DNA of 62,867 nucleotides from a virus. Lineage: Duplodnaviria > Caudoviricetes. Below the pieces are notes generated by a model that was given only the letters and a program-made list of their open reading frames with translations, did not search any database and was not told the DNA's origin. Positions within the stretch are counted from its first letter, which is position 1; each line of letters starts with the position of its first letter. The stretch lies in the IMG/VR virus record IMGVR_UViG_3300024518_003743, positions 1 through 62,867 of that record. One strand, given 5' to 3'. This document shows, piece after piece, positions 1 to 62,867 of this stretch. Both the position numbers and the translations under genes were made by a program.

Positions 1-126
1 AACAAGCGGGGCAATTTTGGGATGAAGAAAGAAAGGTTGACACAAGAAAGGAGTAATTAAACCTAACGCAAGTATAAAAGTAAGCTTGTGCGACCCGAAG
101 GGTTACTTTTATATAGTGTTGAAAAA

Positions 127-414
127 ATGTGTAATTGTGTAAACATATCAGCCCAAACGTACGACAATGCTACGGCTTTAAGTAAGCCATTTGGAAGGGG
201 TAACACCGTATCAATAGACAACTGTCTATTAGATGAAATTAAAAGCCTATGGAGTAAAGGCATAAAAACAACAGGGTGTTGTTGTGGGCACAACTATCTT
301 CTGCCATTCATTGGTGTAGAACAAGAACACTATAACACCATGAGATCATTAGGCTATCATGAAATAAAAGATAATCAATTCACACCGCTATCGTTAATAT
401 TAATAAAAAAATAA
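127..414 (+). CDS. phage hypothetical protein with Cys motifs (MCNC...GCCCGH)
   Basis: ORF 88..414; ATG at 127 is the more plausible start; possible metal-binding Cys/His cluster. Confidence 0.6.
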   Translation: MCNCVNISAQTYDNATALSKPFGRGNTVSIDNCLLDEIKSLWSKGIKTTGCCCGHNYLLPFIGVEQEHYNTMRSLGYHEIKDNQFTPLSLILIKK

Positions 415-415
415 T

Positions 416-523
416 ATGTATAATAGTATAGAAGAACAGGAGGCCTTAGATTATCTAGAGACCGTCAAGAACAAGCAAGAGCCTTTCCGCCCCGCGAAGC
501 ACCTCATCATACAGAGCCATTAA
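416..523 (+). CDS. small hypothetical protein (35 aa, MYNSIEEQEALDYLE...)
   Basis: ATG two bases after the previous stop; below ORF-track cutoff; translated by hand. Confidence 0.3.
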   Translation: MYNSIEEQEALDYLETVKNKQEPFRPAKHLIIQSH

Positions 524-599
524 ATCTAGGCAGAGACTATACGGCATTTCAGTTAAACATGTGCAATAGTACATAGAAGTTAAAAAAAAATCAACACTC

Positions 600-848
600 A
601 TGGCGAAGAAGAAACTAAGTAGTTACCAGAAGCTCAAAATTAAGATTGCCGAGCAAAGCAAGGAGATACACCAGCTTCGGAGTGCGATATACTACAACGA
701 CGAGTACTTCTTATCAATAGTCAAGAAGCAGTTTCAAATGGCTCTCGACCTAGAGAACGCAATGTGGAATGGAGACGTGAGCCTGACTCCAAGAAAGCCC
801 GCTCAAGGATTTTTAGCACTTATAGATATAACAAGAGATAAAGAATGA
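600..848 (+). CDS. hypothetical protein
   Basis: ORF in + strand operon; ATGA overlap with next gene. Confidence 0.6.
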   Translation: MAKKKLSSYQKLKIKIAEQSKEIHQLRSAIYYNDEYFLSIVKKQFQMALDLENAMWNGDVSLTPRKPAQGFLALIDITRDKE

Positions 849-1318
849 CTGACGCAATCCAAATCTACACAGATGGATCTTACAAGCACCTCCAAAAGAA
901 AGGCGGGTTCGGGGTAGTCTTCATTCTAGGGAAGAGAATGAAAAAGTACCACTCAAGGAGCTTCGTCGATACAACCAATGTTCGCATGGAGATTCGAGGA
1001 GTCATTCACGCCCTTGAGAAGTGTAATCCGGGACACACGATTGATATCTACTGCGATAATGAACATGTTATCAATATGGCCAATGAGTGGCTTGACAACA
1101 ACATCGCCAACAACACCATGTCCTCAAAAGCGAACATCGATCTATGGCGTAAGTTCTACCTCGCCAGAAAAGTACACCTGGACGGCAAGAGCAAGCTTAA
1201 ATTCATTTGGATAAGGGGACACGCAGGCAACCCATTCAATGAGATGGCCGACAAGCTCGCCACCAAAGCATCAAGAAAAGGAAAACCAATCATCTGTAAA
1301 AGAAACACTTACACTTAA
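845..1318 (+). CDS. rnhA: ribonuclease HI
   Basis: IYTDGS, TTNVRMEI, IYCDNEHV and WIRGHAGNPFNEMADKLA match RNase HI catalytic motifs. Confidence 0.9.
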   Translation: MTDAIQIYTDGSYKHLQKKGGFGVVFILGKRMKKYHSRSFVDTTNVRMEIRGVIHALEKCNPGHTIDIYCDNEHVINMANEWLDNNIANNTMSSKANIDLWRKFYLARKVHLDGKSKLKFIWIRGHAGNPFNEMADKLATKASRKGKPIICKRNTYT

Positions 1319-1319
1319 T

Positions 1320-1532
1320 ATGGCACTAGAAGTACAACCACTACACCGTCAGATAGGGATGATGAGAAGGTATCGCAACATGACCCAGACCGAACTGGCC
1401 GAAAAAGCCGGATGGAATCGAGGGTACTATTCCCAGTGGGAACGAGGCGAAGAAACAAATGCTTCCCAAGAGAAGCTAGAATCTCTACTAAAAGTCTTAA
1501 ATTGCAAACTAATAGCAACACCTCTAGGATGA
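1320..1532 (+). CDS. XRE/Cro-type HTH transcriptional regulator
   Basis: RRYRNMTQTELAEKAGWNRGYYSQWERG HTH pattern; ATG at 1320. Confidence 0.8.
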   Translation: MALEVQPLHRQIGMMRRYRNMTQTELAEKAGWNRGYYSQWERGEETNASQEKLESLLKVLNCKLIATPLG

Positions 1533-2032
1533 GCACAGAAACAGCAGAAGCCCCGAAGAAAGAAAACGCTAAGACCGGGTACAGCGACAAGGAATACCAT
1601 TCACTGGTAACCTACCACGCATTATTTCAAATAGCATCTAGCCACATGGCCGTTGTCAATGACGCCGACATGCAGATTGAAAGATACTGGCTCAGGAAAC
1701 GCCTTAAAGACGGCAACAGAGCCCAGCGTAGAAGCGCTGAGAAGCAAGGGTCGCTTCGAGTACTTCAGGTTGAGAGAAACCTCGAAAAGAAACTTAAATC
1801 ACTTACCGGGCCAGTTGAGATATTCCTCGACAAGCTAGATGAGACCGAAGGTGCCGTCGAAGAGTTTGGTGGATACTCCAACTTCTTGAATGACGTGCTT
1901 ACACAAGCCTCATACGTTCCGCCAAAGGATCGATTCAAGATGGTTCAGATTATGAGCATGGCTCGACAAGGGATGTTCGACGAAGCCTTCCAAGCTATTG
2001 TTGACAAGTCTAAGTCTGACGAGGAAGAGTAG
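1529..2032 (+). CDS. hypothetical protein
   Basis: ORF 1412..2032; ATG at 1529 overlaps upstream stop (ATGA). Confidence 0.6.
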   Translation: MSTETAEAPKKENAKTGYSDKEYHSLVTYHALFQIASSHMAVVNDADMQIERYWLRKRLKDGNRAQRRSAEKQGSLRVLQVERNLEKKLKSLTGPVEIFLDKLDETEGAVEEFGGYSNFLNDVLTQASYVPPKDRFKMVQIMSMARQGMFDEAFQAIVDKSKSDEEE

Positions 2033-2409
2033 TGGCTAAGGACTGCTTGAAGGGCGATTGTACTAACCCGAGATTCGGGAAGGGCTACTGTAAGTGGCAT
2101 CAGTATCTTCGTACCGACAAGAAACCCAACAAGAAGAAATCTCTTTCTAAGCGTATAAAGCCTGTCTCTGACAATAGATTAGAACAACTGGCTAGATATC
2201 GATCAGAAAGAGATAAGTACATGAAAGCGCATCCTAAGTGTGAATACGAGGGGTGTGGGGATGACTCGACCGAGCTCCACCACAAAGGGGGTAGGAACGG
2301 CGAAAGAGTTTATCACGTCCCGTGGTTCATGGCTTGCTGCCATGATTGCCACATAATAAAGATTCACCTGCATCCAGCCGATGCACGAAAGAAAGGGTAT
2401 TTGATATGA
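2032..2409 (+). CDS. HNH-type nuclease with N-terminal Zn motif
   Basis: CEYEGC...TELHHKGGR...ACCHDCH; N-terminal C-x4-C...YCKWH. Confidence 0.65.
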   Translation: MAKDCLKGDCTNPRFGKGYCKWHQYLRTDKKPNKKKSLSKRIKPVSDNRLEQLARYRSERDKYMKAHPKCEYEGCGDDSTELHHKGGRNGERVYHVPWFMACCHDCHIIKIHLHPADARKKGYLI

Positions 2410-2654
2410 TAAAAATTGAGATTAATGTAGGTAAGATTACCAACATCGAACAGCCTAACGCGATGCACATGGAGGTTCTTGAGCAAATCGTTCTAGGTAA
2501 CGGTCATGCGCTAATCGCCAACAACCTCGGGATAACCATCCAGGCGGCTGTTTCAAGAAGACGAAACCTCCTAGGTATATTCGATGTCAAGAACGACACG
2601 ATGCTGGTGTATGCAGCAATGAATAATGGAATTATTGATCTAAAAATTATCTAA
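2406..2654 (+). CDS. LuxR-type HTH DNA-binding protein
   Basis: EVLEQIVLG...IANNLGITIQAAVSRRRNLLGIFDVKN...LVYAAMNNGII resembles the LuxR/NarL C-terminal domain. Confidence 0.7.
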   Translation: MIKIEINVGKITNIEQPNAMHMEVLEQIVLGNGHALIANNLGITIQAAVSRRRNLLGIFDVKNDTMLVYAAMNNGIIDLKII

Positions 2655-3127
2655 TGTTTAAGGTTTACCACATCGCAAAAATGCCGGACAGCGAATCAAT
2701 AGAGCTAGGAATGACATTCAAGCTCTTCAAGAACAAATACTTCGCTAATGACATTCGAATACACTCATCAGTCCCAGCGATGAGAGCATACCTGCAAGGG
2801 TCTAAAAAGGACGTCATACTCTTTAATCTGGAGCACTTCACGCTATCATTTGTGAACGACCCAGAGCTAAAGGACGCACTTAGAGTTACAGCCGAAGAAC
2901 GCCTCACAGCCCTGTTGAAATGGTGCTTCGACAATCAGGAGAGATACAAAAGTATCCTTGAGTTTGTTGATAGATGTGAGAGTTTTATGCTTACCTTAGT
3001 GAACTCGGCTTCCGGGAAACACCGAGAAGAGGCTATCATGCAATACAGGTTGCTAATAGGCTTCGTTAAAGCAGAACTAGAAGAACTCAAAGAAGGTGAC
3101 AACAACGTTTCAAATAAAGCCCAATAG
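2654..3127 (+). CDS. hypothetical protein
   Basis: 157-aa ORF coupled to neighbours. Confidence 0.6.
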   Translation: MFKVYHIAKMPDSESIELGMTFKLFKNKYFANDIRIHSSVPAMRAYLQGSKKDVILFNLEHFTLSFVNDPELKDALRVTAEERLTALLKWCFDNQERYKSILEFVDRCESFMLTLVNSASGKHREEAIMQYRLLIGFVKAELEELKEGDNNVSNKAQ

Positions 3128-3683
3128 ACTACAGTCACAGACGGACAAAGCCTACCTATTCAAGAGATTCAAAAACCACACCTTCTGGATCCCCAAGAGC
3201 CAAGTCATCTCCATGGAGGAAAAGGACGGATGGCTATATGTAACGGTCACAAAGTGGGTCTGGGACAAGGCCAACCTTCACAGGATTCTTTCTACCCTCA
3301 AAGAGCAGGGGGTCGTTCACTTCAGAGATAGAGGCTATTTCAACATTGACTGGGACTTCGTTATCGAGCACTCCAGAAACAAGGAGGTATGCTTCTTCTG
3401 CAGGCTCCTCATGCTTCCCAACAAAAAGACTAAAGACCACCTCATCCCGAGCATGGTTCTCAAGGCTTACGGTATCAGCAACCTGCCTAACAACAAGGTT
3501 CCTTGCTGCTATGATTGCAATCAAGAGAAAGCCTACCTCATGCCTGACGTTTTCCGGCGCTTAGTTCGTCTCAAACTACATGAGACCGGCGACCGACGAT
3601 ACGAAGAAATTCTAATTACACTAAATCGACTAATCTACTATGGAACTAACGAAGACATTGGAGGAGGCAAAGAAGTTCATTAG
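3096..3683 (+). CDS. HNH endonuclease with N-terminal extension
   Basis: CFFC...TKDHLIP...NNKVPCCYDCNQEK. Confidence 0.75.
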   Translation: MTTTFQIKPNRLQSQTDKAYLFKRFKNHTFWIPKSQVISMEEKDGWLYVTVTKWVWDKANLHRILSTLKEQGVVHFRDRGYFNIDWDFVIEHSRNKEVCFFCRLLMLPNKKTKDHLIPSMVLKAYGISNLPNNKVPCCYDCNQEKAYLMPDVFRRLVRLKLHETGDRRYEEILITLNRLIYYGTNEDIGGGKEVH

Positions 3684-4107
3684 ACGAGGCTTTCGTAAAG
3701 GATGCCACTGTCCAGCGTGTGGGCAATACGTCAAAGAATACAAGAGACCTCTAAACTCAGGGATGGCCAGGATTCTGATCGAAATGTACAGACTTGGAGA
3801 CTCCGAGTACCATCATGTCAAAGACCACCTTCGAAAGAACAGCATCAAGAACGGTCATGATTGGACGCTGCTGAGGTTCTGGGGACTCATTGACCCTATG
3901 ATTAAAGAGGAGGAAGACAAGGGCGCTACGAAGCTCGGACTATGGCGTATCACCGACCAAGGGAAGGCGTTCGTTAGGGGAGAGATTAGAATTAGCCGGA
4001 GAATTCGAATGTACAACAAGAAGATGCTGGGATTCGAGCCCAATGAAATGACTACGATCCAGGAAGCCCTTGGTGACCACTTCAGTTACGAACAACTTAT
4101 GATGTAA
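3640..4107 (+). CDS. Zn-ribbon / winged-helix-like hypothetical protein
   Basis: CHCPACGQ, then LRFWGLI...WRITDQGKAFV wHTH-like wing. Confidence 0.55.
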   Translation: MELTKTLEEAKKFIRRGFRKGCHCPACGQYVKEYKRPLNSGMARILIEMYRLGDSEYHHVKDHLRKNSIKNGHDWTLLRFWGLIDPMIKEEEDKGATKLGLWRITDQGKAFVRGEIRISRRIRMYNKKMLGFEPNEMTTIQEALGDHFSYEQLMM

Positions 4108-4592
4108 TGAAAGCACACTTCACATTTACCCCAGTAGAGGGACACACGACCAGAGGAATGGCCAAGGAGCTCATCATGAAAACTGAGTTTCGCTCCTATA
4201 TGTTCGAAAACCTTAACACTGAACTCATTGTTACCATTCAGCCCAAGGTCAAATCACAAGAGAAGCTTCGCATGTATGCCTACTACCGAGGTCCACTACT
4301 AGATGTGGCTATGATGGGGCTAGTGAATGCTGGTTACGAGGGAATGGACAAGGCTAAGGCTCACTACTTCCTGAGCTCATATTGCGCCAAGGAGATGATG
4401 ATTCGTAAAGGTGAAGAGTTTCCATATATCCTAAGTGTTGGAGATATGACCAAGAAGCGACTGCACAAATACATCGTTGACTGCATCCACTTCATGGAAG
4501 CCAACCTAGATATTAGAAGCATCCCTGATGCTGAAGAGTACAAGAACGCCGAAAAGTTCGGTGAAGGATTTAAGAAAGTTGAAAACGAATAG
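4107..4592 (+). CDS. NinB-like hypothetical protein
   Basis: YAYYRG...HYFL...SVGDMTKKRLHKYI...IPD pattern resembles NinB-like phage proteins. Confidence 0.4.
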   Translation: MKAHFTFTPVEGHTTRGMAKELIMKTEFRSYMFENLNTELIVTIQPKVKSQEKLRMYAYYRGPLLDVAMMGLVNAGYEGMDKAKAHYFLSSYCAKEMMIRKGEEFPYILSVGDMTKKRLHKYIVDCIHFMEANLDIRSIPDAEEYKNAEKFGEGFKKVENE

Positions 4593-4594
4593 CT

Positions 4595-4819
4595 ATGATT
4601 TTTAAAAAGATTGGGGTAGTATTTCTCTGGATTTTTTACGTGCTTATCACGAACAAGGAGAGGCATGAATACCTACTCGCAAAAGAAAGGGGCCACAAGG
4701 TGTCAGACCTGAAGAACGGCATCTTCTCAGGCACTATTAAATGCCACATAAACGAACCCGTTCAAAAAAGAGGGTACTTGAACTGGAAAGAGTTTAAAGA
4801 ACTTCGCTGGCCCAAATAA
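4595..4819 (+). CDS. small hypothetical protein with hydrophobic N-terminus
   Basis: 74-aa ORF; IGVVFLWIFYVLI segment. Confidence 0.5.
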   Translation: MIFKKIGVVFLWIFYVLITNKERHEYLLAKERGHKVSDLKNGIFSGTIKCHINEPVQKRGYLNWKEFKELRWPK

Positions 4820-4863
4820 CTCAATTATTTTTCTATCTTTACTGGCTCAGATCAGCAGACTTT

Positions 4864-5874
4864 ATGGGAACACTAATAACGAATAAACACGGACTTCCTG
4901 ACGCTATAGTTAGAGCCGTAATGGTGGACAAGCACCGAACCTATGGAGACATCTCAGTTACTCAACTTATCGATGCTCCCCAAGTAAGAATCCTAAAACG
5001 ACAGAACGACTTTGAAGTAGACGCCATGGACATGATATGGGCCGTCATGGGCACAGCCGTGCACAAGGTTGTCGAGCTTGGAGAGATTAACCAGGTGGAA
5101 GGTCAGAAGCTGTTCGAAGCCAAGGCGGTCCTAGAAGACATGGGGCAGGAGAAGGGCGCTGCATACATCCAAAAGATTATTGAAGAGAACTTCCCGGACG
5201 CATTGAATCCTGATGTCCTAATGGAGAAATCTCTTACCATTGAGGTCGAAGGTATGGTCATTTCCGGCACCCTCGACAAATACACCAAGTCATTAGAGAA
5301 GCTTTCCGACTACAAGAACTGTAGTGTATGGATGGCTATCTTCGAAGAGTCCAAAAAGAAGTGGTACGCGCAGCTCAACACGTACGCATACATGCTTCGA
5401 ATGAACGGACTCCCAGTTAAAGAGGCTGAGATTGTCGCCATTTTCCGCGACTGGTCTCCTAACGGCCTAATGCGAAGCAGAGACTACCCAAAGCACCAAG
5501 TTCAAACGATTCCCATCCAGCTCTTTGATGACGCTACAATGGACAAGTACCTCCGAAAGAGAGTCAACATCCACAAGCAGGCTCTTCTAGGTAACGTAGC
5601 TCAATGTACAGGAGCTGAGCGATGGTCTACCGAATCCAAGTACGCTGTAATGAGAAAGGGCTACAAGAAGGCTGTGAAGCTTTGCGCTTCTATGGCATAC
5701 GCTGACCAGTACATGCACGAGAACCGGAACAGGTATTCTGATATGTATGTGCAGCACCGACCGGGGGAAGACAAACGATGTGAGAGATGGTGTCCAGTGA
5801 AGGACAAGTGTCCACAGTATCAAGGAGCATTGAATAAGATCGCTGAAGACACTAGCGATGGAACTATTAAATAA
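4864..5874 (+). CDS. PD-(D/E)XK (Cas4/RecB-like) exonuclease
   Basis: GTAVH, ISGTLD, LSDYK, QLNTY motifs; C-terminal C-x3-C-x5-C. Confidence 0.8.
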   Translation: MGTLITNKHGLPDAIVRAVMVDKHRTYGDISVTQLIDAPQVRILKRQNDFEVDAMDMIWAVMGTAVHKVVELGEINQVEGQKLFEAKAVLEDMGQEKGAAYIQKIIEENFPDALNPDVLMEKSLTIEVEGMVISGTLDKYTKSLEKLSDYKNCSVWMAIFEESKKKWYAQLNTYAYMLRMNGLPVKEAEIVAIFRDWSPNGLMRSRDYPKHQVQTIPIQLFDDATMDKYLRKRVNIHKQALLGNVAQCTGAERWSTESKYAVMRKGYKKAVKLCASMAYADQYMHENRNRYSDMYVQHRPGEDKRCERWCPVKDKCPQYQGALNKIAEDTSDGTIK

Positions 5875-5892
5875 CCGACAACAAACGACTAA

Positions 5893-7212
5893 ATGCAAGA
5901 AGAAGGTATCAAAATACTCAAGGCTGAGATTACGAATTTCAAGAACATCTCTCACAAGACAGTAGTCTTCGAAGGGCGCTCAGCTATTATCATCGCTCCA
6001 AATGCCGGAGGCAAGTCCAGCCTTATCCAGGCGATTCAATCTCCTATCAACTCCAAAATAATCCCTCTGCAACCAGTTAAGGAAGGTGAGGAAAGAGGCT
6101 CAGTAGAGCTTCTAGTGGGCGGTAAGTTCAAAGGAGAGAGCGTCAAATACAACATTGGCCTATACTTCTCCCCTGAGCATCAGAAGGGGCGTATCACTAT
6201 TACCAACGAAGACGGGGGTAAGGTTCCCGGCGGTAAGAGTGTTATTAACGACATTGTAGGCAACATCAGCTTCAACATGATGGAGTTCCTTAGGCTGGCT
6301 CGTACCGACGCTGGCGGAGTTTCCGACGCTGGTCGTAAGAAGCAGGTGGAGATCCTAAAAGCCTTACTTCCTGATGAGGTTGTCGATAAAATGGCAGAGC
6401 TTGACGTTGAGCGTAAGAAGGTTTACAATGAGCGGTCAACAGTCAATGCAGAGGTAAAGGTTATGAAGACCAACCTCGAAGGGCATGAATATACACTGGA
6501 AGACATTGAGAACTACTCGACCAAGAAGGACGGCGAGGCTATCAGAACTCAAATTAACGGGCTTTCCACCTATATCGAGAAGCACTCGAAGGCTACCTCA
6601 GCTCAGGCTAGGTTCATGGAGACTATAAGCTTCAAGGAAGAGCAAATAGCCTGCCTTCAGAAAGAGCTGGACGTGGCTAGACATAATCTAAACACTACCA
6701 ATGAATGGCTCCAGAAGAATGAGAAGCCAAGCATCGGGTACCTATCAGCTCAACTCAAGGACATCGATGACCACAACGCAATCTGTGATGAAATTGCCAA
6801 GCTAGAGAAGTCTAGGTCCGACATGGACACTAAAAGCGCTGAGTCCGACAAGAAGACTGAGCGAATGAAGGAGATTGACAAGGAGAAGGCCGAAGTGTTT
6901 GCTTCCAGCCCTCTACCAGTTCCCGGATTAGCGTTCGACGAGAACATGGTTACCTACAAAGGACTTCCTTTGGATGAAGACCAGCACTCTACCGCTATGC
7001 TTATAGGGATAGGTATTCGAATCGGGATGGCCATGAATCCAAACCTCAAACTACTGGTCATCAAGGACGGCTCGCTCCTGGATCGTCAGACGCTGAGATT
7101 CATCATGAAGATTTGCGAAGAGCAAGGCTACCAAGTCCTAATCGAGAAAGTTGATTTCGAAGGCGAGAACGAAGAAGTAACAGTTGAATTTACAGAATCA
7201 GAAGAGATATGA
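5893..7212 (+). CDS. SMC/RecN/Rad50-like ABC ATPase
   Basis: Walker A APNAGGKSS, long coiled coil, Walker B-like LVIKDGSLLD. Confidence 0.8.
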   Translation: MQEEGIKILKAEITNFKNISHKTVVFEGRSAIIIAPNAGGKSSLIQAIQSPINSKIIPLQPVKEGEERGSVELLVGGKFKGESVKYNIGLYFSPEHQKGRITITNEDGGKVPGGKSVINDIVGNISFNMMEFLRLARTDAGGVSDAGRKKQVEILKALLPDEVVDKMAELDVERKKVYNERSTVNAEVKVMKTNLEGHEYTLEDIENYSTKKDGEAIRTQINGLSTYIEKHSKATSAQARFMETISFKEEQIACLQKELDVARHNLNTTNEWLQKNEKPSIGYLSAQLKDIDDHNAICDEIAKLEKSRSDMDTKSAESDKKTERMKEIDKEKAEVFASSPLPVPGLAFDENMVTYKGLPLDEDQHSTAMLIGIGIRIGMAMNPNLKLLVIKDGSLLDRQTLRFIMKICEEQGYQVLIEKVDFEGENEEVTVEFTESEEI

Positions 7213-7622
7213 AAGCTATAAGAGACAAGATTGACCTATCCATCCACTTCATGACGAAGATTGGAATCAACACTAAATACGGCGGACTAGCCCAGATAGA
7301 GCTCGAGAGAGCCAACAACTGGGTGACTCAGCTCTACCATATCAGCAAGCTCGACTATCCGAGCCACGACCAGACTGGTATTGAGTTTCCCGAGGACTAC
7401 AGTAAGTTCGATTACATCAAGGACAATCGCAAGAGAATCCAAGATACTGTCAACGAACTCGTGAAGCTGTCCGTCTCTAACCCACAGGTTCAGATGATTT
7501 CTATGCAAATCATGACAGCCCTAATGGAAGCGAAAATGTGGCTGGGGAATCAGTTAGACATGGAGACTAAAATTCAAGCGCTTTCAGGAGGGTCTATTGC
7601 CCCTTCTCACACTGACAAATAA
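7209..7622 (+). CDS. hypothetical protein with two Acb2/Tad1-like helical hairpin motifs
   Basis: LAQIELERANNW and IMTALMEAKMWLG resemble the A-x-T-x-L-x-E-A-x-M-W signature. Confidence 0.45.
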   Translation: MKAIRDKIDLSIHFMTKIGINTKYGGLAQIELERANNWVTQLYHISKLDYPSHDQTGIEFPEDYSKFDYIKDNRKRIQDTVNELVKLSVSNPQVQMISMQIMTALMEAKMWLGNQLDMETKIQALSGGSIAPSHTDK

Positions 7623-7638
7623 TATTCTTACTAGGCCA

Positions 7639-9354
7639 ATGCAACCATTCGATATACTCGACCGATACAGGGTGCGCCTGTTTAAGAACCACTGGCTAGA
7701 TAATGAGTTTGAAATAGCTCATTGTCTAGGCTTTGAATTAAACGGGAACATCATTACTGTAGACATCAGAAGGACTTACCCTGAAGCTCTACTTGAGTTC
7801 ATCAAGACCTCCTTCTCTATAGTAATGCTTAGCGCTCAGTATCAGGCTTATCGGACCGGATTTTTCAATCATCTCAAGAAGATGTATGTGGATAGTCGAA
7901 ACGAGTTCAAAGCGAACTACGAGGCAAAGCTGAATTATCCCAACGATCTATTCATGCACCAGGGACACACGCTGGCGGTGAGCATCTACAATCAATGGAA
8001 CTACTGGGCTTTCGAACAAGGGCTCGGTAAAACGATCACCTCAGCAACCCTCTCGAAGTCCATGTCGGTGCCAAGGACAATCATTATATGCCCAGCGCTG
8101 GTGAAGTGGAACTGGTTCCATAACATGACTGATGACTGGGGGTTCAATCCTATTCTATGGACGATACTTGATAGCAAGAAGAACAAGTGTGTATACGCTT
8201 TCCGCGAACGGTTTGTAGTAATCAACTACGAGATGATTAGCAAGTTCTTCGACTACCTCAACAGAGACGTCATAGGACACATCATCATCGATGAATGTCA
8301 TTACATCAAGAACCACAAGACCAACAGGTTCAAAGCTGTTGAGAAGCTGGTCAGAAACAATCCTAAAGCTAGGGTTACTCTTCTTTCTGGTACTCCAGTT
8401 ACAAACCGGTCGATTGACTACTTCGCGTACTGCAAGCTTGCTGGCCATCCTTTAGGTAAGAACTTCGCTAAGTTCAAAAAGGATTATTGCCTGAGTAGTT
8501 CGACTAGAGGAGGCAACAAGGTCAGTGGGTCAAAAAACATTGGTGACCTAAGAATCAAGATGTCCAACTTCATGATTCGAAAGAAGTCAGAAGAGTGTAT
8601 TGATTTACCGGCCTTGATTATCAAGAAATACTACTTCGATGTAGGCGAGCTGTCCTCAGAGTACAACGATGCTTTGGAAGAGCTCTACATGGCCAAGAAG
8701 AAGTACGAGTCTGCAGAGCAGAAAGAGAAGGCCAAGCTTCGTCTCACGATGAGCGCTAACATCCACTCACTCAACAGGATAATGGCCACCAGCAAAGTGC
8801 AGCCCATCAAAGACCTCATCAATGAGATTAGAGCTGAAGGGCGCAAGGTGGTTGTTTTCTCAGGATATACAGACCCGCTCAAGATGCTCGAACAGGAGTT
8901 TTTAGGCAACTGCGTCCGTATCGCCGGAGATGTAGGCTCCCACAAGAGACAACAGCTCATTGACAAGTTTAAGAAGGAAGATGACTGCTTCCTGTTCCTG
9001 GGGAATTTCCAGGCTGCAGGAATCGGGATTAACCTGACCAATGCCAATGATGTGATATTCATGAACTTCCCTCTTACTCCTGACCAGCTAGAGCAGCCAT
9101 ACAAGCGTTGCCACAGGATAGGCCAGAAGGAAGCTGTTCGGGTTTATTACACGATCGGTAAAGAGACTATCGATGAGCATGTGTTCCGAATTATCGTGGA
9201 CAAGAAGCGAGACATTGACGAACTCGTTGACAAAGGAAAGCAGGGAGTTGTTCATTATGACAACCTCCAGGGACAGCTATTCAGTAGCCTGTTCAATGAT
9301 TACGAGAAGATGAAAGGCATCCAATCGACAACACCACAATTTCAAAAAGTATGA
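7639..9354 (+). CDS. SNF2-family (SF2) helicase/translocase
   Basis: EQGLGKT, IIDECH, LSGTP, GIGINL, QPYKRCHRIGQ; start probably ATG 7639. Confidence 0.9.
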   Translation: MQPFDILDRYRVRLFKNHWLDNEFEIAHCLGFELNGNIITVDIRRTYPEALLEFIKTSFSIVMLSAQYQAYRTGFFNHLKKMYVDSRNEFKANYEAKLNYPNDLFMHQGHTLAVSIYNQWNYWAFEQGLGKTITSATLSKSMSVPRTIIICPALVKWNWFHNMTDDWGFNPILWTILDSKKNKCVYAFRERFVVINYEMISKFFDYLNRDVIGHIIIDECHYIKNHKTNRFKAVEKLVRNNPKARVTLLSGTPVTNRSIDYFAYCKLAGHPLGKNFAKFKKDYCLSSSTRGGNKVSGSKNIGDLRIKMSNFMIRKKSEECIDLPALIIKKYYFDVGELSSEYNDALEELYMAKKKYESAEQKEKAKLRLTMSANIHSLNRIMATSKVQPIKDLINEIRAEGRKVVVFSGYTDPLKMLEQEFLGNCVRIAGDVGSHKRQQLIDKFKKEDDCFLFLGNFQAAGIGINLTNANDVIFMNFPLTPDQLEQPYKRCHRIGQKEAVRVYYTIGKETIDEHVFRIIVDKKRDIDELVDKGKQGVVHYDNLQGQLFSSLFNDYEKMKGIQSTTPQFQKV

Positions 9355-9551
9355 AATTTGAATTAGAAAAATGGAAGTCTTTGCTCGGTAAAACCGTAAG
9401 AGACGGAAATGGGAAGTTTGGCACCTTAAAGGGGCTAACACTTGACGGAGACCTGTTAGTAAATGAATTTTGGTGGTATCACGACCAAGTAAATGAATTC
9501 GTAGACCCTAACCAAACAAAATTATTCGAAGATGAAGATAACGGCCAATAG
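9351..9551 (+). CDS. hypothetical protein
   Basis: 66-aa ORF overlapping both neighbours. Confidence 0.55.
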   Translation: MKFELEKWKSLLGKTVRDGNGKFGTLKGLTLDGDLLVNEFWWYHDQVNEFVDPNQTKLFEDEDNGQ

Positions 9552-10680
9552 AGAGTCACTCGTAAAAGTCCTCGACGTTGTAGCTCGTGGGATTGAAAAG
9601 ACAACTATTCACGCTTGGGAATGCCTTTACATGACCGTAAAGGGAGACAAGTGCTACATATACTCGAGGTCTTCGGACATGCAAATCAAAGGATACATCA
9701 CAGTTGAATCTAGTGAAGACTTTGATATGTGTGTTCCGGCCCAGGTGTTCTGCCAAACCATTAGGCTTCTAGACTGTGAGAACGTTATAATCACTTCGAA
9801 GGTAACTAAGAAGGAAGGCTCTGCAGACCACTACATGACCATCATTTCTGTCAAGGGCCAGAAGAGAAAGTATCGAATCTCCAGCATTAACCCGAAAGAG
9901 TTCTCGGTAGTCACCATGGACAAGGAGAAACTTAAAGGTTTCCCGATCTCAGGAGAGGCGTTCGTAGGAGCCATGACAACATGTAGCCCGATTGTGAACC
10001 CGAAAGACCTTCGTGAGATGATGTCAGGAGTGTCTATAAAGACCGTAGACGGCGTTGTTGAGGTTTCAGCTACAGATGGAACCGTGATATCCAGAATGGG
10101 CCTACACGTCGAAGAAGAGATTCCAGAGATGATGATTCCAAAGCGTACAGCCATGATGTTGGACGGTGTTGATATTTCCCCGCAAATCAAAGTAGGAACG
10201 GATGGCAACAGCGTTCTAGTTCAGAACGGACCAATTACATTCATCGCTAAGCTCCTATATGGGAAGTATCCACCAGTGAAGGAGTTCTGGAACTTCCTCA
10301 AGAAGGACAACTTCGTGTGTATATCCCGAGTTGAGATGATGAACACCCTCAAACGACTCAACCTGTACTCGAAGAATGAATTCAACTCGACTAAAATGGT
10401 TTCAAAAGAAGGAGTCATAGCCCTTACGGCTGTGAACGAATTCGAGGAGAACTACGCATACGAGGAGCCGGAGATAATATCCAACACGCTCGTTGATTGT
10501 GCTACCGCCTTCAACTCTAGATACATGCTCACTGCTCTCGACAAGATGGAGTCCGATGAGATTCTTGTTCACACTGAAGGCAATAAATCTTCTATATTCC
10601 TATTCGAAAAGAACGGGTCAAAAACACCAGAGCAGATGTGGCTAATAGCCCCTGTGTCAATAGGGAAAAGAGATAATTAA
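9532..10680 (+). CDS. dnaN: DNA polymerase III beta sliding clamp homolog
   Basis: 382 aa; VSATDG, MIPKR, LLYGKYP, AFNSRYMLTAL, LIAPV match beta-clamp motifs. Confidence 0.85.
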   Translation: MKITANRESLVKVLDVVARGIEKTTIHAWECLYMTVKGDKCYIYSRSSDMQIKGYITVESSEDFDMCVPAQVFCQTIRLLDCENVIITSKVTKKEGSADHYMTIISVKGQKRKYRISSINPKEFSVVTMDKEKLKGFPISGEAFVGAMTTCSPIVNPKDLREMMSGVSIKTVDGVVEVSATDGTVISRMGLHVEEEIPEMMIPKRTAMMLDGVDISPQIKVGTDGNSVLVQNGPITFIAKLLYGKYPPVKEFWNFLKKDNFVCISRVEMMNTLKRLNLYSKNEFNSTKMVSKEGVIALTAVNEFEENYAYEEPEIISNTLVDCATAFNSRYMLTALDKMESDEILVHTEGNKSSIFLFEKNGSKTPEQMWLIAPVSIGKRDN

Positions 10681-11603
10681 TGGATCACGCAAGATGTAAC
10701 ATATTCCCCAACGTATGGCCTAAGGCATGTACACACACCGTGTACGCCCTTCGGGTTATCGAGGGAATCCAAGAGGGGAGGTGGAAAGAGCCGATTGAAC
10801 GGCTAAGAAGCATAGACCCGAAGGACAAGGATACTGTGAAGAAAGTAAAGTTCAGGCTCCCATGTGTTACGTTTTCCGGAGTGTTCTCCCCTGAGAGATT
10901 CGACGACAAGCTCATTGAGTACTCTAACATGGTTGTTTTAGATGTTGACGATATCAGCAAAAAGGATCTCGTTCGATTCAAGAGGGAGCTCATGAATGAT
11001 GAGCATGTAGCTTGTTTCTTTGATGGACCAACCAAGGGTGTTAAGATTTTGTTCCATGTATCAACGGAAGCCAAGGAGCACAAACTAGCTTTCTTCGCCC
11101 TTAGCAACTACATCAAGGACAACTACGATATCATTATCGATAGGAGCGGGAAGAACGTGTCCAGGCTATGCTTCGTAAGCTACGACCCTGACCTGTACTA
11201 CAATCCTAGCTACAAGATATTCGAAATCAAGCACGATGATTCTCAGAGGGAGATGTTTAGCAGGGTGTTTTCCCCGGCCAAGCTTCCTAGCAGTGTCGTT
11301 ATGTCATTCGATATGAGCCACATTTTCGATACTTGCATCAAGATTGTCAAGGCGAGCAGCGTAGGGTCGTATCACCAAGGGAATAGGAATAATTACATTT
11401 TTGCCCTAGCTTGCACATTGAATCGTGCAGGCATGGATGAGGAGCACGCTTTAGCGATGATTTGGAACAAGTACTCGTCGCTGGACTACAAGGAGCTCCA
11501 GGGGAGCGTAGGCAGTGCGTACCGCCACAACAAAAGTGAATTTGGATCCAAACCAATCACTGAGAGAAGGTCAAACCAAGGAGATTTTTTTAGAGTAAGA
11601 TGA
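10680..11603 (+). CDS. BT4734/VirE-N-like primase-related protein with PriCT-1-like domain
   Basis: KFRLPCVTFSG, VVLDVDD, GVKI, DRSGKNVSRLCFVSYDP; C-terminal GNRNNYIFALAC. Confidence 0.8.
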   Translation: MDHARCNIFPNVWPKACTHTVYALRVIEGIQEGRWKEPIERLRSIDPKDKDTVKKVKFRLPCVTFSGVFSPERFDDKLIEYSNMVVLDVDDISKKDLVRFKRELMNDEHVACFFDGPTKGVKILFHVSTEAKEHKLAFFALSNYIKDNYDIIIDRSGKNVSRLCFVSYDPDLYYNPSYKIFEIKHDDSQREMFSRVFSPAKLPSSVVMSFDMSHIFDTCIKIVKASSVGSYHQGNRNNYIFALACTLNRAGMDEEHALAMIWNKYSSLDYKELQGSVGSAYRHNKSEFGSKPITERRSNQGDFFRVR

Positions 11604-12133
11604 TACACATAGGAATAGACCCCGGAGCAGACGGGGCAATAGCAGTTCTAGACGAAAACGGGAAGATACTTTACCGCGCAGGGTTCCCCAAAATTGGCAA
11701 CAAGTTCGACCCCCACGGTCTGAACAAGATTATCAAAAAGACAAAACAGAAGTATCCCGACCACAACTTCACCCTGGAGCTGATAGGGATTATATTCGGA
11801 GTCAGCAAGAGTTCAATGGTTTCCCTCTCAAAGAATTGCGGACAAATTGAAGGGATTCTAATTGGTAACGAATGCCGTCATGCCATGGTTCCTCCAAAGG
11901 AATGGCAGAAAGAAATGTGGAAAAACATCAAACCAATCCGAAAGGCTTCGACCAAGAGAAAGAAGGACGGAACCCCAGCTATTGGCTCGGTAAACACCAA
12001 AGCAACATCCCTATTAGCCGCCAAAAGACTATGGCCAACAGAGGACTTCTTGAGAACCGAAAGGTCTACCAAGCCTCACGATGGGATTATAGACGCTCTA
12101 CTACTTGCCGAATATTCTCGACGGAAGTTTTAA
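11600..12133 (+). CDS. RuvC-like Holliday junction resolvase
   Basis: IGIDPGADGAIA, VPPKEWQK, HDGIIDALLLAEY. Confidence 0.85.
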   Translation: MIHIGIDPGADGAIAVLDENGKILYRAGFPKIGNKFDPHGLNKIIKKTKQKYPDHNFTLELIGIIFGVSKSSMVSLSKNCGQIEGILIGNECRHAMVPPKEWQKEMWKNIKPIRKASTKRKKDGTPAIGSVNTKATSLLAAKRLWPTEDFLRTERSTKPHDGIIDALLLAEYSRRKF

Positions 12134-12150
12134 TTCTCAGTATGAATCGT

Positions 12151-12158
12151 TACATTTG
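12151..12158 (+). promoter_or_regulatory. Bacteroidota-type -7 promoter element (TACATTTG)
   Basis: Exact TAnnTTTG in the intergenic gap upstream of 12179. Confidence 0.6.
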
Positions 12159-12178
12159 GGAAACCAAAAGAAGGGCAG

Positions 12179-12544
12179 ATGTTCATAGAAGTAAATAAGA
12201 TTGTAAAGGATAAGAAGCGGGATAACACTGGCAACGACGTGAGAAACCCTCACTCGAAGAAGTTCGTCAGAGATAAATCAAAGATCGTATCGGAAATGAT
12301 AAGCGGCGGCGAAATCAAGTCAGCTAGGCCGTGGCATAAAAGCTCCTCAGACGAAGCTGAGTTCCCAGGTATCGACATGACACTCCTCTACATGAAGGGA
12401 GACTCCGACAACAGCGACAACAGTAGTGACGACGAAGACGAGAAGAAGAAAAAGAAGAAATCGAAACAGGCCGAGATTATGATAGCAGAGAAATATCAGG
12501 ACTTCATGAAGAGACTAGGCGCAAAACGCCTTAAGGATGATTGA
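12179..12544 (+). CDS. hypothetical protein
   Basis: 121 aa; acidic tract followed by poly-Lys. Confidence 0.6.
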   Translation: MFIEVNKIVKDKKRDNTGNDVRNPHSKKFVRDKSKIVSEMISGGEIKSARPWHKSSSDEAEFPGIDMTLLYMKGDSDNSDNSSDDEDEKKKKKKSKQAEIMIAEKYQDFMKRLGAKRLKDD

Positions 12545-12899
12545 CGGAAACACTCGAAGCACTGGGCAGAGACAGCTCAATAAAGACTATCTTGACATTA
12601 TCGTTTCTTCATCTGAGATCAAGAAACTTATCAAAGCCAGAGCCGAAGCGCTCGGCCTAGACCTATTCAAGGTCGCCAAAGAGGCCGGAGTCAGCTACAG
12701 AGCTTTCAAGAAACAATACCTACAACAAGACCAGCCAATGTCTAGCCCTCAGCTACGACAGGAGCACATCATAAAGATTCTCCAGGTGCTGGGAGTGTTG
12801 GTAAAAATAACAGTGGTCGAAACTCCGCTCGACAAAATGAGCGAGACCTACATTAGTTCAATCCGAGACAAGTACTACATTGACCATGGAAGTAAGTAG
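12537..12899 (+). CDS. putative HTH DNA-binding protein
   Basis: LGLDLFKVAKEAGVSYRAF HTH-like segment. Confidence 0.5.
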   Translation: MIDGNTRSTGQRQLNKDYLDIIVSSSEIKKLIKARAEALGLDLFKVAKEAGVSYRAFKKQYLQQDQPMSSPQLRQEHIIKILQVLGVLVKITVVETPLDKMSETYISSIRDKYYIDHGSK

Positions 12900-13218
12900 C
12901 GGCATATCGAAGATAAGGCTGCTTTTAAACGACCCTAGAGGCGAAAAGGTATGTCTTAGTGATATTATCGAGAAAGTCTCCGACATGTCTCCTGACGCAG
13001 CGAGCTTGGAGATTCAGAACACTAAAGCGGCTGTCGCGAGACAGAAGCGGCATATCAAGGAACTCAAGACCTTGATAGACCAGTACAAGGCTCGAATGAG
13101 TGATGAGGTGTATCCTGAAGTGGAATACGCTCTAGCAAGCCGTAAGAAAGGCAAACCGAGAGGTCGTCAAGAGAATATCACCGAATTCAATGAAAAAAGA
13201 AAATCAACAAATATCTAA
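12886..13218 (+). CDS. hypothetical coiled-coil protein
   Basis: ORF 12880..13218, ATG at 12886. Confidence 0.55.
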   Translation: MEVSSGISKIRLLLNDPRGEKVCLSDIIEKVSDMSPDAASLEIQNTKAAVARQKRHIKELKTLIDQYKARMSDEVYPEVEYALASRKKGKPRGRQENITEFNEKRKSTNI

Positions 13219-13235
13219 CAATAAAACAAATCAAC

Positions 13236-13784
13236 ATGAATAGAGATGACTACACCGCTGTAGGCGGCGGAAACGGCACCACGTGGGAGCCAAAGCAAAC
13301 TGGAAAGAAAAAGGACAACAACCTTGTTGCTCTTGCTGCAGACGAGAACTCTTGGGTTCAAGGGTACTACCTTGGGACTGAGCACGACCAAGGTCCGGAC
13401 AAGAACTCACAGGTTCACAAACTTAAGCTTGTAAAGGCTGGTAACCCGGCTCACCTTGCTGGAGACCCAGCAGATACAAACGGAGAAATCAGCATCTGGG
13501 GTACAGGTGTGCTAAACGACAAGTTCACCAAGGTTCCTGTAGGAACGTCAGTGATTGTCGAATGGAAAGGGAAGCAGAAGCCCAAAAAACAAAGTGGTAG
13601 AGAATACCATGGGTGGGAGCTTCTTCAGAACCCTAACGATACAATCGATTCAGGGAACGCTTTCAAGCCTAGCACAGAGCCAGCTCCGGCTGTTGCCCCT
13701 ACAAGTGAGGCAGCTCCTGTCGAAGGTGCTCCTGCAGTCGCAGGGGCTCCAGCGGTCAACCCTGAAGACGACCTACCATTTTAA
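13236..13784 (+). CDS. single-stranded DNA-binding protein (phage OB-fold type)
   Basis: Beta-rich core (VQGYYLG, SIWGTGVL, VIVEWKG), Pro/Ala linker, C-terminal EDDLPF. Confidence 0.7.
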   Translation: MNRDDYTAVGGGNGTTWEPKQTGKKKDNNLVALAADENSWVQGYYLGTEHDQGPDKNSQVHKLKLVKAGNPAHLAGDPADTNGEISIWGTGVLNDKFTKVPVGTSVIVEWKGKQKPKKQSGREYHGWELLQNPNDTIDSGNAFKPSTEPAPAVAPTSEAAPVEGAPAVAGAPAVNPEDDLPF

Positions 13785-13823
13785 TAACCTGGTCCCTTCG
13801 GAGGCCAATTAACACTACTTGAA

Positions 13824-14201
13824 ATGACTAGATTACATTGTAAAGTAAAAGACAGCGATGACCTGAAGGATTTATTCGAAGGGATTTGCGAAGACCTGCA
13901 GCTTGACTTGGAAGAGACCAAGAAGAAATGCAAGGTGAAGGTCAAGGTATCCCTGGCCTCGATCTGCCAAATTTGTGAAGCCAATGACTTGTTTATGCAA
14001 GTGGACTTCCCAAACAACAAGATTTCTGTTTACCTGAAGGATTTTGCGCCTAGCGCATTAGCTCCTGAAAATAACGAGATCCTTGGGCCTGTGCTTGAGG
14101 AGCAAACAGAAGAAGTTGTTGATGAAACTGTAGAAGAACCAACGTCTGATATCCCTCCAGTAATGGAGATGGATGATGATGAGGACGATCTACCGTTTTA
14201 A
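13824..14201 (+). CDS. acidic protein with SSB-like C-terminal tail
   Basis: Ends DDDEDDLPF. Confidence 0.6.
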   Translation: MTRLHCKVKDSDDLKDLFEGICEDLQLDLEETKKKCKVKVKVSLASICQICEANDLFMQVDFPNNKISVYLKDFAPSALAPENNEILGPVLEEQTEEVVDETVEEPTSDIPPVMEMDDDEDDLPF

Positions 14202-14202
14202 C

Positions 14203-14475
14203 CTAGGAAGCGCTAACAGTAACTGTCATTGCAGGAACTGTTGGCGTCTCTCCTTTTTTCTTTGCCTTGTTGAACATGTGAAGTTCTTTCAGTTTATCAA
14301 AGGCAGTGTCGGTTTCAGAGTCTCCAAAGACTAACTCTCGGTCAGTCCACTCATTATCGGAGAACGTTTTACCGTCGCTCGAAGGACGAATCTCAGTCCA
14401 ACTCAAATTCCATCCATTTTCAGCCTCAGTCAGCCTAATCCTCTTTAGCTCTTTTACGTTTGCCGTGTCGCTCAT
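14203..14475 (-). CDS. hypothetical protein
   Basis: Last ORF of the - strand late block. Confidence 0.6.
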   Translation of the reverse strand: MSDTANVKELKRIRLTEAENGWNLSWTEIRPSSDGKTFSDNEWTDRELVFGDSETDTAFDKLKELHMFNKAKKKGETPTVPAMTVTVSAS

Positions 14476-14660
14476 GATAACTCCTTTTTATTTGTAAAAA
14501 ATTTCTTCTTAACCCTGCCTACAATCCACTTAGCGGCCATACCACCAATGGCACCGGCAGCGCCTAAAACAAATGCTTTGAATACCACTCCAGCTAAAGC
14601 TCCACCAGTGACGGCTGCAATAACGTAATCTCCTGTCTCGTTCCAATTTACCCTGTGCAT
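14472..14660 (-). CDS. small membrane protein (holin-like)
   Basis: Gly/Ala-rich hydrophobic core and Lys-rich C-terminus. Confidence 0.5.
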   Translation of the reverse strand: MHRVNWNETGDYVIAAVTGGALAGVVFKAFVLGAAGAIGGMAAKWIVGRVKKKFFTNKKELS

Positions 14661-14690
14661 TATTCGATATTTTTGTTACTACTTAATAAC

Positions 14691-15050
14691 TTACAACTCC
14701 TCTTTTTTTCTCTCCGTTCCGACCGGCCCTAGCCCTCGAATATACTTCATGAACTTTGAAGTGTCCTCGTGTACGATTGGCCATCTTCCGTTAAAGTCTT
14801 CTACGCATTTTTGAAGCACCTTTGCATCGTGGTCTTCGATTTCGAAAACATCTCCAACTTCCTTGTCTTTCAAAATGCCTATGACGCGAAGTCTTTCATC
14901 TATTTCGTTCTCAAAGAAGCCTTTGCCTGATGTAGACTTCAAGCATTGGATCATAATTTCACCATAATGGTGAGTTCCAACTAGCGCCGCTTCTCCACCT
15001 ACGATTCCGTACTTCTCAATCTCTGTGTTTTTGATTTCAATCTTAGTCAT
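14691..15050 (-). CDS. hypothetical protein
   Basis: 119-aa ORF. Confidence 0.6.
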   Translation of the reverse strand: MTKIEIKNTEIEKYGIVGGEAALVGTHHYGEIMIQCLKSTSGKGFFENEIDERLRVIGILKDKEVGDVFEIEDHDAKVLQKCVEDFNGRWPIVHEDTSKFMKYIRGLGPVGTERKKEEL

Positions 15051-15085
15051 CTGATTCTGGTTTTGTTTTACTCAAAAATAAGGAA

Positions 15086-15532
15086 TTAATCTTCCTTATT
15101 AAAAGTAAATCCACCAAACCACCTAACCCCTCGATATCTGGTACGATTATCAAGGTTCATCCAACTGATTTTTATGGTTCCTTTAGCGGCTATAGACCAC
15201 TTATACATCTCCAAATCAGCAAATTTTCGAGCCTGGTAGTTGCCCACGTCACCCACAAATAACCTCTTTCGATACAGGTAGTCATGAATAAGGGATGCAA
15301 TCTCATGGTCTCCATCAGGAGGAAGGATCGCCCAGAAAATTCTTGGCACACTTGATAAGTCCCATTCAAACCCCTTAGGGATAGTAATGGTTCGACCATT
15401 AGAAAGTCGGATGTTGACGTCTTTAAGTAACTTGTACTTACGCCATTTGTCTGTCGGGTGATAAAGCCTCTCCTTCTGTATTACTCCTCCGCACTCTAGC
15501 CTCTCCCGAACGTTATTGAGGGCTATATACAT
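15086..15532 (-). CDS. DUF1353-family protein
   Basis: IPKGFEWDLSSVPR...ASLIHDYLY...AD...GVRWFG. Confidence 0.8.
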   Translation of the reverse strand: MYIALNNVRERLECGGVIQKERLYHPTDKWRKYKLLKDVNIRLSNGRTITIPKGFEWDLSSVPRIFWAILPPDGDHEIASLIHDYLYRKRLFVGDVGNYQARKFADLEMYKWSIAAKGTIKISWMNLDNRTRYRGVRWFGGFTFNKED

Positions 15533-15542
15533 TTCGCTTGTT

Positions 15543-15812
15543 TTAAATCGTTTCTGGCGCCTTCTCGGTTCCTGGAGCAGGTAGATACTCGCAGGAGTTT
15601 TTTAGGAAGTTCTTAAGGAAGACCTCAATAGTCTCCCTTGTCGCATCCATGGCAATGTCAGTTTCAGCCCAATCAAATTGGTATGATTCACCAACAGATG
15701 AAGCGAAAGCAATCTCTGTGCGACCTTTTGTGGCGTCCGACTTTAGTTTGTATCTGTGAATACTGCAAGATTCTACCGCAGCGTCCGCTTGTTCTTGATT
15801 GAAGTTTGCCAT
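15543..15812 (-). CDS. hypothetical protein
   Basis: ATG at 15812 immediately after upstream stop. Confidence 0.55.
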   Translation of the reverse strand: MANFNQEQADAAVESCSIHRYKLKSDATKGRTEIAFASSVGESYQFDWAETDIAMDATRETIEVFLKNFLKNSCEYLPAPGTEKAPETI

Positions 15813-15813
15813 T

Positions 15814-16572
15814 TTACCAAGTGTTATCAATTACTTTCAGCAGTTCGTCTGCCACCGAGTCAGGGGTATGTCCTGTTCTAAATTTGCTTGAGTCAAGACC
15901 CCTAAATCCCTTTCCGTTCGCAAACGGAGTGCCTGCCGTCTCGTCAATGTAGTCTTTGATGGCAACAACCCCATCGTTTTCCTCAGACTCCAAGCCCTCA
16001 ACGTACATTCTGGTCATCCTTTTCGACTTAACCGGATTTACAAGCTCTTTTGTTAGGTCATGGATATCAATAACCGTGTCCTTTGTTATCTGGTTTAGAT
16101 CTGCAAGAACTCCTTTTGCGTAGGCGACGTCTAAGACTCTCCGGAACACAATAGCTTCCATTATCTCAAGTCTCTCCTGGCGAACGGCCATCGTCCAACA
16201 TCTGTATTCGTGAGCTTTTACACTCCAATATCTATCATCGTTTACTACTTCCAACTGGAAGTCTTCTTTTCCTACAAGGAACCAGTGAGTAGCTATTGAT
16301 TTTTCTTCGTCAGTTAATAAGTCAAACTTCGCTTGGTCCTCTACGTCTGCAGGTGCCGTTACTTGCATTTTAGCGTAAACGGCAGTTTTTAACTTCCCTC
16401 TCACGCACTTCTTGTCATACCAACCGCTAATGTTGATGTCGATTCCTTGTACACCGTAACGCTCAAGCTCAACAATATCCGTAACCTCAACATACCCGGA
16501 AGGGGTAGGTGTTGCATCGTCTTGAACTTTGACTGCTGGGTAATCTCCTGTTGATTCCTTGTAAATCTTCAT
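15814..16572 (-). CDS. hypothetical protein (tail-associated region)
   Basis: 252-aa ORF downstream of fibre gene. Confidence 0.6.
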   Translation of the reverse strand: MKIYKESTGDYPAVKVQDDATPTPSGYVEVTDIVELERYGVQGIDINISGWYDKKCVRGKLKTAVYAKMQVTAPADVEDQAKFDLLTDEEKSIATHWFLVGKEDFQLEVVNDDRYWSVKAHEYRCWTMAVRQERLEIMEAIVFRRVLDVAYAKGVLADLNQITKDTVIDIHDLTKELVNPVKSKRMTRMYVEGLESEENDGVVAIKDYIDETAGTPFANGKGFRGLDSSKFRTGHTPDSVADELLKVIDNTW

Positions 16573-16578
16573 GGTCGT

Positions 16579-17022
16579 CTATTGAGGGTCATTATATGGC
16601 CTCCACATAAGAGACGTTGTGTCGTAATAAATTGTGTAAGCACCGGTTTTTTCAATGGTGACATCGGCCTTAAACAAGAACCTGTTGGCTACCGCACTTC
16701 CTCCGTTCAGTTTCTTGAGCTTAATTTTTTTGCTGGCACTAATGTTCGATATCGTGACAATGTTTACCGTGGCTGTTGCCGAAGGAACTATGCCTGTTAT
16801 CTCCACATCAGCCGTGCAGTCGACTCTAAGAACTGACTTTACAATTTCTCCAGAAACACGAAATCCAGTGGGGTCGTAATCGTCCTGGTTGGAAGACAAA
16901 GTTGCTGGAGTCAAGATAGCGCCAGCCCCTAGAGAAATCGAACCGTTAAATTCGAAATCATCAAGATCATCCTGGGTTACTACCTCAGTATTGCTGTCGA
17001 TTGATCCTACTCGCATTGCCAT
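16579..17022 (-). CDS. putative virion/tail-associated beta-rich protein
   Basis: ITGI...ANRF...IYYDTTSLMWR beta-rich pattern; late block. Confidence 0.5.
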   Translation of the reverse strand: MAMRVGSIDSNTEVVTQDDLDDFEFNGSISLGAGAILTPATLSSNQDDYDPTGFRVSGEIVKSVLRVDCTADVEITGIVPSATATVNIVTISNISASKKIKLKKLNGGSAVANRFLFKADVTIEKTGAYTIYYDTTSLMWRPYNDPQ

Positions 17023-17029
17023 AACTCTA

Positions 17030-17200
17030 CTACTTTAATTCGTGAACAGGGATTGAAGGAACAACCCTTGCCTCCATCTTTTTTGAAATCTTGTTCGCCT
17101 GTTCTTGTGCTAACTTTTTTGTCTTGTAAATAGTTGGCTTACCAGCCTTGCCAACCATGATTCGCTCACCACCTACTAATACTTTGATACTGAAACCCAT
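17030..17200 (-). CDS. small basic hypothetical protein (56 aa, MGFSIKVLVGG...)
   Basis: Fills the gap between two late genes; translated by hand. Confidence 0.55.
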   Translation of the reverse strand: MGFSIKVLVGGERIMVGKAGKPTIYKTKKLAQEQANKISKKMEARVVPSIPVHELK

Positions 17201-17205
17201 ATTTT

Positions 17206-18594
17206 TTAGTTTAATATTCCTATTGATGCAAGGTCTGTGTAAATAGCAAACACAACATCTCCTAATTCGTCTAGCGTAAAAGTACTCAAATCTATGGATC
17301 GATCAATGACTCCGTTTGTAATCGTGTACGTCTGACCTGAATCTAAATCTGATTTGAACGCAACCTTCTCCCAGCTTCCGCCTTCATAGCCCCATATTCC
17401 TGTTTCTGTGAAAGTAGCATCTGTTGTCGTCGCTCTGGACATCATGCCTTCTTCTCCTGTCACACCAGAAATAGTTGCGGCAGCAGCGCCTCTGAATCGA
17501 AGGATAGAGTTTCCAAGGATGTCAAGAGCCACACCTGATGTTGCTTGGTCTGTTGTTAAAAGGTTCAGATTGCTTATGGCAATACCGCTAGTTCCAACAT
17601 TCATTCTACGACCTGTGCCGGTGCTATTTGCCCATAAAGTTATTCCGTCTCCAGAACCAGCCTTTGCTGTAATCTGAGCTGAAGCCCCTGAGCCTGAGAA
17701 GTTGTATCCGTTTGTGTCTCCAGTTAAAGCGTCGTGTCTGAACCCGTGAACGGTTCCAAATCTTAACCCGTTCGACCCAAGATTTCTACCTCCGTTTGTT
17801 AGTGGCCCCAGGGCTAAACTTGAAACAATGTGCTGATACCCGCTATCTTTGAATCCTCCCGAACCATCAGCAAACTGTAATCGATTATCTACTCCTGCCG
17901 AACCCACAATATCGCTAGTCATTGCTACTGTTCCTCCTTTATCAGGAAGCGCCCAAGTGTGGCTACCAGTTAAAGCAGTGTTGGTAAGAATCCCTTCTCT
18001 GTCAGTAACTCCGTCTAAATGATAGAATCCTAATCGATCGACGTAAGCCGTGTTGTCGGAGAGAACTTTAGCTCCAATGGTTCCAATAGCCGCAGAGTTA
18101 ACAATTCCTGCTACAAACGTCGTATTTTCTGTAGAAATCGACACAGGGTACTTGTCTGTACTATCAGTAGTTTTCGCTGCTGCTGAGTTGTCAAATATGA
18201 TTAAATCCCCTACGGTTATACCTCCTACTGGCTTCGCGCTCAGCTCTAAGTCTTCACCTACAATTCCGTTTCTAAGTTCAATAGATTTTGAACCTCCAGT
18301 GTTGTTGAATGCTAAGAACTGACTATACGCAGCGCCCCAGATTCCCACGAAGTCAGGATACATCTCAATACCGGTTTCACCATAAGAAAGTCCATCAGTG
18401 GCAAGTACAATAGAATTATCTCCAAAAGGATTTAGGTTAAGTTCACTCCCTCCGCTGGCCGAAGCGTACACTTGGCCAACCGTCATTTGAATGTCATTCG
18501 CTCCAGAAACGTTTCCTACAGCAAGGACAGCGCTAAGAGGGGCCGACCCTGCAGCTAAATCAAAATTACCAGTAAATGGGTTAAACTTGAACAT
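17206..18594 (-). CDS. tail fibre / receptor-binding protein
   Basis: Gly/Ser/Thr-rich; N-terminal FNPFTGNFD; internal WALPDKGGTVAMTSDI fibre-like motif. Confidence 0.65.
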   Translation of the reverse strand: MFKFNPFTGNFDLAAGSAPLSAVLAVGNVSGANDIQMTVGQVYASASGGSELNLNPFGDNSIVLATDGLSYGETGIEMYPDFVGIWGAAYSQFLAFNNTGGSKSIELRNGIVGEDLELSAKPVGGITVGDLIIFDNSAAAKTTDSTDKYPVSISTENTTFVAGIVNSAAIGTIGAKVLSDNTAYVDRLGFYHLDGVTDREGILTNTALTGSHTWALPDKGGTVAMTSDIVGSAGVDNRLQFADGSGGFKDSGYQHIVSSLALGPLTNGGRNLGSNGLRFGTVHGFRHDALTGDTNGYNFSGSGASAQITAKAGSGDGITLWANSTGTGRRMNVGTSGIAISNLNLLTTDQATSGVALDILGNSILRFRGAAAATISGVTGEEGMMSRATTTDATFTETGIWGYEGGSWEKVAFKSDLDSGQTYTITNGVIDRSIDLSTFTLDELGDVVFAIYTDLASIGILN

Positions 18595-18597
18595 ATT

Positions 18598-19188
18598 CTA
18601 AGTTCTAATTACGTTAATAAGTCTGTCGCTTGCATCGTAGCTCATTGTCAGGGTGCCTACAGTCGAAGCTAAAAGCTCATAAACAACAGTGTCAATTTCG
18701 CCGATACCGTTTCCAGCAGCGACATAAGTGATTGTAAGTTCGTCATACTCGAATGGAGTAAGAGATCCTGAGATTCGATCTTCGATTAGCGCTAGAGTCG
18801 TCTCAGTAGCTAATCCAGCTCCTCCGCCACCAGCGGAAGCGTTGCAAGCCGTAATCCAATCACATACATCTGCAGTCGCCTGGTTCAATCCTGCCAAGTC
18901 GGCAGTCCATCCTGCTTGGTTCGAAACATCTTGGATGTCAAACCTTAAAGAAGGATTCTCATGCTCGTTGTGGAAGTTGATTGAAATAACAATCAAGTCA
19001 GTATGGAAGTACGCTCGTTCAAGCTGGTTCGTAACTGGGTCACGAGGCGCATATCCCGGCTGAAAACTAGCCGTCACAGACTTAATTCCTTCAAGAGCAT
19101 AATACTCATACGGGTTCGCAGGAGTTTTTACGTTCCTAACCCGGATACAGCAATCAGCTACGTCTATTTCAATTTGTTTAAGGCTCAT
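18598..19188 (-). CDS. putative structural protein
   Basis: GGGGAGLATETTL linker; C-terminal TLTMSYDASDRLINV beta domain. Confidence 0.5.
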   Translation of the reverse strand: MSLKQIEIDVADCCIRVRNVKTPANPYEYYALEGIKSVTASFQPGYAPRDPVTNQLERAYFHTDLIVISINFHNEHENPSLRFDIQDVSNQAGWTADLAGLNQATADVCDWITACNASAGGGGAGLATETTLALIEDRISGSLTPFEYDELTITYVAAGNGIGEIDTVVYELLASTVGTLTMSYDASDRLINVIRT

Positions 19189-19198
19189 GATCTATTTT

Positions 19199-19630
19199 TT
19201 ACAATGATGCTTCAATAGTGTTAATATCTTCGGAAACAACGTACTCTACTGGAACGCTGACCCCGTCTTCATGGTAGAAAAACTTACTACCACTTCCATC
19301 TTCTCTAATTCCGCCAACGACTCTGCTCGCAACAAAACCAAGGGATGAAGAACCTGATACCGGTGGCCTTCCGTCCATGGTTACGACTGTAGCTACGAAC
19401 ATTTCCACAGAGAGACCCGCAACAGTAGCTAAGTCCTCATCAACAATGTACTGAACAGAGTTATTGGCTTCCGATTGACGGCCTTCCATGATAGACTCTT
19501 GAACAGATAGAACGGTCTTGCTCAATGTGTTTTGAACCATTGGTCGGTTGATAGCTCTTGTATCAATAAGCATCAACTCGCTGGCGATAGCCACACCGTT
19601 TCTTTCAATCTGAGTTAGTTTTACTAGCAT
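19199..19630 (-). CDS. hypothetical protein, probably structural
   Basis: Internal repeat (YIVDEDLATV / YVVSEDINTI). Confidence 0.5.
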   Translation of the reverse strand: MLVKLTQIERNGVAIASELMLIDTRAINRPMVQNTLSKTVLSVQESIMEGRQSEANNSVQYIVDEDLATVAGLSVEMFVATVVTMDGRPPVSGSSSLGFVASRVVGGIREDGSGSKFFYHEDGVSVPVEYVVSEDINTIEASL

Positions 19631-20097
19631 TACGGTAATTTTTTGTTTTTAAAGTACTCGTGTATCTTCTTCCTATTAAGGACAATAATGTACACAAGGA
19701 AGCTCAAGCCTCCTATCAACAGAATGATCTCAAGCCATTCCCAAAAGCCTCGTTTTTCCGCGACAATCTTTTCTACCTCAACTTCCTTTTCAACGTACTC
19801 AGTGATTGTGATTGTATCACACTCTCCTTGGATGTACGAAAGCTTGGTAACCGTGTCGTAAAAATATTTGATAGTAAGGTTGTTCTCCTTTACTACAACG
19901 GTATCGTTCTGAAAGAAGAAAAGGCTGTCCTTTGTTGTTCGGTCAGTCGTTATAGTAACGGTGTCCTTAACCACTATTGTTTCAGTCGTGGTCTTAAGAA
20001 GACCAGGGTTCTTTCGAACAATACGGTTTAGTCTGGTCTGAGGTGAACAAGACGCCACAACCAGCAAAAGCATTATATATGAAATGAGCTTTCTCAC
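19630..20097 (-). CDS. putative unimolecular spanin (lipoprotein with C-terminal TM helix)
   Basis: Lipobox-like LLLVVASC, beta-rich middle, C-terminal TM; follows endolysin. Confidence 0.65.
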   Translation of the reverse strand: MRKLISYIMLLLVVASCSPQTRLNRIVRKNPGLLKTTTETIVVKDTVTITTDRTTKDSLFFFQNDTVVVKENNLTIKYFYDTVTKLSYIQGECDTITITEYVEKEVEVEKIVAEKRGFWEWLEIILLIGGLSFLVYIIVLNRKKIHEYFKNKKLP

Positions 20098-20771
20098 TTT
20101 TTCTTAGTTCTCTTTTTTGCTCCGGATTTTACTCCAGCCTTAGAGGCTGCCTTCACAGCAGCCTTCACACTCTTTTTTGGCTCAACGTCCGCTTTCGTAA
20201 GAAGCGTATAAGTATGAGTGTCGTTACCGTGAACCTTCTCTTCCATCTTCACCAAATTCATGAACTCGTGAAAATCAGCAACCCTCTTAAATACCTGGCA
20301 TCCTGCTGACCATTTGTCAATCTGATAGCTCTCGCTATACGGATTTGATCGGTGGATGTTAATTCCGAAACGCCCCTCTTGGATTGTCTCTTCTTTCATG
20401 TCGTGCTTAGTGTCTCGGTCACCGTCTCGGTATACTTTGACTTTTCCGCCTCTCTGACACAGTGCGGAATACTTTCCTGCATGAAGGTCAGTTTTGTAAA
20501 CCCCTCTATACTGTCCAGGAACAAGGATAGCAGTGCCGTTCTTGTTTAAAGGGTTTTTCAACCAGTATGAACCAGGGTCGGTAGTAGCAGGGTATGTTTT
20601 CACAATCTCGCTTCCGCTCTCGTCAATGTATGCAACACCGATAACATCATCAAATGTGTTCTCGTCCGTTTCAATTCTAACACCAAATAGATTGAGATCC
20701 ATTTTCTTGGTGAAGAACGCATATTTCTTGTTCTTGAATACCTTCTGAATTCCGCTGTACGTCAATTCCAT
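20094..20771 (-). CDS. putative endolysin, L,D-transpeptidase (YkuD)-like
   Basis: TTDPG, GINIH-x12-WSAGCQV His/Cys motif; lies between holin and spanin. Confidence 0.65.
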   Translation of the reverse strand: MELTYSGIQKVFKNKKYAFFTKKMDLNLFGVRIETDENTFDDVIGVAYIDESGSEIVKTYPATTDPGSYWLKNPLNKNGTAILVPGQYRGVYKTDLHAGKYSALCQRGGKVKVYRDGDRDTKHDMKEETIQEGRFGINIHRSNPYSESYQIDKWSAGCQVFKRVADFHEFMNLVKMEEKVHGNDTHTYTLLTKADVEPKKSVKAAVKAASKAGVKSGAKKRTKKK

Positions 20772-20781
20772 CTTTCTTGCT

Positions 20782-20982
20782 TTATTTTTCTTCGTCCGCG
20801 AAGAAGCTGGTTAAAAATTTCCCGGCCACACCTGAGGTGAAAACAATGAACTCTACACCAGGCCAGTCCATGGCCATAGCATATCCAGAAATGGACGTAG
20901 AAAGAAGGAGGCAGCCGTTTCCAATTCGTCTCCATTTCTTAGGGGTTAGCTTCCCGGTATTGCTTGTCTTAAATGTGCTCAT
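20782..20982 (-). CDS. putative holin
   Basis: 66 aa; TPKKWRRIG then two hydrophobic segments; directly upstream of endolysin. Confidence 0.6.
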   Translation of the reverse strand: MSTFKTSNTGKLTPKKWRRIGNGCLLLSTSISGYAMAMDWPGVEFIVFTSGVAGKFLTSFFADEEK

Positions 20983-20984
20983 AA

Positions 20985-21662
20985 TTATGCTACTATTACG
21001 TTAACACTGTTGATGTCGCATCCGTTCGCGTCTAGGACAAACACTTGATATGTTGCCGCCACAAGACCGGTTGCCGTTCTGGTCGTTTGAACAATAGGCG
21101 TTCCACCGTTGTCTCTCCACTCGTAAGTGTAAGGCCCGGTTCCACCAGTAACGTTTGCCGTTGCTGTTCCGTTTCCACCGCCTCCATCTGGAGTAGTAGC
21201 AGTCGTCAATCCTAGAGCCGCTGGCTCTGTGATGATGAATGTGATTACTCTGCTTGTTCCAGCAGTGTCAGTCACTGTCAAAGTGAAAGAGCCTGCAGGT
21301 AAAATAGCTGGGTCAGCTACCGCTGGAGTTACATCTTCCCAAACCAATGTGTAAGGAGCAACGCCGCCAGTAACCACGGCTGAAGCTGTTCCGGTTGAGT
21401 CTCCGTTACAAAGAACGTTAGTCAGGGTTAAGATTACTTGAAGAGGCGCTGTAGCGCTGATTCCGTGAGCCACAGACCCTGTGAGAGGGTCGATAGTAAT
21501 CACAGAATGAATGTCAAGGTTCTGCATGTAGCTGAGGTAATCAGCCACGGTAATAACACCCTTGGCTGCAGCGCAAACAAGTTTGTCTGAAGCTGTCTCA
21601 ACTATTGCGCACAGGCAATCATCGATTTCTGTCGCTGTTGGGATTGAGGTTGGTTCTGCCAT
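20985..21662 (-). CDS. SprB-repeat-containing virion protein
   Basis: Two repeats: TNVLCNGDSTGTASAVVTGGVAPYTLVW...LPAGSFTLTVTD and GTATANVTGGTGPYTYEW...GLVAATYQVFVLDANGC. Confidence 0.75.
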   Translation of the reverse strand: MAEPTSIPTATEIDDCLCAIVETASDKLVCAAAKGVITVADYLSYMQNLDIHSVITIDPLTGSVAHGISATAPLQVILTLTNVLCNGDSTGTASAVVTGGVAPYTLVWEDVTPAVADPAILPAGSFTLTVTDTAGTSRVITFIITEPAALGLTTATTPDGGGGNGTATANVTGGTGPYTYEWRDNGGTPIVQTTRTATGLVAATYQVFVLDANGCDINSVNVIVA

Positions 21663-21668
21663 TTTATT

Positions 21669-22310
21669 TTACGTTAGTGTTAGTACTACAGGGATGACTT
21701 TAGTTACGCCCGCACCAACCAACTCAAGGTTGAAGTTGTATACGTTTGCAGCGACGCTAGCATCGATGTTGATTTGAATAGCTTTCGTGCTCTCTGGTCC
21801 GTCGATAACAACTGGAGACGCTACAAGTGTAACGCCAGCAGGCGGAGGAGAAACGAGTGGAGCCATTTGAATAACGATTGGATCAGAAGTATTCACTCTG
21901 TCAATCTCAACGGTCATGTCGTGCAAGATCCCTGCGCCAGCAGACCCGTTGATTGTTTCGACTCCGTTAATAACATTGAATTGTTCACTAGTTTCAGGAG
22001 TAGGAACAGGATCGATAGTGTCGCTTAATTGAGCAAGAAGTGTAGACGCCTCTTCAGGAGTTACACAGCCAAGAAAGTCTCCGGTGTTTGGGTCAACTAG
22101 CTTCATGTAGCCTTCGCCGCAAGTATGCTTGTTCTTGTTGTAATGCTCAGCATCGTGAGGGGTAAGGCATCCAGCCTTGTTTCCGCATTCATCGAAAACA
22201 GCAACTAACCCAGGAGGGCAGCACTCGCAAGTGTCTTGAGTTGCGTCGCATCCAGCTTGGTGCTTCGAATAAATGTTTTGATCGTCGTACTTTGGTGGCT
22301 CTAGTCCCAT
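21669..22310 (-). CDS. Cys-rich structural protein with C-terminal Ig-like domain
   Basis: CECCPPG...C...C N-terminal half; beta-sandwich-like C-terminal half. Confidence 0.55.
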   Translation of the reverse strand: MGLEPPKYDDQNIYSKHQAGCDATQDTCECCPPGLVAVFDECGNKAGCLTPHDAEHYNKNKHTCGEGYMKLVDPNTGDFLGCVTPEEASTLLAQLSDTIDPVPTPETSEQFNVINGVETINGSAGAGILHDMTVEIDRVNTSDPIVIQMAPLVSPPPAGVTLVASPVVIDGPESTKAIQINIDASVAANVYNFNLELVGAGVTKVIPVVLTLT

Positions 22311-22327
22311 ACCAATAACTTTTTATA

Positions 22328-22699
22328 TTAACAACTAGGGCAAATCACCCTAATCCTATCAATTACGTTACAAAGTTCTTCTGTGGATAGACAATTTATG
22401 TCTTCTGGAGTTACTGGTATCTTCTTGCCTTGTGACACCAAATATAGCGAATTCTTTTGAGATGCTACGATTTGTTCGTCTCTTAAATGTATTACGCCAT
22501 CCAGCACAAAATCGTTACCATTAGGGAACTCATAATTTTCAACACTTCTTATCAGGCAGCGCAAGTAATTAAGCTTGTCCAGCTTTGCTTCCGCCCCCAT
22601 ATATCCATAAGTGACATCTACCACATAGTCGCACGCAAGCTTAGATGAACAGCCTCTAGCCTTCACCAAGAAATTACATATATCCTGAGTAGTTATCAC
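22328..22699 (-). CDS. Cys-rich hypothetical structural protein
   Basis: Several Cys, ends ICPSC. Confidence 0.55.
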   Translation of the reverse strand: MITTQDICNFLVKARGCSSKLACDYVVDVTYGYMGAEAKLDKLNYLRCLIRSVENYEFPNGNDFVLDGVIHLRDEQIVASQKNSLYLVSQGKKIPVTPEDINCLSTEELCNVIDRIRVICPSC

Positions 22700-22709
22700 T
22701 TATTTATTA

Positions 22710-23045
22710 TTAATAGTCTTCTACGTATCCTACAACGTCAGCCGTTCCACCCGTTACAGTATAGTTAATGTCTACACCTGCAGAAATGTTTAAATACTTG
22801 TTTCCTCTACTGTCCAAAGGAAGGGGAGCGCTGTCAAACAGGTTGTCTCCCGCTGAAAGAGAGCTGTTTACCAGAAGGGTCTCTCCGTCAACAATAATAG
22901 TTATAGCTGTCCCTGTTGCTGCAGTAACGTGAAGCATGAGTAGCTTTGAGCCCTCAGCTCCTGTGGTTAGAAGAGTTCCGCCAGTTGAACTGTCGTGAAT
23001 TGTTCTGCCTTCTAACGTGAAAAATATGTCTTGATTCTTTGCCAT
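22710..23045 (-). CDS. putative structural protein
   Basis: Beta-rich 111-aa ORF in virion block. Confidence 0.55.
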   Translation of the reverse strand: MAKNQDIFFTLEGRTIHDSSTGGTLLTTGAEGSKLLMLHVTAATGTAITIIVDGETLLVNSSLSAGDNLFDSAPLPLDSRGNKYLNISAGVDINYTVTGGTADVVGYVEDY

Positions 23046-23055
23046 GTCTGTTTAT

Positions 23056-23415
23056 TTAAAAGCAACTAAAATCTCCCGCACAACCTCCGGCGAGAGCTAA
23101 CACTAATGGGAGGTTCGCGTCTTGACCGTCGGCTCCAGGGACTCCCTGAGCTCCGGTGTCACCCTTGTCCCCTTTGTCTCCTTCGGCTCCTGGAGGGCCT
23201 TGAACTCCTTGTGAGCCCGCTCCTCCAGCGGGTCCTTCAGGTCCAGCTACTCCAATCGGACCTGGATCGCCCAAGTCGCCCTTGTCCCCTTGAGCTCCTT
23301 GCTCTCCTTGAGGACCAATTTCTCCTTGATTACCTTGATCACCTTTTTCTCCCTGAGGTCCAATGTCACCTCTGTCACCTTTCGGTCCTATTGGTATTTT
23401 ACAATCGTCGCTCAT
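23056..23415 (-). CDS. collagen-like (Gly-X-Y) protein
   Basis: About 30 uninterrupted GXY triplets; Cys at both ends. Confidence 0.85.
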
Positions 23416-23921
23416 TACTGACCAATTAATACTGTTGTTATTGCCTGAGGGCCTGTAGTTCCTACTATGAAGTTGGCCTCTAGATCACCTGTAGTTTTGT
23501 TTACTCTAACGTCTGCTACCATTCCGGCCAGAACAGCGTCTGTGCAGAATGACAAAGCGATACCATCGTCAAACCAAATTTTGTACGTATACCTCAACGA
23601 AGCCTGTGTAATAGACAGTGAAGCAAAGTTTGCGGCCACCATGATTGTGACGTAAATCCCAGTCGTGGGCACCACAATGGTTTGTGTAATCGATACTACC
23701 GAACCTGCTGGACCCTGAGGACCCTGAGGACCGTTAGCTCCTTGTATTCCTTGAGCTCCGTCGTTTCCTTGAACACCCTGAATACCCTGGGCTCCAGAAT
23801 CTCCGTCGTCACCTTTTGGCCCGTCAAAACCTCTCGGCCCCATAGTTCCGGATTTGCCGGTTGCTCCCGGGTCTCCTTTGTCCCCTTTCGGACCCACTGG
23901 TATTTTGCAGTCGTCACTCAT
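23415..23921 (-). CDS. collagen-like protein with C-terminal domain
   Basis: [14 protein letters not shown] start, about 20 GXY triplets. Confidence 0.85.
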
Positions 23922-24592
23922 TATATGTTCTCAGAAACAACAGTTGTTCCTAGAATGAAGTTAATTAGGTTTCCGCCAGTGTTTCCAATAATTCTAACAT
24001 TGAGAACCCCTGCACTCATCTGCATCCTGGCAGTGAATGGCTGAGGAAGCGTTGAAATGGCTGTCGCATCATTTACATACGGCTCAACTCCTTGACTGAA
24101 GAACTCTCTGTCTGCAGAAAGTATTCCGGTCAAATCAAGAGCGAAATCAACCACAGGCTTGGTTCCAGGAACTGTTTCGCTAGTATTCAATGAAATATTC
24201 AGTCTTATCAACATAGAGAAGTTCGGGTCTAGCCCTCCCCCTCCAGCATAGATTGGCTGAGAAATTACGTTTGATGTGTTGATAGATTGCGCGTTCAAGT
24301 CCGCAGGCGTCGCCGCTGTAGCAGTGTATGTGCTGTTTACAGCCGAGCCTATGGTAGGAACCAAATCGATGTTTAACCCTCCAGCAGGCTGGATATTGAA
24401 TTTCACACCTTGGGCTATAGCTCCATCGGCTCCGGCTGGTCCAATAGGGCCTTGAGCACCTGGATCACCTGTTCTGCCTTGACGGCCAGGAGGGCCTTGA
24501 CCACCTTGAGGACCTCTTTCGCCTTGCTTGGTGATTACCTTCTTTTGGACACAATCGCATCCCGACACCTTTCTACATTTAGGGCAGCTCAT
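23921..24592 (-). CDS. collagen-like protein with Cys-rich N-terminus
   Basis: MSCPKCRKVSGCDC then GXY repeats; ATG at 24592. Confidence 0.8.
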   Translation of the reverse strand: MSCPKCRKVSGCDCVQKKVITKQGERGPQGGQGPPGRQGRTGDPGAQGPIGPAGADGAIAQGVKFNIQPAGGLNIDLVPTIGSAVNSTYTATAATPADLNAQSINTSNVISQPIYAGGGGLDPNFSMLIRLNISLNTSETVPGTKPVVDFALDLTGILSADREFFSQGVEPYVNDATAISTLPQPFTARMQMSAGVLNVRIIGNTGGNLINFILGTTVVSENI

Positions 24593-24593
24593 A

Positions 24594-25223
24594 TTATACC
24601 TTCTTAAGTTTTTTAACAACTAGCCTTTCTAGTATGCCATCGCCAACACCGTCGTTCATGTTGATTTTGAATGTGTTTGTCACAGCGAAGTTGTATGGAG
24701 TCACATCGAACAATGAAACTGCAGGGACAGCGAACACACCGTTAATATCGTTCAGGTCGAAGTAACCCTTAAAGTTGCTTCCTTCTTTCATAAGCATTCC
24801 TTTTACCATAAAGGTGCTCGAGTCTTCAACAACAGTCTTAGCTAAGAATACAGCTCCAGAAGAGTTGTCTGTTATAGAGAAGTCTGATGCAGAGTTGGCC
24901 ATCGTTATGACAGCCTCAATTTCAATAGCGTCTCCATCGGTTACCAACGTGTTAGCTGGAAGCGAAAAGAACGCATCTGTAGGTGAGCTTGTTTGGCTAA
25001 GCTGGAAATGAATAATAGAAGCTCCAGCTTCTCCCGTCGCTCCGGCTGGGCCTGCTGGGCCTGCTGGGCCTTCTGGTCCGCCCGCTGGTCCTTCTGGGCC
25101 TGCTGGGCCAGGTTCTCCCGGAGGTCCCGAAGGTCCTTGAGCTCCGCGAGGTCCGCGAATACCGGTCTTGGTCACCACTTTTACGTGGCACTCTTCACTT
25201 GAACAACATCCCTTATCACACAT
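24594..25223 (-). CDS. collagen-like protein with Cys-rich N-terminus
   Basis: MCDKGCCSSEEC, GXY repeats, beta-rich C-terminal domain. Confidence 0.8.
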   Translation of the reverse strand: MCDKGCCSSEECHVKVVTKTGIRGPRGAQGPSGPPGEPGPAGPEGPAGGPEGPAGPAGPAGATGEAGASIIHFQLSQTSSPTDAFFSLPANTLVTDGDAIEIEAVITMANSASDFSITDNSSGAVFLAKTVVEDSSTFMVKGMLMKEGSNFKGYFDLNDINGVFAVPAVSLFDVTPYNFAVTNTFKINMNDGVGDGILERLVVKKLKKV

Positions 25224-25232
25224 AGCGCTAGT

Positions 25233-25772
25233 TTATGAACAACATTTACATTGAAGGTCAATGTAAGTTATAATTTTTTGTGCCTGGTCAATCCGTCCTT
25301 CACACGCTGCCCATCGGGCATTGTCGAGAAGAGTTTCTAGCTCTACAGTCTTCTTGTTTTCATCAGAAGATGCGTCGTAAGGATCTGAACCGGCTTTTCT
25401 TTTTTCAATACAGCATTCAACTACTGCGTCAAAAAGCGCGTAGCATGTGGCAGCAAGAGACACCTCGTCGTTCGACGCTCTGTACTCTATCTTCCAGATA
25501 CCGCTTTTTATTTCATCCAGCCCAAGGTCTTGAGCTAGGATTTCGAAGCCGATTTCCGAGTCATTCGGAAAAGTAGGGTGTACATCAATTACAATAGGTT
25601 CTGACGTCTCCGGAGGAAACACTGAAATTTCTGCTTTCGTAATGTCTGTAACCCTCAGGTTTGGGTCGCCCCATCCACCTTCGTTACACTTCTTCTGATA
25701 CTTACCTGTCTTGTCAAAGACGTGAATGGCCCCTTTGTCGGCCTCAACACTAAGTTGAAGTAATTCAGCCAT
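25233..25772 (-). CDS. Cys-rich structural protein (possible tail hub/collar)
   Basis: GGWGDPN motif, ECC, terminal CKCCS; heads the appendage operon. Confidence 0.55.
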   Translation of the reverse strand: MAELLQLSVEADKGAIHVFDKTGKYQKKCNEGGWGDPNLRVTDITKAEISVFPPETSEPIVIDVHPTFPNDSEIGFEILAQDLGLDEIKSGIWKIEYRASNDEVSLAATCYALFDAVVECCIEKRKAGSDPYDASSDENKKTVELETLLDNARWAACEGRIDQAQKIITYIDLQCKCCS

Positions 25773-25776
25773 AAAG

Positions 25777-25784
25777 CAAATCTA
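25777..25784 (-). promoter_or_regulatory. Bacteroidota -7 promoter (TAGATTTG), apparently leaderless
   Basis: TAnnTTTG followed after 4 nt by the ATG at 25772. Confidence 0.55.
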
Positions 25785-25794
25785 GTTAAATAAT

Positions 25795-28700
25795 TTAATT
25801 TATCCTATCAACAGCAATCCCAATCTTGGCAGATTTTCGATTTAGTGATACCCTTTTGTTTATAATGTCCTGCGATTGGCTTGGCTCGAGAGATTCGAGC
25901 AACTCTAGATTCTCGTTGATAAAATCGTAAGTCGCTGTCCCTGACTCCTTAATGTACTGATAGAACTCTTCGTGAGTCATATCAACTCCGTCAAGCATCT
26001 TTACGTTTGGCGAAGCTCCAGGTATGAATATACCTTTACGCCCTAAAAACAGCCACACCTTGTCATCTGTAACGTCAGTAAAGAATCGATTACCCTGCTT
26101 CTTTATTACGCCGCCCAGCGCATTTAGTTTTGGATTCAAATCAATATTTGACCGAACAAACGGAATTTCCTTCAGGATAGACGCTTGAATGGTCTTCCCG
26201 TCATAAACAGTGTTGTCAAAGAACCCTTTGTCAATTTGCTTAATGAAGTTAGGGATGAATGACGTTCCAGTTCTTCCAATCGACTTAAAAAGCTTGTCCG
26301 CCTGCTTCTCTGGGTTGCTGTCACTTGTTAGAGCGCTCATCAAGCCAGACAGACCTGACAAGAACGACATGTCGAATATGCCTCCTGCTGAAGACTGAAG
26401 CGCCCAGGCTGACTTTGTAATCATATCCTGTTCTCCAAGCTCTCCAAACTCCTCATTGTCCATCCAGTTACCTACGAACGACAGCCCAACTCCGAGAGGA
26501 GTAAACTGATAGCTCCATGTTCTATCTCCAATCTTAACGCTGTAAGGCCTATTCCCTTGAGACAGCCACTGGTTTTTCTTTCCGAAGTCACTTGGCCCAG
26601 CTCCTGTGATTTTGAAGAATGGGTCTTCATCGTCTCCGTATGCTTTTGCCATCATGTAGATTCCAGACATGAGAAGCGTTCCCATCGTCGCTTTTATCAC
26701 CTGACGCTGGCGTTGTTTGTTGTTTTCTGGAGCCAAAGTATCTAGCCTTGTGAAATTCCAGTTACTAGGGCTGACACCCATAGCTCTCAAATAACCCCAA
26801 GGAGTGTAATCAATTTGCTGGTTGAGTACGTTTGCAACTACATTCGTAAAAGGAACAACCAACTTGAATGGAGAAAACTTCTCTCCTATGGTTCCCATTG
26901 CTCCTGAGATCATTCCAATTACACCTTTAGGCTTGTAGTTGAATGTTACAAACGCAGCGAAGTCCTTAGCGTCAGACAGAACTTCTTCCGGAATACTTTC
27001 CTCAATAATTTCGTTTGCTCTAATTCGAACACGTCTTTTTCTTTCGCCTGGGGATATAGCACCTTCAACCTCTTCGATTGCTTGGATTTCTTGTTCCGCC
27101 TGCTCTTTGGCGTTGTTGAACGCCTCTGTAGAGTTGTTCATTAGCTCAGAAGTTCTTTCTCGGAGCTTTCTTCCGCTTAACCCCTCTTCTTTAGCGGCGT
27201 CTCTAGCGACTTCATGCTTCATCATCCCAGCACCAGCCATGTATGCTGAGGCATCTACAGCGGTCATTGCTCTAAGTACAAACTTGTAGTAGTTGAGAGG
27301 TCTGAACTTTCCGCCTTTAAACTTGTAATTCTCAAGCACTGGCTTGGCCTCTATCTTCGATGTAATCTTCGAAGGAGATACCCCAGTCTTAAGAATTTGG
27401 CGAGCTTCATCAGCCGCTCTTTTAGATCCTTCAAAGAATCCGAGTATACTTCCTCCAATCGCCTTCGGGTCTCCTTTTATCACTGCCTGTTGTATTCCAG
27501 ACACAGTAAACTCAAGCCCCAGGTTAAGAATGTTGGCGTATGCGTTAAGCAGTTGGGTTTCGTGACCTGAAAGAACTGACGCATACCATACAGACCAGAA
27601 TAGGTCTGACTTTTCTATTCCAGACTCTTTCTCAATAAGAGACAGCATCTCCTGAGTCTTCTCGGCTCTCAAAAAGCCTTCTGGACGATTCTCTCTTTCA
27701 GCCCCTAGCTCGTTTAGCTTCTCAAGTGTTTCGGGACGAAGCTCCGTGAATCCAAATGCTTTTTCCAGTTGGTCTTCAATTTGCTTGTCAGTGAGGTTGT
27801 TCTCTTTTGAAATATTGTCTATCGCCTCTATAGAAGTCTTGCTCGGAGTGCCTACTGCTCTCTTCATTGATTTCTTTCTCTCTGCAGATACAATGTTTTC
27901 AAATTCCGCCTCAATCTCTTTAGCAAGACCGTTTGCAGTGTCAGCATCAAGACCAAAGCTCTCCTGGAATTTCTTCGATAGGTCTGAGTCTTTCTTCGTT
28001 GAGGTGAAGTGCTCAACCACCATGTTCTCAATATCAGCGACCTCAGAAAGCTCGCTTAGAGTTTTTCCGGTTTCATTTTTAGCAGAAGCCCATATTCCTT
28101 TCAGAACATCATCGTCTTGCACATTCAGGTCGCTTCTCATGGATGCAGCCCATTCTTTGAACGTTCTAACCCCGCCCGCAAATAACGCGAATCCATACTC
28201 TCCGAGAGCTTCTATTTGCTCTTGGTTCAAGGCAATCAAAGAAACCGAAGCAGAGCTGCTTTTGGCTTTGTTGTATTTAGCTAGAGCGTCTTTCTTCTTC
28301 TTTTCAATTTGAGACTTGGTAAGCCCGAACGCCGTGACGTTCTTCTTTTTAATGTTTTTGGCCGACTTTTCGAAAGCCTTCTTAGCGGCGGTGGTAGTTC
28401 CTTTTTTGTATCCGGATTTTGTTCCCGAGTAAAGCACTCCCGCCTTCTTCTTGAAGTTCTTCTTCGCCTTTCTGAGCTGCTTCGAATACGCTACGGTCAA
28501 TCCCTCTACTGAGATGTTGTCCCATAAAGCAAATGCCTGAACTCCCTGACCTAGCTCAGTGGCTAGTCTAGAAACCTCGCTTGCGATCTCAATGGCATTA
28601 TCTAAAGCTTCTGGAGTCCCCTGGTTGTTGTACTCTTTGATAAGAGCCTGAGATAAAGACACGCGAACTCTAGGCGACATCTTGTTGTCTGCGTCTAGAA

Positions 28701-31700
28701 CGTCCTTAGTCGTTTGCTCCAAGCCTTTCTCTTTAATAATCAAATTGACCTCATCAACAGTGACGGCGTTCGAAATAGGGATGTATTTCTTCGCGTCTTC
28801 AGAAAGACCCTCCTTAATGTCTTCGCTTAGATTCTCGTCTTCGATTAGCCTTTCCGGAAAAGCTCTGTCTTTTGCTTTCGGCTCTTTGCCTGACTCGTCA
28901 ACGTCTTCCGTTGGGGACTCCTCTTTAACTGGTGCCTCAACAACGCCTTCGGCAACCGGCTCAGCGGCTGGCTCCTCTTTTATGAAAGCATCTTCCTTAG
29001 CGACTTGCCCTCTGTATGTGTTTTCGAACATCTGTTCAGATGCTTTCTGACCATTCTTAGAAAGGCCTTTGTACCATTCTGATTGACGGAGAGACTCAAG
29101 ACCCTTGTTTACCGCCTCAGAAACCTTCTGAGTAGCCTCAAGAGTTGTCGCCGCGATTTCAAGAGCGCCGTCGATCGCTCCTTTAAATAGCCCGGTTGGG
29201 TCAGACTTTAATCGGTTCATGTCGTTGAATGACTTCACGAACTTCTTGCTGCGCAGGAAATCTGCTGCCTGCTGAAGCTTGCCTGGGGCAACTTCCTCAA
29301 CTATCGTCTTGGGCGCCTTGACAGGCTTCACTACAGCAGCCTTAATTTCTTTGAATTGCTCACTAATATCTTCTTTCGAGATTCTACCGTCAGTAGCGGC
29401 CTCGATTCTTTCTGCAACAGTATTTTGAAGGTCTTTCGCTTTCACCCCTTCGTTCGTAGCATCTTGAGCCACCTCAACTACCGAATCAAATACAGCGGCA
29501 TTAGACAAAGGGGCTTGCGGGGAGCCTCCCATCTTCTCAACGGCTATCTTTAGGTTTTCTTCACCCTTGGCTTCCGCTACCTCTGCAGGGGGCTTCTCTG
29601 CGGCCTTAGCGTCCTCTTCTTTGATGGATGCAATCTCTCTCTCAAGAAACTCAACATTCTCCTTATTTCCGAACTCGCTTTCTTTTTCCACCTTCAAGTC
29701 TTCCTCAAGGGACTCGAGCAGCACTTGTCGAGGTGTCTTTTCTTCTGCCTCCTCTTTAGTCTCTTGCTCTTCTAGTACGGTCTCTTCGACTTCCTTTTCG
29801 GGTTGCTCGTCTTTGGTTTGCTTATCTGGCGTTTTGCCGGTTTTGGCGCTGTCCTTTTTGGGCTGTGCTTCTTGTTTGGCATCTTCTTTCTGTTTTGTTT
29901 TTTCCGCCTCAACGTCCTCCTCAGACTTCGCTTCTACGGTGTCTTCGGGAGATTTCACAAGGCCGGCCTCTTGCAGTTTTTTCATAACTGAATCAGAAGG
30001 GCTAGAAATGTCTAGCACCGACTCATTGTTCCTTATCGACTCAACAAACACAGGGTCGTCAAGCTTCTCGATGATCTCTTGCTCGCTGAAAAAGCTGTCG
30101 TTTATCTTGTATTCAGTTTCGGGCTTGTCTGAAATCACAACAGAGTCTCCCTTTTCTTTTACAGATGAGTCCCTATCAACAACCGCTTTAATTTCTTTGT
30201 CTATTGCGCCAACCTTCTCAGCTCGCTCCTGTTCCTTCTGCTCTTTGAAGGCGGGGTCAACATATTCAGAAGACTGCTTTTCAAGAAGCTCTTTCTTTTC
30301 CTGAACAAGGCCAAGCAATTCAATTTTCGCGTTGTCGCTTGCTTTGTCAGGCATGCCGTCAAAAATAGCTTTTGTCTCGTCAAGAATGTCAACAACGCTC
30401 TGGGCTTGTTCCGGAGTTATCTCCTCATTTAACAGCATTCTTTGAGCTTTGGCTTTCAGCTCAGGAATGGACTCCATTGACTCAAGCAAGGCAGCGCTGT
30501 TCAGCTTGCTTTTGGTGTTCGAAGAAATGGATCCAGGAGTTGAGGCCGTTCCGGTCAAAAGTGTCGTTATTAAAACCGTCTCTAATAGGTCCTCCGAGGT
30601 AAACTCATCATCAAAGGCTCTTCGGCCAAGGACGTTGTTTGCCATTACGTTCATCTGAGTCTCTGAAAGGCCCTGCATAATCTCCTGAAGGTTCTCCGCC
30701 TTTATCTCTCTAGACCACGTTTTAAAGGCCGCCGACAGCGCGTCTTGGGTAGACGCCCCTTTTTTAATGTTCTTTATTGTTCCAGAAACAATGTTCTTTT
30801 TTCCGACCAGCAACTGGTTGGGGCTTACAAGTTCTAGCAAACTTGTAGCCAAAGTGGTAGGAAGTGTATATGCTACCGCTTGGTCCTCAGTCAGCCCAGC
30901 ATCAATAGCCGCCTGATAGTTTTTAGCGTGCTGAAGATTGAAGCTTGAAGCGACAAGCCCAACGTTCCTTGCCTTTTCTTCTGACCCCAAAGCTTTTTTC
31001 AGCTTGGTCATTTTTCCAAACTGGGTTGCAGGGACTAGTAGTCCCGCCATGTCTGCTCCCGCGTACAGAGTTTTATTGATTACCCCTTTCCAGTTTACCG
31101 AACCGTCCTCGTTAAAGGTGTTCTTCAGGTCGGTTGGAATTAGGTTCTCAAACTGCTCGTCGTTTAAATACTTGTCAGACTGCTCTGCTATTTTGTCAAA
31201 AAAGTTTCCAATCTCAGCCGTGTTCTTTCCTGTGATTCCAAAAGACCTTGGAAGGGTTGAAAGACCGTGAGTTACAGAGGTAGCCGTTCTCTTCAGAGGG
31301 TTTCCTATGTTGATTTCCAGAAAGTGGTCCAGCGACTCTACGGGTCCCATTGCGCCGCTCTTGTACCGCTCGTGCTTTTCGTCGGTTATCTTCTGAAGTA
31401 ATTGCTGCTCCTCAATTTCTTCCCAATTATCCTCAATGAACTTAAGGTCTTTTCCGAGGTTACTTCTAACGTTTTCTGTGGCACCCATCTCGAGAAGGAT
31501 GTCAAACATTTGGTACTTCTGGTTGATTCGATCAATCTCCGCTTTAACCAGGTCAGACGTTGGTTCGTCGGGGCTTCCCGCAACTGACGCGGCACCAGAC
31601 TCAACTGCTGACAATGGAGAAAATGCGTTTGCCTGAGCAAGCTCTTTGGCTTTCTCTCTCTCAAGAATATTTCTTTGGTGGTCAAAAGCATTCATAGTGA

Positions 31701-32898
31701 AGTCTATGTTGCTCTCCTTAAACAACTCCTCTGCCGTCTTCTTGCTTCCAGAAAGCTTTAAGAAGTTAGAGTAATCACTAAACACCTTAGCGTCAAGAGC
31801 CGTTATCTTAGACATGTTAACGCCTTCTGGATTGTCTGCTGCACCTGAGAACTTTGCGTCTGTAGAAACAGTTGGAAACAAGTGCGCTGTAAGGGCGTTC
31901 ATCCCCTCCTTAAACTCTTTGCTCTGAAAATCAGAAACTCCCTGAAGCTTCTCTATATGCTCTTCTCTTCTCTTTACAAATGCTTCAATTTTTTCAGGAG
32001 TGTCAACCCCTTTCATTCTTCCAGCCCTAGCAAGTCGAATCTGCTCCTCAGTCTTTTCTATCCCCTCTTTGTTGGCCTCTGCATTAGCTCCCTCTCTAAA
32101 AATCTTAGAAACATCTATCCCTAGCTGTTCTCCAGTGCTGGCAAACCTTCTCAGGGTGGCATCATAAAAAGTCTTGGTGTCCGGAGCCGTTAATTGAGCT
32201 ACCGCATCAGGGTCATCCTTGTTTCGTTCTACAGCGCTTTGAAGCTGAAAGTCCAAGTGCTCTCCAGCCGTTAAGGTTCGGCTCTCGGGGTCTCTAAGGA
32301 AATCAATAGCTGTTACAACCGTGCCCTCTTCAGGAGACGACCCCCTAATTGTGTGAGATAAGTCTAGGCTTTGCTCTAGCCTAGCAGCCCTGTCGTCTTG
32401 GGATTCAATATCAACAATAGGAGGAGTTACTGCGCCCGCGCTCTCAGCAGCGAACTCATTTAGCTTAACCCCTTCGAGAAGCTGCTTTTGAAAGTCTGGT
32501 CTTTGAAACTGTTCTGGTACGACTACCTCAGGAGCCGGAGTCGTCTCCCCTGTCGGAAGCTGTTGATCCAATTCTGGTGACGCCGAAACGGAAGGAACCA
32601 AATCTGATGTAGAAGAGACCGATTCCGACGGGGTCGTTGTAGTAGGTACTTTTTTTTTAAAGCGAATAGCCGGAGGGAGAGCCCCTAAGCCTGTCGCCAT
32701 CGGGTCAGGTGCGAAGAACTGCGTATTAAACTCTTCAAAGCCCTTAGTGTAGTCTCCAGAACCAGAAAGCGATCCGTGTAGCCTGCCTATTGCTTCAGGT
32801 GTGCTAAACTGAGCTTGAAAATCCTCGAAGCTTTTCGTGTAAGTACCTTTCTCAACTAAGGATGCGTGTAATTTTCTTTTACTTTCTTCTCCTGGCAT
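25795..32898 (-). CDS. giant internal virion / ejection protein (2367 aa)
   Basis: Third of three genes after the muzzle gene; helical, Ala/Glu/Lys-rich; C-terminal VPFTNVVAN...PYSVKIG region typical of large phage internal proteins. Confidence 0.7.
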   Translation of the reverse strand: MPGEESKRKLHASLVEKGTYTKSFEDFQAQFSTPEAIGRLHGSLSGSGDYTKGFEEFNTQFFAPDPMATGLGALPPAIRFKKKVPTTTTPSESVSSTSDLVPSVSASPELDQQLPTGETTPAPEVVVPEQFQRPDFQKQLLEGVKLNEFAAESAGAVTPPIVDIESQDDRAARLEQSLDLSHTIRGSSPEEGTVVTAIDFLRDPESRTLTAGEHLDFQLQSAVERNKDDPDAVAQLTAPDTKTFYDATLRRFASTGEQLGIDVSKIFREGANAEANKEGIEKTEEQIRLARAGRMKGVDTPEKIEAFVKRREEHIEKLQGVSDFQSKEFKEGMNALTAHLFPTVSTDAKFSGAADNPEGVNMSKITALDAKVFSDYSNFLKLSGSKKTAEELFKESNIDFTMNAFDHQRNILEREKAKELAQANAFSPLSAVESGAASVAGSPDEPTSDLVKAEIDRINQKYQMFDILLEMGATENVRSNLGKDLKFIEDNWEEIEEQQLLQKITDEKHERYKSGAMGPVESLDHFLEINIGNPLKRTATSVTHGLSTLPRSFGITGKNTAEIGNFFDKIAEQSDKYLNDEQFENLIPTDLKNTFNEDGSVNWKGVINKTLYAGADMAGLLVPATQFGKMTKLKKALGSEEKARNVGLVASSFNLQHAKNYQAAIDAGLTEDQAVAYTLPTTLATSLLELVSPNQLLVGKKNIVSGTIKNIKKGASTQDALSAAFKTWSREIKAENLQEIMQGLSETQMNVMANNVLGRRAFDDEFTSEDLLETVLITTLLTGTASTPGSISSNTKSKLNSAALLESMESIPELKAKAQRMLLNEEITPEQAQSVVDILDETKAIFDGMPDKASDNAKIELLGLVQEKKELLEKQSSEYVDPAFKEQKEQERAEKVGAIDKEIKAVVDRDSSVKEKGDSVVISDKPETEYKINDSFFSEQEIIEKLDDPVFVESIRNNESVLDISSPSDSVMKKLQEAGLVKSPEDTVEAKSEEDVEAEKTKQKEDAKQEAQPKKDSAKTGKTPDKQTKDEQPEKEVEETVLEEQETKEEAEEKTPRQVLLESLEEDLKVEKESEFGNKENVEFLEREIASIKEEDAKAAEKPPAEVAEAKGEENLKIAVEKMGGSPQAPLSNAAVFDSVVEVAQDATNEGVKAKDLQNTVAERIEAATDGRISKEDISEQFKEIKAAVVKPVKAPKTIVEEVAPGKLQQAADFLRSKKFVKSFNDMNRLKSDPTGLFKGAIDGALEIAATTLEATQKVSEAVNKGLESLRQSEWYKGLSKNGQKASEQMFENTYRGQVAKEDAFIKEEPAAEPVAEGVVEAPVKEESPTEDVDESGKEPKAKDRAFPERLIEDENLSEDIKEGLSEDAKKYIPISNAVTVDEVNLIIKEKGLEQTTKDVLDADNKMSPRVRVSLSQALIKEYNNQGTPEALDNAIEIASEVSRLATELGQGVQAFALWDNISVEGLTVAYSKQLRKAKKNFKKKAGVLYSGTKSGYKKGTTTAAKKAFEKSAKNIKKKNVTAFGLTKSQIEKKKKDALAKYNKAKSSSASVSLIALNQEQIEALGEYGFALFAGGVRTFKEWAASMRSDLNVQDDDVLKGIWASAKNETGKTLSELSEVADIENMVVEHFTSTKKDSDLSKKFQESFGLDADTANGLAKEIEAEFENIVSAERKKSMKRAVGTPSKTSIEAIDNISKENNLTDKQIEDQLEKAFGFTELRPETLEKLNELGAERENRPEGFLRAEKTQEMLSLIEKESGIEKSDLFWSVWYASVLSGHETQLLNAYANILNLGLEFTVSGIQQAVIKGDPKAIGGSILGFFEGSKRAADEARQILKTGVSPSKITSKIEAKPVLENYKFKGGKFRPLNYYKFVLRAMTAVDASAYMAGAGMMKHEVARDAAKEEGLSGRKLRERTSELMNNSTEAFNNAKEQAEQEIQAIEEVEGAISPGERKRRVRIRANEIIEESIPEEVLSDAKDFAAFVTFNYKPKGVIGMISGAMGTIGEKFSPFKLVVPFTNVVANVLNQQIDYTPWGYLRAMGVSPSNWNFTRLDTLAPENNKQRQRQVIKATMGTLLMSGIYMMAKAYGDDEDPFFKITGAGPSDFGKKNQWLSQGNRPYSVKIGDRTWSYQFTPLGVGLSFVGNWMDNEEFGELGEQDMITKSAWALQSSAGGIFDMSFLSGLSGLMSALTSDSNPEKQADKLFKSIGRTGTSFIPNFIKQIDKGFFDNTVYDGKTIQASILKEIPFVRSNIDLNPKLNALGGVIKKQGNRFFTDVTDDKVWLFLGRKGIFIPGASPNVKMLDGVDMTHEEFYQYIKESGTATYDFINENLELLESLEPSQSQDIINKRVSLNRKSAKIGIAVDRIN

Positions 32899-32901
32899 CT
32901 G

Positions 32902-34575
32902 CTACAAGTTATCAAGGCTTCCGCCTGTAGGTTTAGTTCCTGTTGCTGCTTTTCTCATTTCTCCTGCAACTCCTTTTCCAATCTTAAGACTTCCTCTGTC
33001 AGTTTCCATTCTCTGCTCCATTGATTCATCAAAAAGCAGAGGGATGTCTTCGGTAATTTCTTTATCTACAAGCTTTCCGGCGTCAGGGTCAGATACAATA
33101 GCGGCCTGTCTTTCAAGATCGCTAAGCCCCTCAAGAGGGTCTACTTTCACGGTCTTGGTGCTTCTAGCAATTACTACAGGCTTGGTCACCGTATTGCCGC
33201 TTGCGTCAGTGTACGTTGCGTCCTGAGACGTTACTAGCTTAATGTCTCCAATTCCCGCCTGAAGCTCCTCTACCTGTCCGGAAGAGTTGATTCTCTTAAG
33301 ACCAACAGCGTTGATCGCCTTACCGTCGGTAGGGAAGTTGTTTCTGACCGTTGAGGTCATGTTAAATGTCGTGGCGTTCCCTTGAGCGTCTGTTGTGTTG
33401 AGCTTTACAACGTTTGGCGCTCCTTGAGTCTTGTTTACGTCTTCAACCTTCACTGATACCTGCGCAGCCTTAGGCTTAGCGCTAATCTTGAGACTAGATA
33501 CCTTCTCGCTTCCAAGGATTCCTTTCAAGTGATTAGCAATGTCCTCCTTGCTTAATGGAGAGCCTTTGAACTGATCTCTTTTGAAGTCAGACGACAACTG
33601 CTCAATAGCTTGGTCGAACTCTTTCGTCTTCGTGGTTCTTACGCCCATGAACTCGTCGAAATCTTTCACTCCGGCTCTCTGAACAATAGTCCCCTTAATT
33701 TTTTCTATAGTCTTGTTGTCGTTTAGGAACTTGTCAAGACTAATTGAGCCCTGAAGTGTGTTCAGTTTGTCTCGCATGTTTCCAAGGTTTTGAATGTCGC
33801 CACCCTCTACCGCGCCCGTAAGCGTCTCAAATTCTTTTCTTAAAGCAATCGTTTCGTCCGAAAACACAAGGTCTCCACTCTCAAGCCCAGAGTCTACATC
33901 AGCAAACAACTCGATTATTTGGTCAGACTCTCTCGCTAAAACATCAAGGTTGTCCATTGCTTGAGTAAACTCTCTACCAATTTTTGTTTTTGGATCTTGA
34001 AGCGCTGCGAATTTCAGCTCTTCACCAAACTCGGTTCCTGCTCTAGCAATAAAGTTCTCCTGCGTGTTTACAACAGCCTGGTTTAAGCTCTTTTGGAATC
34101 GAGGGTCTTGTACGGTTGGCCCCTTCGGTAAGTCAAAAGGCTTCAATGCCTTCGCTCTCGCTTTTGCTGCGTCATCCAAAGCTTTCTCACGAGCCTGAAC
34201 AACTCCAGCAGGGAACGCGCCCCCCCTTTGAACAAATATAGGCTGAGAACCAATTATTTGACCGGACTGCTGACCCACGTTAATAGGCTGAGAGATTCCA
34301 GGGAACAACGAAGCTCCTGGGTCACCAATTTCAGCGCTAGGAACTTGAGCGTTTATAGAAGCTTGAATAGAAGCTATCTCCTCCGGCGTCGCTCCTTCAG
34401 GCGTAAACTGTCCAAGAGTTTCTTGAGTAATCAGCGAGCCTAAATCTCCTCCGTTTGGAGGGAGGGCAACGTCAGGCGGCAACACAGGCTCACGAAACAT
34501 AGCGTCATTGTTAGAAACTAACGATGCCGGGGCCAAGCTAGGAAGCTTTTGTAGTTCTTCTTCTCCGTTCGCCAT
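32902..34575 (-). CDS. internal virion / ejection protein
   Basis: Position between muzzle and giant gene; helical composition. Confidence 0.6.
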   Translation of the reverse strand: MANGEEELQKLPSLAPASLVSNNDAMFREPVLPPDVALPPNGGDLGSLITQETLGQFTPEGATPEEIASIQASINAQVPSAEIGDPGASLFPGISQPINVGQQSGQIIGSQPIFVQRGGAFPAGVVQAREKALDDAAKARAKALKPFDLPKGPTVQDPRFQKSLNQAVVNTQENFIARAGTEFGEELKFAALQDPKTKIGREFTQAMDNLDVLARESDQIIELFADVDSGLESGDLVFSDETIALRKEFETLTGAVEGGDIQNLGNMRDKLNTLQGSISLDKFLNDNKTIEKIKGTIVQRAGVKDFDEFMGVRTTKTKEFDQAIEQLSSDFKRDQFKGSPLSKEDIANHLKGILGSEKVSSLKISAKPKAAQVSVKVEDVNKTQGAPNVVKLNTTDAQGNATTFNMTSTVRNNFPTDGKAINAVGLKRINSSGQVEELQAGIGDIKLVTSQDATYTDASGNTVTKPVVIARSTKTVKVDPLEGLSDLERQAAIVSDPDAGKLVDKEITEDIPLLFDESMEQRMETDRGSLKIGKGVAGEMRKAATGTKPTGGSLDNL

Positions 34576-35426
34576 TACAGTCCAAATGTTTGAGGAACGT
34601 CAATAGCAGGCGTAGCCGCTTGCTTATCAATACCTAAGCGAATGTTGTCAATCGTTTGGTTTTGAATCTCTTGTGCGTTCGGGTTAATACCAGGTGTCGC
34701 TAAAGGTGGAGCTCCAGCGTTTTCGCCCGCTCCTCCACCAAGGAGTCCAGACACGCTTTGAATGATGTTTCCTATGTCTCCAGCGACTCCGGTTGCTCCG
34801 GTTGCTCCGGCTGCAGGTGTGGCTGCGCTTGAGGCTGCTGGATTTTGGCCAGGTAAAGTTCCTTGGAGCGCTGCTAACGAGCCTAAGTTTTGTAAGGCGT
34901 CCGTTCCCGCCTGAGCAGAGGCCGCTTTGGCTCGGTTTTGATTAAGCAATCCGAGCTCTAATGTTCTTTGGCTTATTCTGGTTCCAAGCTGCTGAGTAAG
35001 CTGTTCTACGAAAGGAAGCCTTTGTTGTCCCTGAACTACCGCTTGGTTTGTAGCTGCCTGGGTTCCCTTTTGTGCTTTAATCAATGCGTTTACCGTGCTT
35101 CCCACATCTCCGCCTGTTGACCTAGCTATACGCCCTTGAGTTGTAGCCCCAACTTTCTGGGCCTCCCCAATGGCGCCTTGAGTGGCCGCGTCTGAGCCAG
35201 TAGAAATGTTTTTTCTAATCTGGTTAAGCTCGTTGATTCTTTGTTGCTCCAAAGGATCTACAAGCCCAGGAGCAAGCTGATTCGCTTTTCTGCCCTGAAC
35301 ACCAGATTCTATAAGGCCTCCAGCCGTCTGCCCAATCTGAGCTCCAACTGCTCCTCCAACGCCCGGTGCGATAGTTGTTCCAGCTACGCCTCCTAAAATT
35401 GCGCCTATTGATTGTCCGTTTGCCAT
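34575..35426 (-). CDS. internal virion / ejection (pilot-like) protein
   Basis: Gly/Ala-rich hydrophobic N-terminus, Gln/Ala-rich helices. Confidence 0.65.
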   Translation of the reverse strand: MANGQSIGAILGGVAGTTIAPGVGGAVGAQIGQTAGGLIESGVQGRKANQLAPGLVDPLEQQRINELNQIRKNISTGSDAATQGAIGEAQKVGATTQGRIARSTGGDVGSTVNALIKAQKGTQAATNQAVVQGQQRLPFVEQLTQQLGTRISQRTLELGLLNQNRAKAASAQAGTDALQNLGSLAALQGTLPGQNPAASSAATPAAGATGATGVAGDIGNIIQSVSGLLGGGAGENAGAPPLATPGINPNAQEIQNQTIDNIRLGIDKQAATPAIDVPQTFGL

Positions 35427-38400
35427 TACTTAATCGGTTTATATTGAAGAACAGTTTCTACAACCTTAAAGTCTTCCTCAAAAATATGAATTACTTTGCA
35501 GAATAGCAATCTAGCTTGTACCCGATCTCTGGTTGCTGAAACCGAAAGGTCCTTTCTAGGAATCTGCTGACCCCATCCGTCGTATTGCTTAAGATACAGC
35601 GGACCTTGAATTCCTGGGTCTAGTGCACAGACTAAATCTCTGTCCTCATCCAAAAACTCTATTCTACTTGGTTTTTGTTCGCCTCTCTTTCCGGTCATGA
35701 CCTCGAAGCGAATGTATTCTTTTTCTACGGCTGGTGAAGGGGAATAGTTCGTTATAAGCGAATATTCTATCGGGCCTCCATTTATTTCAAACCCTCTTTC
35801 GAGCTTGTAGGTCTCAAGACCTCTAAATCCGTACATGTCGTTGTCGCTGAACAGGTAGGTGTCGAACTTATAGTCAAACGACCCCAGCCAGTGATTAGTG
35901 TCTTGAGCAAACACAAACGTTTCCGAGTCTACCGAATCTCGCTCAGTTTCTCCTTCTACAAGAAATTCCGGAAGCCTCTGAGGGTCAAGCTGTAACCAAT
36001 ACTCATTGTGGTTATGGTTGACGCCTCCAGCAATGCGATCAAGATATCCAGCCCTCATTCTGATTAATACAGGGTTAAGCCTGGAGAAGTAGGTGTCCTT
36101 CGCTATGTCTTTTACCACGTTGCTCATTAGCCTATACACGGAGTGGTTGTTAGGAATGTAAAGAGCTTCTTGTTTAACTCTTCCGTCCTCAGTTATAATG
36201 TCCATGGTGCCTTCGCCCATTCCTCTCCACATTTCATCGCTAGAGCCAACCTCATGGTCTAGCCAGTACTGACCTCCAACAAACCTGTCAGAAGCAAGTG
36301 TTGATAAGTCGTTAGCCTCAAGGCTAGAAAGTATTGTTTTGTTGGTCAGGATAAGGCATATCCCTGACTCACAAATAGCGTACAGGTTGTCGCCCTTTCC
36401 TGGGGTTGTTGCATCCCAAGCTTTCTTGATTTCGCCGTCATCATCGTCTAGGTCAAATCGATTCAGCGAAAGGAAAGTCTTTAAACCGGGAGAGTCTTGT
36501 TGATTTATCGCTCTAGACAGGCTCCATGTGACTCCAGTACAGAAGTCGTTCTCCTCTTCGAATCCAAAGTCCGGCTTTGACAAGAACTCAATAGGCCCTC
36601 TAACAGCATAATCAAGATTGATGTTCTGCATGAATCTAAGACCTCCAAACTTCCAAATACTATATTCAAGAGGGTAGTCTTCGAAATAGTCTTCGAACAT
36701 GTTGTTGTCTGACGCAATATCTTCAATGACCCCGGTCGCGAAGCTTGAGTTGTCAAATCGATTCGGACGCATAATGTAGTGAGTCAGCGGGAAGTACTGG
36801 TCAGAAGTTGCCCCGTTGTGGGCATAGTGAACTGCCACCCGGCTTTCGCACGCGAACATAATGCACAGTTGTCGGATATACCCAAGGCTTCCCTTGTTTA
36901 TGTCCTGAATCTTGTTAATCCCTGTGGTTCTAGCAACGATGTACTGACGAGGGTTGATCTCGTACTTTCTAAACGGGAACCCAATGTTGAACACGAACTG
37001 AGTGTCTTCAGCGTTGTCTGAAGCATCTGCCTCACGATCGATTGGAGAGAAGATGGCTTCTCCTACCGTGCTATCTCCTCCGAATACTCGTATTGGCCGT
37101 CTATTGTCATACCTGACTAATATTTTCTGGTCTACCGTTGGGTAGAAATTTGGGACGTTGAATTCGACTGTAAACGCCGTGTCTCCTGCGTTTGTGTGCG
37201 TGTACAATCCAACAACCTCGTTCCCAAGTGCTGCGGCATAGAATCCGTTTGTTGTAATGTCTGTTAAGATTGCTGTTACCTGAGCAGCCGTCAAGAACGT
37301 GCTATCCATAAACACTTCAATGTTTCCGGCTCCGTCTTGGAGGTAGACAAACACCTCATCAGCAGCTCTTGGACCTGTAGAAGACAAATCAGGAATACAG
37401 TCTTCCCACCTTTCGTCTACAAGCTCAAAAAATTGGTCAGGAGTTCCGTCAGCTTGGCCGATAATGCTCTCTACCTTCTGGTAGTGCCCTGTTCCGTAAT
37501 ACTGGTCAATATTTTGATCGATTACATTCTTTCCGTCCTGAACGATGTTTATGATGTACATCGGCTCAGTAAAATCCTTCAGTCCAGCATCGTCGAAGTC
37601 GTTGTTTCCGGTTCCGCCAGAGCCTCCGGCATTGTACACGTTTCCTGTAAGTGAAAGCTCGTAGTACACACCTCTGCCCTCCGTAACAGAAGCTATGCTG
37701 TCAATACTTATAAGAGTATCTCCTCCGTCAGGACCAACAAAAGCTCCTCCGCCAGCAGCGTGAGAATTTCTGTACTTGTTGTATGCTACATATCTGTTTC
37801 CTCCAGAACCAACACCCATTCCCGGGTCTTCTCCTGGGTTTATCTGGCCTTCGTCATGAAGCACCCGCGCGTAGGTAATCATATCTACAAGCCTGTCTCG
37901 TGCCGAGAGCAGTGAGTTCTCTTCAAATGAATACACCTCCGAGAAGAAGCCCAGAGGAGAGACCACCTGAACGCTGTAGTTCTGAGGGTTGCTCGAAATA
38001 TCATCAATAACCGACTGGCTGATTATTCCAGCCTCAATGTCTGGTGAGAAGAACCAAAACTTGTCTTGGTCTTTCGTGGCCGCCGATGCGTTACCAGCAG
38101 CATTAAAGTCTCCTTGGTTTAGGGCATACGATCCAATTCCTTGGCATACAACCCTCCCTGCAGGTGCTGTTCTAACTACTGAAAATGCTTTTGCCCACGA
38201 CGGAAGATTGCTAATACCTCCAATGGCAACTCCATGGGCATAATAGTTTGGCGCGAAGCCCTCAGGGTTGTACGCTCTAGTTACCGGACCAGCATCTGCC
38301 TCGAAATTGACTTGGTAGTTGTGGTCTCCGGTTGAGTCGTTCTGGTCGGTAGGCCTGTATGGGTCATAGCCAATTTCATCGCCACCAACGAATAGTCCAT

Positions 38401-39895
38401 GCCCAGAATCCGGACACCCAAGGCTATTTACCTTTCCTTGAGACTTTGATCCGTCGTCTAGTATGTTTTGGAACCCACATTTGTCCGTCTTACTGACAGC
38501 ATCTTCCAAATCGAATATCTCATGCGTCTGAGTTACGGCACTCTGCAGGTTTGCTGCCTCGGCAGTTCCGAAATACGAGAGCAGTTGAGAGTCGACGTCT
38601 GCCTCAGCTCTTCTGTTCGGTATTTGGAAGTTCTGAATCCCAGCATCGTCCTCGGCAAAACCTCGACCGCCAAGTGCGTCGAATAGGTTTACAGCAAAGC
38701 TGAACCTCTCTCCGCCGGTGTAGTTTTTGTAGTACGTGTGATTCACCGGGTCGTTGTGCCCTGCTTTTCCGAGCTTCTGAACGATTGGGAAAATCTTCTT
38801 GCCATTGAACTCGTCAAATACAAGGTTAGTCTCTTTTGAAGCGGTGCTGTAGTTCATTAGAACTATCTTCTTGTCGTGGTATCTGATTGCTTTCGCTTTC
38901 TCGATAAACGACAATTCGCTTTCTCCTTCTCCGTCAGCAAGGGTGTCTTCTACGTTTGATTGAATCGGGTCAACAAACTCTCGAACAGATATCTCCCCTG
39001 GAGAAACCTCAAGTTTTGCGATTACCTCTCCTTGCGGAACAAAGTCAAGACCTCCAGCAGCCTGATAGGACACTCGACGGATCTCAATAAAATCATAGTT
39101 AACCAGATTCGTAATTCGAAACTTAAGCTTAATCCCGAAGCTCGTTGGAGCTGTTACGTCAGGACTGTCGCCATAACTCTTCGTATACGGGTACTGGTTG
39201 CTTCCTGTTCCCGACCCTTGAAGCACAGGAATTGGAGGGGTTTGGTGCCCCCAGTTTGTTCGGTCTCCTTCGTCATTAACGTATCTAAGAGAGTACTGAT
39301 AAGAGCCTATAGGAAGTCCGCCTCCGCCCCCGACATTCTCAAGACCTGTAAAAACAGGGATGTCAAGTGGAGAATCTAGATTTACCGTGTATAAAGCTGG
39401 ATTGAAGTTCGTGAAATACTTGTCAGGGTCTAGCGTGAGTGAGTCGATGATGTCCTGAATGTTGAATATCATCGGAGTCGTGTTATTGTCGGTGATATAC
39501 CACTCTCCTCCTTTACAGTTCTCGTTTCTGTCACACTGGATAGGGAAGTCCACTAGCCAAGGCATGTCTGGGGACTGACCCATTATAACGCCGTCGATAC
39601 GGATGATTGGAGCCTCTGCCCCATTTCTATCCACCCAGATTTCAACAATGTTCTTGTTAATATCTTTTTCACCTATGCAAACCCAATCGCCAGGAATGTT
39701 CTGAGCTGGGAACTCAACCTCTTCTCCGCGAATCTTAACGTGTGATCGTTTTCCGCCAGTAGAATCGGATATGCGACCGTTCTTACTGTCGTAGTATTCT
39801 CCGTCATTATCGGCACCAGAAAGCTCAGGGTCAATGTCAACATTCGCCCCTTTCCAGTTCGATTTTGCGTCTTTTGGATGGTGTTCCGTCTTCAT
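35426..39895 (-). CDS. tail nozzle/muzzle (P22 gp10 / crAss muzzle-like) protein
   Basis: 1489 aa, beta-rich; GGGGLPIGSYQYSLRY...TNW motif; position after ring proteins. Confidence 0.7.
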   Translation of the reverse strand: MKTEHHPKDAKSNWKGANVDIDPELSGADNDGEYYDSKNGRISDSTGGKRSHVKIRGEEVEFPAQNIPGDWVCIGEKDINKNIVEIWVDRNGAEAPIIRIDGVIMGQSPDMPWLVDFPIQCDRNENCKGGEWYITDNNTTPMIFNIQDIIDSLTLDPDKYFTNFNPALYTVNLDSPLDIPVFTGLENVGGGGGLPIGSYQYSLRYVNDEGDRTNWGHQTPPIPVLQGSGTGSNQYPYTKSYGDSPDVTAPTSFGIKLKFRITNLVNYDFIEIRRVSYQAAGGLDFVPQGEVIAKLEVSPGEISVREFVDPIQSNVEDTLADGEGESELSFIEKAKAIRYHDKKIVLMNYSTASKETNLVFDEFNGKKIFPIVQKLGKAGHNDPVNHTYYKNYTGGERFSFAVNLFDALGGRGFAEDDAGIQNFQIPNRRAEADVDSQLLSYFGTAEAANLQSAVTQTHEIFDLEDAVSKTDKCGFQNILDDGSKSQGKVNSLGCPDSGHGLFVGGDEIGYDPYRPTDQNDSTGDHNYQVNFEADAGPVTRAYNPEGFAPNYYAHGVAIGGISNLPSWAKAFSVVRTAPAGRVVCQGIGSYALNQGDFNAAGNASAATKDQDKFWFFSPDIEAGIISQSVIDDISSNPQNYSVQVVSPLGFFSEVYSFEENSLLSARDRLVDMITYARVLHDEGQINPGEDPGMGVGSGGNRYVAYNKYRNSHAAGGGAFVGPDGGDTLISIDSIASVTEGRGVYYELSLTGNVYNAGGSGGTGNNDFDDAGLKDFTEPMYIINIVQDGKNVIDQNIDQYYGTGHYQKVESIIGQADGTPDQFFELVDERWEDCIPDLSSTGPRAADEVFVYLQDGAGNIEVFMDSTFLTAAQVTAILTDITTNGFYAAALGNEVVGLYTHTNAGDTAFTVEFNVPNFYPTVDQKILVRYDNRRPIRVFGGDSTVGEAIFSPIDREADASDNAEDTQFVFNIGFPFRKYEINPRQYIVARTTGINKIQDINKGSLGYIRQLCIMFACESRVAVHYAHNGATSDQYFPLTHYIMRPNRFDNSSFATGVIEDIASDNNMFEDYFEDYPLEYSIWKFGGLRFMQNINLDYAVRGPIEFLSKPDFGFEEENDFCTGVTWSLSRAINQQDSPGLKTFLSLNRFDLDDDDGEIKKAWDATTPGKGDNLYAICESGICLILTNKTILSSLEANDLSTLASDRFVGGQYWLDHEVGSSDEMWRGMGEGTMDIITEDGRVKQEALYIPNNHSVYRLMSNVVKDIAKDTYFSRLNPVLIRMRAGYLDRIAGGVNHNHNEYWLQLDPQRLPEFLVEGETERDSVDSETFVFAQDTNHWLGSFDYKFDTYLFSDNDMYGFRGLETYKLERGFEINGGPIEYSLITNYSPSPAVEKEYIRFEVMTGKRGEQKPSRIEFLDEDRDLVCALDPGIQGPLYLKQYDGWGQQIPRKDLSVSATRDRVQARLLFCKVIHIFEEDFKVVETVLQYKPIK

Positions 39896-40698
39896 TAGTA
39901 GTTCATTCTAGCTAGGTACTCTTTAAAGTCTTGTCGCTGTTTGTTACTCAGTGCGCTTACCCTGTGCTCAGCCTTAGCCCAGCTACCGTCAAACGGCTTG
40001 TCTTTTCTGGATGTTATTTTCGCCTGTATGGTGCTCCACTTGTTAAATTCAACACCTTCTGCGTCTGCAATCCTAGTGTCTAGCCCTGCTTCGGAAACGT
40101 AGTCTTTAACCGCCTGACGAAGCATGTTCGGTATAACCGGCAAGTCTCCAATATCAGCGCCCATTCCGTTGAATTCAATCAATATTTTTCCAAACTTTCT
40201 ACAGCTCTCGCTAAGCATGATTACGCCCTGCTGTACATTGAAGAAGAAGAGCTCATTGACTCCACCTACGCCCGTAAGGTTGTTATCTCTTCCTAGCCGG
40301 TTTGTAGCGCCTCTGAATCTGTCCCTGTGAAAAGGGTCGTTGTGGTTGTCGAGCCTGTCTTTAGCAACAAAGCCGTTTCCAGACTTAGAATTGATAAAGT
40401 TTCTCTTCCAGTACACGTTTTGGCTTCTTGAGATGTCGCACTCTGTTCCGTTGAACAGGTACATGTTCTTTAGGTTAAACGCGCCCTTAGGCATGTCTAG
40501 CCTCAGGTCTGCAGGAACCTCAAAAACCTCGCTTCTCTCGTCGAAATAAGTGTCGAACGAAAGCTCTTCTAGAGCCTGCTGAATCTGAGATACATAGAAC
40601 CCTCTAGAGTTCACCTTGAATGATGAGTCCTTTACGATCTTCAAAACGTCAGCCAAAATCTCGTTGACCGTCACAAAGCTTTGTCTGCTAAAATCCAT
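39895..40698 (-). CDS. tail ring/adaptor (tubular) protein
   Basis: FVTVNEIL start, LPVIP...QAVKDYV helix; position after capsid genes. Confidence 0.6.
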   Translation of the reverse strand: MDFSRQSFVTVNEILADVLKIVKDSSFKVNSRGFYVSQIQQALEELSFDTYFDERSEVFEVPADLRLDMPKGAFNLKNMYLFNGTECDISRSQNVYWKRNFINSKSGNGFVAKDRLDNHNDPFHRDRFRGATNRLGRDNNLTGVGGVNELFFFNVQQGVIMLSESCRKFGKILIEFNGMGADIGDLPVIPNMLRQAVKDYVSEAGLDTRIADAEGVEFNKWSTIQAKITSRKDKPFDGSWAKAEHRVSALSNKQRQDFKEYLARMNY

Positions 40699-41432
40699 TA
40701 CTTATTGGTTGGAGCGTCTTGGCTCAATTCGTTAACACTAACCAACTTATTAGTTGGAACTCTTTTATTTGTGGTGCTGTCTGCACCGTCATTCACTCGC
40801 TCTTGAGGAATAAGAAGCACAAATCTACCCAAGTCGAGCACTTGTCTCTTAAGCTGAATCAACAGCTCTTCCGGGAAATCGAACGGCTCATCCAAATCAA
40901 CCTTTGTGATTGGATCAAACGTGCTATAAATTCCGATTTCAATTTGCGTTACATTAACGCATTCGAGCCCAAGCAAATATAAGTGGTCTCCCGTTCTATA
41001 CCAGTACGGGTTCTTCGGAGATGGCTTCTCATATTTTGTGTAATACAGTCTCTCTGAATCTCCAGGGGTAGTTCGTAAAATCTTTTTATGCGTAAAAGGC
41101 GGCGGACACCCCTCTGCCTTCTCCTCGATGTAGTACGACATGTACTCAACTCCGTTGTCCTTATCATAATCATAAATACTCTTTGGGAGTATAATGTGTT
41201 TCCGGCCCTTGATTTCGTTCGGATTAGCGTTGACAGCATGAACCTGTACGGGAACAATAAAAGTGCTCAGGAACGCCCCAGAATCTCTTTTGGCGATGTG
41301 TTGAGACTTTAGTCGATTACCAAGCATCAGCGTCCAGTAAGCAACTTGTGACTTCTGAACTATCTTGTCATCGAAGGTCTGTTTTAGATCCTTCGCAATG
41401 TCGTCTACGATATGTCTTAAGAGTGTTGCCAT
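40698..41432 (-). CDS. tail ring protein
   Basis: DLDEPFDFPEELLIQL...ND motif resembles crAss-like ring proteins. Confidence 0.6.
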   Translation of the reverse strand: MATLLRHIVDDIAKDLKQTFDDKIVQKSQVAYWTLMLGNRLKSQHIAKRDSGAFLSTFIVPVQVHAVNANPNEIKGRKHIILPKSIYDYDKDNGVEYMSYYIEEKAEGCPPPFTHKKILRTTPGDSERLYYTKYEKPSPKNPYWYRTGDHLYLLGLECVNVTQIEIGIYSTFDPITKVDLDEPFDFPEELLIQLKRQVLDLGRFVLLIPQERVNDGADSTTNKRVPTNKLVSVNELSQDAPTNK

Positions 41433-42187
41433 TACATCATGAGTTGAACTAGGTCAGCAATGTCCTTTGTGGTAACATTGTACAAATTAGTTTGGTCCCC
41501 CTGCTTGAAAGCGATGAAGTTCAATGCTTTCTGAACAATCAGGTTTATCATCGTATCAGGAAACTCTATTGAGTCTGTCTGCTGAGTGATAGGGCTAGGG
41601 TATTTTAAATAAGTAACACCCACGAACTGACCAGCAGCCGAAGGACGAACCTCTATTTCCGATCCAGGAGTGCTGTACGACGTAGAGCCATAGTTTGCGT
41701 CAGTAAGGTACGCATAGCTAACAAGAGAGCCTGTAAGGATGTTGTTTCCAGCCTCAAATACGTTTTTCTTATTCTCGTCCCATTCTTCGAGTGTTAGCCT
41801 TCTCGCAGACTGTTCGCTGTCCACATAACTAAGACCATCCATGAATGCTGAATCTTCCGGGTTCGAAAGGAGGGCTGGGGCTGTGCTAGGGTACACAGTA
41901 GCCAGTGGGTTTACTCTCATCACCGTCCAAACCTTATCCGTAAAGTTCGGCTGGTTAAAAGCTATTCTTGAAAATTGACTAGCTTGAAATATTCTAACGA
42001 AAATTAGCTCTCTGAAATTTTCTCCAGAGAGCTTCTTCTCATCAAAAGCTTTATTTACAACAGCAGATAAAAACTCAACAGAATAGTTGATTGCTGGTTT
42101 GAGATCCTGCTCAAAAAGATAACGGTCAGAACCCTCGGCGTCCAAAGCTGATTTAATCCGTTCTATTACGCTCTGAACTTGTATCAT
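41432..42187 (-). CDS. tail ring / head-tail adaptor protein
   Basis: YLKYPSPI...EFPDTMINLIVQKAL motif. Confidence 0.6.
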   Translation of the reverse strand: MIQVQSVIERIKSALDAEGSDRYLFEQDLKPAINYSVEFLSAVVNKAFDEKKLSGENFRELIFVRIFQASQFSRIAFNQPNFTDKVWTVMRVNPLATVYPSTAPALLSNPEDSAFMDGLSYVDSEQSARRLTLEEWDENKKNVFEAGNNILTGSLVSYAYLTDANYGSTSYSTPGSEIEVRPSAAGQFVGVTYLKYPSPITQQTDSIEFPDTMINLIVQKALNFIAFKQGDQTNLYNVTTKDIADLVQLMM

Positions 42188-42198
42188 TCATTTTAGTT

Positions 42199-43026
42199 TT
42201 ATCCAGGCACTTCGCCTAATAGTTTCTCGGCTTTTTGAGTTTCTACAAGCCTCATTTGAGACTCGCTTTTCTCTCTAGCCATTTCCTCTTCAGCCAGCTT
42301 GTTGGCTAATGCAATTCGCATATCGTTCACGTTCTCCATCATTCCGATTCCGTGAGCTTTTGCCGTCCTTGCAACTCCAAACTGATCCTGAGCCTTCAAA
42401 GAAGTCATGTACTTGGCAAGCTTCGCAGCCTTTCTAGCATCCATGCTAAGAGCTTCTTCAGCTCTCGAGTAGAAGATGGTGCCATAATAGGTGTGCTCCA
42501 TCAACCACGCTGCCTCCTTCTTGCTTTTACAGACGTAAATAGAAAAGTTGAACAACTCAACCTCTTTACCCGCTTGTCGTCTTCTCGTTGCTTGATATTT
42601 GAAAATGATCTCCTTTCCAAAAGGAGTTCTAACAGGGAGCCCCTGTCTGATATCATCAACAATCACATAACCTGTTTTATGTGCGTAAAAGACAATTTCT
42701 TCACCCTGGTCCAGCAAATCGTCTGGGTCAAGGTCTGCAACATCCACGTATCCGTGTCCGGAACCATACTTATCGGCGTCAGACTTAGCGCTCATTGCTT
42801 CAATGGCCTCCATGGCCTTTAGCAACGCTTTATTGTCTTGTGGCGCCTCTACCGGTTGTCTCTCCCTCTTCTCGAAGGCGTCTAACCGTTCCTGCATCTT
42901 CTTCATCTGAGATAGAATCTCATCTGCTGATGGAGGGGCTGGTGCTTCTGCTGGGTTTGTATTTGTATTTGCCGGTTCTTGTGGCAAACGTTCTTCTGGT
43001 TTCTGTTCGTCTCTTTCTAGAGCCAT
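42199..43026 (-). CDS. hypothetical protein downstream of major capsid
   Basis: 275-aa ORF in head-tail block. Confidence 0.6.
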   Translation of the reverse strand: MALERDEQKPEERLPQEPANTNTNPAEAPAPPSADEILSQMKKMQERLDAFEKRERQPVEAPQDNKALLKAMEAIEAMSAKSDADKYGSGHGYVDVADLDPDDLLDQGEEIVFYAHKTGYVIVDDIRQGLPVRTPFGKEIIFKYQATRRRQAGKEVELFNFSIYVCKSKKEAAWLMEHTYYGTIFYSRAEEALSMDARKAAKLAKYMTSLKAQDQFGVARTAKAHGIGMMENVNDMRIALANKLAEEEMAREKSESQMRLVETQKAEKLLGEVPG

Positions 43027-43048
43027 CTTTTCTGCTTTATCTGAAGTT

Positions 43049-43077
43049 AAAAAAAAGCCAGGGCCGAAGCCCCGGCT
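43049..43077 (-). terminator. intrinsic terminator after major capsid gene
   Basis: AGCCGGGGC-TTCG-GCCCTGGCT followed by a T run. Confidence 0.85.
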
Positions 43078-43084
43078 AAAAATT

Positions 43085-44356
43085 CTATTGGATATCCAAA
43101 ATGAAGGATGCCAATGGGTTGTTGAATCGGATGCTCAACTGTCCACCTACCCAAAAGTCGATGAAGTCTCTGAAGCTACCTTTTTCAAGGTCGTCAGTTT
43201 GTCCCATTTCAAATGCAGGCAAGCCTTTCATTTTCTTTGGAGCTACTGTCTCCTGATCCAAAACAATCACTCTTCGTTGCCAGTCTGCTGGGAAGCAAGA
43301 CTCTTCACGCCAAAGCTCACAAGGAACTAGAACGTAGTTTGAAGTACCCAACTCAATTCGCTTAAGGTTCAACTTAGCGATTTCGTCGTTCGGCTCGTAA
43401 CGAAGTCCAGGCTGCTTGTACACCTTCGAGAACTCGTTCAAAATTTGATCGGTTCCGTAGATGAAGCGTGTCGCCCCTTCTTTCTTGAAGTTAGTTGAGA
43501 AAGCAAGCGTCTCGAAAGCCGACTGCAAACCTGCAACTGTTGGATTCGACGTTGCAGATCCAGCCGCAATCATCGAAGGATAGATACCACCCATTGCTTT
43601 CGCAACATGGCTGTTAGCGATGGCGTATTCCCCACGCTCACCATTCCAGAAAGAGTTGAACATGTCAATTCTTAACTGCTTCATTTTCTCCTCTTTGTCT
43701 ACGTTGAGGTAGTTCGTAGTTCCAGAGTTTTTATACTTCTGAAGCTCTCTACGTGCCCATCTCTGAGCTCTCAAGAAGAACTGAACGTAGTTGTAACGAG
43801 TGATCGTTTCCAAACGCTCGTAGTTAGAGAAAGAATCCATACCGTCGGCACGAATCGTTGACTGAATGGAGAATATGTCTCCAATCGCTACCGCAGGAAG
43901 ACCCGCGTTGGTTAGTGAGTTAACCGTGATATCGGCAGCACCGACAGCGGCAACAACACCGTGTGAACCATCTGGAAAGATGATAACCAAATCCGGAGAA
44001 ACATGCGCGATGCTCGCCGCAGTCATCGGGATGACCTGAGTTTGGTTAGTTCCTGGAACCGCCGCAGCAGCACCTACAATAGCAGTTGCCTCAAGAGGAC
44101 TTCTACCGAAAGTGTGTTCCAAATATTCGAATTCATCATTGTTCACATCCTCGAAAGGCTTCATGAACAACAACTTCAAGGTATCGAATTGTGCCGGAGC
44201 AGCATCGAAAAGGGTACTCTGAATCGCTTTCGCAATCAGGTTAGCCTCTGTTACCGAGAATTGTGATTCAACACCGTAAAACGATGCTTGTGGGTTGGTG
44301 TTTTGGTTACCAAAAGGGATGTTCCCTGGACCCGGAGTGTAATTAGTATTACTCAT
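43085..44356 (-). CDS. major capsid protein (SU10/DUF5309-like, HK97 fold)
   Basis: FEYLE, RYNYVQFF, FWNGER, AMGGI motifs; follows scaffold; own terminator. Confidence 0.8.
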   Translation of the reverse strand: MSNTNYTPGPGNIPFGNQNTNPQASFYGVESQFSVTEANLIAKAIQSTLFDAAPAQFDTLKLLFMKPFEDVNNDEFEYLEHTFGRSPLEATAIVGAAAAVPGTNQTQVIPMTAASIAHVSPDLVIIFPDGSHGVVAAVGAADITVNSLTNAGLPAVAIGDIFSIQSTIRADGMDSFSNYERLETITRYNYVQFFLRAQRWARRELQKYKNSGTTNYLNVDKEEKMKQLRIDMFNSFWNGERGEYAIANSHVAKAMGGIYPSMIAAGSATSNPTVAGLQSAFETLAFSTNFKKEGATRFIYGTDQILNEFSKVYKQPGLRYEPNDEIAKLNLKRIELGTSNYVLVPCELWREESCFPADWQRRVIVLDQETVAPKKMKGLPAFEMGQTDDLEKGSFRDFIDFWVGGQLSIRFNNPLASFILDIQ

Positions 44357-44377
44357 TACTTTTTAGTTTAGTTTGAC

Positions 44378-45658
44378 TTAATAAGTGTTTCTCTTGTTAA
44401 GCCCTCCTGTAATAATGTCGATATGATTCAATACCTCTGGTCTTACTTCTTCTGCAGAAGCTGAAGATCCACCGCCTGCTGCTGGTGGAGTGTCAGCTCC
44501 TCTTGATAGAATCTCTTGTCGCTCTGAGCTTTCAGCGGCTCTAGTAGCAATGGTCTGATATTGTGTCATCAGTCCCATGCCGTCCTTAGCCATGACCGCT
44601 CTTTCAACTGCGTCGGGTTTATAAGTACCATCAGCCTCAAAAAACAAATCTCGGATAAGTGTGTCCAACATTCCTTTCTTGATGTCCTGAATATACTGGT
44701 CGCTGACGCCTTCAATTCTTCCTGCGAAATTAGCTACTGAAGCTTCTAGTGATTGATTAACAGCGGTTGTTGTTTTCGCTGCGTCATCTATCGTTTTCTG
44801 CGTTCTTAAAGCTATTCCGGCTTTATCACTACCAAACTGATTCTTCACAGAATCAAGCGCAGTGTTAATGGCTAGTTTAACGTTCTGATCTCCATCAGCA
44901 TCGTTATATTCTTCCCATTGTTCTTTTGTAAAAGACTTCCCATAAGCATTCAGTAGCTCTTGGTCTTTGTAGTCTGATACTTCTTTTTGAAAGTCGAGAG
45001 CTGGTCTGCTTACCAAGTCCTCTCTCCATTCTTTACCTTTACTGAACGAGTCTATTGCCTGATAGAGCTCTGGCGGCATTGTTTTGAACAATCCCTCCAT
45101 TCCTTCTAACTTCTTAGACGTTCCCTCAGTGGTCTTTTCAACTTCTCTTAGCCTCATCACCTCTGTGTTGAGACTTGAAAAATCTTCGATTCCAAGATTC
45201 TCCTTTAAATACGAATTAACCTGTTCAAGGTTTTCGATTTGCGGAGCTGGAGTCTGTGATTCAGGAGCTTTATCCCCAAGTTCCACTGGCTTTTCCCCAA
45301 AAATAGGGCTAGTTATGGTAACTTTTTCTGGCTCTTCCGCTGGTGGAGGAGCATCGTTGGCTGGAGGTGTGTTCTCTCCTGCCGGTGGAGCTTCCTGATT
45401 TTCTGGTACAGGCGGTGCTGCTGGTGTTTCTTCTACTACCGGTGGGGCCTCATTTGGAGGAGGTTCGTTCGCTGGAGGAGTATTCTGCTCCTGCTGTTGT
45501 CTCATCTCACCTAAAGCGTTTGCTAGTGCTGACCCTCCGCTCATACCCTGAAGGGCATTTAGGGCTGGATTGTTAGGTAGCGCTGGCGGTGCTGTCGCCG
45601 GTGTCTGGTTTTCTGCTGGTGCTGATGCCTGTGGTGCACTTACTGTTTCGTCTGCCAT
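44378..45658 (-). CDS. capsid scaffolding protein
   Basis: Pro/Glu-rich disordered N-terminus, helical body; between portal and capsid. Confidence 0.7.
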   Translation of the reverse strand: MADETVSAPQASAPAENQTPATAPPALPNNPALNALQGMSGGSALANALGEMRQQQEQNTPPANEPPPNEAPPVVEETPAAPPVPENQEAPPAGENTPPANDAPPPAEEPEKVTITSPIFGEKPVELGDKAPESQTPAPQIENLEQVNSYLKENLGIEDFSSLNTEVMRLREVEKTTEGTSKKLEGMEGLFKTMPPELYQAIDSFSKGKEWREDLVSRPALDFQKEVSDYKDQELLNAYGKSFTKEQWEEYNDADGDQNVKLAINTALDSVKNQFGSDKAGIALRTQKTIDDAAKTTTAVNQSLEASVANFAGRIEGVSDQYIQDIKKGMLDTLIRDLFFEADGTYKPDAVERAVMAKDGMGLMTQYQTIATRAAESSERQEILSRGADTPPAAGGGSSASAEEVRPEVLNHIDIITGGLNKRNTY

Positions 45659-45677
45659 TCTTCTGATTATCTATTCA

Positions 45678-45685
45678 CAAATATA
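45678..45685 (-). promoter_or_regulatory. Bacteroidota -7 promoter (TATATTTG) for scaffold and capsid
   Basis: Exact TAnnTTTG in the portal-scaffold gap. Confidence 0.65.
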
Positions 45686-45697
45686 ATTAAAAATTCA

Positions 45698-47992
45698 TTA
45701 CGGCGCTGGGGTCGGAGAATTTTGTTGATTAGAAAAGTCCGCCATTCCCTTCGCGAAAATCTTATCTATCTCATGGTCTTGAGCTCGGGACTCTTTAGCG
45801 TCCTCTCTCTGCTCAAGCCTTCCCTGCTCCTGCTGAGCTCCCTGGACTGCCTGTTCTTGCGCTTGGGCGTCTTTCTGGGTCACTTGCTGGGTCGCTGCGC
45901 TGTTTCTTCTTTCCGCCTCAGCCTGAACTCCGGCAAGCCTTCTCATCGCTGAGGTTACCTGAGTTGGAGTTGATCGCCCAAATAGGTCGGTGAATGTTGT
46001 TCTGTCTATCATTTGAGACTCAAGGAAGATTGTGAGCATCTGGTCAGCCTGCTTTTTAAGCATTGCGTCTGCGTTCTCTCTCTCCACGAACGCGCGGAAG
46101 TCTTCTAGGTTCATGTCCTTAGAAAGCCTGATTACCTCAGCCGGTCCGTCTCCAACAGCTATTGATAGCGAGCGCTCATGCTCAATATAGTATCGTTTTC
46201 CAACTGTAGCGATGTGTTGGTACATCTGAACGAACACTCTAGCGATAGCGTCATAAAAAGGCTCTTGCATCAATGAACCACGCTGTATTAGTAGCTCTGT
46301 AACCCCAACAAGCTGGTCTTGACCAATCGATTCACCCTTAAGCCCCTCGTTAACACCTGTGGTGTTCTGGATGAGGTTCGACATGAGAGGAATGATGTTG
46401 AACATCTGGTGCACTCCGTTTGATATGGTCGCGTCGTATGAGCCCACTGAGTTCGGTATACCTCTACCTTTCGTTCGAACGGTAATCGGGTTACCCATGT
46501 TAATGTCTGCGTAAATCTGGTCTCTTTCCTGCGGGTTGATAGTGTCTTCATCAAGAATAACACCTGCACCCCCAGCATTGTTGAACTGAGACTCGATAAC
46601 CGATAAAATTCTGTTAATGAACCTTTGAGGGTCAATAGCGTCGTCTACCGGGCTGAAGATCTCTCCATCAACATAACCCCAAGCCATACACTTGAATGGG
46701 AACTTGACGTTTGACAAATCTTGATAGTCAGTTTCTTGGTACGGAGAAAGACCCCACTCAAGAGCAATGTCAAATGTCTCCTGCTCGTTATTCGAATTGA
46801 TTCTTCTCGCCCCAACAGTCTCCCCTGGAATGAATATGCAATATCTTAGAACATCAACGTAAAGCTTGCGCTTCTTCTTTCCGCCCTTGAACAGGACTCT
46901 ATTTTTCGCGCTGTCTGGTGGCGCAATAAGGTCTTTTTCGGTCCACTCAGGCTTTTCCTGCCCTGGCTTTGTGAAGTTGATTCTAACTAGGTACGGATAT
47001 CCATACTCGTCGAGCACCCATCCGTAGTCGTATCTATCAAAGTCCTTCCAGTACGTTTTGTAAACAGGGATTCTTCCTCCGCTGTTAGTTCTGTGGTCAA
47101 CTCCCCCGTGCAGGCTGTTTCCAGGCTCGGTGTTGAAGTTGGTGTCGCCGTTAGACATTACCGACAGGTAGTTCTCTACAGCCTTTCTAGATTCGTGGCT
47201 TATTTCCTCCCATCTCTCGAAAATCATTGAAGCATCCATCGGCGTAACCGTGCCCATGAAGTTTGCGTCAGTTAAATCCTGCTTTTCAGCATCTCTATCG
47301 AAAAAGAATTGGTTAGACTTTCTAGTTTCAAACCTCTGGTGCCCTCCGTGCTGAAATGCCTCGGAAACAATAAGACCTGTTAGCCCCAGGTTCTGAGCGA
47401 ACATGGTTTGCATGTTCTGAAATTCGTTCAGGTCAGCAACATACCTCATCAAAGAGTTCATTGCATCCACAAAGCTGTCTACATACAGATTGTTGTGGAT
47501 TTGAGTAGTTTCCTCTTCGTTTTCACCAATAGACCTGTCGAACTGGCGAACAACAGCTCCAAGTCCCGGAAATTGGTTTGCAACGTCTGTTTTGAATAGC
47601 TGCTTGGCCAAGGATTGCTCTCTTCGGTTAATCGATCGTTGAGATACGCTTTTCGCCGCAGCGTTTACGCTCAACCTAATAGCGTTACCTCTATACTGCT
47701 CAATAATTGGACGGATGAGGTTATGAACAATCTGGATTCTGTTTCTGGTCTGCCCAGTAGTGTCTTTTAAGAAGGCTTCGAGGTCTTCGTCCTCAATCCA
47801 TTGGTCTCCCTTGTAAAATCGCTTATTGATAGCGATAGACTGAAGCCAGTCATTGTGCTGGCTGTTGAATGCTTGTCCTACAGTCCATTTACCATAGTCT
47901 AGGTGATACTGTTCGTTGTTTGCCTTGTCGGGATAAGCCTTCTTATCCATCCGGTTTGGCTTGTTTGGTGTTGAGAGTACAAGGTGTGACAT
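45698..47992 (-). CDS. portal protein (P22/crAss-like)
   Basis: RFYKGDQW, HNLIRPII, DPQRFINR, TTGVNE; Gln-rich C-terminal helix. Confidence 0.85.
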   Translation of the reverse strand: MSHLVLSTPNKPNRMDKKAYPDKANNEQYHLDYGKWTVGQAFNSQHNDWLQSIAINKRFYKGDQWIEDEDLEAFLKDTTGQTRNRIQIVHNLIRPIIEQYRGNAIRLSVNAAAKSVSQRSINRREQSLAKQLFKTDVANQFPGLGAVVRQFDRSIGENEEETTQIHNNLYVDSFVDAMNSLMRYVADLNEFQNMQTMFAQNLGLTGLIVSEAFQHGGHQRFETRKSNQFFFDRDAEKQDLTDANFMGTVTPMDASMIFERWEEISHESRKAVENYLSVMSNGDTNFNTEPGNSLHGGVDHRTNSGGRIPVYKTYWKDFDRYDYGWVLDEYGYPYLVRINFTKPGQEKPEWTEKDLIAPPDSAKNRVLFKGGKKKRKLYVDVLRYCIFIPGETVGARRINSNNEQETFDIALEWGLSPYQETDYQDLSNVKFPFKCMAWGYVDGEIFSPVDDAIDPQRFINRILSVIESQFNNAGGAGVILDEDTINPQERDQIYADINMGNPITVRTKGRGIPNSVGSYDATISNGVHQMFNIIPLMSNLIQNTTGVNEGLKGESIGQDQLVGVTELLIQRGSLMQEPFYDAIARVFVQMYQHIATVGKRYYIEHERSLSIAVGDGPAEVIRLSKDMNLEDFRAFVERENADAMLKKQADQMLTIFLESQMIDRTTFTDLFGRSTPTQVTSAMRRLAGVQAEAERRNSAATQQVTQKDAQAQEQAVQGAQQEQGRLEQREDAKESRAQDHEIDKIFAKGMADFSNQQNSPTPAP

Positions 47993-48002
47993 AACAGTAT
48001 TC

Positions 48003-48620
48003 TTAGTTTGTTTGTTCGTGGTAATCGTCTGCTAATGAGTCCCCATCGTATTCATAGGCGTCCTCCTCTTCAATCTGTTTTTCTGTTACTCCGAACCCAT
48101 GCTCTGACTTAAGCACAATGGCGTCTAGGGCTTTTACAATATTGTTTTGCGATGTGACGTAGGCGTTCTTCTTTGTGTAGTCAACCTTCCCGTCTTCGCC
48201 GACAAATGAAGCATCTGTCATCTCTACGGAAGACAACCTGCTAAAGTTATTTAATGTGTTCTCAATAATCCTTCGTGAGATATCCCTAGCACTAGGATTA
48301 TACTTCGACATCCTGTCGATAGCTCTTTTGATTTTGGATCCAAAGTTACAACTAGCGAACTTATCCCTAACAGCAGGCTTCATCTGGTTTTCTTTTCCAA
48401 GGTGGTCAAAAGACCTCTTTAAAGCCTCTTCTGAACGAATTCTAGACCTTTCAACGTGAGATATTGGGCTCGCTTTACAAGCGAAGAACCAAACGAACAG
48501 GATTTCGGACTTGTTTAGGTCTTTCAATTCTGGCGCATCTTTGAGCTCAGGATAATCTTCCAGAAGACCTCTTTTCGTCTTCGGAGCAAATAATGATATA
48601 GACTCTTCTTTTTTTTCCAT
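48003..48620 (-). CDS. hypothetical protein between TerL and portal (possible small terminase)
   Basis: 205 aa, helical, acidic C-terminus; function inferred from position only. Confidence 0.45.
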   Translation of the reverse strand: MEKKEESISLFAPKTKRGLLEDYPELKDAPELKDLNKSEILFVWFFACKASPISHVERSRIRSEEALKRSFDHLGKENQMKPAVRDKFASCNFGSKIKRAIDRMSKYNPSARDISRRIIENTLNNFSRLSSVEMTDASFVGEDGKVDYTKKNAYVTSQNNIVKALDAIVLKSEHGFGVTEKQIEEEDAYEYDGDSLADDYHEQTN

Positions 48621-50948
48621 TTAATAGATTGGAACTCTCACTTCTACCCTGGTTAGCTTTCCGTCCTTGCCCCTAACAAGCTTCTGCTGAGTCTTGTATC
48701 TCTCCATTTCGGATTTGATTTCGAAAGGGGTTAGATGTTCGTAGCTTAGACTACAAATATAGGCAAAAACAATAGCAAACAACACATCATCGTGGTACTT
48801 CTGCGGGTCTACTGTCCCCCAGCTCTCGTTGCCTGATTTTGTGATCGTGCACACAAATGTTCTGAGCTGCACAAAAGGGGTGGTCATGTATACGCGGTCT
48901 CCGTACACCGTAAAGAACTCGTGCATCTTGCTGACAATGAATCTGGTTCTGTTCCCTCTGTTGTCAATTCCGTAAGTGTTCTGGCCGCCGTGGAAGGCTT
49001 GCGGAAGCTCCGTTCCCCACACCAATGAGTCCTCAAAGCCCTTTGCTTCCTTGTAATCGGTGTAGGCAGTTCCAATATTAGCCTCCACTAGCTCTTTTGC
49101 AGACTTGGACGACTCCGCCGAGTAGTATATGCCCAGCAACATGCACTGCAGGAAGGTGTACTTGTGGTCGGAGTCCCTGTAGTCCACAAATGCAGATACG
49201 GTCTTGTAGTGGGCATCAAATATAGCTGAGGCCATGTTCGAGAACCCGTTGTCTGACATAATGGGGTCAGTTCCCATGTAGTACCTGTGCATCCAGTTCT
49301 TCTGAGGCTCCATGAACATCGTTACGGATGCTCTCGGGTCTCCATCGTCTACCGCCACAAATGTAGCTCCTGTTATAGCGTAAGGCACGTCGCTGTTCTC
49401 GTCTGATGGTTTGGAGGTGTCGAATATCGGTTCGAAATACCCCTTCTTGGATCTGAGCCTATGTTCAACATTGTAAATCTTCTCGATGTTCTGGTTAATC
49501 CAATCGATTCCCACCAGAAGCTTCGATGAGGTCAGGAACATGTCTTCAACGATAGACGGGTAGTGCTGGCGGAACTGAACTCTTCTAGATTCCTTTTCCG
49601 GCCCTTCGATCGTATATGCTCTACGCTCAGATTCGTAGTGCTCCTTGGTAATACCTGGTCTGGTGGTCCAATCGAAGAATATAGGGATGATGCCGTATGT
49701 AAAGTCACGATTCTTCCATGCAGTGAGAGCCCGGAAGTATTCTTCCTCGTATGCCTTACCTCCTTTATCCATTTCGCCACCTGTACCCCAGATAATGATT
49801 TGACGCTTCATCTCAATCTTGTTTGTTTCCGGGTTCTGCCAGAACATGGTCGGACGAGCTTCCTTCATCATCTTCCCTAGAATGCCAATGTAACCAGCCT
49901 CATCAATCATAACGAGTTGAGGTGAACCACCGTTAATCGCTGCAACCGATGGAGCAACCACCCTGATGGATGAGTTCATTCCTTTCTTGACGCCCTTCTT
50001 GATGCCTTTTTTCCGGAGGCGGAACAGGTTGTCACGGTCGTTATCTACAGTAGGCCGGAACCACCTAGGGAGCTCCGTAAATGGATACTTAATCTTATCA
50101 TCGAAAATCTCAATACCCGATTCCTTATCCATGGTAATGAACTTGAGGAAGAAGTTTCTGTTGGTCGTAATCTTCTTCAGGGCACAAGCCCCGTATGTCG
50201 ATGTTGCTGCAATCTGACGAGGCTTACCCGTCATGCTGGAGTATCCACAATCGAACATGAAAGCGATAACCTTGTGCACAGGCTTGGCGATGTATTTCAT
50301 GGAGCCGGAAGACATGTCCCCTTCCTTAAGCATCAGGTACTTGTCCATGAAGTAGAGGGTGTTTTCCCGGCACCGTCTTATTTCCTCGTAGGCGTAGGCT
50401 CTAGCATCTCCGTCGTTACTGTAGTCGGTAATGTCTCCGTTTTCGGCCAGCCAATCGGAGGCCTGCTGGCAGTACATCTGGAAAGGAACATACGAACGCA
50501 TGTTCTGGAATCCATTGTTAATGCTGTCTATCCAGCGAATGAATTTTTCGTCGTGCTCGATGACACTATCAGGCATCCAATCAGACGTCTTGACGTCCTT
50601 TCCTCCCCTGTACTTAAATAAATCTGATTCTTGAAGCTTATCATAGGTCTCATTGTCAAGGATCTCGAAATCCCTGTGCATTCCTTCACCATCGTCTTCG
50701 ATGATGTCGATAAGTTTGTCTGATTCTATTTGCTTCTCCGTTTTTACGGAGTCGTCGGTCTGGACAGCCCTTCTCTTACGAGATTTCTTAGGCTTGTCAA
50801 TTACATCGATTCTGCCGGCATCTTTGAGCTGCTCTTCTTGCTCCAGGGATATCGGTAGTCCTTTGCTGTGAAGGTCTTCTATGAAGTCGAGATAGTTCTC
50901 TCTAATGACCTTCTTCTCTACTGCTTTCTGCTTTCTTTCTTCTGACAT
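48621..50948 (-). CDS. terL: terminase large subunit
   Basis: KPRQIAATS Walker A-like, MIDEAG Walker B, WGTGG, QHYP, YMGTDP and HDDVLFA nuclease motifs. Confidence 0.9.
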   Translation of the reverse strand: MSEERKQKAVEKKVIRENYLDFIEDLHSKGLPISLEQEEQLKDAGRIDVIDKPKKSRKRRAVQTDDSVKTEKQIESDKLIDIIEDDGEGMHRDFEILDNETYDKLQESDLFKYRGGKDVKTSDWMPDSVIEHDEKFIRWIDSINNGFQNMRSYVPFQMYCQQASDWLAENGDITDYSNDGDARAYAYEEIRRCRENTLYFMDKYLMLKEGDMSSGSMKYIAKPVHKVIAFMFDCGYSSMTGKPRQIAATSTYGACALKKITTNRNFFLKFITMDKESGIEIFDDKIKYPFTELPRWFRPTVDNDRDNLFRLRKKGIKKGVKKGMNSSIRVVAPSVAAINGGSPQLVMIDEAGYIGILGKMMKEARPTMFWQNPETNKIEMKRQIIIWGTGGEMDKGGKAYEEEYFRALTAWKNRDFTYGIIPIFFDWTTRPGITKEHYESERRAYTIEGPEKESRRVQFRQHYPSIVEDMFLTSSKLLVGIDWINQNIEKIYNVEHRLRSKKGYFEPIFDTSKPSDENSDVPYAITGATFVAVDDGDPRASVTMFMEPQKNWMHRYYMGTDPIMSDNGFSNMASAIFDAHYKTVSAFVDYRDSDHKYTFLQCMLLGIYYSAESSKSAKELVEANIGTAYTDYKEAKGFEDSLVWGTELPQAFHGGQNTYGIDNRGNRTRFIVSKMHEFFTVYGDRVYMTTPFVQLRTFVCTITKSGNESWGTVDPQKYHDDVLFAIVFAYICSLSYEHLTPFEIKSEMERYKTQQKLVRGKDGKLTRVEVRVPIY

Positions 50949-50962
50949 CAATACTAAATACG

Positions 50963-50993
50963 AAAAAAAGCTGTCCCCGGTTATGAGGACAGC
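50963..50993 (-). terminator. intrinsic terminator
   Basis: GCTGTCCTC-loop-GGGGACAGC followed by T7. Confidence 0.75.
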
Positions 50994-51005
50994 CTTAAAA
51001 CGAAA

Positions 51006-51485
51006 TTACTCACCTTGTTCTCGTGCTTCAATCACATCTTCCAATGCGATGACCGCTTTCTTTAAGTTCGTAAACGTAGAGCGCTGTTGTCCGAAATACT
51101 TCTTCGAAAGCTTTACTCTCTTGTTTGTGTTATCGATCAAGCTTTTGTATTTTCTTGCGTGCTCCTTCTGATTGAACTTATGAACCAGGTCACGCTTGTT
51201 CATTAATGTTGAGAGCACATCTGTAAGCTTCGAATCATCCGAAACCATCGGTCGGTAGTTCTTCGGTGCTGCGATGTACGACTTAGGATCGTATGGAGAA
51301 ATGTGTTTTTCGAAGCCCTGGGCTACATAAATCTCATCCAACATGTTTCCTAGTCCATTGATTGCCTTTGAGATGTTTTCCGGCGGACCGTCCAATTCAG
51401 GCATGACAAATCTTAGTGTACTCTTGCACTGGCATAACTCCTTCCGAGTCTCTTCTACCAACTGTGTAAACGCTGTTAATTTCAT
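51006..51485 (-). CDS. hypothetical protein
   Basis: 159-aa ORF with TAAATTTG upstream and its own terminator. Confidence 0.6.
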   Translation of the reverse strand: MKLTAFTQLVEETRKELCQCKSTLRFVMPELDGPPENISKAINGLGNMLDEIYVAQGFEKHISPYDPKSYIAAPKNYRPMVSDDSKLTDVLSTLMNKRDLVHKFNQKEHARKYKSLIDNTNKRVKLSKKYFGQQRSTFTNLKKAVIALEDVIEAREQGE

Positions 51486-51575
51486 CTTATCTAATTTTAG
51501 TTATATAACACTAACAAATTTATTGTTTTTCTTCAGAATAAAAAATCGTACTTTTATCGGATTAAACATCTAACT

Positions 51576-51836
51576 ATGCTAGATAAACCATTTTTAGTAT
51601 CCGAGAAAGGCATTGGGTCACCAGACCCACTGAACATGAACAAGGTTGTGTCTTTCGCAAAACATGAAGATGATGGCATTCAGAGTGCCAATAAGCCGGG
51701 GAGGAATCAAATCCGATTCACCCGAGATGAAAACAGTGTCGGGCCTAAAGAAGTATTTTGGAAGTTCGAATCAGAAGCAGACCGTGATAGCGAATACGAC
51801 AAAATTGTTTGTTTGGTAGCCACCCCAATTACGTAA
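51576..51836 (+). CDS. hypothetical protein, paralog of 51857..52120
   Basis: Shared KP...DP.N...PK.V.WKF..E...D..Y..I pattern. Confidence 0.65.
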   Translation: MLDKPFLVSEKGIGSPDPLNMNKVVSFAKHEDDGIQSANKPGRNQIRFTRDENSVGPKEVFWKFESEADRDSEYDKIVCLVATPIT

Positions 51837-51856
51837 CAATTAAATCTATATAGATC

Positions 51857-52120
51857 ATGAGTGCACTTGCAAAACCACTTATCCATAGCGTCAACGTGCT
51901 TTCTGGGCAATCAGACCCAGTAAATGTTGAAGAAATACAAACCATGACGAGAGTTGTGAATGACAATCCAGGTATTAACACTACTTCGGAATTTCATTTA
52001 GCTTTCGCAATGAGAGACCACGACCAAAACCCTAAGTCGGTGACTTGGAAGTTTGCGGACGAGACAGCTCTTGACGCAGCTTACGCAGCTATCTTGGCAT
52101 TAGCCTCGACTGCAGTCTAA
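51857..52120 (+). CDS. hypothetical protein, paralog of 51576..51836
   Basis: Same shared pattern. Confidence 0.65.
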   Translation: MSALAKPLIHSVNVLSGQSDPVNVEEIQTMTRVVNDNPGINTTSEFHLAFAMRDHDQNPKSVTWKFADETALDAAYAAILALASTAV

Positions 52121-52144
52121 TTTGGAAAAGCCATTTATTTGACA

Positions 52145-52255
52145 TACATTTGTTGTCACTTGTGTTTTTTAGCGAGAACATTTCCCCCTGAAAGGCTTCG
52201 GCCTCAAGGGGGTTCGCTAAAAACAAAGATAACACTATGTTACTCGCTAAGAAAA
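52145..52255 (+). promoter_or_regulatory. promoter (TACATTTG) plus structured 5' leader with two alternative pairings
   Basis: Arm 52163-52181 pairs with either 52214-52225 or the start-codon region 52237-52254; internal AGGC-TTCG-GCCT hairpin. Confidence 0.6.
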
Positions 52256-53031
52256 TTAAAACACATAGCCTCCTGCTCTCCACAATCGTGGAAATGAACG
52301 AGTTAAGAACCTACTCCTATTTTCTTAGATTCAAGTCATTATTCAATTCTTCGGCATTGAACAAAGGCAATCGCGCGAAACTATCTAGGCTCACCGGCCT
52401 TAGTGACAAGACCTGCAGAGTGTATGTAGGCAAGATGAAGCGACTAGGATGGATCAAGCAGAACGGAAGCGATTACGTTTTCATCAGCTACAAGGAAATG
52501 TTCATCAAGTACAAGCTGAACAAGAAACAATTCAATTACCACAAGATAATAAATGTAAGCTCCGACGACAGTACGGATTTGCTCATAACAAAATTAGCCT
52601 CCATTCTGTTGGAGGCTAACATTGATCGACAAATCTCTACAATAGCGGTCCGTGCAGAAATACACAAACCAACTCACTCACAATCGAGCGTTGGAAGACT
52701 TGCCACCAAATATAAGAATAAAGGGTGGAACTACAAGTATTCAACCAATGTGAGTGCGAGATTCAATGATGTTGTGCTTTCATGCAAGGGATTCGGTGGA
52801 CTTATAGGCAGAGGAAGGACGGCTGGGAAGCTCCTAAAGAAGAAACTCGTAGAAATGGAGTGTATCACCGTTGAAACGAATCAAGTGCTTCTGAGGGACT
52901 TTAAAGGGCGTTACGATTTATATCTTCTCATGAAAGCGAGGTCCAAAACTCCGGAACGCATGTTCTGGTACAGTGGAAAAGCTTGGAATCGTGAGCCGGA
53001 TTTCATCGCCTCTTTTAATTATATTGCATGA
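52237..53031 (+). CDS. basic winged-helix DNA-binding protein (possible replication initiator)
   Basis: LSRLTGLSDKTCRVYVGKMKRLGWI HTH; second HTH-like LSCKGFGGLIGRGRTAG...LVEMECI. Confidence 0.55.
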   Translation: MLLAKKIKTHSLLLSTIVEMNELRTYSYFLRFKSLFNSSALNKGNRAKLSRLTGLSDKTCRVYVGKMKRLGWIKQNGSDYVFISYKEMFIKYKLNKKQFNYHKIINVSSDDSTDLLITKLASILLEANIDRQISTIAVRAEIHKPTHSQSSVGRLATKYKNKGWNYKYSTNVSARFNDVVLSCKGFGGLIGRGRTAGKLLKKKLVEMECITVETNQVLLRDFKGRYDLYLLMKARSKTPERMFWYSGKAWNREPDFIASFNYIA

Positions 53032-53048
53032 AGAAGAAAGTATGAACT

Positions 53049-53073
53049 TGCGGTTTCTTACCGCATACATTTA
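53049..53073 (+). promoter_or_regulatory. palindrome TGCGGT-N5-ACCGCA abutting promoter-like TACATTTA
   Basis: Perfect 6-bp inverted repeat directly before a -7-like element. Confidence 0.4.
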
Positions 53074-53090
53074 ACAGAAAAAAAGAACAG

Positions 53091-53522
53091 ATGAAACTAT
53101 TCAAATTCGGAGCCCACAAGAAGCGGGCAGACAAAGCAGAAGTCATGGTGTACGAACTACGTCAGGAGCTTGTGCGTATTCTCAAGGAAAGCTACGAACT
53201 AGGTGAAGGGCTTAGAGACGAAATATTCATTCCTGAATATCTTGGCTTCCAAGAATCAACAATGGACAATGAAGAGTCCGGAACGGTCCGCATATACTCT
53301 CGAGACGGGTTCAATATCTCCCGAGCATCCCAAGGCAATACCTGGATCATGCTTCACCCGAGCGGGGCGAAGGTCTCCTTCACCATCGAAAAGATGTTCG
53401 ATGCAATCACCGTGCTCAAGTCGCTTGGCTTGAACATCTCTATCACGGACTACCTCAAGCAGACTCCAATGACGGACAAGTTTAATCTACTACTACATGG
53501 ACCAGATGCAGGAAAAGATTGA
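53091..53522 (+). CDS. hypothetical protein
   Basis: 143-aa ORF. Confidence 0.6.
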   Translation: MKLFKFGAHKKRADKAEVMVYELRQELVRILKESYELGEGLRDEIFIPEYLGFQESTMDNEESGTVRIYSRDGFNISRASQGNTWIMLHPSGAKVSFTIEKMFDAITVLKSLGLNISITDYLKQTPMTDKFNLLLHGPDAGKD

Positions 53523-53715
53523 GGAGCAGAAGAGGAAGAATAACGGCATCCCTGGAGTTGTTCAGCAACACGTCGAGGGCGTGGCGAATAGAGACGGGGC
53601 GTTTGTGCCCATGGCTATTACCATCGGCTACTTCGATATCACAACCGAAGTACCTAGAATTCAAGTAGATATTAATTTTCACCCTTCATTAGAAGGATTA
53701 ATCGAAGTATCATGA
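53497..53715 (+). CDS. hypothetical protein
   Basis: 72-aa ORF overlapping neighbours. Confidence 0.5.
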   Translation: MDQMQEKIEEQKRKNNGIPGVVQQHVEGVANRDGAFVPMAITIGYFDITTEVPRIQVDINFHPSLEGLIEVS

Positions 53716-54218
53716 AAAGAGAATTGCTAATATTTTTAGGAGGAGCGACTTGGGCTATTTTTGTCTTCTGGACGTTCGGATTGCTGGTAGGACCAGAAAA
53801 GGAAATAGTTCACAAGGAGCCTGGACACTTTGTGGAAACGCAAGTTATACACGACACATTGTTCATAGTCAAGGAATGGCCACCGGTTTTGCAACTGACA
53901 GGGACAACCTATCAGCCTACAGTGGCTCAGTGCGACAGCACTCCATTCAACACTGCTGACGGTTCGTTCATCAACGCCGTGGAGCTCCAGTATAGAAAGC
54001 TGAGGTGGTGCGCCGTAAGCAGGGACCTGCTCAAGCACAAAGGTGGCCCGTTCGAATACGGCGACACGATTACCGTTGTGTGCGAAGAACAGTTTTACTG
54101 TGATAGGTGGGTTGTTCACGACTGCATGGCAGCTAAGTACAATAACTGCATTGATTTTTTAACCTGGTTCGACCGTCCGAGAATTGGTCGGGATCCAAAT
54201 ATACTCGTGTTCAAATGA
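53712..54218 (+). CDS. membrane-anchored 3D-domain (MltA-like) protein
   Basis: N-terminal TM; TTY...QCDSTPFNTADG, AVSRDL, YGDTI, VHDCM, IDF. Confidence 0.75.
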   Translation: MKRELLIFLGGATWAIFVFWTFGLLVGPEKEIVHKEPGHFVETQVIHDTLFIVKEWPPVLQLTGTTYQPTVAQCDSTPFNTADGSFINAVELQYRKLRWCAVSRDLLKHKGGPFEYGDTITVVCEEQFYCDRWVVHDCMAAKYNNCIDFLTWFDRPRIGRDPNILVFK

Positions 54219-54457
54219 GTAAGGAAGAGCATAAGCTACCCTTGCCCTATATCCAGCTATGGCTATCCAAGACAGAGAAGGAAGGTAGAGGGTTTGCGGT
54301 ATCGGATGAGATGATGCCTCACCTAGACGAGGCGCTATTCTTTGGAAAGGATGACGCGAATCGCATTATATCAACACTGATGAAGCAAAGGGAGTGGAGA
54401 TTCCTCCCCTGCACGGACATCGAGCGTATTTTATTCACGAACAACAAAATGTTTTAA
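54215..54457 (+). CDS. hypothetical protein
   Basis: 80-aa ORF, ATGA overlap. Confidence 0.55.
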   Translation: MSKEEHKLPLPYIQLWLSKTEKEGRGFAVSDEMMPHLDEALFFGKDDANRIISTLMKQREWRFLPCTDIERILFTNNKMF

Positions 54458-54458
54458 T

Positions 54459-54773
54459 ATGGAATGTGTATTCTGCGGGGACGACTCGCACAGCTACAGG
54501 GACTGCCCGGAGAAGATAACTCCTCACTCGTCCCACATCTACGCGACTCCCATGCGAGACCTCGAGAGAAAGAAGGGGGATTTGATTCTCCCGCCGGACA
54601 AACGAACTACCGCGCCGAAAAGAGCTCGCATAATCTCCGTGGATCCGAGAATAGAGGATTGCGAAGTGAAAGAAGGGGACGTAATACTATATCCAGCGAA
54701 CCTCGCCTGGAAAATGAATGATCGACTGTTTCGAATTTTCGAAGCAAACATAATGGGGATAATACCGGAATAG
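54459..54773 (+). CDS. GroES-like co-chaperonin with N-terminal CCHC zinc knuckle
   Basis: CVFCGDDSHSYRDC (CX2CX4HX4C); KKGDLILP...IISVDP...VKEGDVILY...EANIMGII. Confidence 0.7.
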   Translation: MECVFCGDDSHSYRDCPEKITPHSSHIYATPMRDLERKKGDLILPPDKRTTAPKRARIISVDPRIEDCEVKEGDVILYPANLAWKMNDRLFRIFEANIMGIIPE

Positions 54774-54774
54774 T

Positions 54775-54987
54775 ATGAGCAAAGATTGGATCCAAATAGA
54801 AACATGCAAGCAGGCAAACGACCGAGTAGCGGCAATGGTTGACATTGAAGCAATGAAGGCCGAGAACCAGATGATGGTACACCTCGGAAAGAAGCCTAAA
54901 TACGAATGGGATGACTTCAACGCCGTGAAGGTGCGGTACGACCTAGACTACACTGGACTTCTGAACAAGAAGAAGAAACTAGAGTAA
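54775..54987 (+). CDS. hypothetical protein
   Basis: 70-aa ORF. Confidence 0.55.
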   Translation: MSKDWIQIETCKQANDRVAAMVDIEAMKAENQMMVHLGKKPKYEWDDFNAVKVRYDLDYTGLLNKKKKLE

Positions 54988-54990
54988 TGC

Positions 54991-55013
54991 AAAAAGGGGC
55001 CTAAAAGGGCCCC
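54991..55013 (-). terminator. intrinsic terminator
   Basis: GGGGCC-CTTTTA-GGCCCC-TTTTT. Confidence 0.75.
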
Positions 55014-55124
55014 AGCTTGGTCGTGTTCCAGTCCTAGTGCTCAACCTCGGGTTTGACTTTGAAATCTTACCTCGGGAGCTCCGGTGTTTTTCCACCGCTG
55101 ATCGCTTTCGCATCCACAGCTTAC
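54991..55124 (-). ncRNA. candidate ~130-nt structured small RNA
   Basis: Promoter-like TATATTCG (55127-55134), hairpins GC-GAAA-GC and CGGTG-GAAAAA-CACCG, own terminator. Confidence 0.5.
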
Positions 55125-55139
55125 CACGAATATACAAAT

Positions 55140-55167
55140 AAAAAAGCACCAACCAATGGCTGATGCT
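55140..55167 (-). terminator. intrinsic terminator of tmRNA coding piece
   Basis: AGCATCAGCC-ATT-GGTTGGTGCT followed by a T run. Confidence 0.75.
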
Positions 55168-55309
55168 TCTTCTACAGACGTGTCGTGCCTATGGGACGTT
55201 TCTACGCCACAGCTCTAAGCTGAGGTGAGAAAAGAGGTATTACTTTTCCTGTTATAGGATCAGACTCTCGAAGTATACATTTATAATGCAGTCAAAACCA
55301 GTCGGCCCC
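55140..55309 (-). ncRNA. ssrA: tmRNA coding piece of a permuted two-piece tmRNA; tag (A)GKVIPLFSPQLRAVA
   Basis: Starts GGGGCCGACTGGTTTTGAC at 55309; resume context TATAACA|GGA; tag frame 55249-55202 ends GCT GTG GCG TAG. Confidence 0.85.
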
Positions 55310-55393
55310 AGTATAATCGCTTTACGTCATTACCTTTACACTCTTCCACAATGGAGATGAGGTTTGTCCTAGACGGGCAATACTGTTTTCTTG

Positions 55394-55450
55394 TGGAGCC
55401 GGAGGGTATCGAACCCTCGTCCAAACACCGTTTCTTCTCAAACGAATCTG
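55394..55450 (-). ncRNA. ssrA: tmRNA acceptor piece of a permuted two-piece tmRNA
   Basis: GGAC-GAGGG-TTCGATA-CCCTC-CGGCTCC-A; pairs with GGGGCCG to give a G3.U70 alanine acceptor stem. Confidence 0.85.
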
Positions 55451-55453
55451 GTG

Positions 55454-55461
55454 CAAATATA
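55454..55461 (-). promoter_or_regulatory. Bacteroidota -7 promoter (TATATTTG) for tmRNA precursor
   Basis: Exact TAnnTTTG 3 nt before the first paired segment of the acceptor piece. Confidence 0.7.
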
Positions 55462-55467
55462 ATAAAG

Positions 55468-55538
55468 TTCTCCGAGATAGATTCGAACTACCGTTTTCTG
55501 GCCCAAAACCAGACGTCCTGCCCCTAGACGACCGGAGA
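55468..55538 (-). tRNA. tRNA-Gln (anticodon TTG)
   Basis: Acceptor TCTCCGG/TCGGAGA, anticodon arm TCTGG-TTTTGGG-CCAGA, T arm GGTAG-TTCGAAT-CTATC; CCA not encoded. Confidence 0.9.
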
Positions 55539-55544
55539 GTTATG

Positions 55545-55618
55545 TCGGGGTGACAGGGATCGAACCTGCGACCTGATGCTCCCAAAGCACCCGCGCTACC
55601 AAACTGCGCTACACCCCG
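55545..55618 (-). tRNA. tRNA-Pro (anticodon TGG)
   Basis: Acceptor CGGGGTG/CACCCCG, anticodon arm GGTGC-TTTGGGA-GCATC, T loop TTCGATC; CCA not encoded. Confidence 0.95.
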
Positions 55619-55630
55619 ATTTACTACAAC

Positions 55631-55659
55631 AAAAAAGCCCCACTATAAATAGCAGGGCT
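55631..55659 (-). terminator. attenuator terminator upstream of tRNA-Pro/tRNA-Gln
   Basis: AGCCCTGCTAT-TT-ATAGTGGGGCT-TTTTT, about 12 nt before tRNA-Pro. Confidence 0.8.
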
Positions 55660-55687
55660 CCAAAGTATTGTATGCGCAACTGCCTTC

Positions 55688-55738
55688 CTATTCGGTAGTG
55701 GGTTGCGGTTGTTGAGTTTCAAATGAAATCTTCTTCAT
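55688..55738 (-). CDS. leader peptide MKKISFETQQPQPTTE (Gln/Pro-sensing attenuator)
   Basis: ATG AAG AAG ATT TCA TTT GAA ACT CAA CAA CCG CAA CCC ACT ACC GAA TAG; ATG 4 nt after promoter-like TACATTAG (55743-55750). Confidence 0.75.
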   Translation of the reverse strand: MKKISFETQQPQPTTE

Positions 55739-55751
55739 GGGGCTAATGTAC

Positions 55752-55823
55752 AAAAAAAGCCCCACATTCCCATGCGAGGCTTTTAAAATGATCGATAGTA
55801 AGTAGGCCAATACCGTTTGCGAC
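55752..55823 (-). ncRNA. candidate ~70-nt small RNA
   Basis: Promoter TACATTTG (55828-55835); terminator AAGCCTCGCAT-GGGA-ATGTGGGGCTT plus T run (55752-55784). Confidence 0.5.
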
Positions 55824-55851
55824 AAGACAAATGTAGTAAACTTTTCTTTAC

Positions 55852-55925
55852 AAAAAGAAACCCCTCTCCGAACAAGTCAGAAAGGGGTGTCGATTGAGGG
55901 CCCCGTGGGTGGGGCCTTTCACACA
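55852..55925 (-). ncRNA. candidate ~70-nt small RNA
   Basis: Promoter-like TACATTTA (55929-55936); hairpin GGCCCC-ACCCAC-GGGGCC; terminator ACCCCTTTCTGA...TCGGAGAGGGGT-TTCTTTTT. Confidence 0.5.
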
Positions 55926-55961
55926 CGGTAAATGTACGGAAATTTTCTTATCTTACACCTG

Positions 55962-56156
55962 ATGGCTACTTCACAAAATCTTCGACCAATATGCGTTTAC
56001 TGCGGTGAACCGGTCGCCCTGGCTTTAGTGAAGGATGGAAACAGACCTCCTGAGGGAGATAATTTCCTAGACTGGCACCATGTCAAGCATACATGTGAAG
56101 AGTCGGAGCAAGCCTTAAAGATCCGGAACGCTGGGAAGCCGCTTAAGGTTGTTTAG
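55962..56156 (+). CDS. small Zn-binding hypothetical protein
   Basis: CVYC...HTC; ATG at 55962. Confidence 0.5.
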   Translation: MATSQNLRPICVYCGEPVALALVKDGNRPPEGDNFLDWHHVKHTCEESEQALKIRNAGKPLKVV

Positions 56157-56430
56157 GCTCTTCTTCGAAAATTATAGTCGTTGTTCTGGTTACGCTGACA
56201 AGCTCAGCTTTAAGAAGCTTGTTGTAATTCGCATTCACCCCGCATGTGTTTTTTGGGTCGTACGTCATGTCGGTGGTCTTCTTACAGAATTCCGGATCGA
56301 TTATGTCGGCCCTATCGAAAGAAACGAAATCAGGAGAGTCATATCCGTCAACCCCCCAGTACTTACCTTCGAACTTAGCTGCCACGCCTTTCTCGATGTA
56401 TACGCTCTCAAACAGCATCTCCTTGCTCAT
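56143..56430 (-). CDS. hypothetical protein
   Basis: 95-aa ORF ending the - strand accessory operon. Confidence 0.55.
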   Translation of the reverse strand: MSKEMLFESVYIEKGVAAKFEGKYWGVDGYDSPDFVSFDRADIIDPEFCKKTTDMTYDPKNTCGVNANYNKLLKAELVSVTRTTTIIFEEEPKQP

Positions 56431-56614
56431 CCTTTACAATTTTAATAGTGAATCCTATCTTCTCCAGCCCGTTGTACATCTTGCACAGTGGCATCTCCGA
56501 CCCTTTCAGGTAGGAATTGATCTGCTGTCGGGACACTCCGAAAATCTTCGCGAGCTCGACATTGTTCATTCCTCGCTTCTTCTTGAGCGATCTAAGTATT
56601 TTTCTAGTTGTCAT
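56408..56614 (-). CDS. XRE/Cro-type HTH regulator
   Basis: LKKKRGMNNVELAKIFGVSRQQINSYLKG. Confidence 0.8.
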   Translation of the reverse strand: MTTRKILRSLKKKRGMNNVELAKIFGVSRQQINSYLKGSEMPLCKMYNGLEKIGFTIKIVKDEQGDAV

Positions 56615-56862
56615 TATTTTTTGTTCCAGTCCATGAAGTCTTCAAAGGTTACTTCGTTGACGTTTGTAATATCGATTGTCTTCCAGGGAACCCCAAGGTA
56701 TGCCCCCTGGTCTATGGCGAACTTAACAGAGCTTATGTATGGAGCTCCTTTTTTCGGATCGTTCATTGGAGCATAAGTTATGCAGTCTCCGTCATAGAAC
56801 ACCCTCTCTCCTCGAGAATTTAGAGTAGTGTAAAATACAATAAAATATCTTCGCCTCTTCAT
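56614..56862 (-). CDS. hypothetical protein
   Basis: 82-aa coupled ORF. Confidence 0.55.
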   Translation of the reverse strand: MKRRRYFIVFYTTLNSRGERVFYDGDCITYAPMNDPKKGAPYISSVKFAIDQGAYLGVPWKTIDITNVNEVTFEDFMDWNKK

Positions 56863-57401
56863 GACATCACCCCCACTTGTTTAAGAACCCGCTTGAGTTC
56901 GGATTTGTTTTTGATCACTCCCTCGAAAACCTTGTCCCTGATTTTCCAGTTTTTGCCTGTCTTCGAAATCTTGACAATGTTTCTTTCGTACATCGAAATA
57001 AGGAAATCGTCATCGTTCAAATCGACTGCATAAGACCCTTCAAACGGAGCTCCGGCTGGGAAGCCTCCCAAATTAAGGATGTCTGCTTCGTCCAAGTACT
57101 TGACGCGGATAGCATCATTTTCAACAGCTCTTACAACATCGCCTATGTACATTTCAGCCGGATCATCGAAATGAAGCTCCCCAGGGAAATCCGGGTCTTC
57201 TAGCCTCTTTCTGAACTCAGCCTTTTTCCATTCTTTTTCGTATGTAATCGGGAGGGTCATGTGAGCCATAACCCCCAAGTAAATCCGAGGCCTGTACTCG
57301 AACTCGAATCCGGGATGGAACTCCCCAATCTCTGGCACATAGTACCTCGAATCAATACTTGCTTTTGTGGCTGGAAGGCCTTCTTTTTCTTCTTTTTTCA
57401 T
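56859..57401 (-). CDS. phage hypothetical protein
   Basis: YYVPEIGEFHPGFEFE...RVKYLD...FEGVIKNKSELKRVLKQVG; ATG at 57401. Confidence 0.65.
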   Translation of the reverse strand: MKKEEKEGLPATKASIDSRYYVPEIGEFHPGFEFEYRPRIYLGVMAHMTLPITYEKEWKKAEFRKRLEDPDFPGELHFDDPAEMYIGDVVRAVENDAIRVKYLDEADILNLGGFPAGAPFEGSYAVDLNDDDFLISMYERNIVKISKTGKNWKIRDKVFEGVIKNKSELKRVLKQVGVMS

Positions 57402-57560
57402 ATTTTTTTTCTTCGTGAGAAACTTCACTAATACTTTTATCTTCTTCCGCGTGAGCACCGGCTTCCGTCGAGAATGTTCTCATTGGATTCTTCATCTGTA
57501 TCCCTCCGAGGGATCTCACATAAAACTCTTTTTTTTCTTCGTCAGTTATTTTATCATTTT

Positions 57561-58004
57561 TTAGCGCGGAGAAGAATCTCCTTCAGCAAAAGCACTTGAC
57601 AACACGCATACAGTCATCTTGGTTTTTATCATAACAGGAACCGATGACTCTGCAGCCAAACAAACGTCTCCGTTTTTACGAAAAGCAATTACATAGAATC
57701 TGGTGTTTTCACTCGAAATAACAGCGTCGCAGATTCTTATTGAACCATCAACGCTGCCAACAACATCAATGCTGTAGCGGGTCATAGTCTTTTTTGGTAA
57801 AAAACGCCAAAACCCACGCCTCTTAACTTTACGATTCAGTAAAGTGATATTCACTTCGCTTACTTCAACTTGAGCGAGGTTGTCCTTGATAAACATCTCC
57901 TCATGGTGTTCATACTTTTCTTGCATCTTGTTTGGTTTTTCGGCGCGGTAAAAATAAGCCTGTATATCCTCGCGCATGTTGTGACTGTTATTATTCCTTG
58001 CCAT
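57561..58004 (-). CDS. hypothetical protein
   Basis: ATG at 58004 overlapping upstream stop. Confidence 0.5.
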   Translation of the reverse strand: MARNNNSHNMREDIQAYFYRAEKPNKMQEKYEHHEEMFIKDNLAQVEVSEVNITLLNRKVKRRGFWRFLPKKTMTRYSIDVVGSVDGSIRICDAVISSENTRFYVIAFRKNGDVCLAAESSVPVMIKTKMTVCVLSSAFAEGDSSPR

Positions 58005-58383
58005 CTGTCTCGACAAATTTACGTAAGTAATCAATAGGGTTCTCTTCCAGCACCATCTGCTGGAGGTGGTACTCCCATTCTTTCGGAGGTGTACGCCATT
58101 TTTCGGTCGGGAGCTTCATAGTAAAATTACGACCCCCAACTTTCACCGCGTAAAAACCAGTGTAGTTTTCCTCTCCCCAAAACGCCTTAGCGAAGTCGTG
58201 GGAGAAGATAAGGCCGTAGCAGTCCTCCGGAGAGAACCCGTTAGCCATTTGAGTGTTTCCTGTTCTGGTCTTCACCATAGCATAAACCTGGTAGAAAGTT
58301 CCGTTATCAACAACGCTAGGGCTCATGCCGTTCTTCAGGGCCTTATTAATGACTTTCTCAAGCACGCTTCTATCAGTCATCAT
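57991..58383 (-). CDS. phage hypothetical protein
   Basis: LIFSHDFAKAFWGE...WEYHLQQMVLEENPIDYL. Confidence 0.65.
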   Translation of the reverse strand: MMTDRSVLEKVINKALKNGMSPSVVDNGTFYQVYAMVKTRTGNTQMANGFSPEDCYGLIFSHDFAKAFWGEENYTGFYAVKVGGRNFTMKLPTEKWRTPPKEWEYHLQQMVLEENPIDYLRKFVETDGKE

Positions 58384-58820
58384 AGCTCAATCCCCCAGTT
58401 TTTGAATAATCTTTTCAGATCTCCTTCTCCGTTTATAGTGTCCTCGTAGACACAAAAAGAAGGCTGTTTTGATCCAAAGTAAATTCTATAATACGTATCG
58501 ATGTATCCGTCTTTAAAAAAAGAGAACACCCAAATCCTTGTATCCTTGTCCAGCGTTTCAATAGACCACCCACGCCCCTTTCCCTCTGAAAAAGAGCGTT
58601 CGAACCCAAGTCTTTCCCAGTTGCTATAAGAGTCCCAGTTCTCAACTGGCTCGTTTTCACACGCGGTAAGCCTAGAATCAACAGGACCATTGTCCCTGTC
58701 GCGCATCCGCTTTTCAATGTCCTCCTGAGCATTTGACATGCGAAGCGAAACAATAACCAAGCTCTCCTGAGCAATAGCAATCCTCTCCTGCGCCTCTGCT
58801 ATTCTTCTAAATAATCCCAT
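58380..58820 (-). CDS. hypothetical protein
   Basis: ATG at 58820; first gene after promoter-like TACATTCG (58845-58852). Confidence 0.55.
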   Translation of the reverse strand: MGLFRRIAEAQERIAIAQESLVIVSLRMSNAQEDIEKRMRDRDNGPVDSRLTACENEPVENWDSYSNWERLGFERSFSEGKGRGWSIETLDKDTRIWVFSFFKDGYIDTYYRIYFGSKQPSFCVYEDTINGEGDLKRLFKNWGIEL

Positions 58821-58848
58821 TACCTTGCATTTAATAGTGAACAACGAA

Positions 58849-58902
58849 TGTAAACAATACTTTACACTTATCCTAACAATATAGTGTAAACTTTTATTTA
58901 CA
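58849..58902. promoter_or_regulatory. two palindromic operators TGTAAA-N6-TTTACA
   Basis: 58849-58866 and 58885-58902; the first overlaps the -7 element. Confidence 0.65.
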
Positions 58903-58939
58903 TACGCAAGGATACCCTAGGGTCCCAAAACACACCCCC

Positions 58940-59617
58940 CTACTTTTCAAGATCCGACAAATGCTGCTCCGCCTCAAGAAGGGTCTCAAAAAATTTCTCC
59001 CGCATTCGACCATCCCTATACTTCTGTGCCTTAAAGCAATTTCCGTTAGTGTATATACCGGCGCTTACCCTCTCAAACTTCCCTCTAACAACCAAAGACT
59101 CCCCATAACTGCCGCCTTCAGTACCCTTAAAGTCGTTCGCCATTCTATTAAGCGTAGCCGGAATCTTAGGGTCCTTTTTAGCCTCTTCCATTTTCTGCTT
59201 CAGATCATCATAAGGAACATTCATCCCCTTCACCCTCTTGAACACAGCTGCACGGCTCACATCAAAGTGGTTCGCTATGTAAGCAACGCTCTTCCCCTGG
59301 CACAGCAACTCATAATCAAGAGGCACCTTAACATCAGAACCAACCTGCTCAAGCTTCTCAACGATAGAAGCCAGGTCAGTCGTGAACCACTCCCCATAAG
59401 TGCGGTCAGCATCAAACAACTCGTGCAAGCGCTTCTCAAGCTTCTCGCAATAAAACCGCAGCAACGGCCTAGTAGTATACTTCAACTCTAGCAAACAGCC
59501 CCCGGCGCACTGAAGGGTCTTCATCCTAGCGTGTACGTCCTGGCTAATCCCGATCTTCCTGATGCCAGCAGTTGCGTTCTCTATCACATATACCACCGAA
59601 GCCTTCTCTAAATTCAT
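58940..59617 (-). CDS. GIY-YIG (T5orf172/MUG113-like) protein with HTH domain
   Basis: VYVI...KIGIS...RMKTLQ...LEKRLH...GEWF; GKSVAYIANHFDVSRAAVFKRV HTH; ATG at 59617. Confidence 0.8.
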   Translation of the reverse strand: MNLEKASVVYVIENATAGIRKIGISQDVHARMKTLQCAGGCLLELKYTTRPLLRFYCEKLEKRLHELFDADRTYGEWFTTDLASIVEKLEQVGSDVKVPLDYELLCQGKSVAYIANHFDVSRAAVFKRVKGMNVPYDDLKQKMEEAKKDPKIPATLNRMANDFKGTEGGSYGESLVVRGKFERVSAGIYTNGNCFKAQKYRDGRMREKFFETLLEAEQHLSDLEK

Positions 59618-59666
59618 TGTAACTAGTTTTTTGGTTACAGCTAATGTAACCATTTTTTTAGTTACA
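59618..59666. promoter_or_regulatory. two palindromic operators TGTAAC-N10-GTTACA
   Basis: 59618-59639 and 59645-59666, around promoter-like TACATTAG (59641-59648, - strand). Confidence 0.65.
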
Positions 59667-59743
59667 TAACAACTGTATAGGGAATATTCTGTCCGGAGGG
59701 TGAAAAGTAGATCGTGTGTGTGGGGTATAGTATAGATAAGACT

Positions 59744-59804
59744 GCCCCCACCCCCTAACGAAAGGAAAACAGCAAACGCATAGAGAGGGGGCGGGGGGTG
59801 CCCC
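59744..59804. other. G/C-tract inverted repeat in probable genome-end region
   Basis: CCCCCACCCCCT ... AGGGGGCGGGGGG in a long non-coding, divergent-transcription gap. Confidence 0.35.
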
Positions 59805-60194
59805 TTGTTATATATCCGGTTTGGTTCGTGTGTTGCTCTATGCTCTACGCCTTGAGGCTCTAAGCGCTGGTGTCGGTCGGTGCGCTGTGTGTTTTTTTGG
59901 TGGCCTGTGTGCTCTGTGCCTTGCTAGGGTAGGGGATAGGTGACCTGCCAACCTGGCCTATTTAACATAATAAATATTATGAGACAGTATAGGCGCCTAG
60001 TATCTGAGCAGTGAAGGAAAGCGGGTGTATTTGTGTGCCCAACATAATAAACCCTACCTTCTACCCTCTCGAATTCCTTGGTATCACTGCCTTTGGCGTT
60101 ATCCGTTTGTAGTCGTTTGTAGTCCTCTGCTACTGTGGCTACTATTTAGAATGGCTCTAAATAAGCACCTATCAATCATTTTATTGTTGTTTTG

Positions 60195-60226
60195 TTTGGT
60201 GTTCTGGATTGTTTGCTGTATGTTTG
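60195..60226 (+). promoter_or_regulatory. full Bacteroidota promoter (TTTG-N20-TATGTTTG) for early transcript
   Basis: -33 TTTG at 60195-60198 and -7 TAnnTTTG at 60219-60226. Confidence 0.7.
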
Positions 60227-60241
60227 TATTGTTCGATTGAG

Positions 60242-60256
60242 ACACACACACACACA
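60242..60256 (+). repeat. (AC)n microsatellite
   Basis: acacacacacacaca just after the predicted start site. Confidence 0.8.
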
Positions 60257-60406
60257 GCCACTAGTATAAAGGCACGAGTCAATACAACTGCAAGACTTAC
60301 TAGGGCGATAGGACTAAGACACAACGAGGCGATGGCCTTGAATACCGTTAACACTATCAGATTGAGTGTCACACAATCCAACAGGTACACGAATGATGTT
60401 AGAATC

Positions 60407-60920
60407 GTTCTTTGACATAGATTAACAGAAGCGTAGACCGCTATAGAGGAAGCCTCGCCGCTACAACTCTATAAGAAGCGTAAAACGTTAGTGACTGGGC
60501 ATGGCAGCTAACTACCTGCAGGCAATGCAACGAAGCACCCTAAAGACGTCCCAGAAGCTACAGAGCTGAGTACTTGATACTCTTAATAACTAGCTATAGT
60601 GTTGCCTCTGTTAATTGTTAGTGAGTTGGTAGAAACTTGGTAGAGTCAATCTTAAAGCTTTACCGCGCCTAGGGTCATTCCAAAGCGCTCCAAAATTAAC
60701 CCCGATGGGGGCAACACGTCAAGACAGCAGGCGCGTACCTAGTACGCCACCACTTGAGGCGAAGGAAGCCAACTGCACGAGTATAAACACAGACCGCGAA
60801 ACTATGGAACTATCCTAATAAGGGTCTCTAAACTAAACTAGTAAACCGTTGACATCTCTAATGTAATAGAGGAAAGAGAAGGCGTTACCGCGCGAGGGTT
60901 CGAATCCTGAACAACGGCTA
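60407..60920 (+). ncRNA. candidate large multi-domain structured ncRNA
   Basis: boxA-like GTTCTTTGACAT at 5' end, four nested helical domains, 3' GGTTCGAATCC T-loop, no long ORF. Confidence 0.6.
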
Positions 60921-60996
60921 TAAACAACATGTATGCACTCGACTCCAACTGATCTCAAAAACCAGGGGAACGTGCGTCCATTCAAATCTATACACC

Positions 60997-61116
60997 ATGT
61001 CGAAAGATAAATTGACGAATGCCATTGCTAAACTAAGCAAGGCTAACAAGAAATGGCCATGCAATGACCGCGAGGCAAAAATTAACCGCCTAAGGGCTCA
61101 ACTGCAAAACGCATGA
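60997..61116 (+). CDS. small basic early protein (39 aa)
   Basis: MSKDKLTNAIAKL...; ATGA-coupled to next ORF; translated by hand. Confidence 0.55.
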   Translation: MSKDKLTNAIAKLSKANKKWPCNDREAKINRLRAQLQNA

Positions 61117-61211
61117 GATTGACGCGTAGAGAAAAAGCACAGGCACTAAGAGAGGCCGTAATATTAACGGGCGGGCTCCTGCTCTCCCTTGTCCTAATCA
61201 TAGCACTATGA
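61113..61211 (+). CDS. small membrane peptide (32 aa)
   Basis: MRLTRREKAQALREAVILTGGLLLSLVLIIAL; ATGA overlaps on both sides. Confidence 0.55.
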   Translation: MRLTRREKAQALREAVILTGGLLLSLVLIIAL

Positions 61212-61360
61212 AACCATATCTAGTCATCATACGCCTACCAGAAGGAAGGCAAGCCCGTAAATACTCAGGGCCAGCCGAATCGAAACACCACGCAATTTCA
61301 CAAGTCTACGCGCAGTGGTGCCACATACAACCAAGTTATTCTAAATACACCACGATATGA
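61208..61360 (+). CDS. small early protein (50 aa)
   Basis: MKPYLVIIRLPEG...; ATGA overlaps on both sides. Confidence 0.55.
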   Translation: MKPYLVIIRLPEGRQARKYSGPAESKHHAISQVYAQWCHIQPSYSKYTTI

Positions 61361-62211
61361 ACACTTACCAACTCAAACAAGACGGAGAACTGAAGCACGA
61401 AGGCAGCGAAAACGATTGCTATTACAGGCTGCAACGATTACAAAGTCAATCGGCTGACTGGGCAATGACCCACGAAGGATGGACAATAACGGTTAAGATT
61501 GACGAAAAGTACAAGAACAACCAGAAGATTCTAAAAGACCGCACCAAGTTATTCAATGAGAGACAAGGCCCACGAGTAGGGGATTATTTAGAACTACCCA
61601 ACGGCCTCGGACACACTCGATTTACTCATGATTGGGAAACTTCAATGCAAACAGGCGGCGGGGCTGGCTCTTACTACTTAGGTGGTGGGGGAAACTTTAG
61701 CTATTCAGGCGGACTGGACTCAGGAATGAAGAAAGCAGACATCGAACCAACCAACGAAACAAAAGAAGGGCGAATGTGGTTCTTTGACCAAGGTTACGCA
61801 GGAGCTAATAGAGGGGTTGACTTTGATATTCAATTCAGAGTCTTCCGCCCTAAAAAAGGTGCTGACGTGTCAGGCCTTCCGCAAATCGAAGCAGCAAGAA
61901 AGCAAGCCATTCGAGACAGCGCCGAAACTATTACACGAATCAACGGCAACGGGCAAGAGTATATACTACCAGTGCCTGAAATATTACTAATATTACGAGA
62001 CAGCAACAGAGCAAGCACAACGGCCCGATCGATTAAAAAGGCTACAGGGCTCACAATGAGCATAACAGCAGGTTACCAACTCAAAGTGCAACCGCTATTT
62101 ATTAAACAGTGGGAAACCGTTAAACAAATGTTTTCCGCGCCTCGATTCAAGTCAACCTATTACAATAATGGGATGACTAGAAACACCACAGTAATAAAAC
62201 AACTCTATTAA
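61357..62211 (+). CDS. early hypothetical protein (DUF4121-like core)
   Basis: GPRVGDY...RFTHDW...SYSGGLD...MWFF; family recalled from motif, not searched. Confidence 0.5.
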   Translation: MNTYQLKQDGELKHEGSENDCYYRLQRLQSQSADWAMTHEGWTITVKIDEKYKNNQKILKDRTKLFNERQGPRVGDYLELPNGLGHTRFTHDWETSMQTGGGAGSYYLGGGGNFSYSGGLDSGMKKADIEPTNETKEGRMWFFDQGYAGANRGVDFDIQFRVFRPKKGADVSGLPQIEAARKQAIRDSAETITRINGNGQEYILPVPEILLILRDSNRASTTARSIKKATGLTMSITAGYQLKVQPLFIKQWETVKQMFSAPRFKSTYYNNGMTRNTTVIKQLY

Positions 62212-62222
62212 AACCACACGAC

Positions 62223-62747
62223 ATGCAACCAATCAAATTACTACCACTTAGCCAAAAGGCGCTATATTCTCAACTCTTCGCCTTCATAGGCTATTCAAAC
62301 CACGACAGATTTGACAGAGAATCAAAACAGGGGCAGGTTACAGACACCGAAACGGGTCAAGTGTACACTCTAGCCACAGCAGAAGAGGAAGACGCTTACA
62401 AGCAAGAAAAAGCACGTTTTGACGCTATCGAAGAGGCACGGAAAGCAAACCTTTACAACAATCATCCGACGCCTATCATCGACTACAACAACCCAACAAG
62501 ATGGCGCGAAGGTCTCGACCTGCTCAAAGAAGGTAGGCTAATTGAAATGTGTGAAGAGGCTTACTGGCACTTCTTAGAATGCGTGCCACCACGTCGGCAA
62601 GGGGGTAACTCTTATGTAAGCGGGGAACCGCACCACCACAACAGCGAAAACGAAGCCGTTTACCTCTGTGGTATCCAACGAGGGGAAAAGTATTACGCCC
62701 AGTACGGGACCGTGAAACAGTACGAGAAAAAAGAATTATTCAAATAA
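62223..62747 (+). CDS. early hypothetical protein (DUF1419-like C-terminus)
   Basis: EEAYWHFLECVPP...SGEP; family recalled from motif, not searched. Confidence 0.5.
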   Translation: MQPIKLLPLSQKALYSQLFAFIGYSNHDRFDRESKQGQVTDTETGQVYTLATAEEEDAYKQEKARFDAIEEARKANLYNNHPTPIIDYNNPTRWREGLDLLKEGRLIEMCEEAYWHFLECVPPRRQGGNSYVSGEPHHHNSENEAVYLCGIQRGEKYYAQYGTVKQYEKKELFK

Positions 62748-62758
62748 CACCACGCACC

Positions 62759-62867
62759 ATGTTAAATGTAGTATCATCAACAAGAGCAGGAGATAATAAG
62801 ACCCGAGACGAAGGCATATTCCAGCGATACAAATCAAATCAGGCAGATTTTGAAGCCTGTGGTATAC
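62759..62867 (+). CDS. partial ORF running off the window end
   Basis: ATG at 62759, no stop before the end. Confidence 0.45.
   Translation, partial: MLNVVSSTRAGDNKTRDEGIFQRYKSNQADFEACGI

Follow-up and report, generated by a model that had tools for sequence, protein, structure and literature searches.

Leader-peptide attenuators control the amino-acid operons trp, his, phe, thr and ilv. In the tRNA region of phage T4, tRNA genes stand beside small stable RNAs of obscure role within a compact non-coding stretch. According to the accessible parts of two papers, two-piece tmRNAs have already been published for phages of marine and other aquatic habitats, among them Methylophilales phage Melnitz and the pelagimyophages (PMC9004378), and their family is represented by Rfam model RF04321 (PMC11915505). 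The accessible text of the former names two-piece genes for Alphaproteobacteria, some Beta- and Gammaproteobacteria, and Cyanobacteria only (PMC9004378).

The window analysed in this study is the whole stretch of 62,867 nt of phage DNA. Between 54991 and 55936, its minus strand carries an island in which tRNA-Pro(UGG), tRNA-Gln(UUG) and a circularly permuted tmRNA are accompanied by five -7-like boxes and as many intrinsic terminators. Like the T4 region, the island combines tRNA genes with short candidate RNAs in compact non-coding phage DNA; unlike that region, it gives each unit a promoter-like box and a terminator, and it includes a tmRNA. The segment before the tRNA genes (unit 3) resembles the amino-acid operon attenuators in its short ORF, which contains consecutive regulatory codons, in the intrinsic terminator ahead of the genes and in a hairpin involving those codons. 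It differs from them in that tRNA genes, not genes of biosynthetic enzymes, follow, and in that the ORF is leaderless (its ATG follows the -7 box at 4 nt) and bivalent (Gln, Pro) with a weak antiterminator. As far as the accessible descriptions of the marine-phage two-piece tmRNAs go (PMC9004378, PMC11915505), the tmRNA of the window shares with them the acceptor piece placed first, the G:U pair at position 3, the short tag frame and a marine carrier phage that lacks SmpB, often with tRNA genes adjoining. By the same descriptions it departs from them in an apparently Bacteroidota host type, a compact coding piece of about 170 nt, a tag that begins Gly-Lys and ends Arg-Ala-Val-Ala instead of Leu-Ala-Ala, and the absence of a glutamine riboswitch match, none being found in the island in the Rfam search up to E 10.

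An earlier note on this DNA had claimed five -7-like elements on the minus strand, and all five were found. Box 1 (55936-55929, TACATTTA) departs from the consensus in its final base, box 2 (55835-55828, TACATTTG) is a perfect TAnnTTTG, box 3 (55750-55743, TACATTAG) is an off-consensus TAnnTTAG variant, box 4 (55461-55454, TATATTTG) is the tmRNA promoter box with GGAC 31 nt downstream, and box 5 (55134-55127, TATATTCG) is off consensus at position 7; a strict fit to TAnnTTTG was thus obtained for two of the five, boxes 2 and 4. The intrinsic terminators on the same strand are T1 (55888-55852), T2 (55784-55752), T3 (55661-55631), T4 (55172-55140), which closes the tmRNA, and T5 (55013-54991), which closes unit 5. 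Four of the five were flagged by the terminator scan; T2 was missed by it and appeared on folding as a 13-bp stem with a U run. Over 54000-57000, 11 terminator-like sites were counted against 2.9 ± 1.5 in shuffled sequences. Boxes 2 to 5 follow the preceding terminator or tRNA at 0-20 nt, in agreement with the statement of the note that four boxes sit right behind such an element. Its further statement that tRNA-Gln and the tmRNA are not separated by a terminator was borne out by sequence reading and by the terminator scan, and read-through past T3 would enter the tmRNA. Within the island, contigs of four DNA runs (over 53500-57500) showed no difference from the window, so that they offered no variation for an analysis of covariation, and a search for RNA runs covering 54900-56100 returned none.

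The -7 element of Bacteroidota-type promoters has the consensus TAnnTTTG. Among 23 such boxes on coding strands, seven lay within the 7.2% of the DNA that is non-coding (binomial P 9e-4), and the proportion without the island was 6/22 (P 0.0017). A relaxed motif built on the five boxes gave 28 matches on the whole minus strand, and its local excess is post hoc because the motif was defined from the same five sites. TAnnTTTG-type boxes also stand upstream of genes at 15050, 25772, 45658, 51485 and 52237. The octamer of box 1 recurs in identical form upstream of a plus-strand gene at 53091, and that of box 2 before a plus-strand gene block at 52145, the tRNA-Phe of relative L186 and the tmRNA of L122; comparative support for box 1 as an sRNA promoter, or for box 5, was not found. 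In L190 and L122, the 5′ end of tRNA-Met coincides with position +5 from the box, and transcription would accordingly start at about that point. No Shine-Dalgarno sequences were visible before genes, and a scan for promoters of the sigma-70 type found sites, none of them at the unit starts. TerL relatives occur on contigs binned as Kordia, Flavobacteriia, Bacteroidetes and Ignavibacteriae MAGs; in four MAG contigs with TerL relatives (L204-L207), no tmRNA was found, and one had a tRNA-Met. A TerL search for close relatives returned one 5.5-kb contig, without upstream DNA, and the flanking 104-aa and 199-aa proteins had no close relatives in viral contigs. The source is a marine phage of roughly 70 kb, and from the metagenomic binning and the motifs, its host is most likely a member of the Bacteroidota.

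Unit 3 consists, in order, of box 3, a mini-ORF, the strong terminator T3, tRNA-Pro and tRNA-Gln. ARAGORN and Rfam both identified tRNA-Pro(UGG) (55544-55618; 63.4 bits in Rfam) and tRNA-Gln(UUG) (55467-55538; 51.6 bits) on the minus strand. The leaderless mini-ORF (55688-55738, minus strand) has 16 codons, MKKISFETQQPQPTTE followed by a stop, and its ATG lies 4 nt past box 3. T3, a 12-bp stem with U6 (-16.1 kcal/mol), lies 12 nt upstream of tRNA-Pro. Within the mini-ORF, the codons CAA CAA CCG CAA CCC (QQPQP) match exactly the two tRNAs downstream. These codons contribute to a leader hairpin (55675-55707, minus strand), in which CGCAAC, within the Pro/Gln codons, pairs with GUUGCG around a loop that contains the stop codon. 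This arrangement suggests that unit 3 is most likely a leader-peptide attenuator of the tRNA-Pro/tRNA-Gln operon. There is another way to read it: the mini-ORF would be a chance frame, or the segment an untranslated leader or sRNA, T3 would be a leaky constitutive terminator or insulator, and the tRNAs would be produced by unregulated read-through and processing.

The folding results for the window agree with this second reading. The best antiterminator duplex of the window was weak (-8.7 kcal/mol against -16.1 kcal/mol for the terminator), and in constrained folds of the leader, the terminator was kept at minimum energy in all five stalled-ribosome states and in the stop-codon state. The codon content argues against it, since a five-residue Q/P run occurred only twice among 125,706 six-frame 5-mers, and at least five Q/P in 15 sense codons has a binomial P of 0.0054. 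A comparable leader was found in the distant relative L130, in which a box (TATCTTTG), placed before the mini-ORF just as box 3 is in the window, is followed after 4 nt by ATG, then by in-frame CAA CAA CCG, a terminator and tRNA-Pro/His/Leu/Gln. The L130 leader reads HTKLQQPKPL at this motif, and the motif is in frame despite a differing distance from the ATG (24 nt in the window against 30 nt in L130), which also argues against a chance frame. The antiterminator duplex of L130 is nearly isoenergetic with its terminator (-13.7 against -14.9 kcal/mol), and the terminator was lost in one of six stalled states in its constrained folds. The spacing of box, 4 nt and ATG shared by the window and L130 also opens a real gene, of 179 aa, at 25772. 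On the other side, the off-consensus form of box 3 and the number of leader homologs, which is one, are in line with a segment that senses nothing. A strict scan of the viral collection for the leader plus tRNA-Pro pattern returned the contig of L130 alone, and no mini-ORF was present at the remaining tRNA loci that were read in this clade: in four of them the tRNA is immediately preceded by a box or a gene, and in one by a terminator.

Taken together, these results leave the second reading a substantial chance, though one below even. The attenuated tRNA pair proposed in the earlier note is plausible in view of the codon-matched mini-ORF, T3 and the parallel in L130; the antiterminator, however, is weak, and the terminator survives every constrained fold of the window sequence. 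The fuller form of the attenuator reading, in which unit 3 works as a leaderless bivalent attenuator and one sensor raises both tRNA supply and ribosome rescue capacity, is tentative and somewhat doubtful. Literature searches found no published case of leader-peptide attenuation of tRNA genes, and within the literature searched, attenuator control of tRNA or tmRNA genes is an unpublished logic.

The three remaining units were each described previously as an sRNA gene, and as true trans-acting or structural phage small RNAs they would each be transcribed from their own promoter. Every one of them has the form of a box, 75-135 nt and a terminator. Unit 1 (55852-55927, minus strand), a candidate sRNA or operon end, contains a hairpin (55916-55899) and T1, and unit 2 (55752-55826, minus strand), the best sRNA candidate, is about 75 nt in length, ends in T2 and is preceded by the perfect box. 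Both fold better than shuffled sequences (z -3.79 and -1.89, respectively). Unit 5 (54991-55126, minus strand; about 135 nt ending in T5), which is a spacer or an sRNA candidate, does not (z -0.77). In L061, too, the tmRNA is followed directly by a short RNA between a box and a terminator. Against these features, blastn of units 1, 2, 3 and 5, the tmRNA spacer and the neighbouring plus-strand ORF gave no matches among 206 other loci, in which only the tRNAs and tmRNA parts were matched. Rfam searches up to E 10 returned chance-level hits far under the cut-offs for units 1 to 3 (isrJ, Phe_leader, suhB, NsiR1) and nothing for unit 5. The complementarity of units 1, 2 and 5 to the genome reached at most 10-12 nt, the level expected by chance, and an exact 29-nt string of unit 1 had no match in viral contigs. 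Boxes 1 and 5 are off consensus, and simpler roles are available for two of the terminators: T1 can equally be, and probably is, the end of the upstream minus-strand operon, and T5 probably shields the convergent plus-strand genes from minus-strand transcription.

Unit 1, moreover, overlaps the upstream region of a real plus-strand gene, a 64-aa Cys/His-rich ORF (55962-56156) that is divergent from it and provides context outside the RNA set. A contig of run X10 was identical over 55828-56095. A single variant contig over 56066-56187 showed 12 differences, and of the 12 variant positions, listed at 56096-56129, eight were third codon positions. The ORF belongs to no Pfam or PHROG family, and in metagenome contigs it was found only in L104, an unrelated high-GC contig without tRNA. 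Small ORFs of units 1, 2 and 5 starting with GTG, TTG or ATG, in frames that run through terminators, were also considered as genes and rejected; one of them, a basic ORF of 44 codons from 55113 in unit 5, runs through T5 and had no Pfam match. We thus consider it rather unlikely that units 1, 2 and 5 are all true small RNAs, while unit 2 may be one. Of the products claimed in the earlier note, the tRNA pair and the permuted tmRNA were confirmed, and the three sRNAs gained no homolog, Rfam family or target. The sRNA part of the finding adds little at present.

The earlier note had also inferred that the five units form a single system made of RNA alone, which would detect stalled translation, replenish tRNA and release ribosomes, plausibly as a counter to host nucleases that cut tRNA or mRNA. 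The contiguity of the units, the lack of a terminator between the tRNAs and the tmRNA, and the codon-matched leader are compatible with this claim, as is the tmRNA adjoining tRNA-like genes in L194 and L122. The use of phage tRNAs against tRNA-targeting defences is, in the accessible part of the source, a published idea (PMC10264068). The distribution of the components in relatives tells against it. Among 43 whole records of relatives, seven had the tmRNA, 11 had tRNAs and only three had both. In the closest tmRNA-bearing relatives (L113, L110 and L114), the tmRNA stands alone amid protein genes; the L130 record, which is 50% complete, contains the leader and the tRNAs and gave no tmRNA match. 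Since the tmRNA and the tRNAs occur separately in relatives, neither a single sensing and rescue system nor a role against host defences is supported. Units 1, 2 and 5 lack both conservation and predicted targets, and the gene context showed neither defence nor anti-defence functions.

In addition, the tmRNA has a conserved promoter of its own. A -7 box lies 31-39 nt ahead of GGAC in the window and in 7/10 other phage copies. The octamer TATATTTG itself precedes the tmRNA in L113, L194 and L061, at distances of 31, 35 and 39 nt, respectively, and other TAnnTTTG boxes precede the tmRNA at 31-37 nt in L114, L122 and L145. The L110 tmRNA has TAATTTAG, comparable to the variant of box 3, at the conserved 31-nt distance. 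These observations make the single system improbable. The island is instead probably an accessory set of separately promoted RNA modules, comprising a tRNA operon with a probable attenuator, a two-piece tmRNA and three short stretches.

The permuted tmRNA gene is real and solidly supported. On the minus strand, it begins with the acceptor piece (55394-55449), which comprises the T arm and the 3′ acceptor strand (55422-55394), has an inferred 5′ end and does not encode CCA. An intervening segment (55310-55393), which would be removed on maturation, shows no notable fold (z 0.03). The coding piece (55140-55309) contains the 5′ acceptor strand GGGGCCG, the tag frame (55249-55202; GKVIPLFSPQLRAVA and a stop) and T4. 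All seven pairs of the acceptor stem GGGGCCG/CGGCUCC and all five of the T stem are formed. The G3:U70 wobble, an alanine identity element, is present, as it is in every one of the 11 phage copies that were tabulated. The acceptor and T-stem table of the copies was drawn with a pattern demanding pairing, and the compensatory changes in it are therefore partly built in. The gene was not called by ARAGORN. Against RF04321, it scored 46.5 bits (E 1.6e-7), which is 0.5 bit short of the cut-off of 47, while the tmRNAs of relatives scored 40-67 bits; the three older permuted-tmRNA models also matched. A model (R1) built from nine relatives with the window excluded had a single match in the 62,867 nt, at 55309-55195 (E 2.1e-12), and this match covers the tag. 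Between 55291 and 55249, upstream of the resume codon, where the pseudoknot PK1 would lie, inspection of the folds by eye showed no more than a small hairpin.

Both the tag and the promoter box recur in relatives. The corresponding tags are DKVINMFSPSLRAVA in L194, GKTIEMFNQQLRAVG in L061, GKLVNLFGNYSPLKAVA in L113 and GKVINLHKEIPQLQAAA in L114, and related tags in 10 other copies are equally placed, their stop codons lying about 105-117 nt past the 5′ end, and show synonymous changes. The permuted tmRNA of the earlier note is thus upheld by the RF04321 score, G3:U70, the R1 match and the recurrence of tag and box, and sequence comparison indicates that it is a member of a lineage in Bacteroidota-type phages. 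No literature on this lineage was found, and the supplementary phage tmRNA lists of PMC9004378 and PMC11915505 might include members. That the sequence is instead a dead fragment, for instance an attachment site of the phage or host ssrA sequence acquired at excision, is hardly credible: the 3′ ends of tmRNA genes are, in the accessible parts of these papers, common integration sites (PMC11915505, PMC9004378) and many viral contigs carry only such an end, but here the gene has its two halves, in permuted order, the acceptor stem is paired, the tag frame and the promoter distance are conserved and a terminator closes the gene, the Bacteroidota control genome of the same control search had no RF04321 match, and two-piece genes are described there for other phyla only (PMC9004378).

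Based on these results, the following operation of the island may be proposed. The tmRNA would be transcribed from its own conserved -7 box to its own terminator, and host tRNA-processing enzymes would presumably cut the transcript to release the acceptor piece (about 55 nt) and the coding piece (about 170 nt). The CCA-adding enzyme would complete the acceptor piece, which could then be charged with alanine through G3:U70. SmpB (PF01668) is absent from the phage record, which is 87% complete; the charged tmRNA, together with an assumed host SmpB, would free ribosomes stalled on broken mRNAs, and the rescued proteins would gain the lineage-specific tag. If the mini-ORF is translated, slow reading of its Gln and Pro codons would let more transcripts pass T3, and this read-through would deliver tRNA-Pro and tRNA-Gln. 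It would also yield extra tmRNA precursor because no terminator intervenes until T4.

The tRNA and tmRNA genes of phages are usually viewed as passive supplements to the host translation machinery. If the gating by the mini-ORF is true, phages would gauge how fast codons are read and respond with the tRNAs that match them, in this case together with a ribosome-rescue RNA. Leader-peptide attenuation would then be extended from amino-acid supply to tRNA supply, and phage tRNAs would be tied to host attacks on translation in a way open to direct testing. The presence of a two-piece tmRNA lineage, its tag lacking the usual Leu-Ala-Ala end, in phages whose probable hosts carry a one-piece tmRNA raises in turn the question of the fate of the tagged proteins.

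All five -7-like boxes and five terminators that the earlier note had placed on the minus strand of the island (54991-55936) were found at the positions it assigned to them, and boxes 2-5 do lie close behind the preceding terminator or tRNA, with a spacing of 0-20 nt. A terminator scan flagged T1, T3, T4 and T5 and missed T2, which folds into a 13-bp stem with a U run after it, and only boxes 2 and 4 match the strict TAnnTTTG consensus. The calls of tRNA-Pro(UGG), tRNA-Gln(UUG) and a permuted tmRNA were also correct, the last being borne out by matches to RF04321, the Rfam model of permuted (two-piece) tmRNA, and to R1, a sequence model from the tmRNA coding pieces of relatives. The observation was largely right.

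The window, an entire IMG/VR record of 62,867 nt with an estimated completeness of 87%, is present in seawater metagenome runs, five of which could be its origin, and encodes a portal, large terminase, helicase, exonuclease and sliding-clamp-like protein. Its terminase has 401 homologs (E <= 1e-10), the top one (65% identical) bearing the source name of a Kordia sp. MAG protein, and the terminase relatives in one-genome-per-species contigs (n = 4) belong to bins named Kordia, Flavobacteriia, Bacteroidetes and Ignavibacteriae. No Shine-Dalgarno sequences are visible before the window genes. TAnnTTTG, which we take to be the consensus of the Bacteroidota -7 element, precedes several of them; 7 of 23 coding-strand boxes are in non-coding DNA, which makes up 7.2% of the DNA (P 9e-4), as are 6 of the 22 outside the island (P 0.0017). 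Because of the bins of the terminase relatives, the missing Shine-Dalgarno sequences and this non-coding enrichment, we assign the phage a Bacteroidota-like host and interpret the boxes as the -7 element of Bacteroidota. At 25772-25784 (minus strand), a 179-aa gene starts 4 nt past a perfect TAGATTTG box, and its mRNA is therefore probably leaderless. The structural block holds two giant minus-strand ORFs (25795-32898 and 35426-39895; 2367 and 1489 aa). The 1.7 kb at 59654-61356, free of ORFs of at least 90 aa on both strands, contains G-rich hairpins and a (TG)n-like run; an origin, one end of the genome or some other non-coding region may lie here.

ARAGORN called no tmRNA in the window, and Rfam at the gathering threshold listed tRNAs only. 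With an E-value threshold, RF04321 matched 55433-55279 with 46.5 bits (cut-off 47; E 1.6e-7), and the alpha, beta and cyano permuted tmRNA models likewise matched the window. On the minus strand, the T arm and 3' acceptor strand come first in gene order (55422-55394), followed by an 84-nt spacer (55310-55393) and the 5' acceptor strand GGGGCCG from 55309; the acceptor stem has seven pairs, with G:U at position 3, and the tag frame at 55249-55202 reads GKVIPLFSPQLRAVA up to its stop. Genes of this kind also occur in related viral contigs, where the tags resemble that of the window: DKVINMFSPSLRAVA in L194, GKTIEMFNQQLRAVG in L061, GKLVNLFGNYSPLKAVA in L113 (identical to L108 and L109), GKLINLFESPFGGARAAA in L110, GKVINLHKEIPQLQAAA in L114 and GKTINMVERPQELRLAA in L145. 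R1, built from the coding pieces of nine relatives with the window excluded, gave a single match on the whole window, at 55309-55195 (E 2.1e-12, a rough value as the calibration was shortened). The compensatory look of the tabulated acceptor- and T-stem variants is partly built in, as the search pattern demanded pairing; the Rfam and R1 matches are independent of this pattern. A -7 box precedes GGAC by 31 nt in the window as well as in L113 and L114, and by 34-39 nt in L145, L194, L122 and L061; L110 has TAATTTAG 31 nt upstream of GGAC. The record (87% complete) does not encode SmpB.

Two-piece tmRNAs are reported to be common in marine and aquatic phages (PMC9004378): of 133 unique tmRNA structures of phages, 53 are two-piece, 50 of these being aquatic. 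In the passages used of that paper and PMC11915505, the permuted form is named for Alphaproteobacteria, Beta/Gammaproteobacteria and Cyanobacteria. A two-piece tmRNA lineage of Bacteroidota phages did not turn up in our literature search. The window tmRNA is a further example of an already known kind. Its spacer contains a 14-nt perfect complement to a minus-strand transcript near 21042, in the gene at 20985-21662 (about 0.03 expected by chance for this query, one of five). In L145 (3723-4244, minus strand), the 230-nt spacer between the tmRNA halves contains a tRNA-Met gene (ARAGORN, 3927-4002), and this tRNA would therefore come from the cut-out segment. L194 (298-833) has the tmRNA with the tag nearest that of the window (DKVINMFSPSLRAVA), then two tRNA-like genes with no terminator between, one of which was given an odd two-base anticodon by ARAGORN.

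The proposal that the five units act as one translation-rescue and anti-defence system was unsupported. Of the whole records of terminase relatives (n = 43), 7 matched RF04321, 3 of them with scores above the cut-off, and 11 matched the tRNA model, with only three matching both; four of the seven tmRNA records had no tRNA match, one of these being 100% complete. In L113, L110 and L114 the tmRNA occurs by itself, flanked on one side by two small genes and on the other by the gene preceding the terminase, and the L130 record (50% complete) has a leader and tRNAs with no tmRNA match. Each of these modules is thus gained and lost on its own. They are joined in this phage in one respect, namely that no terminator intervenes between tRNA-Gln and T4, so transcripts that read through T3 would also carry the tmRNA precursor. 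In L113, L114 and L110, homologs of the small gene at 51857-52120 share the strand of the terminase and lie upstream of the tmRNA, unlike in the window, where this gene is on the strand opposite to the terminase; the segment from terminase to island (51857-54987, plus strand, versus L113 3204-3744) looks inverted or rearranged.

The reading of units 1, 2 and 5 as three sRNAs is unproven. They have no homolog among 206 other loci, no Rfam match of any weight and no complementarity to the rest of the genome beyond 10-12 nt, and their fold z-scores are -3.79, -1.89 and -0.77, respectively. Opposite unit 1, on the plus strand, is the upstream region of a 64-aa ORF (55962-56156), T1 is the first terminator past a minus-strand operon ending at 56143, and T5 is located where minus-strand transcription would enter convergent plus-strand genes. 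In L061, a comparable set of box, short RNA and terminator follows the tmRNA. Unit 2, with its perfect box and strong terminator, is the best sRNA candidate. The 64-aa ORF, divergent from unit 1, is Cys/His-rich (CxxC ... HxxxxC) with no family match. A single variant contig covers 56066-56187 and shows 12 differences from the window, and since the variants concentrate on third codon positions (8 of the 12 variant positions listed at 56096-56129), the ORF is counted as real by the available test. Over exactly 55828-56095, a 340-nt contig from the sediment run X10 matches the window without a difference, and the divergence of the seawater variant, mainly at third codon positions, begins at 56096, which suggests a recombination joint within the ORF. 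In unit 5, a very basic 44-codon frame (54979-55113, minus strand) crosses T5 and stops only past the U run, so that a T5-ended transcript would lack its stop codon; this frame is probably due to chance. A 104-aa protein (54459-54773, plus strand) has an N-terminal CxxC ... C motif and weakly matches GroES/Cpn10 in Pfam, its 19.7 bits falling short of the cut-off.

In unit 3, 4 nt separate box 3 (TACATTAG) from the ATG that opens a 16-codon frame, MKKISFETQQPQPTTE plus stop. A hairpin in which CGCAAC, within the Pro/Gln codons, pairs with GUUGCG comes next, and after it T3, 12 nt, tRNA-Pro and tRNA-Gln. The same arrangement of box, 4 nt and ATG occurs at the start of the 179-aa gene (25772). 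Since a box lies 5 nt upstream of the tRNA-Met 5' end in L190/L122, transcription of unit 3 probably starts at or beside the AUG, and its message would then be leaderless. All-Q/P windows of five residues occur twice among 125,706 in the six-frame translation, one being this leader; at the phage's own usage, at least five Q/P in 15 sense codons has P 0.0054. In L130, whose terminase is 46% identical to that of the window, TATCTTTG, 4 nt, ATG, a 25-codon frame containing HTKLQQPKPL and a terminator precede tRNAs Pro(UGG), His(GUG), Leu(UAG) and Gln(UUG). Window and L130 share the nine bases CAA CAA CCG in frame, 24 and 30 nt from ATG, respectively, a difference of six bases.

The earlier note's claim of an attenuated tRNA pair has a codon-matched leader and one independent parallel in its favour, whereas the antiterminator is weak and T3 is kept in the folds. 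The minimum-energy fold of the window's leader retains the terminator whether a ribosome is put on one of the five Q/P codons or at the stop, and the best upstream partner of its 5' arm gives -8.7 versus -16.1 kcal/mol for T3; the corresponding duplex in L130 has -13.7 versus -14.9 for the terminator, which is absent from one of the six folds with a stalled ribosome. For the window, the constrained folds and duplex energies count against a classical switch. A strict pattern of leader plus tRNA-Pro gave no third case beyond the window and L130, and the mini-ORF is absent at the other clade tRNA loci read, where a box or gene (once a terminator) directly precedes the tRNA; both observations are also evidence against such a switch. 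No published attenuator of tRNA genes was found in the literature search. Attenuation in unit 3 is a reasonable hypothesis that has a single independent parallel, and the novelty of the locus lies in the apparently leaderless, codon-matched leader ahead of tRNA genes.

Follow-up and report, generated by a model that had tools for sequence, protein, structure and literature searches.

The window analysed here is a stretch of 62,867 nucleotides of phage DNA. On its minus strand lies a small RNA locus in which two tRNA genes are followed by a putative tmRNA (ssrA) gene whose elements run in the order promoter motif, acceptor piece, intervening segment, coding piece and terminator. The tRNA pair sits between a terminator at 55661-55634 and the tmRNA gene, and co-transcription of the tmRNA with these two upstream tRNAs is possible. 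The features of the locus are the following.

55544-55618, minus strand: tRNA-Pro(UGG), upstream of the tmRNA gene; CCA not encoded
55467-55538, minus strand: tRNA-Gln(UUG), directly upstream of the tmRNA gene; CCA not encoded
55461-55135, minus strand: whole putative permuted tmRNA gene, from the sequence
55461-55454, minus strand: promoter-like motif TATATTTG, matching TAnnTTTG; presumed use as promoter
55450-55394, minus strand: acceptor piece, 57 nt before CCA addition, from the sequence, Rfam alignment and family; exact 5' end predicted
55450-55444, minus strand: P2c strand CAGAUUC of the acceptor piece
55437-55434, minus strand: P2b strand GAAG of the acceptor piece
55429-55423, minus strand: P2a strand GGUGUUU of the acceptor piece
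55422-55419, minus strand: GGAC of the acceptor piece
55418-55402, minus strand: T arm GAGGG/UUCGAUA/CCCUC
55401-55395, minus strand: acceptor 3' strand CGGCUCC
55394, minus strand: discriminator A
55393-55310, minus strand: intervening segment of 84 nt, from the sequence and the fold; would have to be removed
55309-55135, minus strand: coding piece of about 175 nt, starting GGGGCCGACUGGUUUUGAC at G55309, from the sequence, Rfam and family
55309-55303, minus strand: acceptor 5' strand GGGGCCG
55290-55285, minus strand: P2a strand of the coding piece
55273-55270, minus strand: P2b strand CUUC of the coding piece
55267-55261, minus strand: P2c strand GAGUCUG of the coding piece
55249-55202, minus strand: tag reading frame, from alignment to relatives
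55172-55140, minus strand: intrinsic terminator hairpin and T run; 3' end of the coding piece

The motif TATATTTG follows tRNA-Gln by 6 nt and precedes the first paired base of the acceptor piece by 3 nt; it matches TAnnTTTG, the Bacteroidota -7 promoter motif. TAnnTTTG occurs 12 times in the non-coding DNA of the window (4516 nt) versus 3.8+-1.8 times in shuffles, none of 500 of which reached 12. Within the acceptor piece an internal loop, GUUUGA, separates the P2c and P2b strands, and A55394 is followed by CAA, so that CCA is not encoded in this gene. The D-loop analogue of the coding piece is ACUGGUUUUGAC, and after the P2c strand come an 11-nt linker, AUCCUAUAACA, the tag frame and 3' hairpins. 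The predicted mature size is about 235 nt, divided into pieces of about 60 and 175 nt. The 150 nt downstream (55139-54990) were not unusual in structure (z -1.1). All the elements named in an initial annotation of this DNA are found on the minus strand exactly where it had placed them.

The pairings proposed in that annotation are also present throughout. P1 consists of 7 bp including G3.U70 (G55307 with U55397). P2a (GCAUU/GGUGU), already described as weak, has six of seven positions paired in the window copy, three of them G.U, and one U.U. P2b joins CUUC (55273-55270) to GAAG (55437-55434) and P2c joins GAGUCUG (55267-55261) to CAGAUUC (55450-55444); both were found unprompted by RNAduplex. 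In the minimum free energy (MFE) fold of the precursor the T arm and P1 are both formed, and the 84-nt intervening segment forms the loop closed by the acceptor stem. The features of a tRNA-like domain can be recognised as a 7-bp acceptor stem, a T arm with a GUUCGA-type loop and a D-loop analogue, and the T loop UUCGAUA is unique to the window copy within the 30-member set described below. The pseudoknots PK1-PK4 are typical of tmRNA and are not essential. Judged from the layout they are lacking in this gene, as only 11 nt separate P2c from the resume codon and hairpins and the terminator follow soon past the stop. This short gap, together with the missing region for pseudoknots 2-4, suggests a minimal form.

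Two further structures were considered and rejected. In the single-sequence MFE fold the 5' tail of the acceptor piece has an alternative partner, GUCUG near 55185; a helix of this tail with the post-stop region appears in the MFE fold of the window but not as a family feature, the duplex z-scores being mostly near or above 0. For a pseudoknot in trans between the conserved internal loop (GUUGAA) and the likewise conserved AUAAC before the resume codon, the loop varies in L013, L026, L033 and L037 and AUAAC is constant, and no covariation was seen by eye.

The tag frame and the resume codon of the window were set by homology alone. From the resume codon GGA (55249-55247), 15 codons read GKVIPLFSPQLRAVA, ending QLRAVA, and the stop TAG lies at 55204-55202. 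The relative L001 has the tag AKVITPSFTQLRAVA, called independently by ARAGORN, and differs from the window by synonymous changes (GCU/GCC, GCG/GCA and UAG/UAA). In all 30 members the frame is open from the aligned resume codon and ends in Ala or Val, and the lengths are similar, most being 14-16 codons. The motif GK[VTS]I..F appears repeatedly in sets that unrelated search patterns had retrieved, and for 17 of the 21 loci that ARAGORN calls permuted its tag equals the alignment-based one. Tags begin with Gly in 24/30 family members, versus Ala (17) or Asp (2) in 19 conventional phage permuted controls; a tag starting with Gly was also found in 12/12 Bacteroidota one-piece tmRNAs.

The 29 relatives consist of 25 viral contigs, a prophage in a Flavobacteriaceae chromosome, a small MAG contig, the Chryseobacterium phage MA9V-3 and the crAss-like phage cr60_1, and all of them have the gene order, the covarying helices and the open tag frame in common. 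As the family was gathered by patterns demanding the permuted order or the tag end, these two features are not independent evidence; helix positions were left as N in the patterns, and complementarity there was thus not built in. In the covariation set (29 distinct rows of the 30 members) every P1 pair is canonical in 29/29 rows with G3.U70 invariant, and five pair types occur at P1 position 5 and three at position 6. The first two T-arm pairs show three to four types, and the P2a pairs many. The acceptor tail binds its own coding piece with a mean of -10.7 kcal/mol compared to -7.4 kcal/mol for the coding pieces of others, a difference reached in 0/10,000 permutations, and among 29 candidates the tail of the window copy binds best to its own coding piece. 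This preference for the cognate partner supports P2b and P2c. A search with a tag-only pattern gave 13 new loci, all 13 with a permuted tRNA-like domain upstream. The intervening segment is 39-234 nt long in the relatives and contains a tRNA-Ala in three of them. Comparison of the relatives' flanks with the window gave two weak protein matches, indicating no shared phage backbone.

At Rfam gathering thresholds only the two tRNAs, and no tmRNA, are listed in the region. Searched against a 701-nt stretch, the model RF04321 (tmRNA_permuted) gave 46.5 bits (E 5.5e-8), missing its gathering cut-off of 47 by 0.5 bit, and aligned the T arm, P1 and P2a of the window copy (model positions 21-119 of 213). 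Five of six relatives passed (70.4, 70.3, 68.2, 64.7 and 63.1 bits) and cr60_1 scored 40.3, so that the family spans 40-70 bits versus 91-155 in conventional phage permuted controls. The alpha, beta and cyano clade models all failed on the window, the best being beta with 33.3 bits (cut-offs: beta 84, alpha 50 bits) and alpha and cyano lower. They were passed by 0/7 family members (best beta 47.7 against the cut-off of 84) versus 18/20 conventional phage permuted tmRNAs used as positive control. The one-piece model RF00023 (cut-off 47 bits) had no match in the window at gathering or at E<=10, where a match overlapping beta_tmRNA would be clan-filtered. ARAGORN found no tmRNA in the window or in six in-silico de-permuted joins, nor in the excised region when its threshold was lowered as far as ps40. 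The same program flags 21/28 examined relatives as permuted and misses 7/28.

Taken together, it is very likely that the gene is a phage-encoded, circularly permuted tmRNA belonging to a family carried by phages of Bacteroidota. This rests directly on how the gene is built, on helices that covary throughout the family, on the conservation of the tag frame and on the recurrence of the arrangement in independent assemblies, and the initial identification of a permuted two-piece gene is borne out by the anatomy, Rfam and the covariation. From these we infer how transcription, cleavage into two pieces, charging, use of SmpB and tagging may proceed and what the fate of the tagged proteins might be. 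The minus strand would be transcribed either from TATATTTG as promoter or as part of a transcript shared with the two upstream tRNAs, with termination at 55172-55140; the sequence was found in no RNA run. In the precursor 55401-55395 would pair with GGGGCCG (55309-55303), looping out the 84-nt segment. RNase P of the host would then cut 5' of G55309, and the end after A55394 would be finished by host 3'-end enzymes and the CCA-adding enzyme. The expected products are an acceptor RNA of about 60 nt and a coding RNA of about 175 nt, joined by P1 together with an intermolecular helix in three parts (P2a, P2b, P2c). Charging by the host AlaRS through G3.U70 may follow, after which host SmpB would deliver the RNA to stalled ribosomes, with a switch to GGA, addition of GKVIPLFSPQLRAVA and a stop at UAG. 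Host factors would be needed because SmpB is encoded in none of 11 records searched (window and 10 relatives, three complete genomes among them), a result that agrees with the earlier statement that the window lacks smpB. ClpX and ClpP domains were not found in the window either.

The window phage seems to have no close cultured relative, as blastn of 7.9 kb and tblastn of the portal against isolate phages gave no match, and its 2367-aa virion protein had weak matches to three records only. Among viral contigs, searches with an exact-type DNA pattern and with the portal protein found no close relative. The assignment to a Bacteroidota phage is supported indirectly, by the identity of the tRNA-like domain to a flavobacterial one (19/19 and 30/32 positions), the TAnnTTTG enrichment, the rarity of a Shine-Dalgarno-like core (before 4/79 crude genes of the window) and the carriers of the relatives.

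Permuted tmRNA genes are known from three bacterial clades and from mitochondria. According to a part of the cited text, two-piece tmRNAs occur in Alphaproteobacteria, some Betaproteobacteria and cyanobacteria (RF01849, RF01850, RF01851), merged in RF04321 (PMC11915505). The window gene resembles these forms in the order acceptor, intervening and coding piece, in a tRNA-like domain made from two RNAs with G3.U70, in the tag frame placed after the intermolecular P2 helix and in having fewer pseudoknots. It differs from them in scoring about half of the conventional RF04321 value, in failing the clade models, in a tag starting with Gly instead of Ala, in CCA not being encoded, in a D-loop analogue one base shorter with U for C, in having no room for pseudoknot 1 and in its carriers, which are phages of Bacteroidota, whose hosts have one-piece tmRNA. 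Two-piece tmRNAs are also described in marine myophages, namely the Methylophilales phage Melnitz and pelagimyophages, and ARAGORN gave 53 two-piece forms among 133 unique phage tmRNAs, as stated in sections of PMC9004378. These phages are like the window phage in being marine with a permuted ssrA, and no phage SmpB is reported in the same sections. However, their forms were assigned there to the alphaproteobacterial lineage, whereas the affinities of the window gene are with Bacteroidota, and Melnitz carries a glutamine riboswitch (PMC9004378, in part), whereas no riboswitch family was found here.

On the Bacteroidota side, the tRNA-like domain of the window is identical at 19/19 and 30/32 positions to that of the one-piece tmRNA of Zeaxanthinibacter sp. 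PT1 (L015), a strain carrying both a prophage relative and its own one-piece gene (RF00023 160.3 bits, 398 nt, pseudoknots, tag GEDNYALAA). A Gly resume codon, a bulged U in the P2a 3' strand and an incompletely encoded CCA are common to the two genes, but the window gene is permuted, its predicted mature RNA is about 235 nt and its 15-residue tag ends QLRAVA. The D-loop analogue shorter by one base and the U in UUUUGAC are as in the flavobacterial one-piece tmRNA and unlike both Rfam consensus sequences. The 5' signature was found in 24/301 sampled Bacteroidota genomes, and 12/12 of those checked were one-piece tmRNAs; RF04321 matched only the seed genome G001 among 151 sampled Bacteroidota genomes and none of the other 150. 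Among phages, MA9V-3 (PV245944) and cr60_1 (NC_055891) belong to the same family by their permuted order, P2b/P2c layout and Gly-start tags (GNVIDINKYVAKLEVAA and GNTSYVMDYTRLAA), although they are distant in sequence, blastn matching the T-arm region only. Cellulophaga phage Calle_1 (MT732432) has a one-piece tmRNA (RF00023 86.6 bits) that shares the 5' signature GACUGGUUUUGAC and an AAAC-GGA context at the position of the family's resume codon, but unlike in the window gene its elements follow the standard 5'-to-3' order, and its body is longer. Calle_1 shows that both gene forms exist in phages of Bacteroidota.

The near-identical flavobacterial tRNA-like domain, the Gly-start tag and the failure of the clade models point to a separate phage-borne permuted lineage. 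An independent permutation in a phage lineage, as suggested initially, appears to be the better-supported reading, the clade models and Gly-first tags having strengthened it. More specifically, and more tentatively, the family could be a fourth permuted lineage that arose independently from a Bacteroidota one-piece tmRNA, lost all pseudoknots and has its own conserved 15-residue tag (GK.I..F...QLRAVA) unlike the host GENNYALAA type. This may have happened inside phage genomes, since Calle_1 keeps the one-piece form with the same signature. It is unlikely that the family is instead a member of one of the known lineages (alpha, beta or cyano) that was transferred to Bacteroidota phages and reshaped without a separate permutation. 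Many viral contigs carry conventional permuted tmRNAs (100 matching stretches), the topology is identical in all permuted forms, RF04321 still aligns the tRNA-like domain of the family despite being built from the three known clades, and such short domains could converge on the host form under selection by host SmpB and AlaRS. Yet the clade models separate the family from conventional phage copies (0/7 versus 18/20), as do the RF04321 scores, the tags start with Gly as in Bacteroidota one-piece tmRNAs and not with the Ala or Asp of the controls, and the short D-loop analogue and UUUUGAC U are shared with the flavobacterial gene, and the signature and AAAC-GGA context with that of Calle_1. An overlap between the acceptor-piece start and the coding-piece end, as from a tandem duplication, was rejected as a general signal: the window has 13/14 matches with one gap (p 0.07), and p<0.05 was reached in 2/30 members only.

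The reduced body without pseudoknots, the tRNA-like domain mimicking that of the host and the lack of an encoded SmpB would also suit a decoy that blocks host trans-translation by sequestering the SmpB, AlaRS or ribosomal A sites of the host, and a form without CDS in mycobacteriophage DS6A is said to inhibit tmRNA in a passage of PMC11915505. A decoy needs no frame, however, and the 30 open frames of similar length with Ala or Val ends and synonymous changes make this very improbable. We also find it highly doubtful that the window copy is decaying and non-working in an otherwise functional family. The Rfam score under threshold, the ARAGORN miss, the weak P2a and the unusual T loop could be read so, but P1, the T arm, P2b, P2c, the tag frame, the promoter motif and the terminator are intact, ARAGORN misses 7/28 relatives as well, and the sequence is identical in three further runs. 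Contigs from the seawater runs X7, X8 and X9 cover 55084-55750, 54900-55471 and 55254-55750 with no differences, and this identical arrangement disposes of the mis-assembly against which the initial reading was to be checked. Phages often integrate at the 3' end of ssrA and carry a fragment (portions of PMC9004378 and PMC11590407), so that an attP fragment beside captured host sequence might be imagined. Nevertheless, the gene is covered end to end by independent contigs, and the acceptor strands of its two halves covary in 30 unrelated contexts. The body, with no pseudoknots and a different tag, does not copy a host tmRNA, and no integrase was found among 29 window ORFs examined. An artefact or an integration leftover therefore has a negligible probability compared to a phage-borne permuted tmRNA.

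If the family is a separate lineage confined to phages of a one-piece-tmRNA phylum, it would represent a further independent origin of the permuted gene, and it would show that a tmRNA can do with as little as its tRNA-like domain, a single long helix and the tag frame. SmpB would then act together with a two-piece tmRNA in a phylum whose own tmRNA never takes this form, and the system offers a natural setting in which to ask whether a host with one-piece tmRNA has an SmpB and a ribosome that accept an RNA in two pieces. Proteins rescued by the phage RNA might be marked for a fate unlike that of host-tagged proteins, such as a different protease, a different adaptor or escape from degradation. 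As the tag is not that of the host, one can also test whether phage tmRNAs serve to add rescue capacity or to redirect tagged proteins.

The novelty first attached to the gene was overrated, as the window phage is one of at least 30 carriers, ARAGORN flags most of the examined relatives as permuted, some GenBank records already say tmRNA and two-piece tmRNAs in marine phages have been published (PMC9004378, in part). Our literature search found no description of a permuted tmRNA in Bacteroidota phages, and genes of this kind may be among the entries of Table S1 in PMC9004378 and Table S2 in PMC11915505. The family is widespread but little-discussed, and since standard tools miss part of it, phage annotations are likely to under-report these genes. 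The records of MA9V-3 and the crAss-like phage are labelled 'tmRNA' with the permutation unmentioned, and the word 'permuted' has 0 uses in the available part of the MA9V-3 paper (PMC13120357). Features annotated as tmRNA are also present in cr10_1, cr114_1 and cr125_1.

The feature on the minus strand of the window is a genuine permuted tmRNA gene. The family to which it belongs is widespread in phages of Bacteroidota and partly annotated already in public records. The record is that of an uncultured virus (62,867 bases, linear, completeness estimated at 87%). All coordinates and pairings that the initial annotation gave for the gene were correct against the sequence. The elements are, in order:

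55544-55618, minus strand, tRNA-Pro, preceding the permuted tmRNA gene
55467-55538, minus strand, tRNA-Gln, preceding the permuted tmRNA gene
55461-55454, minus strand, TATATTTG, first element of the permuted tmRNA gene
55450-55394, minus strand, acceptor piece (57 nt), its end being GGAC, the T arm GAGGG/UUCGAUA/CCCUC, CGGCUCC and the discriminator A at 55394
55393-55310, minus strand, intervening segment of 84 nt between the two pieces, unrelated in sequence
from 55309 and about 170 nt onwards, minus strand, coding piece, starting GGGGCCGACUGGUUUUGAC
55172-55140, minus strand, strong hairpin and T run, 3' end of the coding piece

CGGCUCC is complementary to the seven bases after 55309, with G.U as the third pair, and the T arm and the acceptor stem form unaided when the entire precursor is folded to minimum energy (z -2.1). 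Detection by the programs proposed in the initial annotation was mixed. At gathering thresholds, Rfam found only tRNAs and no tmRNA family in the window, but with E-value reporting the permuted model RF04321 matched 54950-55650 (46.5 bits, just under the cut-off of 47; E 5.5e-8). The alignment covers the T arm, the first helix and, bridging the intervening segment, the acceptor stem; beta_tmRNA gave 33.3 bits against a cut-off of 84. ARAGORN called no tmRNA: neither the window nor the region excised from it and run at lowered thresholds gave a call, and six script-made de-permuted joins gave none either. We infer that the RNA functions as a tmRNA.

Mis-assembly of a one-piece gene had been named as an explanation that would undo this reading. 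Nine seawater metagenome runs, no RNA run among them, hold at least 58% of the words sampled from 54000-57000; six may be the source of the window, and the remaining three served as comparison. Contigs of these three other runs span 55084-55750, 54900-55471 and 55254-55750 with no differences and no gaps, and thus the arrangement is not an artefact. In the same runs, contigs of other organisms match the T-arm/acceptor part only (90-95% identity, ends at 55393 and 55426-55427) and run on as ordinary one-piece tmRNA, so bacteria with very similar tRNA-like domains co-occur with the phage.

Relatives were sought with a degenerate pattern that required the permuted gene order and left the acceptor positions as N. 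With two spacer ranges it matched six and then six more viral contigs, and among 185,579 species genomes two contigs, one of 1.6 Mb from Zeaxanthinibacter sp. PT1 (Flavobacteriaceae) and one of 2,964 bases binned with an Izemoplasma MAG. A pattern from the tag end alone gave 13 further viral contigs, all 13 with a permuted tRNA-like domain upstream, and the relative L001 was retrieved via the tRNA-like domain alone. In isolate phages, blastn matches of the window gene were confined to the T-arm region of annotated tmRNA features, in four crAss-like phages, Chryseobacterium phage MA9V-3 and Cellulophaga phages; according to Rfam and ARAGORN, the tmRNAs of MA9V-3 and of cr60_1, a member of Crassvirales, are permuted and that of Cellulophaga phage Calle_1 is one-piece. 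The family set comprises 30 genes including the window, and its flanks have almost no proteins in common with the window. Of the 28 relatives examined, ARAGORN called 21 as permuted tmRNAs, and in 17 of these calls its tag agreed with that from the alignment. The family was not found in 150 other sampled Bacteroidota genomes.

The comparative data support the helices. In 28 of the 30 genes, a T arm with its next seven bases all pairing with the GGGG start was located by an automatic rule; the other two T arms were placed by eye. Given the de-permuted alignment of 29 distinct rows, RNAalifold predicted the acceptor stem (P1), the T arm and P2a, the first part of the helix joining the two pieces. 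Every P1 pair is canonical in all rows and G3.U70 is invariant. The number of pair types is five at position 5, three at position 6 and two at position 7; it is three to four at the two outer T-arm pairs, and there are many types at the four inner pairs of P2a, which are paired in 23-26 rows. RNAduplex of the acceptor 5' tail against the coding piece gave two helices, P2b and P2c, on either side of an asymmetric internal loop (in many cases GUUGAA facing GGA), a layout common to most members as judged by reading the output. In the window these are GAAG/CUUC and CAGAUUC/GAGUCUG, exactly the pairs first proposed. Cognate duplexes had the greater stability, with a mean of -10.7 kcal/mol vs -7.4 kcal/mol for non-cognate ones (0 of 10,000 permutations). 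Between P2c and the resume codon there are only 11 nt, and the RNA stops shortly after the tag, leaving no room for pseudoknot 1; the region of pseudoknots 2-4 is absent as well, and the family looks like a minimal version of an RNA type already known.

Tag frames are open from the aligned resume codon in all 30 genes. The window tag is GKVIPLFSPQLRAVA (55249-55205, stop 55204-55202), and that of L001, called independently by ARAGORN, is AKVITPSFTQLRAVA, with synonymous differences. Gly is the first residue in 24 of 30. The ending QLRAVA occurs in 15 members, 13 of which were selected by that pattern, so the independent cases are the window and L001 only; the N-terminal GK[VTS]I..F is free of such selection and recurs in both sets.

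The host of the window phage is probably a marine member of Bacteroidota, as suggested by the tRNA-like domain, a sequence signature, promoter-like motifs and rare Shine-Dalgarno sequences. Compared with the one-piece tmRNA of Zeaxanthinibacter, the domain is identical at 19/19 and 30/32 positions. Of 301 Bacteroidota genomes sampled, 24 had the signature GGGGNNGANTGGTTTTGAC, which belonged to a one-piece tmRNA in all 12 checked. TAnnTTTG, the -7 promoter motif of Bacteroidota, was counted 12 times in the 4,516 nt of non-coding window DNA against 3.8±1.8 expected (0 of 500 shuffles), and only 4 of 79 genes (crude gene calls) have a Shine-Dalgarno-like core upstream. Zeaxanthinibacter itself encodes a one-piece tmRNA (RF00023, 160.3 bits, tag GEDNYALAA) in addition to the permuted gene (RF04321, 63.1 bits), whose neighbours (RIIA/RIIB, primase, helicase, DNA polymerase, exonuclease and integrase genes) place it in a prophage. 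Within the phylum to which the Izemoplasma MAG belongs, 1 of 81 genomes had the signature, and only in that MAG's own small contig, which suggests a mis-binned phage fragment. SmpB was absent from all 11 records searched, including the window, for which this had been claimed. MA9V-3 was isolated on Chryseobacterium (PMC13120357).

A two-piece tmRNA is known from phage Melnitz, and 53 of 133 unique phage tmRNAs, mostly marine, were two-piece forms assigned to three known lineages (PMC9004378); the description of RF04321 distinguishes three main clades of permuted forms and includes 79 sequences from phages (PMC11915505). A control pattern for the conventional permuted form (encoded CCA and UUCGAC) matched 100 stretches in viral contigs, and the 20 shortest loci of 80 among the matches listed were taken as controls. 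All 20 passed RF04321 (91-155 bits), 18 passed a clade model (17 beta, 1 alpha), and ARAGORN called 19 permuted, with Ala (17) or Asp (2) as first tag residue. In contrast, the Bacteroidota-phage family scores 40-70 bits with RF04321 and none of the seven members tested passed a clade model. With flavobacterial one-piece tmRNA it has in common the Gly tag start, a D-loop analogue shorter by one base and a U replacing an otherwise conserved C. Because of these scores and traits, the independent permutation proposed in the initial annotation is favoured, and the family would have had its own origin in a Bacteroidota one-piece tmRNA; transfer from another permuted clade followed by adaptation could also be imagined, although we regard it as improbable. 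Flavobacterial phage papers mention tmRNA genes in passages that do not give the form (PMC8776804, PMC11590407), and the MA9V-3 paper lists a tmRNA with the word "permuted" absent (PMC13120357). No description of a permuted tmRNA lineage of Bacteroidota phages was found in full-text searches covering the main text of papers. The lineage looks undescribed.

Several further observations concern the window. Two terminator-like hairpins (55888-55860 and 55661-55634) enclose a promoter-like motif, TACATTTG, at 55835, together with about 170 nt in which no ORF exceeds 47 codons, and this stretch (55634-55888, minus strand) may correspond to a small transcript. A second strong terminator lies at 55013-54996, and the 150 nt between it and that of the tmRNA (54990-55139, minus strand) are ORF-poor, with no unusual fold (z -1.1) and no Rfam match. 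The structural module has two very large ORFs:

25795-32898, minus strand, ORF of 2367 aa
35426-39895, minus strand, ORF of 1489 aa

In the former, only residues 1765-2320 match, to families of internal virion proteins from T7-like podoviruses, and a 776-aa ORF adjoining the portal gene (48621-50951) had no Pfam or PHROG match.

Among the relatives, three have a complete tRNA-Ala(UGC) within the intervening segment (L003:3674-3748, L005:4786-4860, L006:4462-4536), 4 nt 3' of the tmRNA discriminator and about 12 nt 5' of the coding piece; tRNA processing would then free both tmRNA ends. In L009 (2641-2714) a tRNA-Ala(UGC) lies immediately upstream of the acceptor piece. An element of the form GTTAACCCGTCACGTTAGTACGG recurs in the intervening segments of L008, L011, L012 and L036, and other conserved blocks in L028-L031 and in L032/L034; two relatives scanned (L008, L010) had no Rfam match there. 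A few bases after the tag stop, L001, L002, L013, L028-L032 and L034 have a G+C-rich hairpin with AGCGAAA conserved in the loop, usually preceding a T run, in place of which the window and L003 have AUAGGCAC and GUAGAAGAAGCAU in common. MA9V-3 (PV245944) encodes a ClpX-like ATP-binding subunit at 26938-27777, about 4 kb from its permuted tmRNA (PMC13120357), and a phage unfoldase close to a phage tag is a pairing of interest; no ClpX-like domain was found in the window. Up to 1.4 kb upstream of the cr60_1 gene lie RAGATH-9 (142.5 bits, L026:40-197) and RAGATH-20 (122.4 bits, L026:1132-1233). In the one-piece tmRNA of Calle_1 (L024:1172-1533), the resume context of the family (AAAC, then GGA) would put the tag start before that of ARAGORN (AQIEANMEAVNAILNLEVAVGV), which would make the tag unusually long.

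Follow-up and report, generated by a model that had tools for sequence, protein, structure and literature searches.

A putative codon-matched leader-peptide attenuator ahead of tRNA genes in phages of Flavobacteriia

The reason for which phages carry tRNA genes, and the timing with which they use them, is an open question that codon-usage compensation explains only in part. Phage tRNA clusters are viewed as compensating for codon usage or as countering defences that cleave tRNA (PMC12409363), and recent work points to such host defences. The stretch of DNA analysed here, which we call the window, is the whole linear record, 62,867 bases long, of a marine phage (completeness estimate 87%). On its minus strand, a promoter-like box, a short open reading frame (ORF) with a run of Gln and Pro codons, and a terminator stand in that order before genes for tRNA-Pro and tRNA-Gln. 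Could this arrangement be a transcription attenuator that senses the very tRNAs it controls? In the order in which they would be transcribed, its elements are:

55743 to 55753, minus strand: promoter-like -7 box, TACATTAG at 55750-55743, with TTG directly before it (sequence match)
55688 to 55738, minus strand: leader ORF MKKISFETQQPQPTTE, 16 codons plus a TAG stop, ATG at 55738
55700 to 55714, minus strand: regulatory codons CAA CAA CCG CAA CCC (Q Q P Q P), the leader core
55694 to 55707, minus strand: region 1, the 5' strand of helix 1:2 (ORF nt 32-45), overlapping the last regulatory codons (minimum-energy folds)
55675 to 55694, minus strand: region 2 (ORF nt 45-64), stop codon included (folds)
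55631 to 55661, minus strand: intrinsic terminator, regions 3:4, a hairpin of -15.7 kcal/mol plus T6 (fold)
55544 to 55618, minus strand: tRNA-Pro, anticodon TGG (ARAGORN; Rfam 63.4 bits)
55467 to 55538, minus strand: tRNA-Gln, anticodon TTG (ARAGORN; Rfam 51.6 bits)

The promoter-like box, the leader ORF 4 nt further on, and the CAA CAA CCG CAA CCC core at 55714-55700 all lie on the minus strand where a preliminary description of this DNA had placed them. The Bacteroidetes -7 box has the consensus TAnnTTTG, and TACATTAG agrees with it at seven of the eight specified or free positions, with one departure. An extended form of the box, TTGTAnATTnG, occurs three times in the window against an expectation of 0.59, and no -33 TTTG was seen upstream of the window's box. 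Since the ATG follows the box by only 4 nt, the transcript, judged by this predicted start, would be leaderless or nearly so. The leader frame is also the tail of a 45-amino-acid frame that starts with TTG (55688..55825).

The composition of the leader fits the tRNAs that follow it. By strict wobble, 4 of its 15 codons are cognate to the two downstream tRNAs, both of which are covered, and four of the five regulatory codons are among these cognates; the CCC codon is no strict-wobble cognate of anticodon UGG. When measured against the phage's own amino-acid usage, the presence of Q or P at 5 of 15 leader residues has a probability of P = 0.0053, and the uninterrupted Q/P run of five has P = 1.5e-5.

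The strong terminator followed by tRNA-Pro(TGG) and tRNA-Gln(TTG) was confirmed by the hairpin with its T6 run and by ARAGORN and Rfam. The hairpin (55661-55634) contains 12 pairs, five of them G-C, with T6 at 55636-55631; it is separated from the leader ORF by 27 nt, and tRNA-Pro starts 18 nt past the first T of the run. Terminator-like sites are frequent in this part of the window, with 10 between 54500 and 57000 compared to 2.5 +/- 1.8 in shuffles. The preliminary description had named a constitutive promoter between terminator and tRNA-Pro as an observation that would speak against attenuation; the interval is 18 nt only and holds no consensus -7 box, and a search for TAnnTTTG from 55743 to 55462 (leader through tRNA-Gln) found none. 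The window therefore presents a terminator before the regulated genes with no later consensus promoter box, a short ORF near the predicted transcription start (16 codons, 4 nt), and regulatory codons tied to the supply of the operon (Q-Q-P-Q-P before tRNA-Pro and tRNA-Gln). Beyond the tRNA genes, a tRNA-like 3' piece at 55430-55392 was considered as a prophage attachment site and rejected, since it belongs to a permuted tmRNA, of which it forms the acceptor piece; a search with the exact tmRNA acceptor pattern returned one unrelated phage with a standard tmRNA.

Attenuation of the classical kind also calls for mutually exclusive helices. The fold of 55745-55625 reaches -34 kcal/mol (z = -3.07), a value equalled by one shuffle in 200. 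Helix 1:2, proposed as CGCAAC with GTTGCG, appears in the minimum-energy fold, and the segments CCCACTA and TAGTGGG, which had been said to pair, are exact reverse complements. The proposed 2:3 helix, GGCAG with CTGCT, was not the best available, as region 2 can pair either with region 1 or, through its nt 45-58 around the stop codon, with the terminator 5' arm to form an antiterminator. This last duplex, at -11.3 kcal/mol, is by itself no better than shuffles (p = 0.15-0.18).

The effect of a ribosome on these helices was modelled by masking a 29-nt footprint at each A-site position and then refolding. When the terminator 3' arm is absent from the transcript, the window's 5' arm pairs upstream at 0.08 without a ribosome; its occupancy is 0.0 while the A-site is on codons 2-6, rises to about 0.6 over T-Q-Q-P-Q-P-T, and is 0.1 once the A-site reaches the stop. 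The contrast between regulatory codons and stop was matched by 0 of 60 shuffles, and in this truncated-transcript model the window leader would behave as a classical attenuator. Ribosome-masked folding, which had been suggested as a check, gives the pattern expected of a switch in the truncated transcript; the full-length equilibrium model of the window shows no switch and keeps the terminator at nearly every ribosome position.

Relatives of the window phage were sought by DNA and protein comparison. Its portal is P22-like, and the adjoining 776-amino-acid protein is probably the large terminase, although a Pfam search with that protein matched no family. Metagenome homologues of the 776-amino-acid protein number 401, and an alignment of 30 homologues was used to gather relatives, from which 80 of 146 viral loci, 80 of 102 metagenome loci and 3 MAG contigs were taken in (one of these three with a tRNA, tRNA-Met only). 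Genes for tRNA or tmRNA are sporadic in this lineage, being present in 7 of 80 viral loci by ARAGORN and in 12 of 48 whole records by the Rfam tRNA model. Neither the portal nor the 776-amino-acid protein had a tblastn match in a phage collection that includes Calle_1, phi38:1 and Panino, and the window lineage is therefore distinct from these cultured phages. A DNA search of the window locus against the phage collection gave tRNA-Pro matches only, the neighbouring 95-amino-acid gene had no relatives among viral contigs, and a single-protein scan with the 776-amino-acid protein gave one short contig that extends away from the tRNA side. The window locus was identical in three seawater DNA runs, with no natural variation, and the remaining pieces in the read runs that match the locus are unrelated tRNA-Pro genes. 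A 421-nt contig from run X12 matches 55750-56000 and then diverges from the window, which hints that the module starts at 55750.

Eight further modules of the same build were found in five other phage genomes, each with a promoter box, a short ATG-started ORF, a hairpin with a T-run, and tRNAs within 6-31 nt. Pro/Gln-type clusters occur in two uncultured relatives, namely L027, a viral contig whose 776-amino-acid large-terminase-like protein is 46% identical to that of the window, and L201, a metagenome contig whose protein of this type is 62% identical. The L201 cluster comprises tRNAs for Ser, Leu, Leu, Ser, Pro, Gln, Arg and His, together with a Cys-like tRNA (44.3 bits) and a weak Tyr call. 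With this cluster as the query, blastn led to cultured Flavobacteriia phages, with matches in the Cellulophaga phages Calle_1, phi38:1 and phi40:1 (Pervagoviridae) and in the Maribacter phage Panino. Several of the module tRNAs are called at relaxed ARAGORN thresholds only. The nine modules, with some of the less certain calls in parentheses, are:

Window (W): leader MKKISFETQQPQPTTE; tRNAs Pro, Gln
L027: leader MRIKVSHTKLQQPKPLRRKGKPYVI; tRNAs Pro, His, Leu, Gln
L201B: leader MKKTNNIQRLQHLPMDITEWE; tRNAs Pro, Gln, Arg, His
L201A: leader MKKTTLYSFYCLLSSNRLELTM; tRNAs (Tyr), Ser, Leu, Leu, Cys, Ser
Panino P1: leader MKTQRLHQELEQPTNIGRDFYGVDGY; tRNAs Pro, Glu, Gln, His, Leu, Leu, Arg
Panino P2: leader MRAATGIAIIGRTKDKPLGRISVL; tRNAs Ala, Lys, Ile, Gly
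Calle C1: leader MKTIMNIATDIRTKGVKLLGRSRVL; tRNAs (Ala), Lys, Ile, Gly, Met, Asp, Thr, Val, Arg
Calle C2: leader MKTNMTYNNFSWYSNCSFSSYNVERLYLS; tRNAs Tyr, Ser, Ser, Asn, Trp, Phe, Cys
Calle C3: leader MNARLLHQEPLEQLRLPSRVSYHGIDELS; tRNAs Pro, Glu, Gln, His, Leu, Arg

In public records, these leaders stand as hypothetical proteins or are unannotated. The modules of phi38:1 differ from those of Calle_1 by 1, 2 and 7 bases, which leave the regulatory runs untouched. By ARAGORN, Calle_1 has tRNAs for 19 amino acids, to which a probable tRNA-Ala can be added, and the three cassettes of Calle_1 and phi38:1 together probably cover all 20 amino acids. The leaders fall into about three lineages, of CNN, UNN and ANN/GNN type. 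For this reason, the nine modules should not be counted as nine independent events, and the independent evidence consists of the three lineages and the gains and losses within them. The window itself is an example of such change, in that its tRNAs are limited to Pro and Gln and His, Leu and Arg codons are missing from its leader.

Leaders and cassettes change together. The preliminary description had proposed that leader codons should co-vary with downstream anticodons in related phages, and this held in the eight new modules. Under strict wobble, 88 of the 208 leader codons in the nine modules are cognate to tRNAs of their own cassette, and 47 of the 48 tRNAs are represented in their own leader (82 of 208 codons and 45 of 46 tRNAs when two weak tRNA-Tyr calls are dropped). 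Where a cassette has gained His, Leu, Arg or Glu tRNAs, those codons appear in its leader, and the leaders of the Tyr/Ser/Asn/Trp/Phe/Cys cassettes and of the cassettes for Ala, Lys, Ile, Gly and others are built of the same residues as their tRNAs serve. The longest runs of a cassette's own amino acids are 16 in C2, 14 in C3, 10 in P1 and 5 in the window. There are also leader codons for which the cassette has no tRNA, such as CGA in L027 and AAC in C1, and, in terms of amino acids, the match is poorest in L201B (P = 0.14; run P = 0.29).

Several comparisons argue that this match goes beyond codon bias. Tables of leader by cassette drawn up within a single genome cancel any genome-wide bias, and that of Calle_1, [[15,2,2],[5,17,3],[6,4,12]], has a chi-square p of 6.6e-7 (5e-6 without Tyr); the tables of L201 (Fisher p = 0.0054, or 0.011 without Tyr) and Panino (p = 0.015) are diagonal as well. 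For the first four modules, the probability of the observed matches under long-ORF codon usage was 0.013, 0.016, 0.0002 and 0.013, and the joint probability of match and coverage among 6496 decoy short ORFs from related phage DNA was 0.020, 0.033, 0.0009 and 0.024.

The geometry of the modules is also conserved. The distance from box to ATG is 4 nt in five modules (W, L027, P1, C2 and C3), 9 nt in two and 19 nt in one, and the Panino P2 leader is placed after a 49-amino-acid ORF. From the stop codon it is 21-29 nt to the hairpin in eight of nine modules (49 in C2) and 42-53 nt to the T-run in eight of nine, and from the T-run it is 6-31 nt to the first tRNA in all nine. A linker motif, ACAATACT, is conserved between ORF and terminator in W, P1 and L201A.

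Folding gave a less even picture. A long-range helix between the regulatory-codon region and the stop-codon region is present in the minimum-energy folds of all modules, and the distal part of the ORF is able to pair with the 5' arm of the terminator (-9.5 to -19.6 kcal/mol); the individual p values are 0.004-0.15, and the Fisher-combined p over the nine modules is 2.0e-6. In the full-length equilibrium model, L027, P1, P2 and C1 have a terminator probability of at least 0.93 without a ribosome, at most 0.2 at most N-terminal A-site positions, including most of the regulatory run, and about 0.9 at positions past the N-terminal part. The terminator is retained almost throughout in W, L201A, L201B, C2 and C3, and since the equilibrium model keeps it, a switch in these five would need kinetic control, which is accepted for trp attenuation. 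In truncated transcripts, the contrast between regulatory codons and stop beat all 60 shuffles in W, C1 and C2, was marginal in L027 (4 of 60 shuffles) and L201A (5 of 60), and did not rise above shuffles in L201B (19 of 60), P2 (26 of 60), P1 (43 of 60) and C3 (50 of 60); the combined p for the nine modules is 0.0027. In these models, then, the structural support for a switch across the modules is real but uneven.

This unevenness leaves some room for a different use of the same leader, in which translation senses the same codons and the stalled ribosome alters transcript cleavage or stability, access of RNase P or RNase E, or polymerase pausing, and in this way sets the amount of mature tRNA. 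Such a route would accommodate the five of nine modules in which the equilibrium fold model shows no switch, and the conserved linker noted above might have a part in it. It would also suit P1 and C3, where the antiterminator strand is 19-38 nt ahead of the stop codon and would stay uncovered by a ribosome halted there. We nevertheless regard this explanation as unlikely, given the canonical hairpin and T-run 6-31 nt before the first tRNA in every module, the complementarity between distal ORF and terminator 5' arm, which exceeds shuffles overall, and the window's own truncated-transcript model, which acts like a classical attenuator.

The codon runs might instead work as RNA, binding the anticodons of the cassette tRNAs directly in a T-box-like or sponge-like manner. 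An association of codon with anticodon is pairing by definition, and W and L027 have some leader nucleotides in common despite a difference in frame. Yet all nine runs lie in frame within an ORF that begins with ATG and stops 21-49 nt short of the hairpin, and three-base pairing requires a scaffold, to which no match was found. The Rfam search returned no leader family (Trp, His, Phe, Thr or Leu) at gathering score, the sole leader-family match being Phe_leader, which scores 19.4 bits where its gathering score is 55 (E = 2.2, 55750-55849, upstream of the ORF), and the T-box covariance model had no match up to E = 10 in 54900-56000. Direct binding of this kind therefore seems very improbable to us.

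Controls were directed at how often such elements occur away from tRNA genes, and how often tRNA genes occur without them. A scan for box, short ORF and terminator in the loci gathered by then gave 25 units, of which only the four modules already known are followed by tRNAs. Among the relatives, other tRNA genes had no module in 8 of 9 loci of one set and 13 of 13 of another; these genes are for Met, Phe, Glu, Asn, Asp and Thr, or are intron-like, and the tRNA-Met genes have a -7 box 3-7 nt before their 5' ends. Two Flavobacteriia MAGs had a hairpin with a T-run within 45 nt upstream at 2 of 23 tRNA cluster starts, and no leader ORF was seen at these two, one of which follows a protein gene while the other has no ORF. 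In viral contigs, the leader-core pattern gave 94 stretches, none of the 80 listed having a tRNA within 800 nt; the tRNA-Gln D-arm pattern and the L201 promoter-leader pattern gave 0 matches each; and among the 83 matches listed for the box-ATG pattern (80 loci), tRNAs follow only in the phi38:1 record itself. That the pieces are unrelated, with a chance small ORF, the terminator of an upstream transcript and tRNAs made by leaky read-through with no sensing at all, could be argued from the 21 of 25 units that lack tRNAs and from the public annotation of some leaders simply as hypothetical proteins, but it is scarcely credible in view of the codon-anticodon statistics, the conserved geometry, and recurrence in at least three phage lineages, with window proteins that have no tblastn match in the collection holding Calle_1, phi38:1 and Panino.

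We thus consider it likely that the element attenuates transcription by means of a leader peptide and the ribosome translating it, and that the tRNA genes under its control are those whose products decode its regulatory codons. In such an attenuator, host RNA polymerase would start at the -7 box, and the 16-codon leader would be translated from the 5' end of the transcript. With ample charged tRNA-Gln and tRNA-Pro, the ribosome would reach the stop codon and cover region 2, and the terminator would form before tRNA-Pro; in the absence of a ribosome, region 1 would pair with region 2 and the terminator would form too. Slow decoding of CAA and CCN codons would stall the ribosome on Q-Q-P-Q-P and mask region 1, leaving region 2 to pair with the terminator 5' arm and allowing the polymerase to read on into tRNA-Pro and tRNA-Gln. 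As phage tRNA builds up, decoding would speed up and termination would return, which amounts to negative feedback. Here we infer the transcription start, the translation of the leader, the stall-dependent read-through and the physiological trigger. Candidate triggers include late-infection demand, loss of host tRNAs and tRNA-cleaving defences, and it is a matter of speculation whether a host anticodon nuclease might be the trigger.

The most likely mechanism is therefore the classical, ribosome-mediated form of attenuation, in which the output would be new, namely tRNAs that decode the leader itself. Like the trpL, hisL, pheL, thrL, leuL and ilvL attenuators of amino-acid biosynthesis operons (see PMC1183508), the phage modules combine a promoter-proximal ORF of 16-29 codons bearing a regulatory run, a terminator before the regulated genes, and exclusive 1:2, 2:3 and 3:4 pairings, here predicted, that would be set by the position of the ribosome. 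Unlike them, they regulate tRNAs and not enzymes, their leaders mix up to nine amino acids where classical leaders use one or two, and they are phage-borne, with a predicted mRNA that is leaderless or nearly so, a Bacteroidota setting and no Rfam family match. The pheM leader of pheST is a close parallel, in that attenuation there senses one charged tRNA and the output is an aminoacyl-tRNA synthetase. Both systems would sense the supply of charged tRNA and control a translation component for the same amino acid, but the phage output is the sensed tRNA itself rather than a synthetase, giving direct feedback on the level of the tRNA. In T-box riboswitches, whose Stem I and T-box sequence are conserved, uncharged tRNA is bound directly and no ribosome takes part. 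As is proposed for the phage modules, they match a codon-like specifier to a tRNA, let terminator and antiterminator compete, and control genes that serve translation, whereas the phage codons lie within an ORF and match no T-box family.

With known phage tRNA clusters the modules have in common a phage-borne set of tRNAs. A search of main texts in the open literature found no attenuator or leader peptide described before tRNA genes. In its available excerpts, the Calle paper counts the phage's tRNAs only (PMC8776804), and those of the phi38:1 transcriptome paper describe a phage without its own RNA polymerase and leave the regulation of phage tRNAs unmentioned (PMC5335546).

We lean towards a general reading in which the tRNA cassettes of Flavobacteriia phages are self-regulating, each leader being written in the codons of its own tRNAs, so that decoding speed is sensed and only the limiting tRNAs are topped up. 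Judged by its sequence, the window would be a minimal Pro/Gln version of such a cassette. Because other Flavobacteriia phages show this design again, each time with codons that fit, phages with such modules probably limit the synthesis of these tRNAs to times of shortage. Cultured pairs that have the design are available, namely Cellulophaga baltica with phi38:1, Cellulophaga with Calle_1 and Maribacter with Panino, and direct bench testing is therefore possible.

If true, it would be the first case of an attenuator that yields the very molecule it senses, and it would provide phages with an on-demand response when host tRNAs are depleted, also where defence nucleases that cleave tRNA are the cause. 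A codon-matched attenuator before tRNA cassettes would mean that their expression is driven by demand and controlled by feedback, and leader-peptide attenuation would extend from metabolism to the tRNA pool. The leader sequence would, moreover, be a simple signature of the codons that are limiting for a phage.

Directly upstream of the leader module (promoter-like box, Gln/Pro leader ORF, terminator, tRNA-Pro and tRNA-Gln) lies a separate small unit; tRNA-Gln is followed by a circularly permuted (two-piece) tmRNA gene, recognized from an Rfam match together with its tag frame, and then by a further unit.

Features of the window around the leader module
55835-55751, minus strand: separate small unit
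55835-55828, minus strand: perfect TACATTTG box
55675-55662, minus strand: ACAATACT linker motif
55461-55140, minus strand: permuted tmRNA gene
55461-55454, minus strand: the tmRNA gene's own TATATTTG box
55172-55140, minus strand: terminator-like hairpin of the tmRNA unit
55137-54996, minus strand: third promoter-like site, TTGTATATTCG, then a G+C-rich terminator, downstream of the tmRNA terminator
55013-54996, minus strand: this G+C-rich terminator, at the end of the TTGTATATTCG unit
58940-59653, minus strand: 237-aa protein with a T5orf172/MUG113 domain
54459-54773, plus strand: 104-aa protein with a weak Cpn10/GroES match (Pfam, E = 8.6e-4, under the Pfam cut-off)

The Rfam tmRNA_permuted match covers positions 55433-55279 (E = 8.6e-8; 46.5 bits, just under the gathering score of 47), and ARAGORN did not call the tmRNA of the window. 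Its tag frame (55249-55202, minus strand) reads GKVIPLFSPQLRAVA followed by a stop, which resembles DKVINMFSPSLRAVA, likewise followed by a stop, a tag that ARAGORN did call in a relative. Further permuted tmRNAs were found in Maribacter phage Panino and at four other loci (L019, L020, L036 and L042). As for the unit beyond the tmRNA terminator, its TTGTATATTCG site is one of just three extended-box matches in the whole window, and an Rfam search of the unit gave no match. The RNA-gene island as a whole is flanked by the genes for the 104-aa and 237-aa proteins.

The small upstream unit is closed by a hairpin and T-run ending at 55751 and contains no convincing ORF; it may encode a roughly 70-nt small RNA. 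A contig of sequencing run X12 corresponds to window positions 55750-56000 with eight changes, and its similarity to the window ends at 55750, which would fit insertion of the tRNA module as a cassette.

Within the leader module, the ACAATACT motif between leader ORF and terminator is conserved in the first Panino module and in module L201A of a metagenome contig, and its counterpart in the third module of Cellulophaga phage Calle_1 is ACAATATC. The motif might mark a site of pausing or processing.

Positions of the ACAATACT linker motif in relatives
Panino, first module: about 2452-2470 of locus L284
L201A: about 4830-4817 of locus L201, minus strand

Several Rfam tRNA matches in relatives G006, G008, G009, G013 and G044 (loci L089, L092, L098, L101, L105 and L091) span 97-177 nt, carry large insertions in the vicinity of the anticodon and were not called by ARAGORN; these may be intron-containing phage tRNAs. 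In a cellular tRNA-Thr cluster of a Flavobacteriia MAG (L425), a perfect TACATTTG box leads directly into a small hairpin with a T-run and then the tRNA, with no ORF, a layout that might represent a different kind of promoter-proximal control.

Across the whole tRNA region of Calle_1 and Cellulophaga phage phi38:1, the tRNAs fall into three cassettes that sort roughly by first codon letter, namely ANN/GNN; UNN plus AAY/AGY; and CNN plus GAR. Feature-table coordinates for Calle_1 lie 52 nt below the tRNA positions in the locus sequence (Rfam, ARAGORN); those for phi38:1 agree with the sequence. Jointly, the three cassettes cover 19 amino acids (ARAGORN) and a probable tRNA-Ala, and the same partition by first codon letter recurs in Panino and L201.
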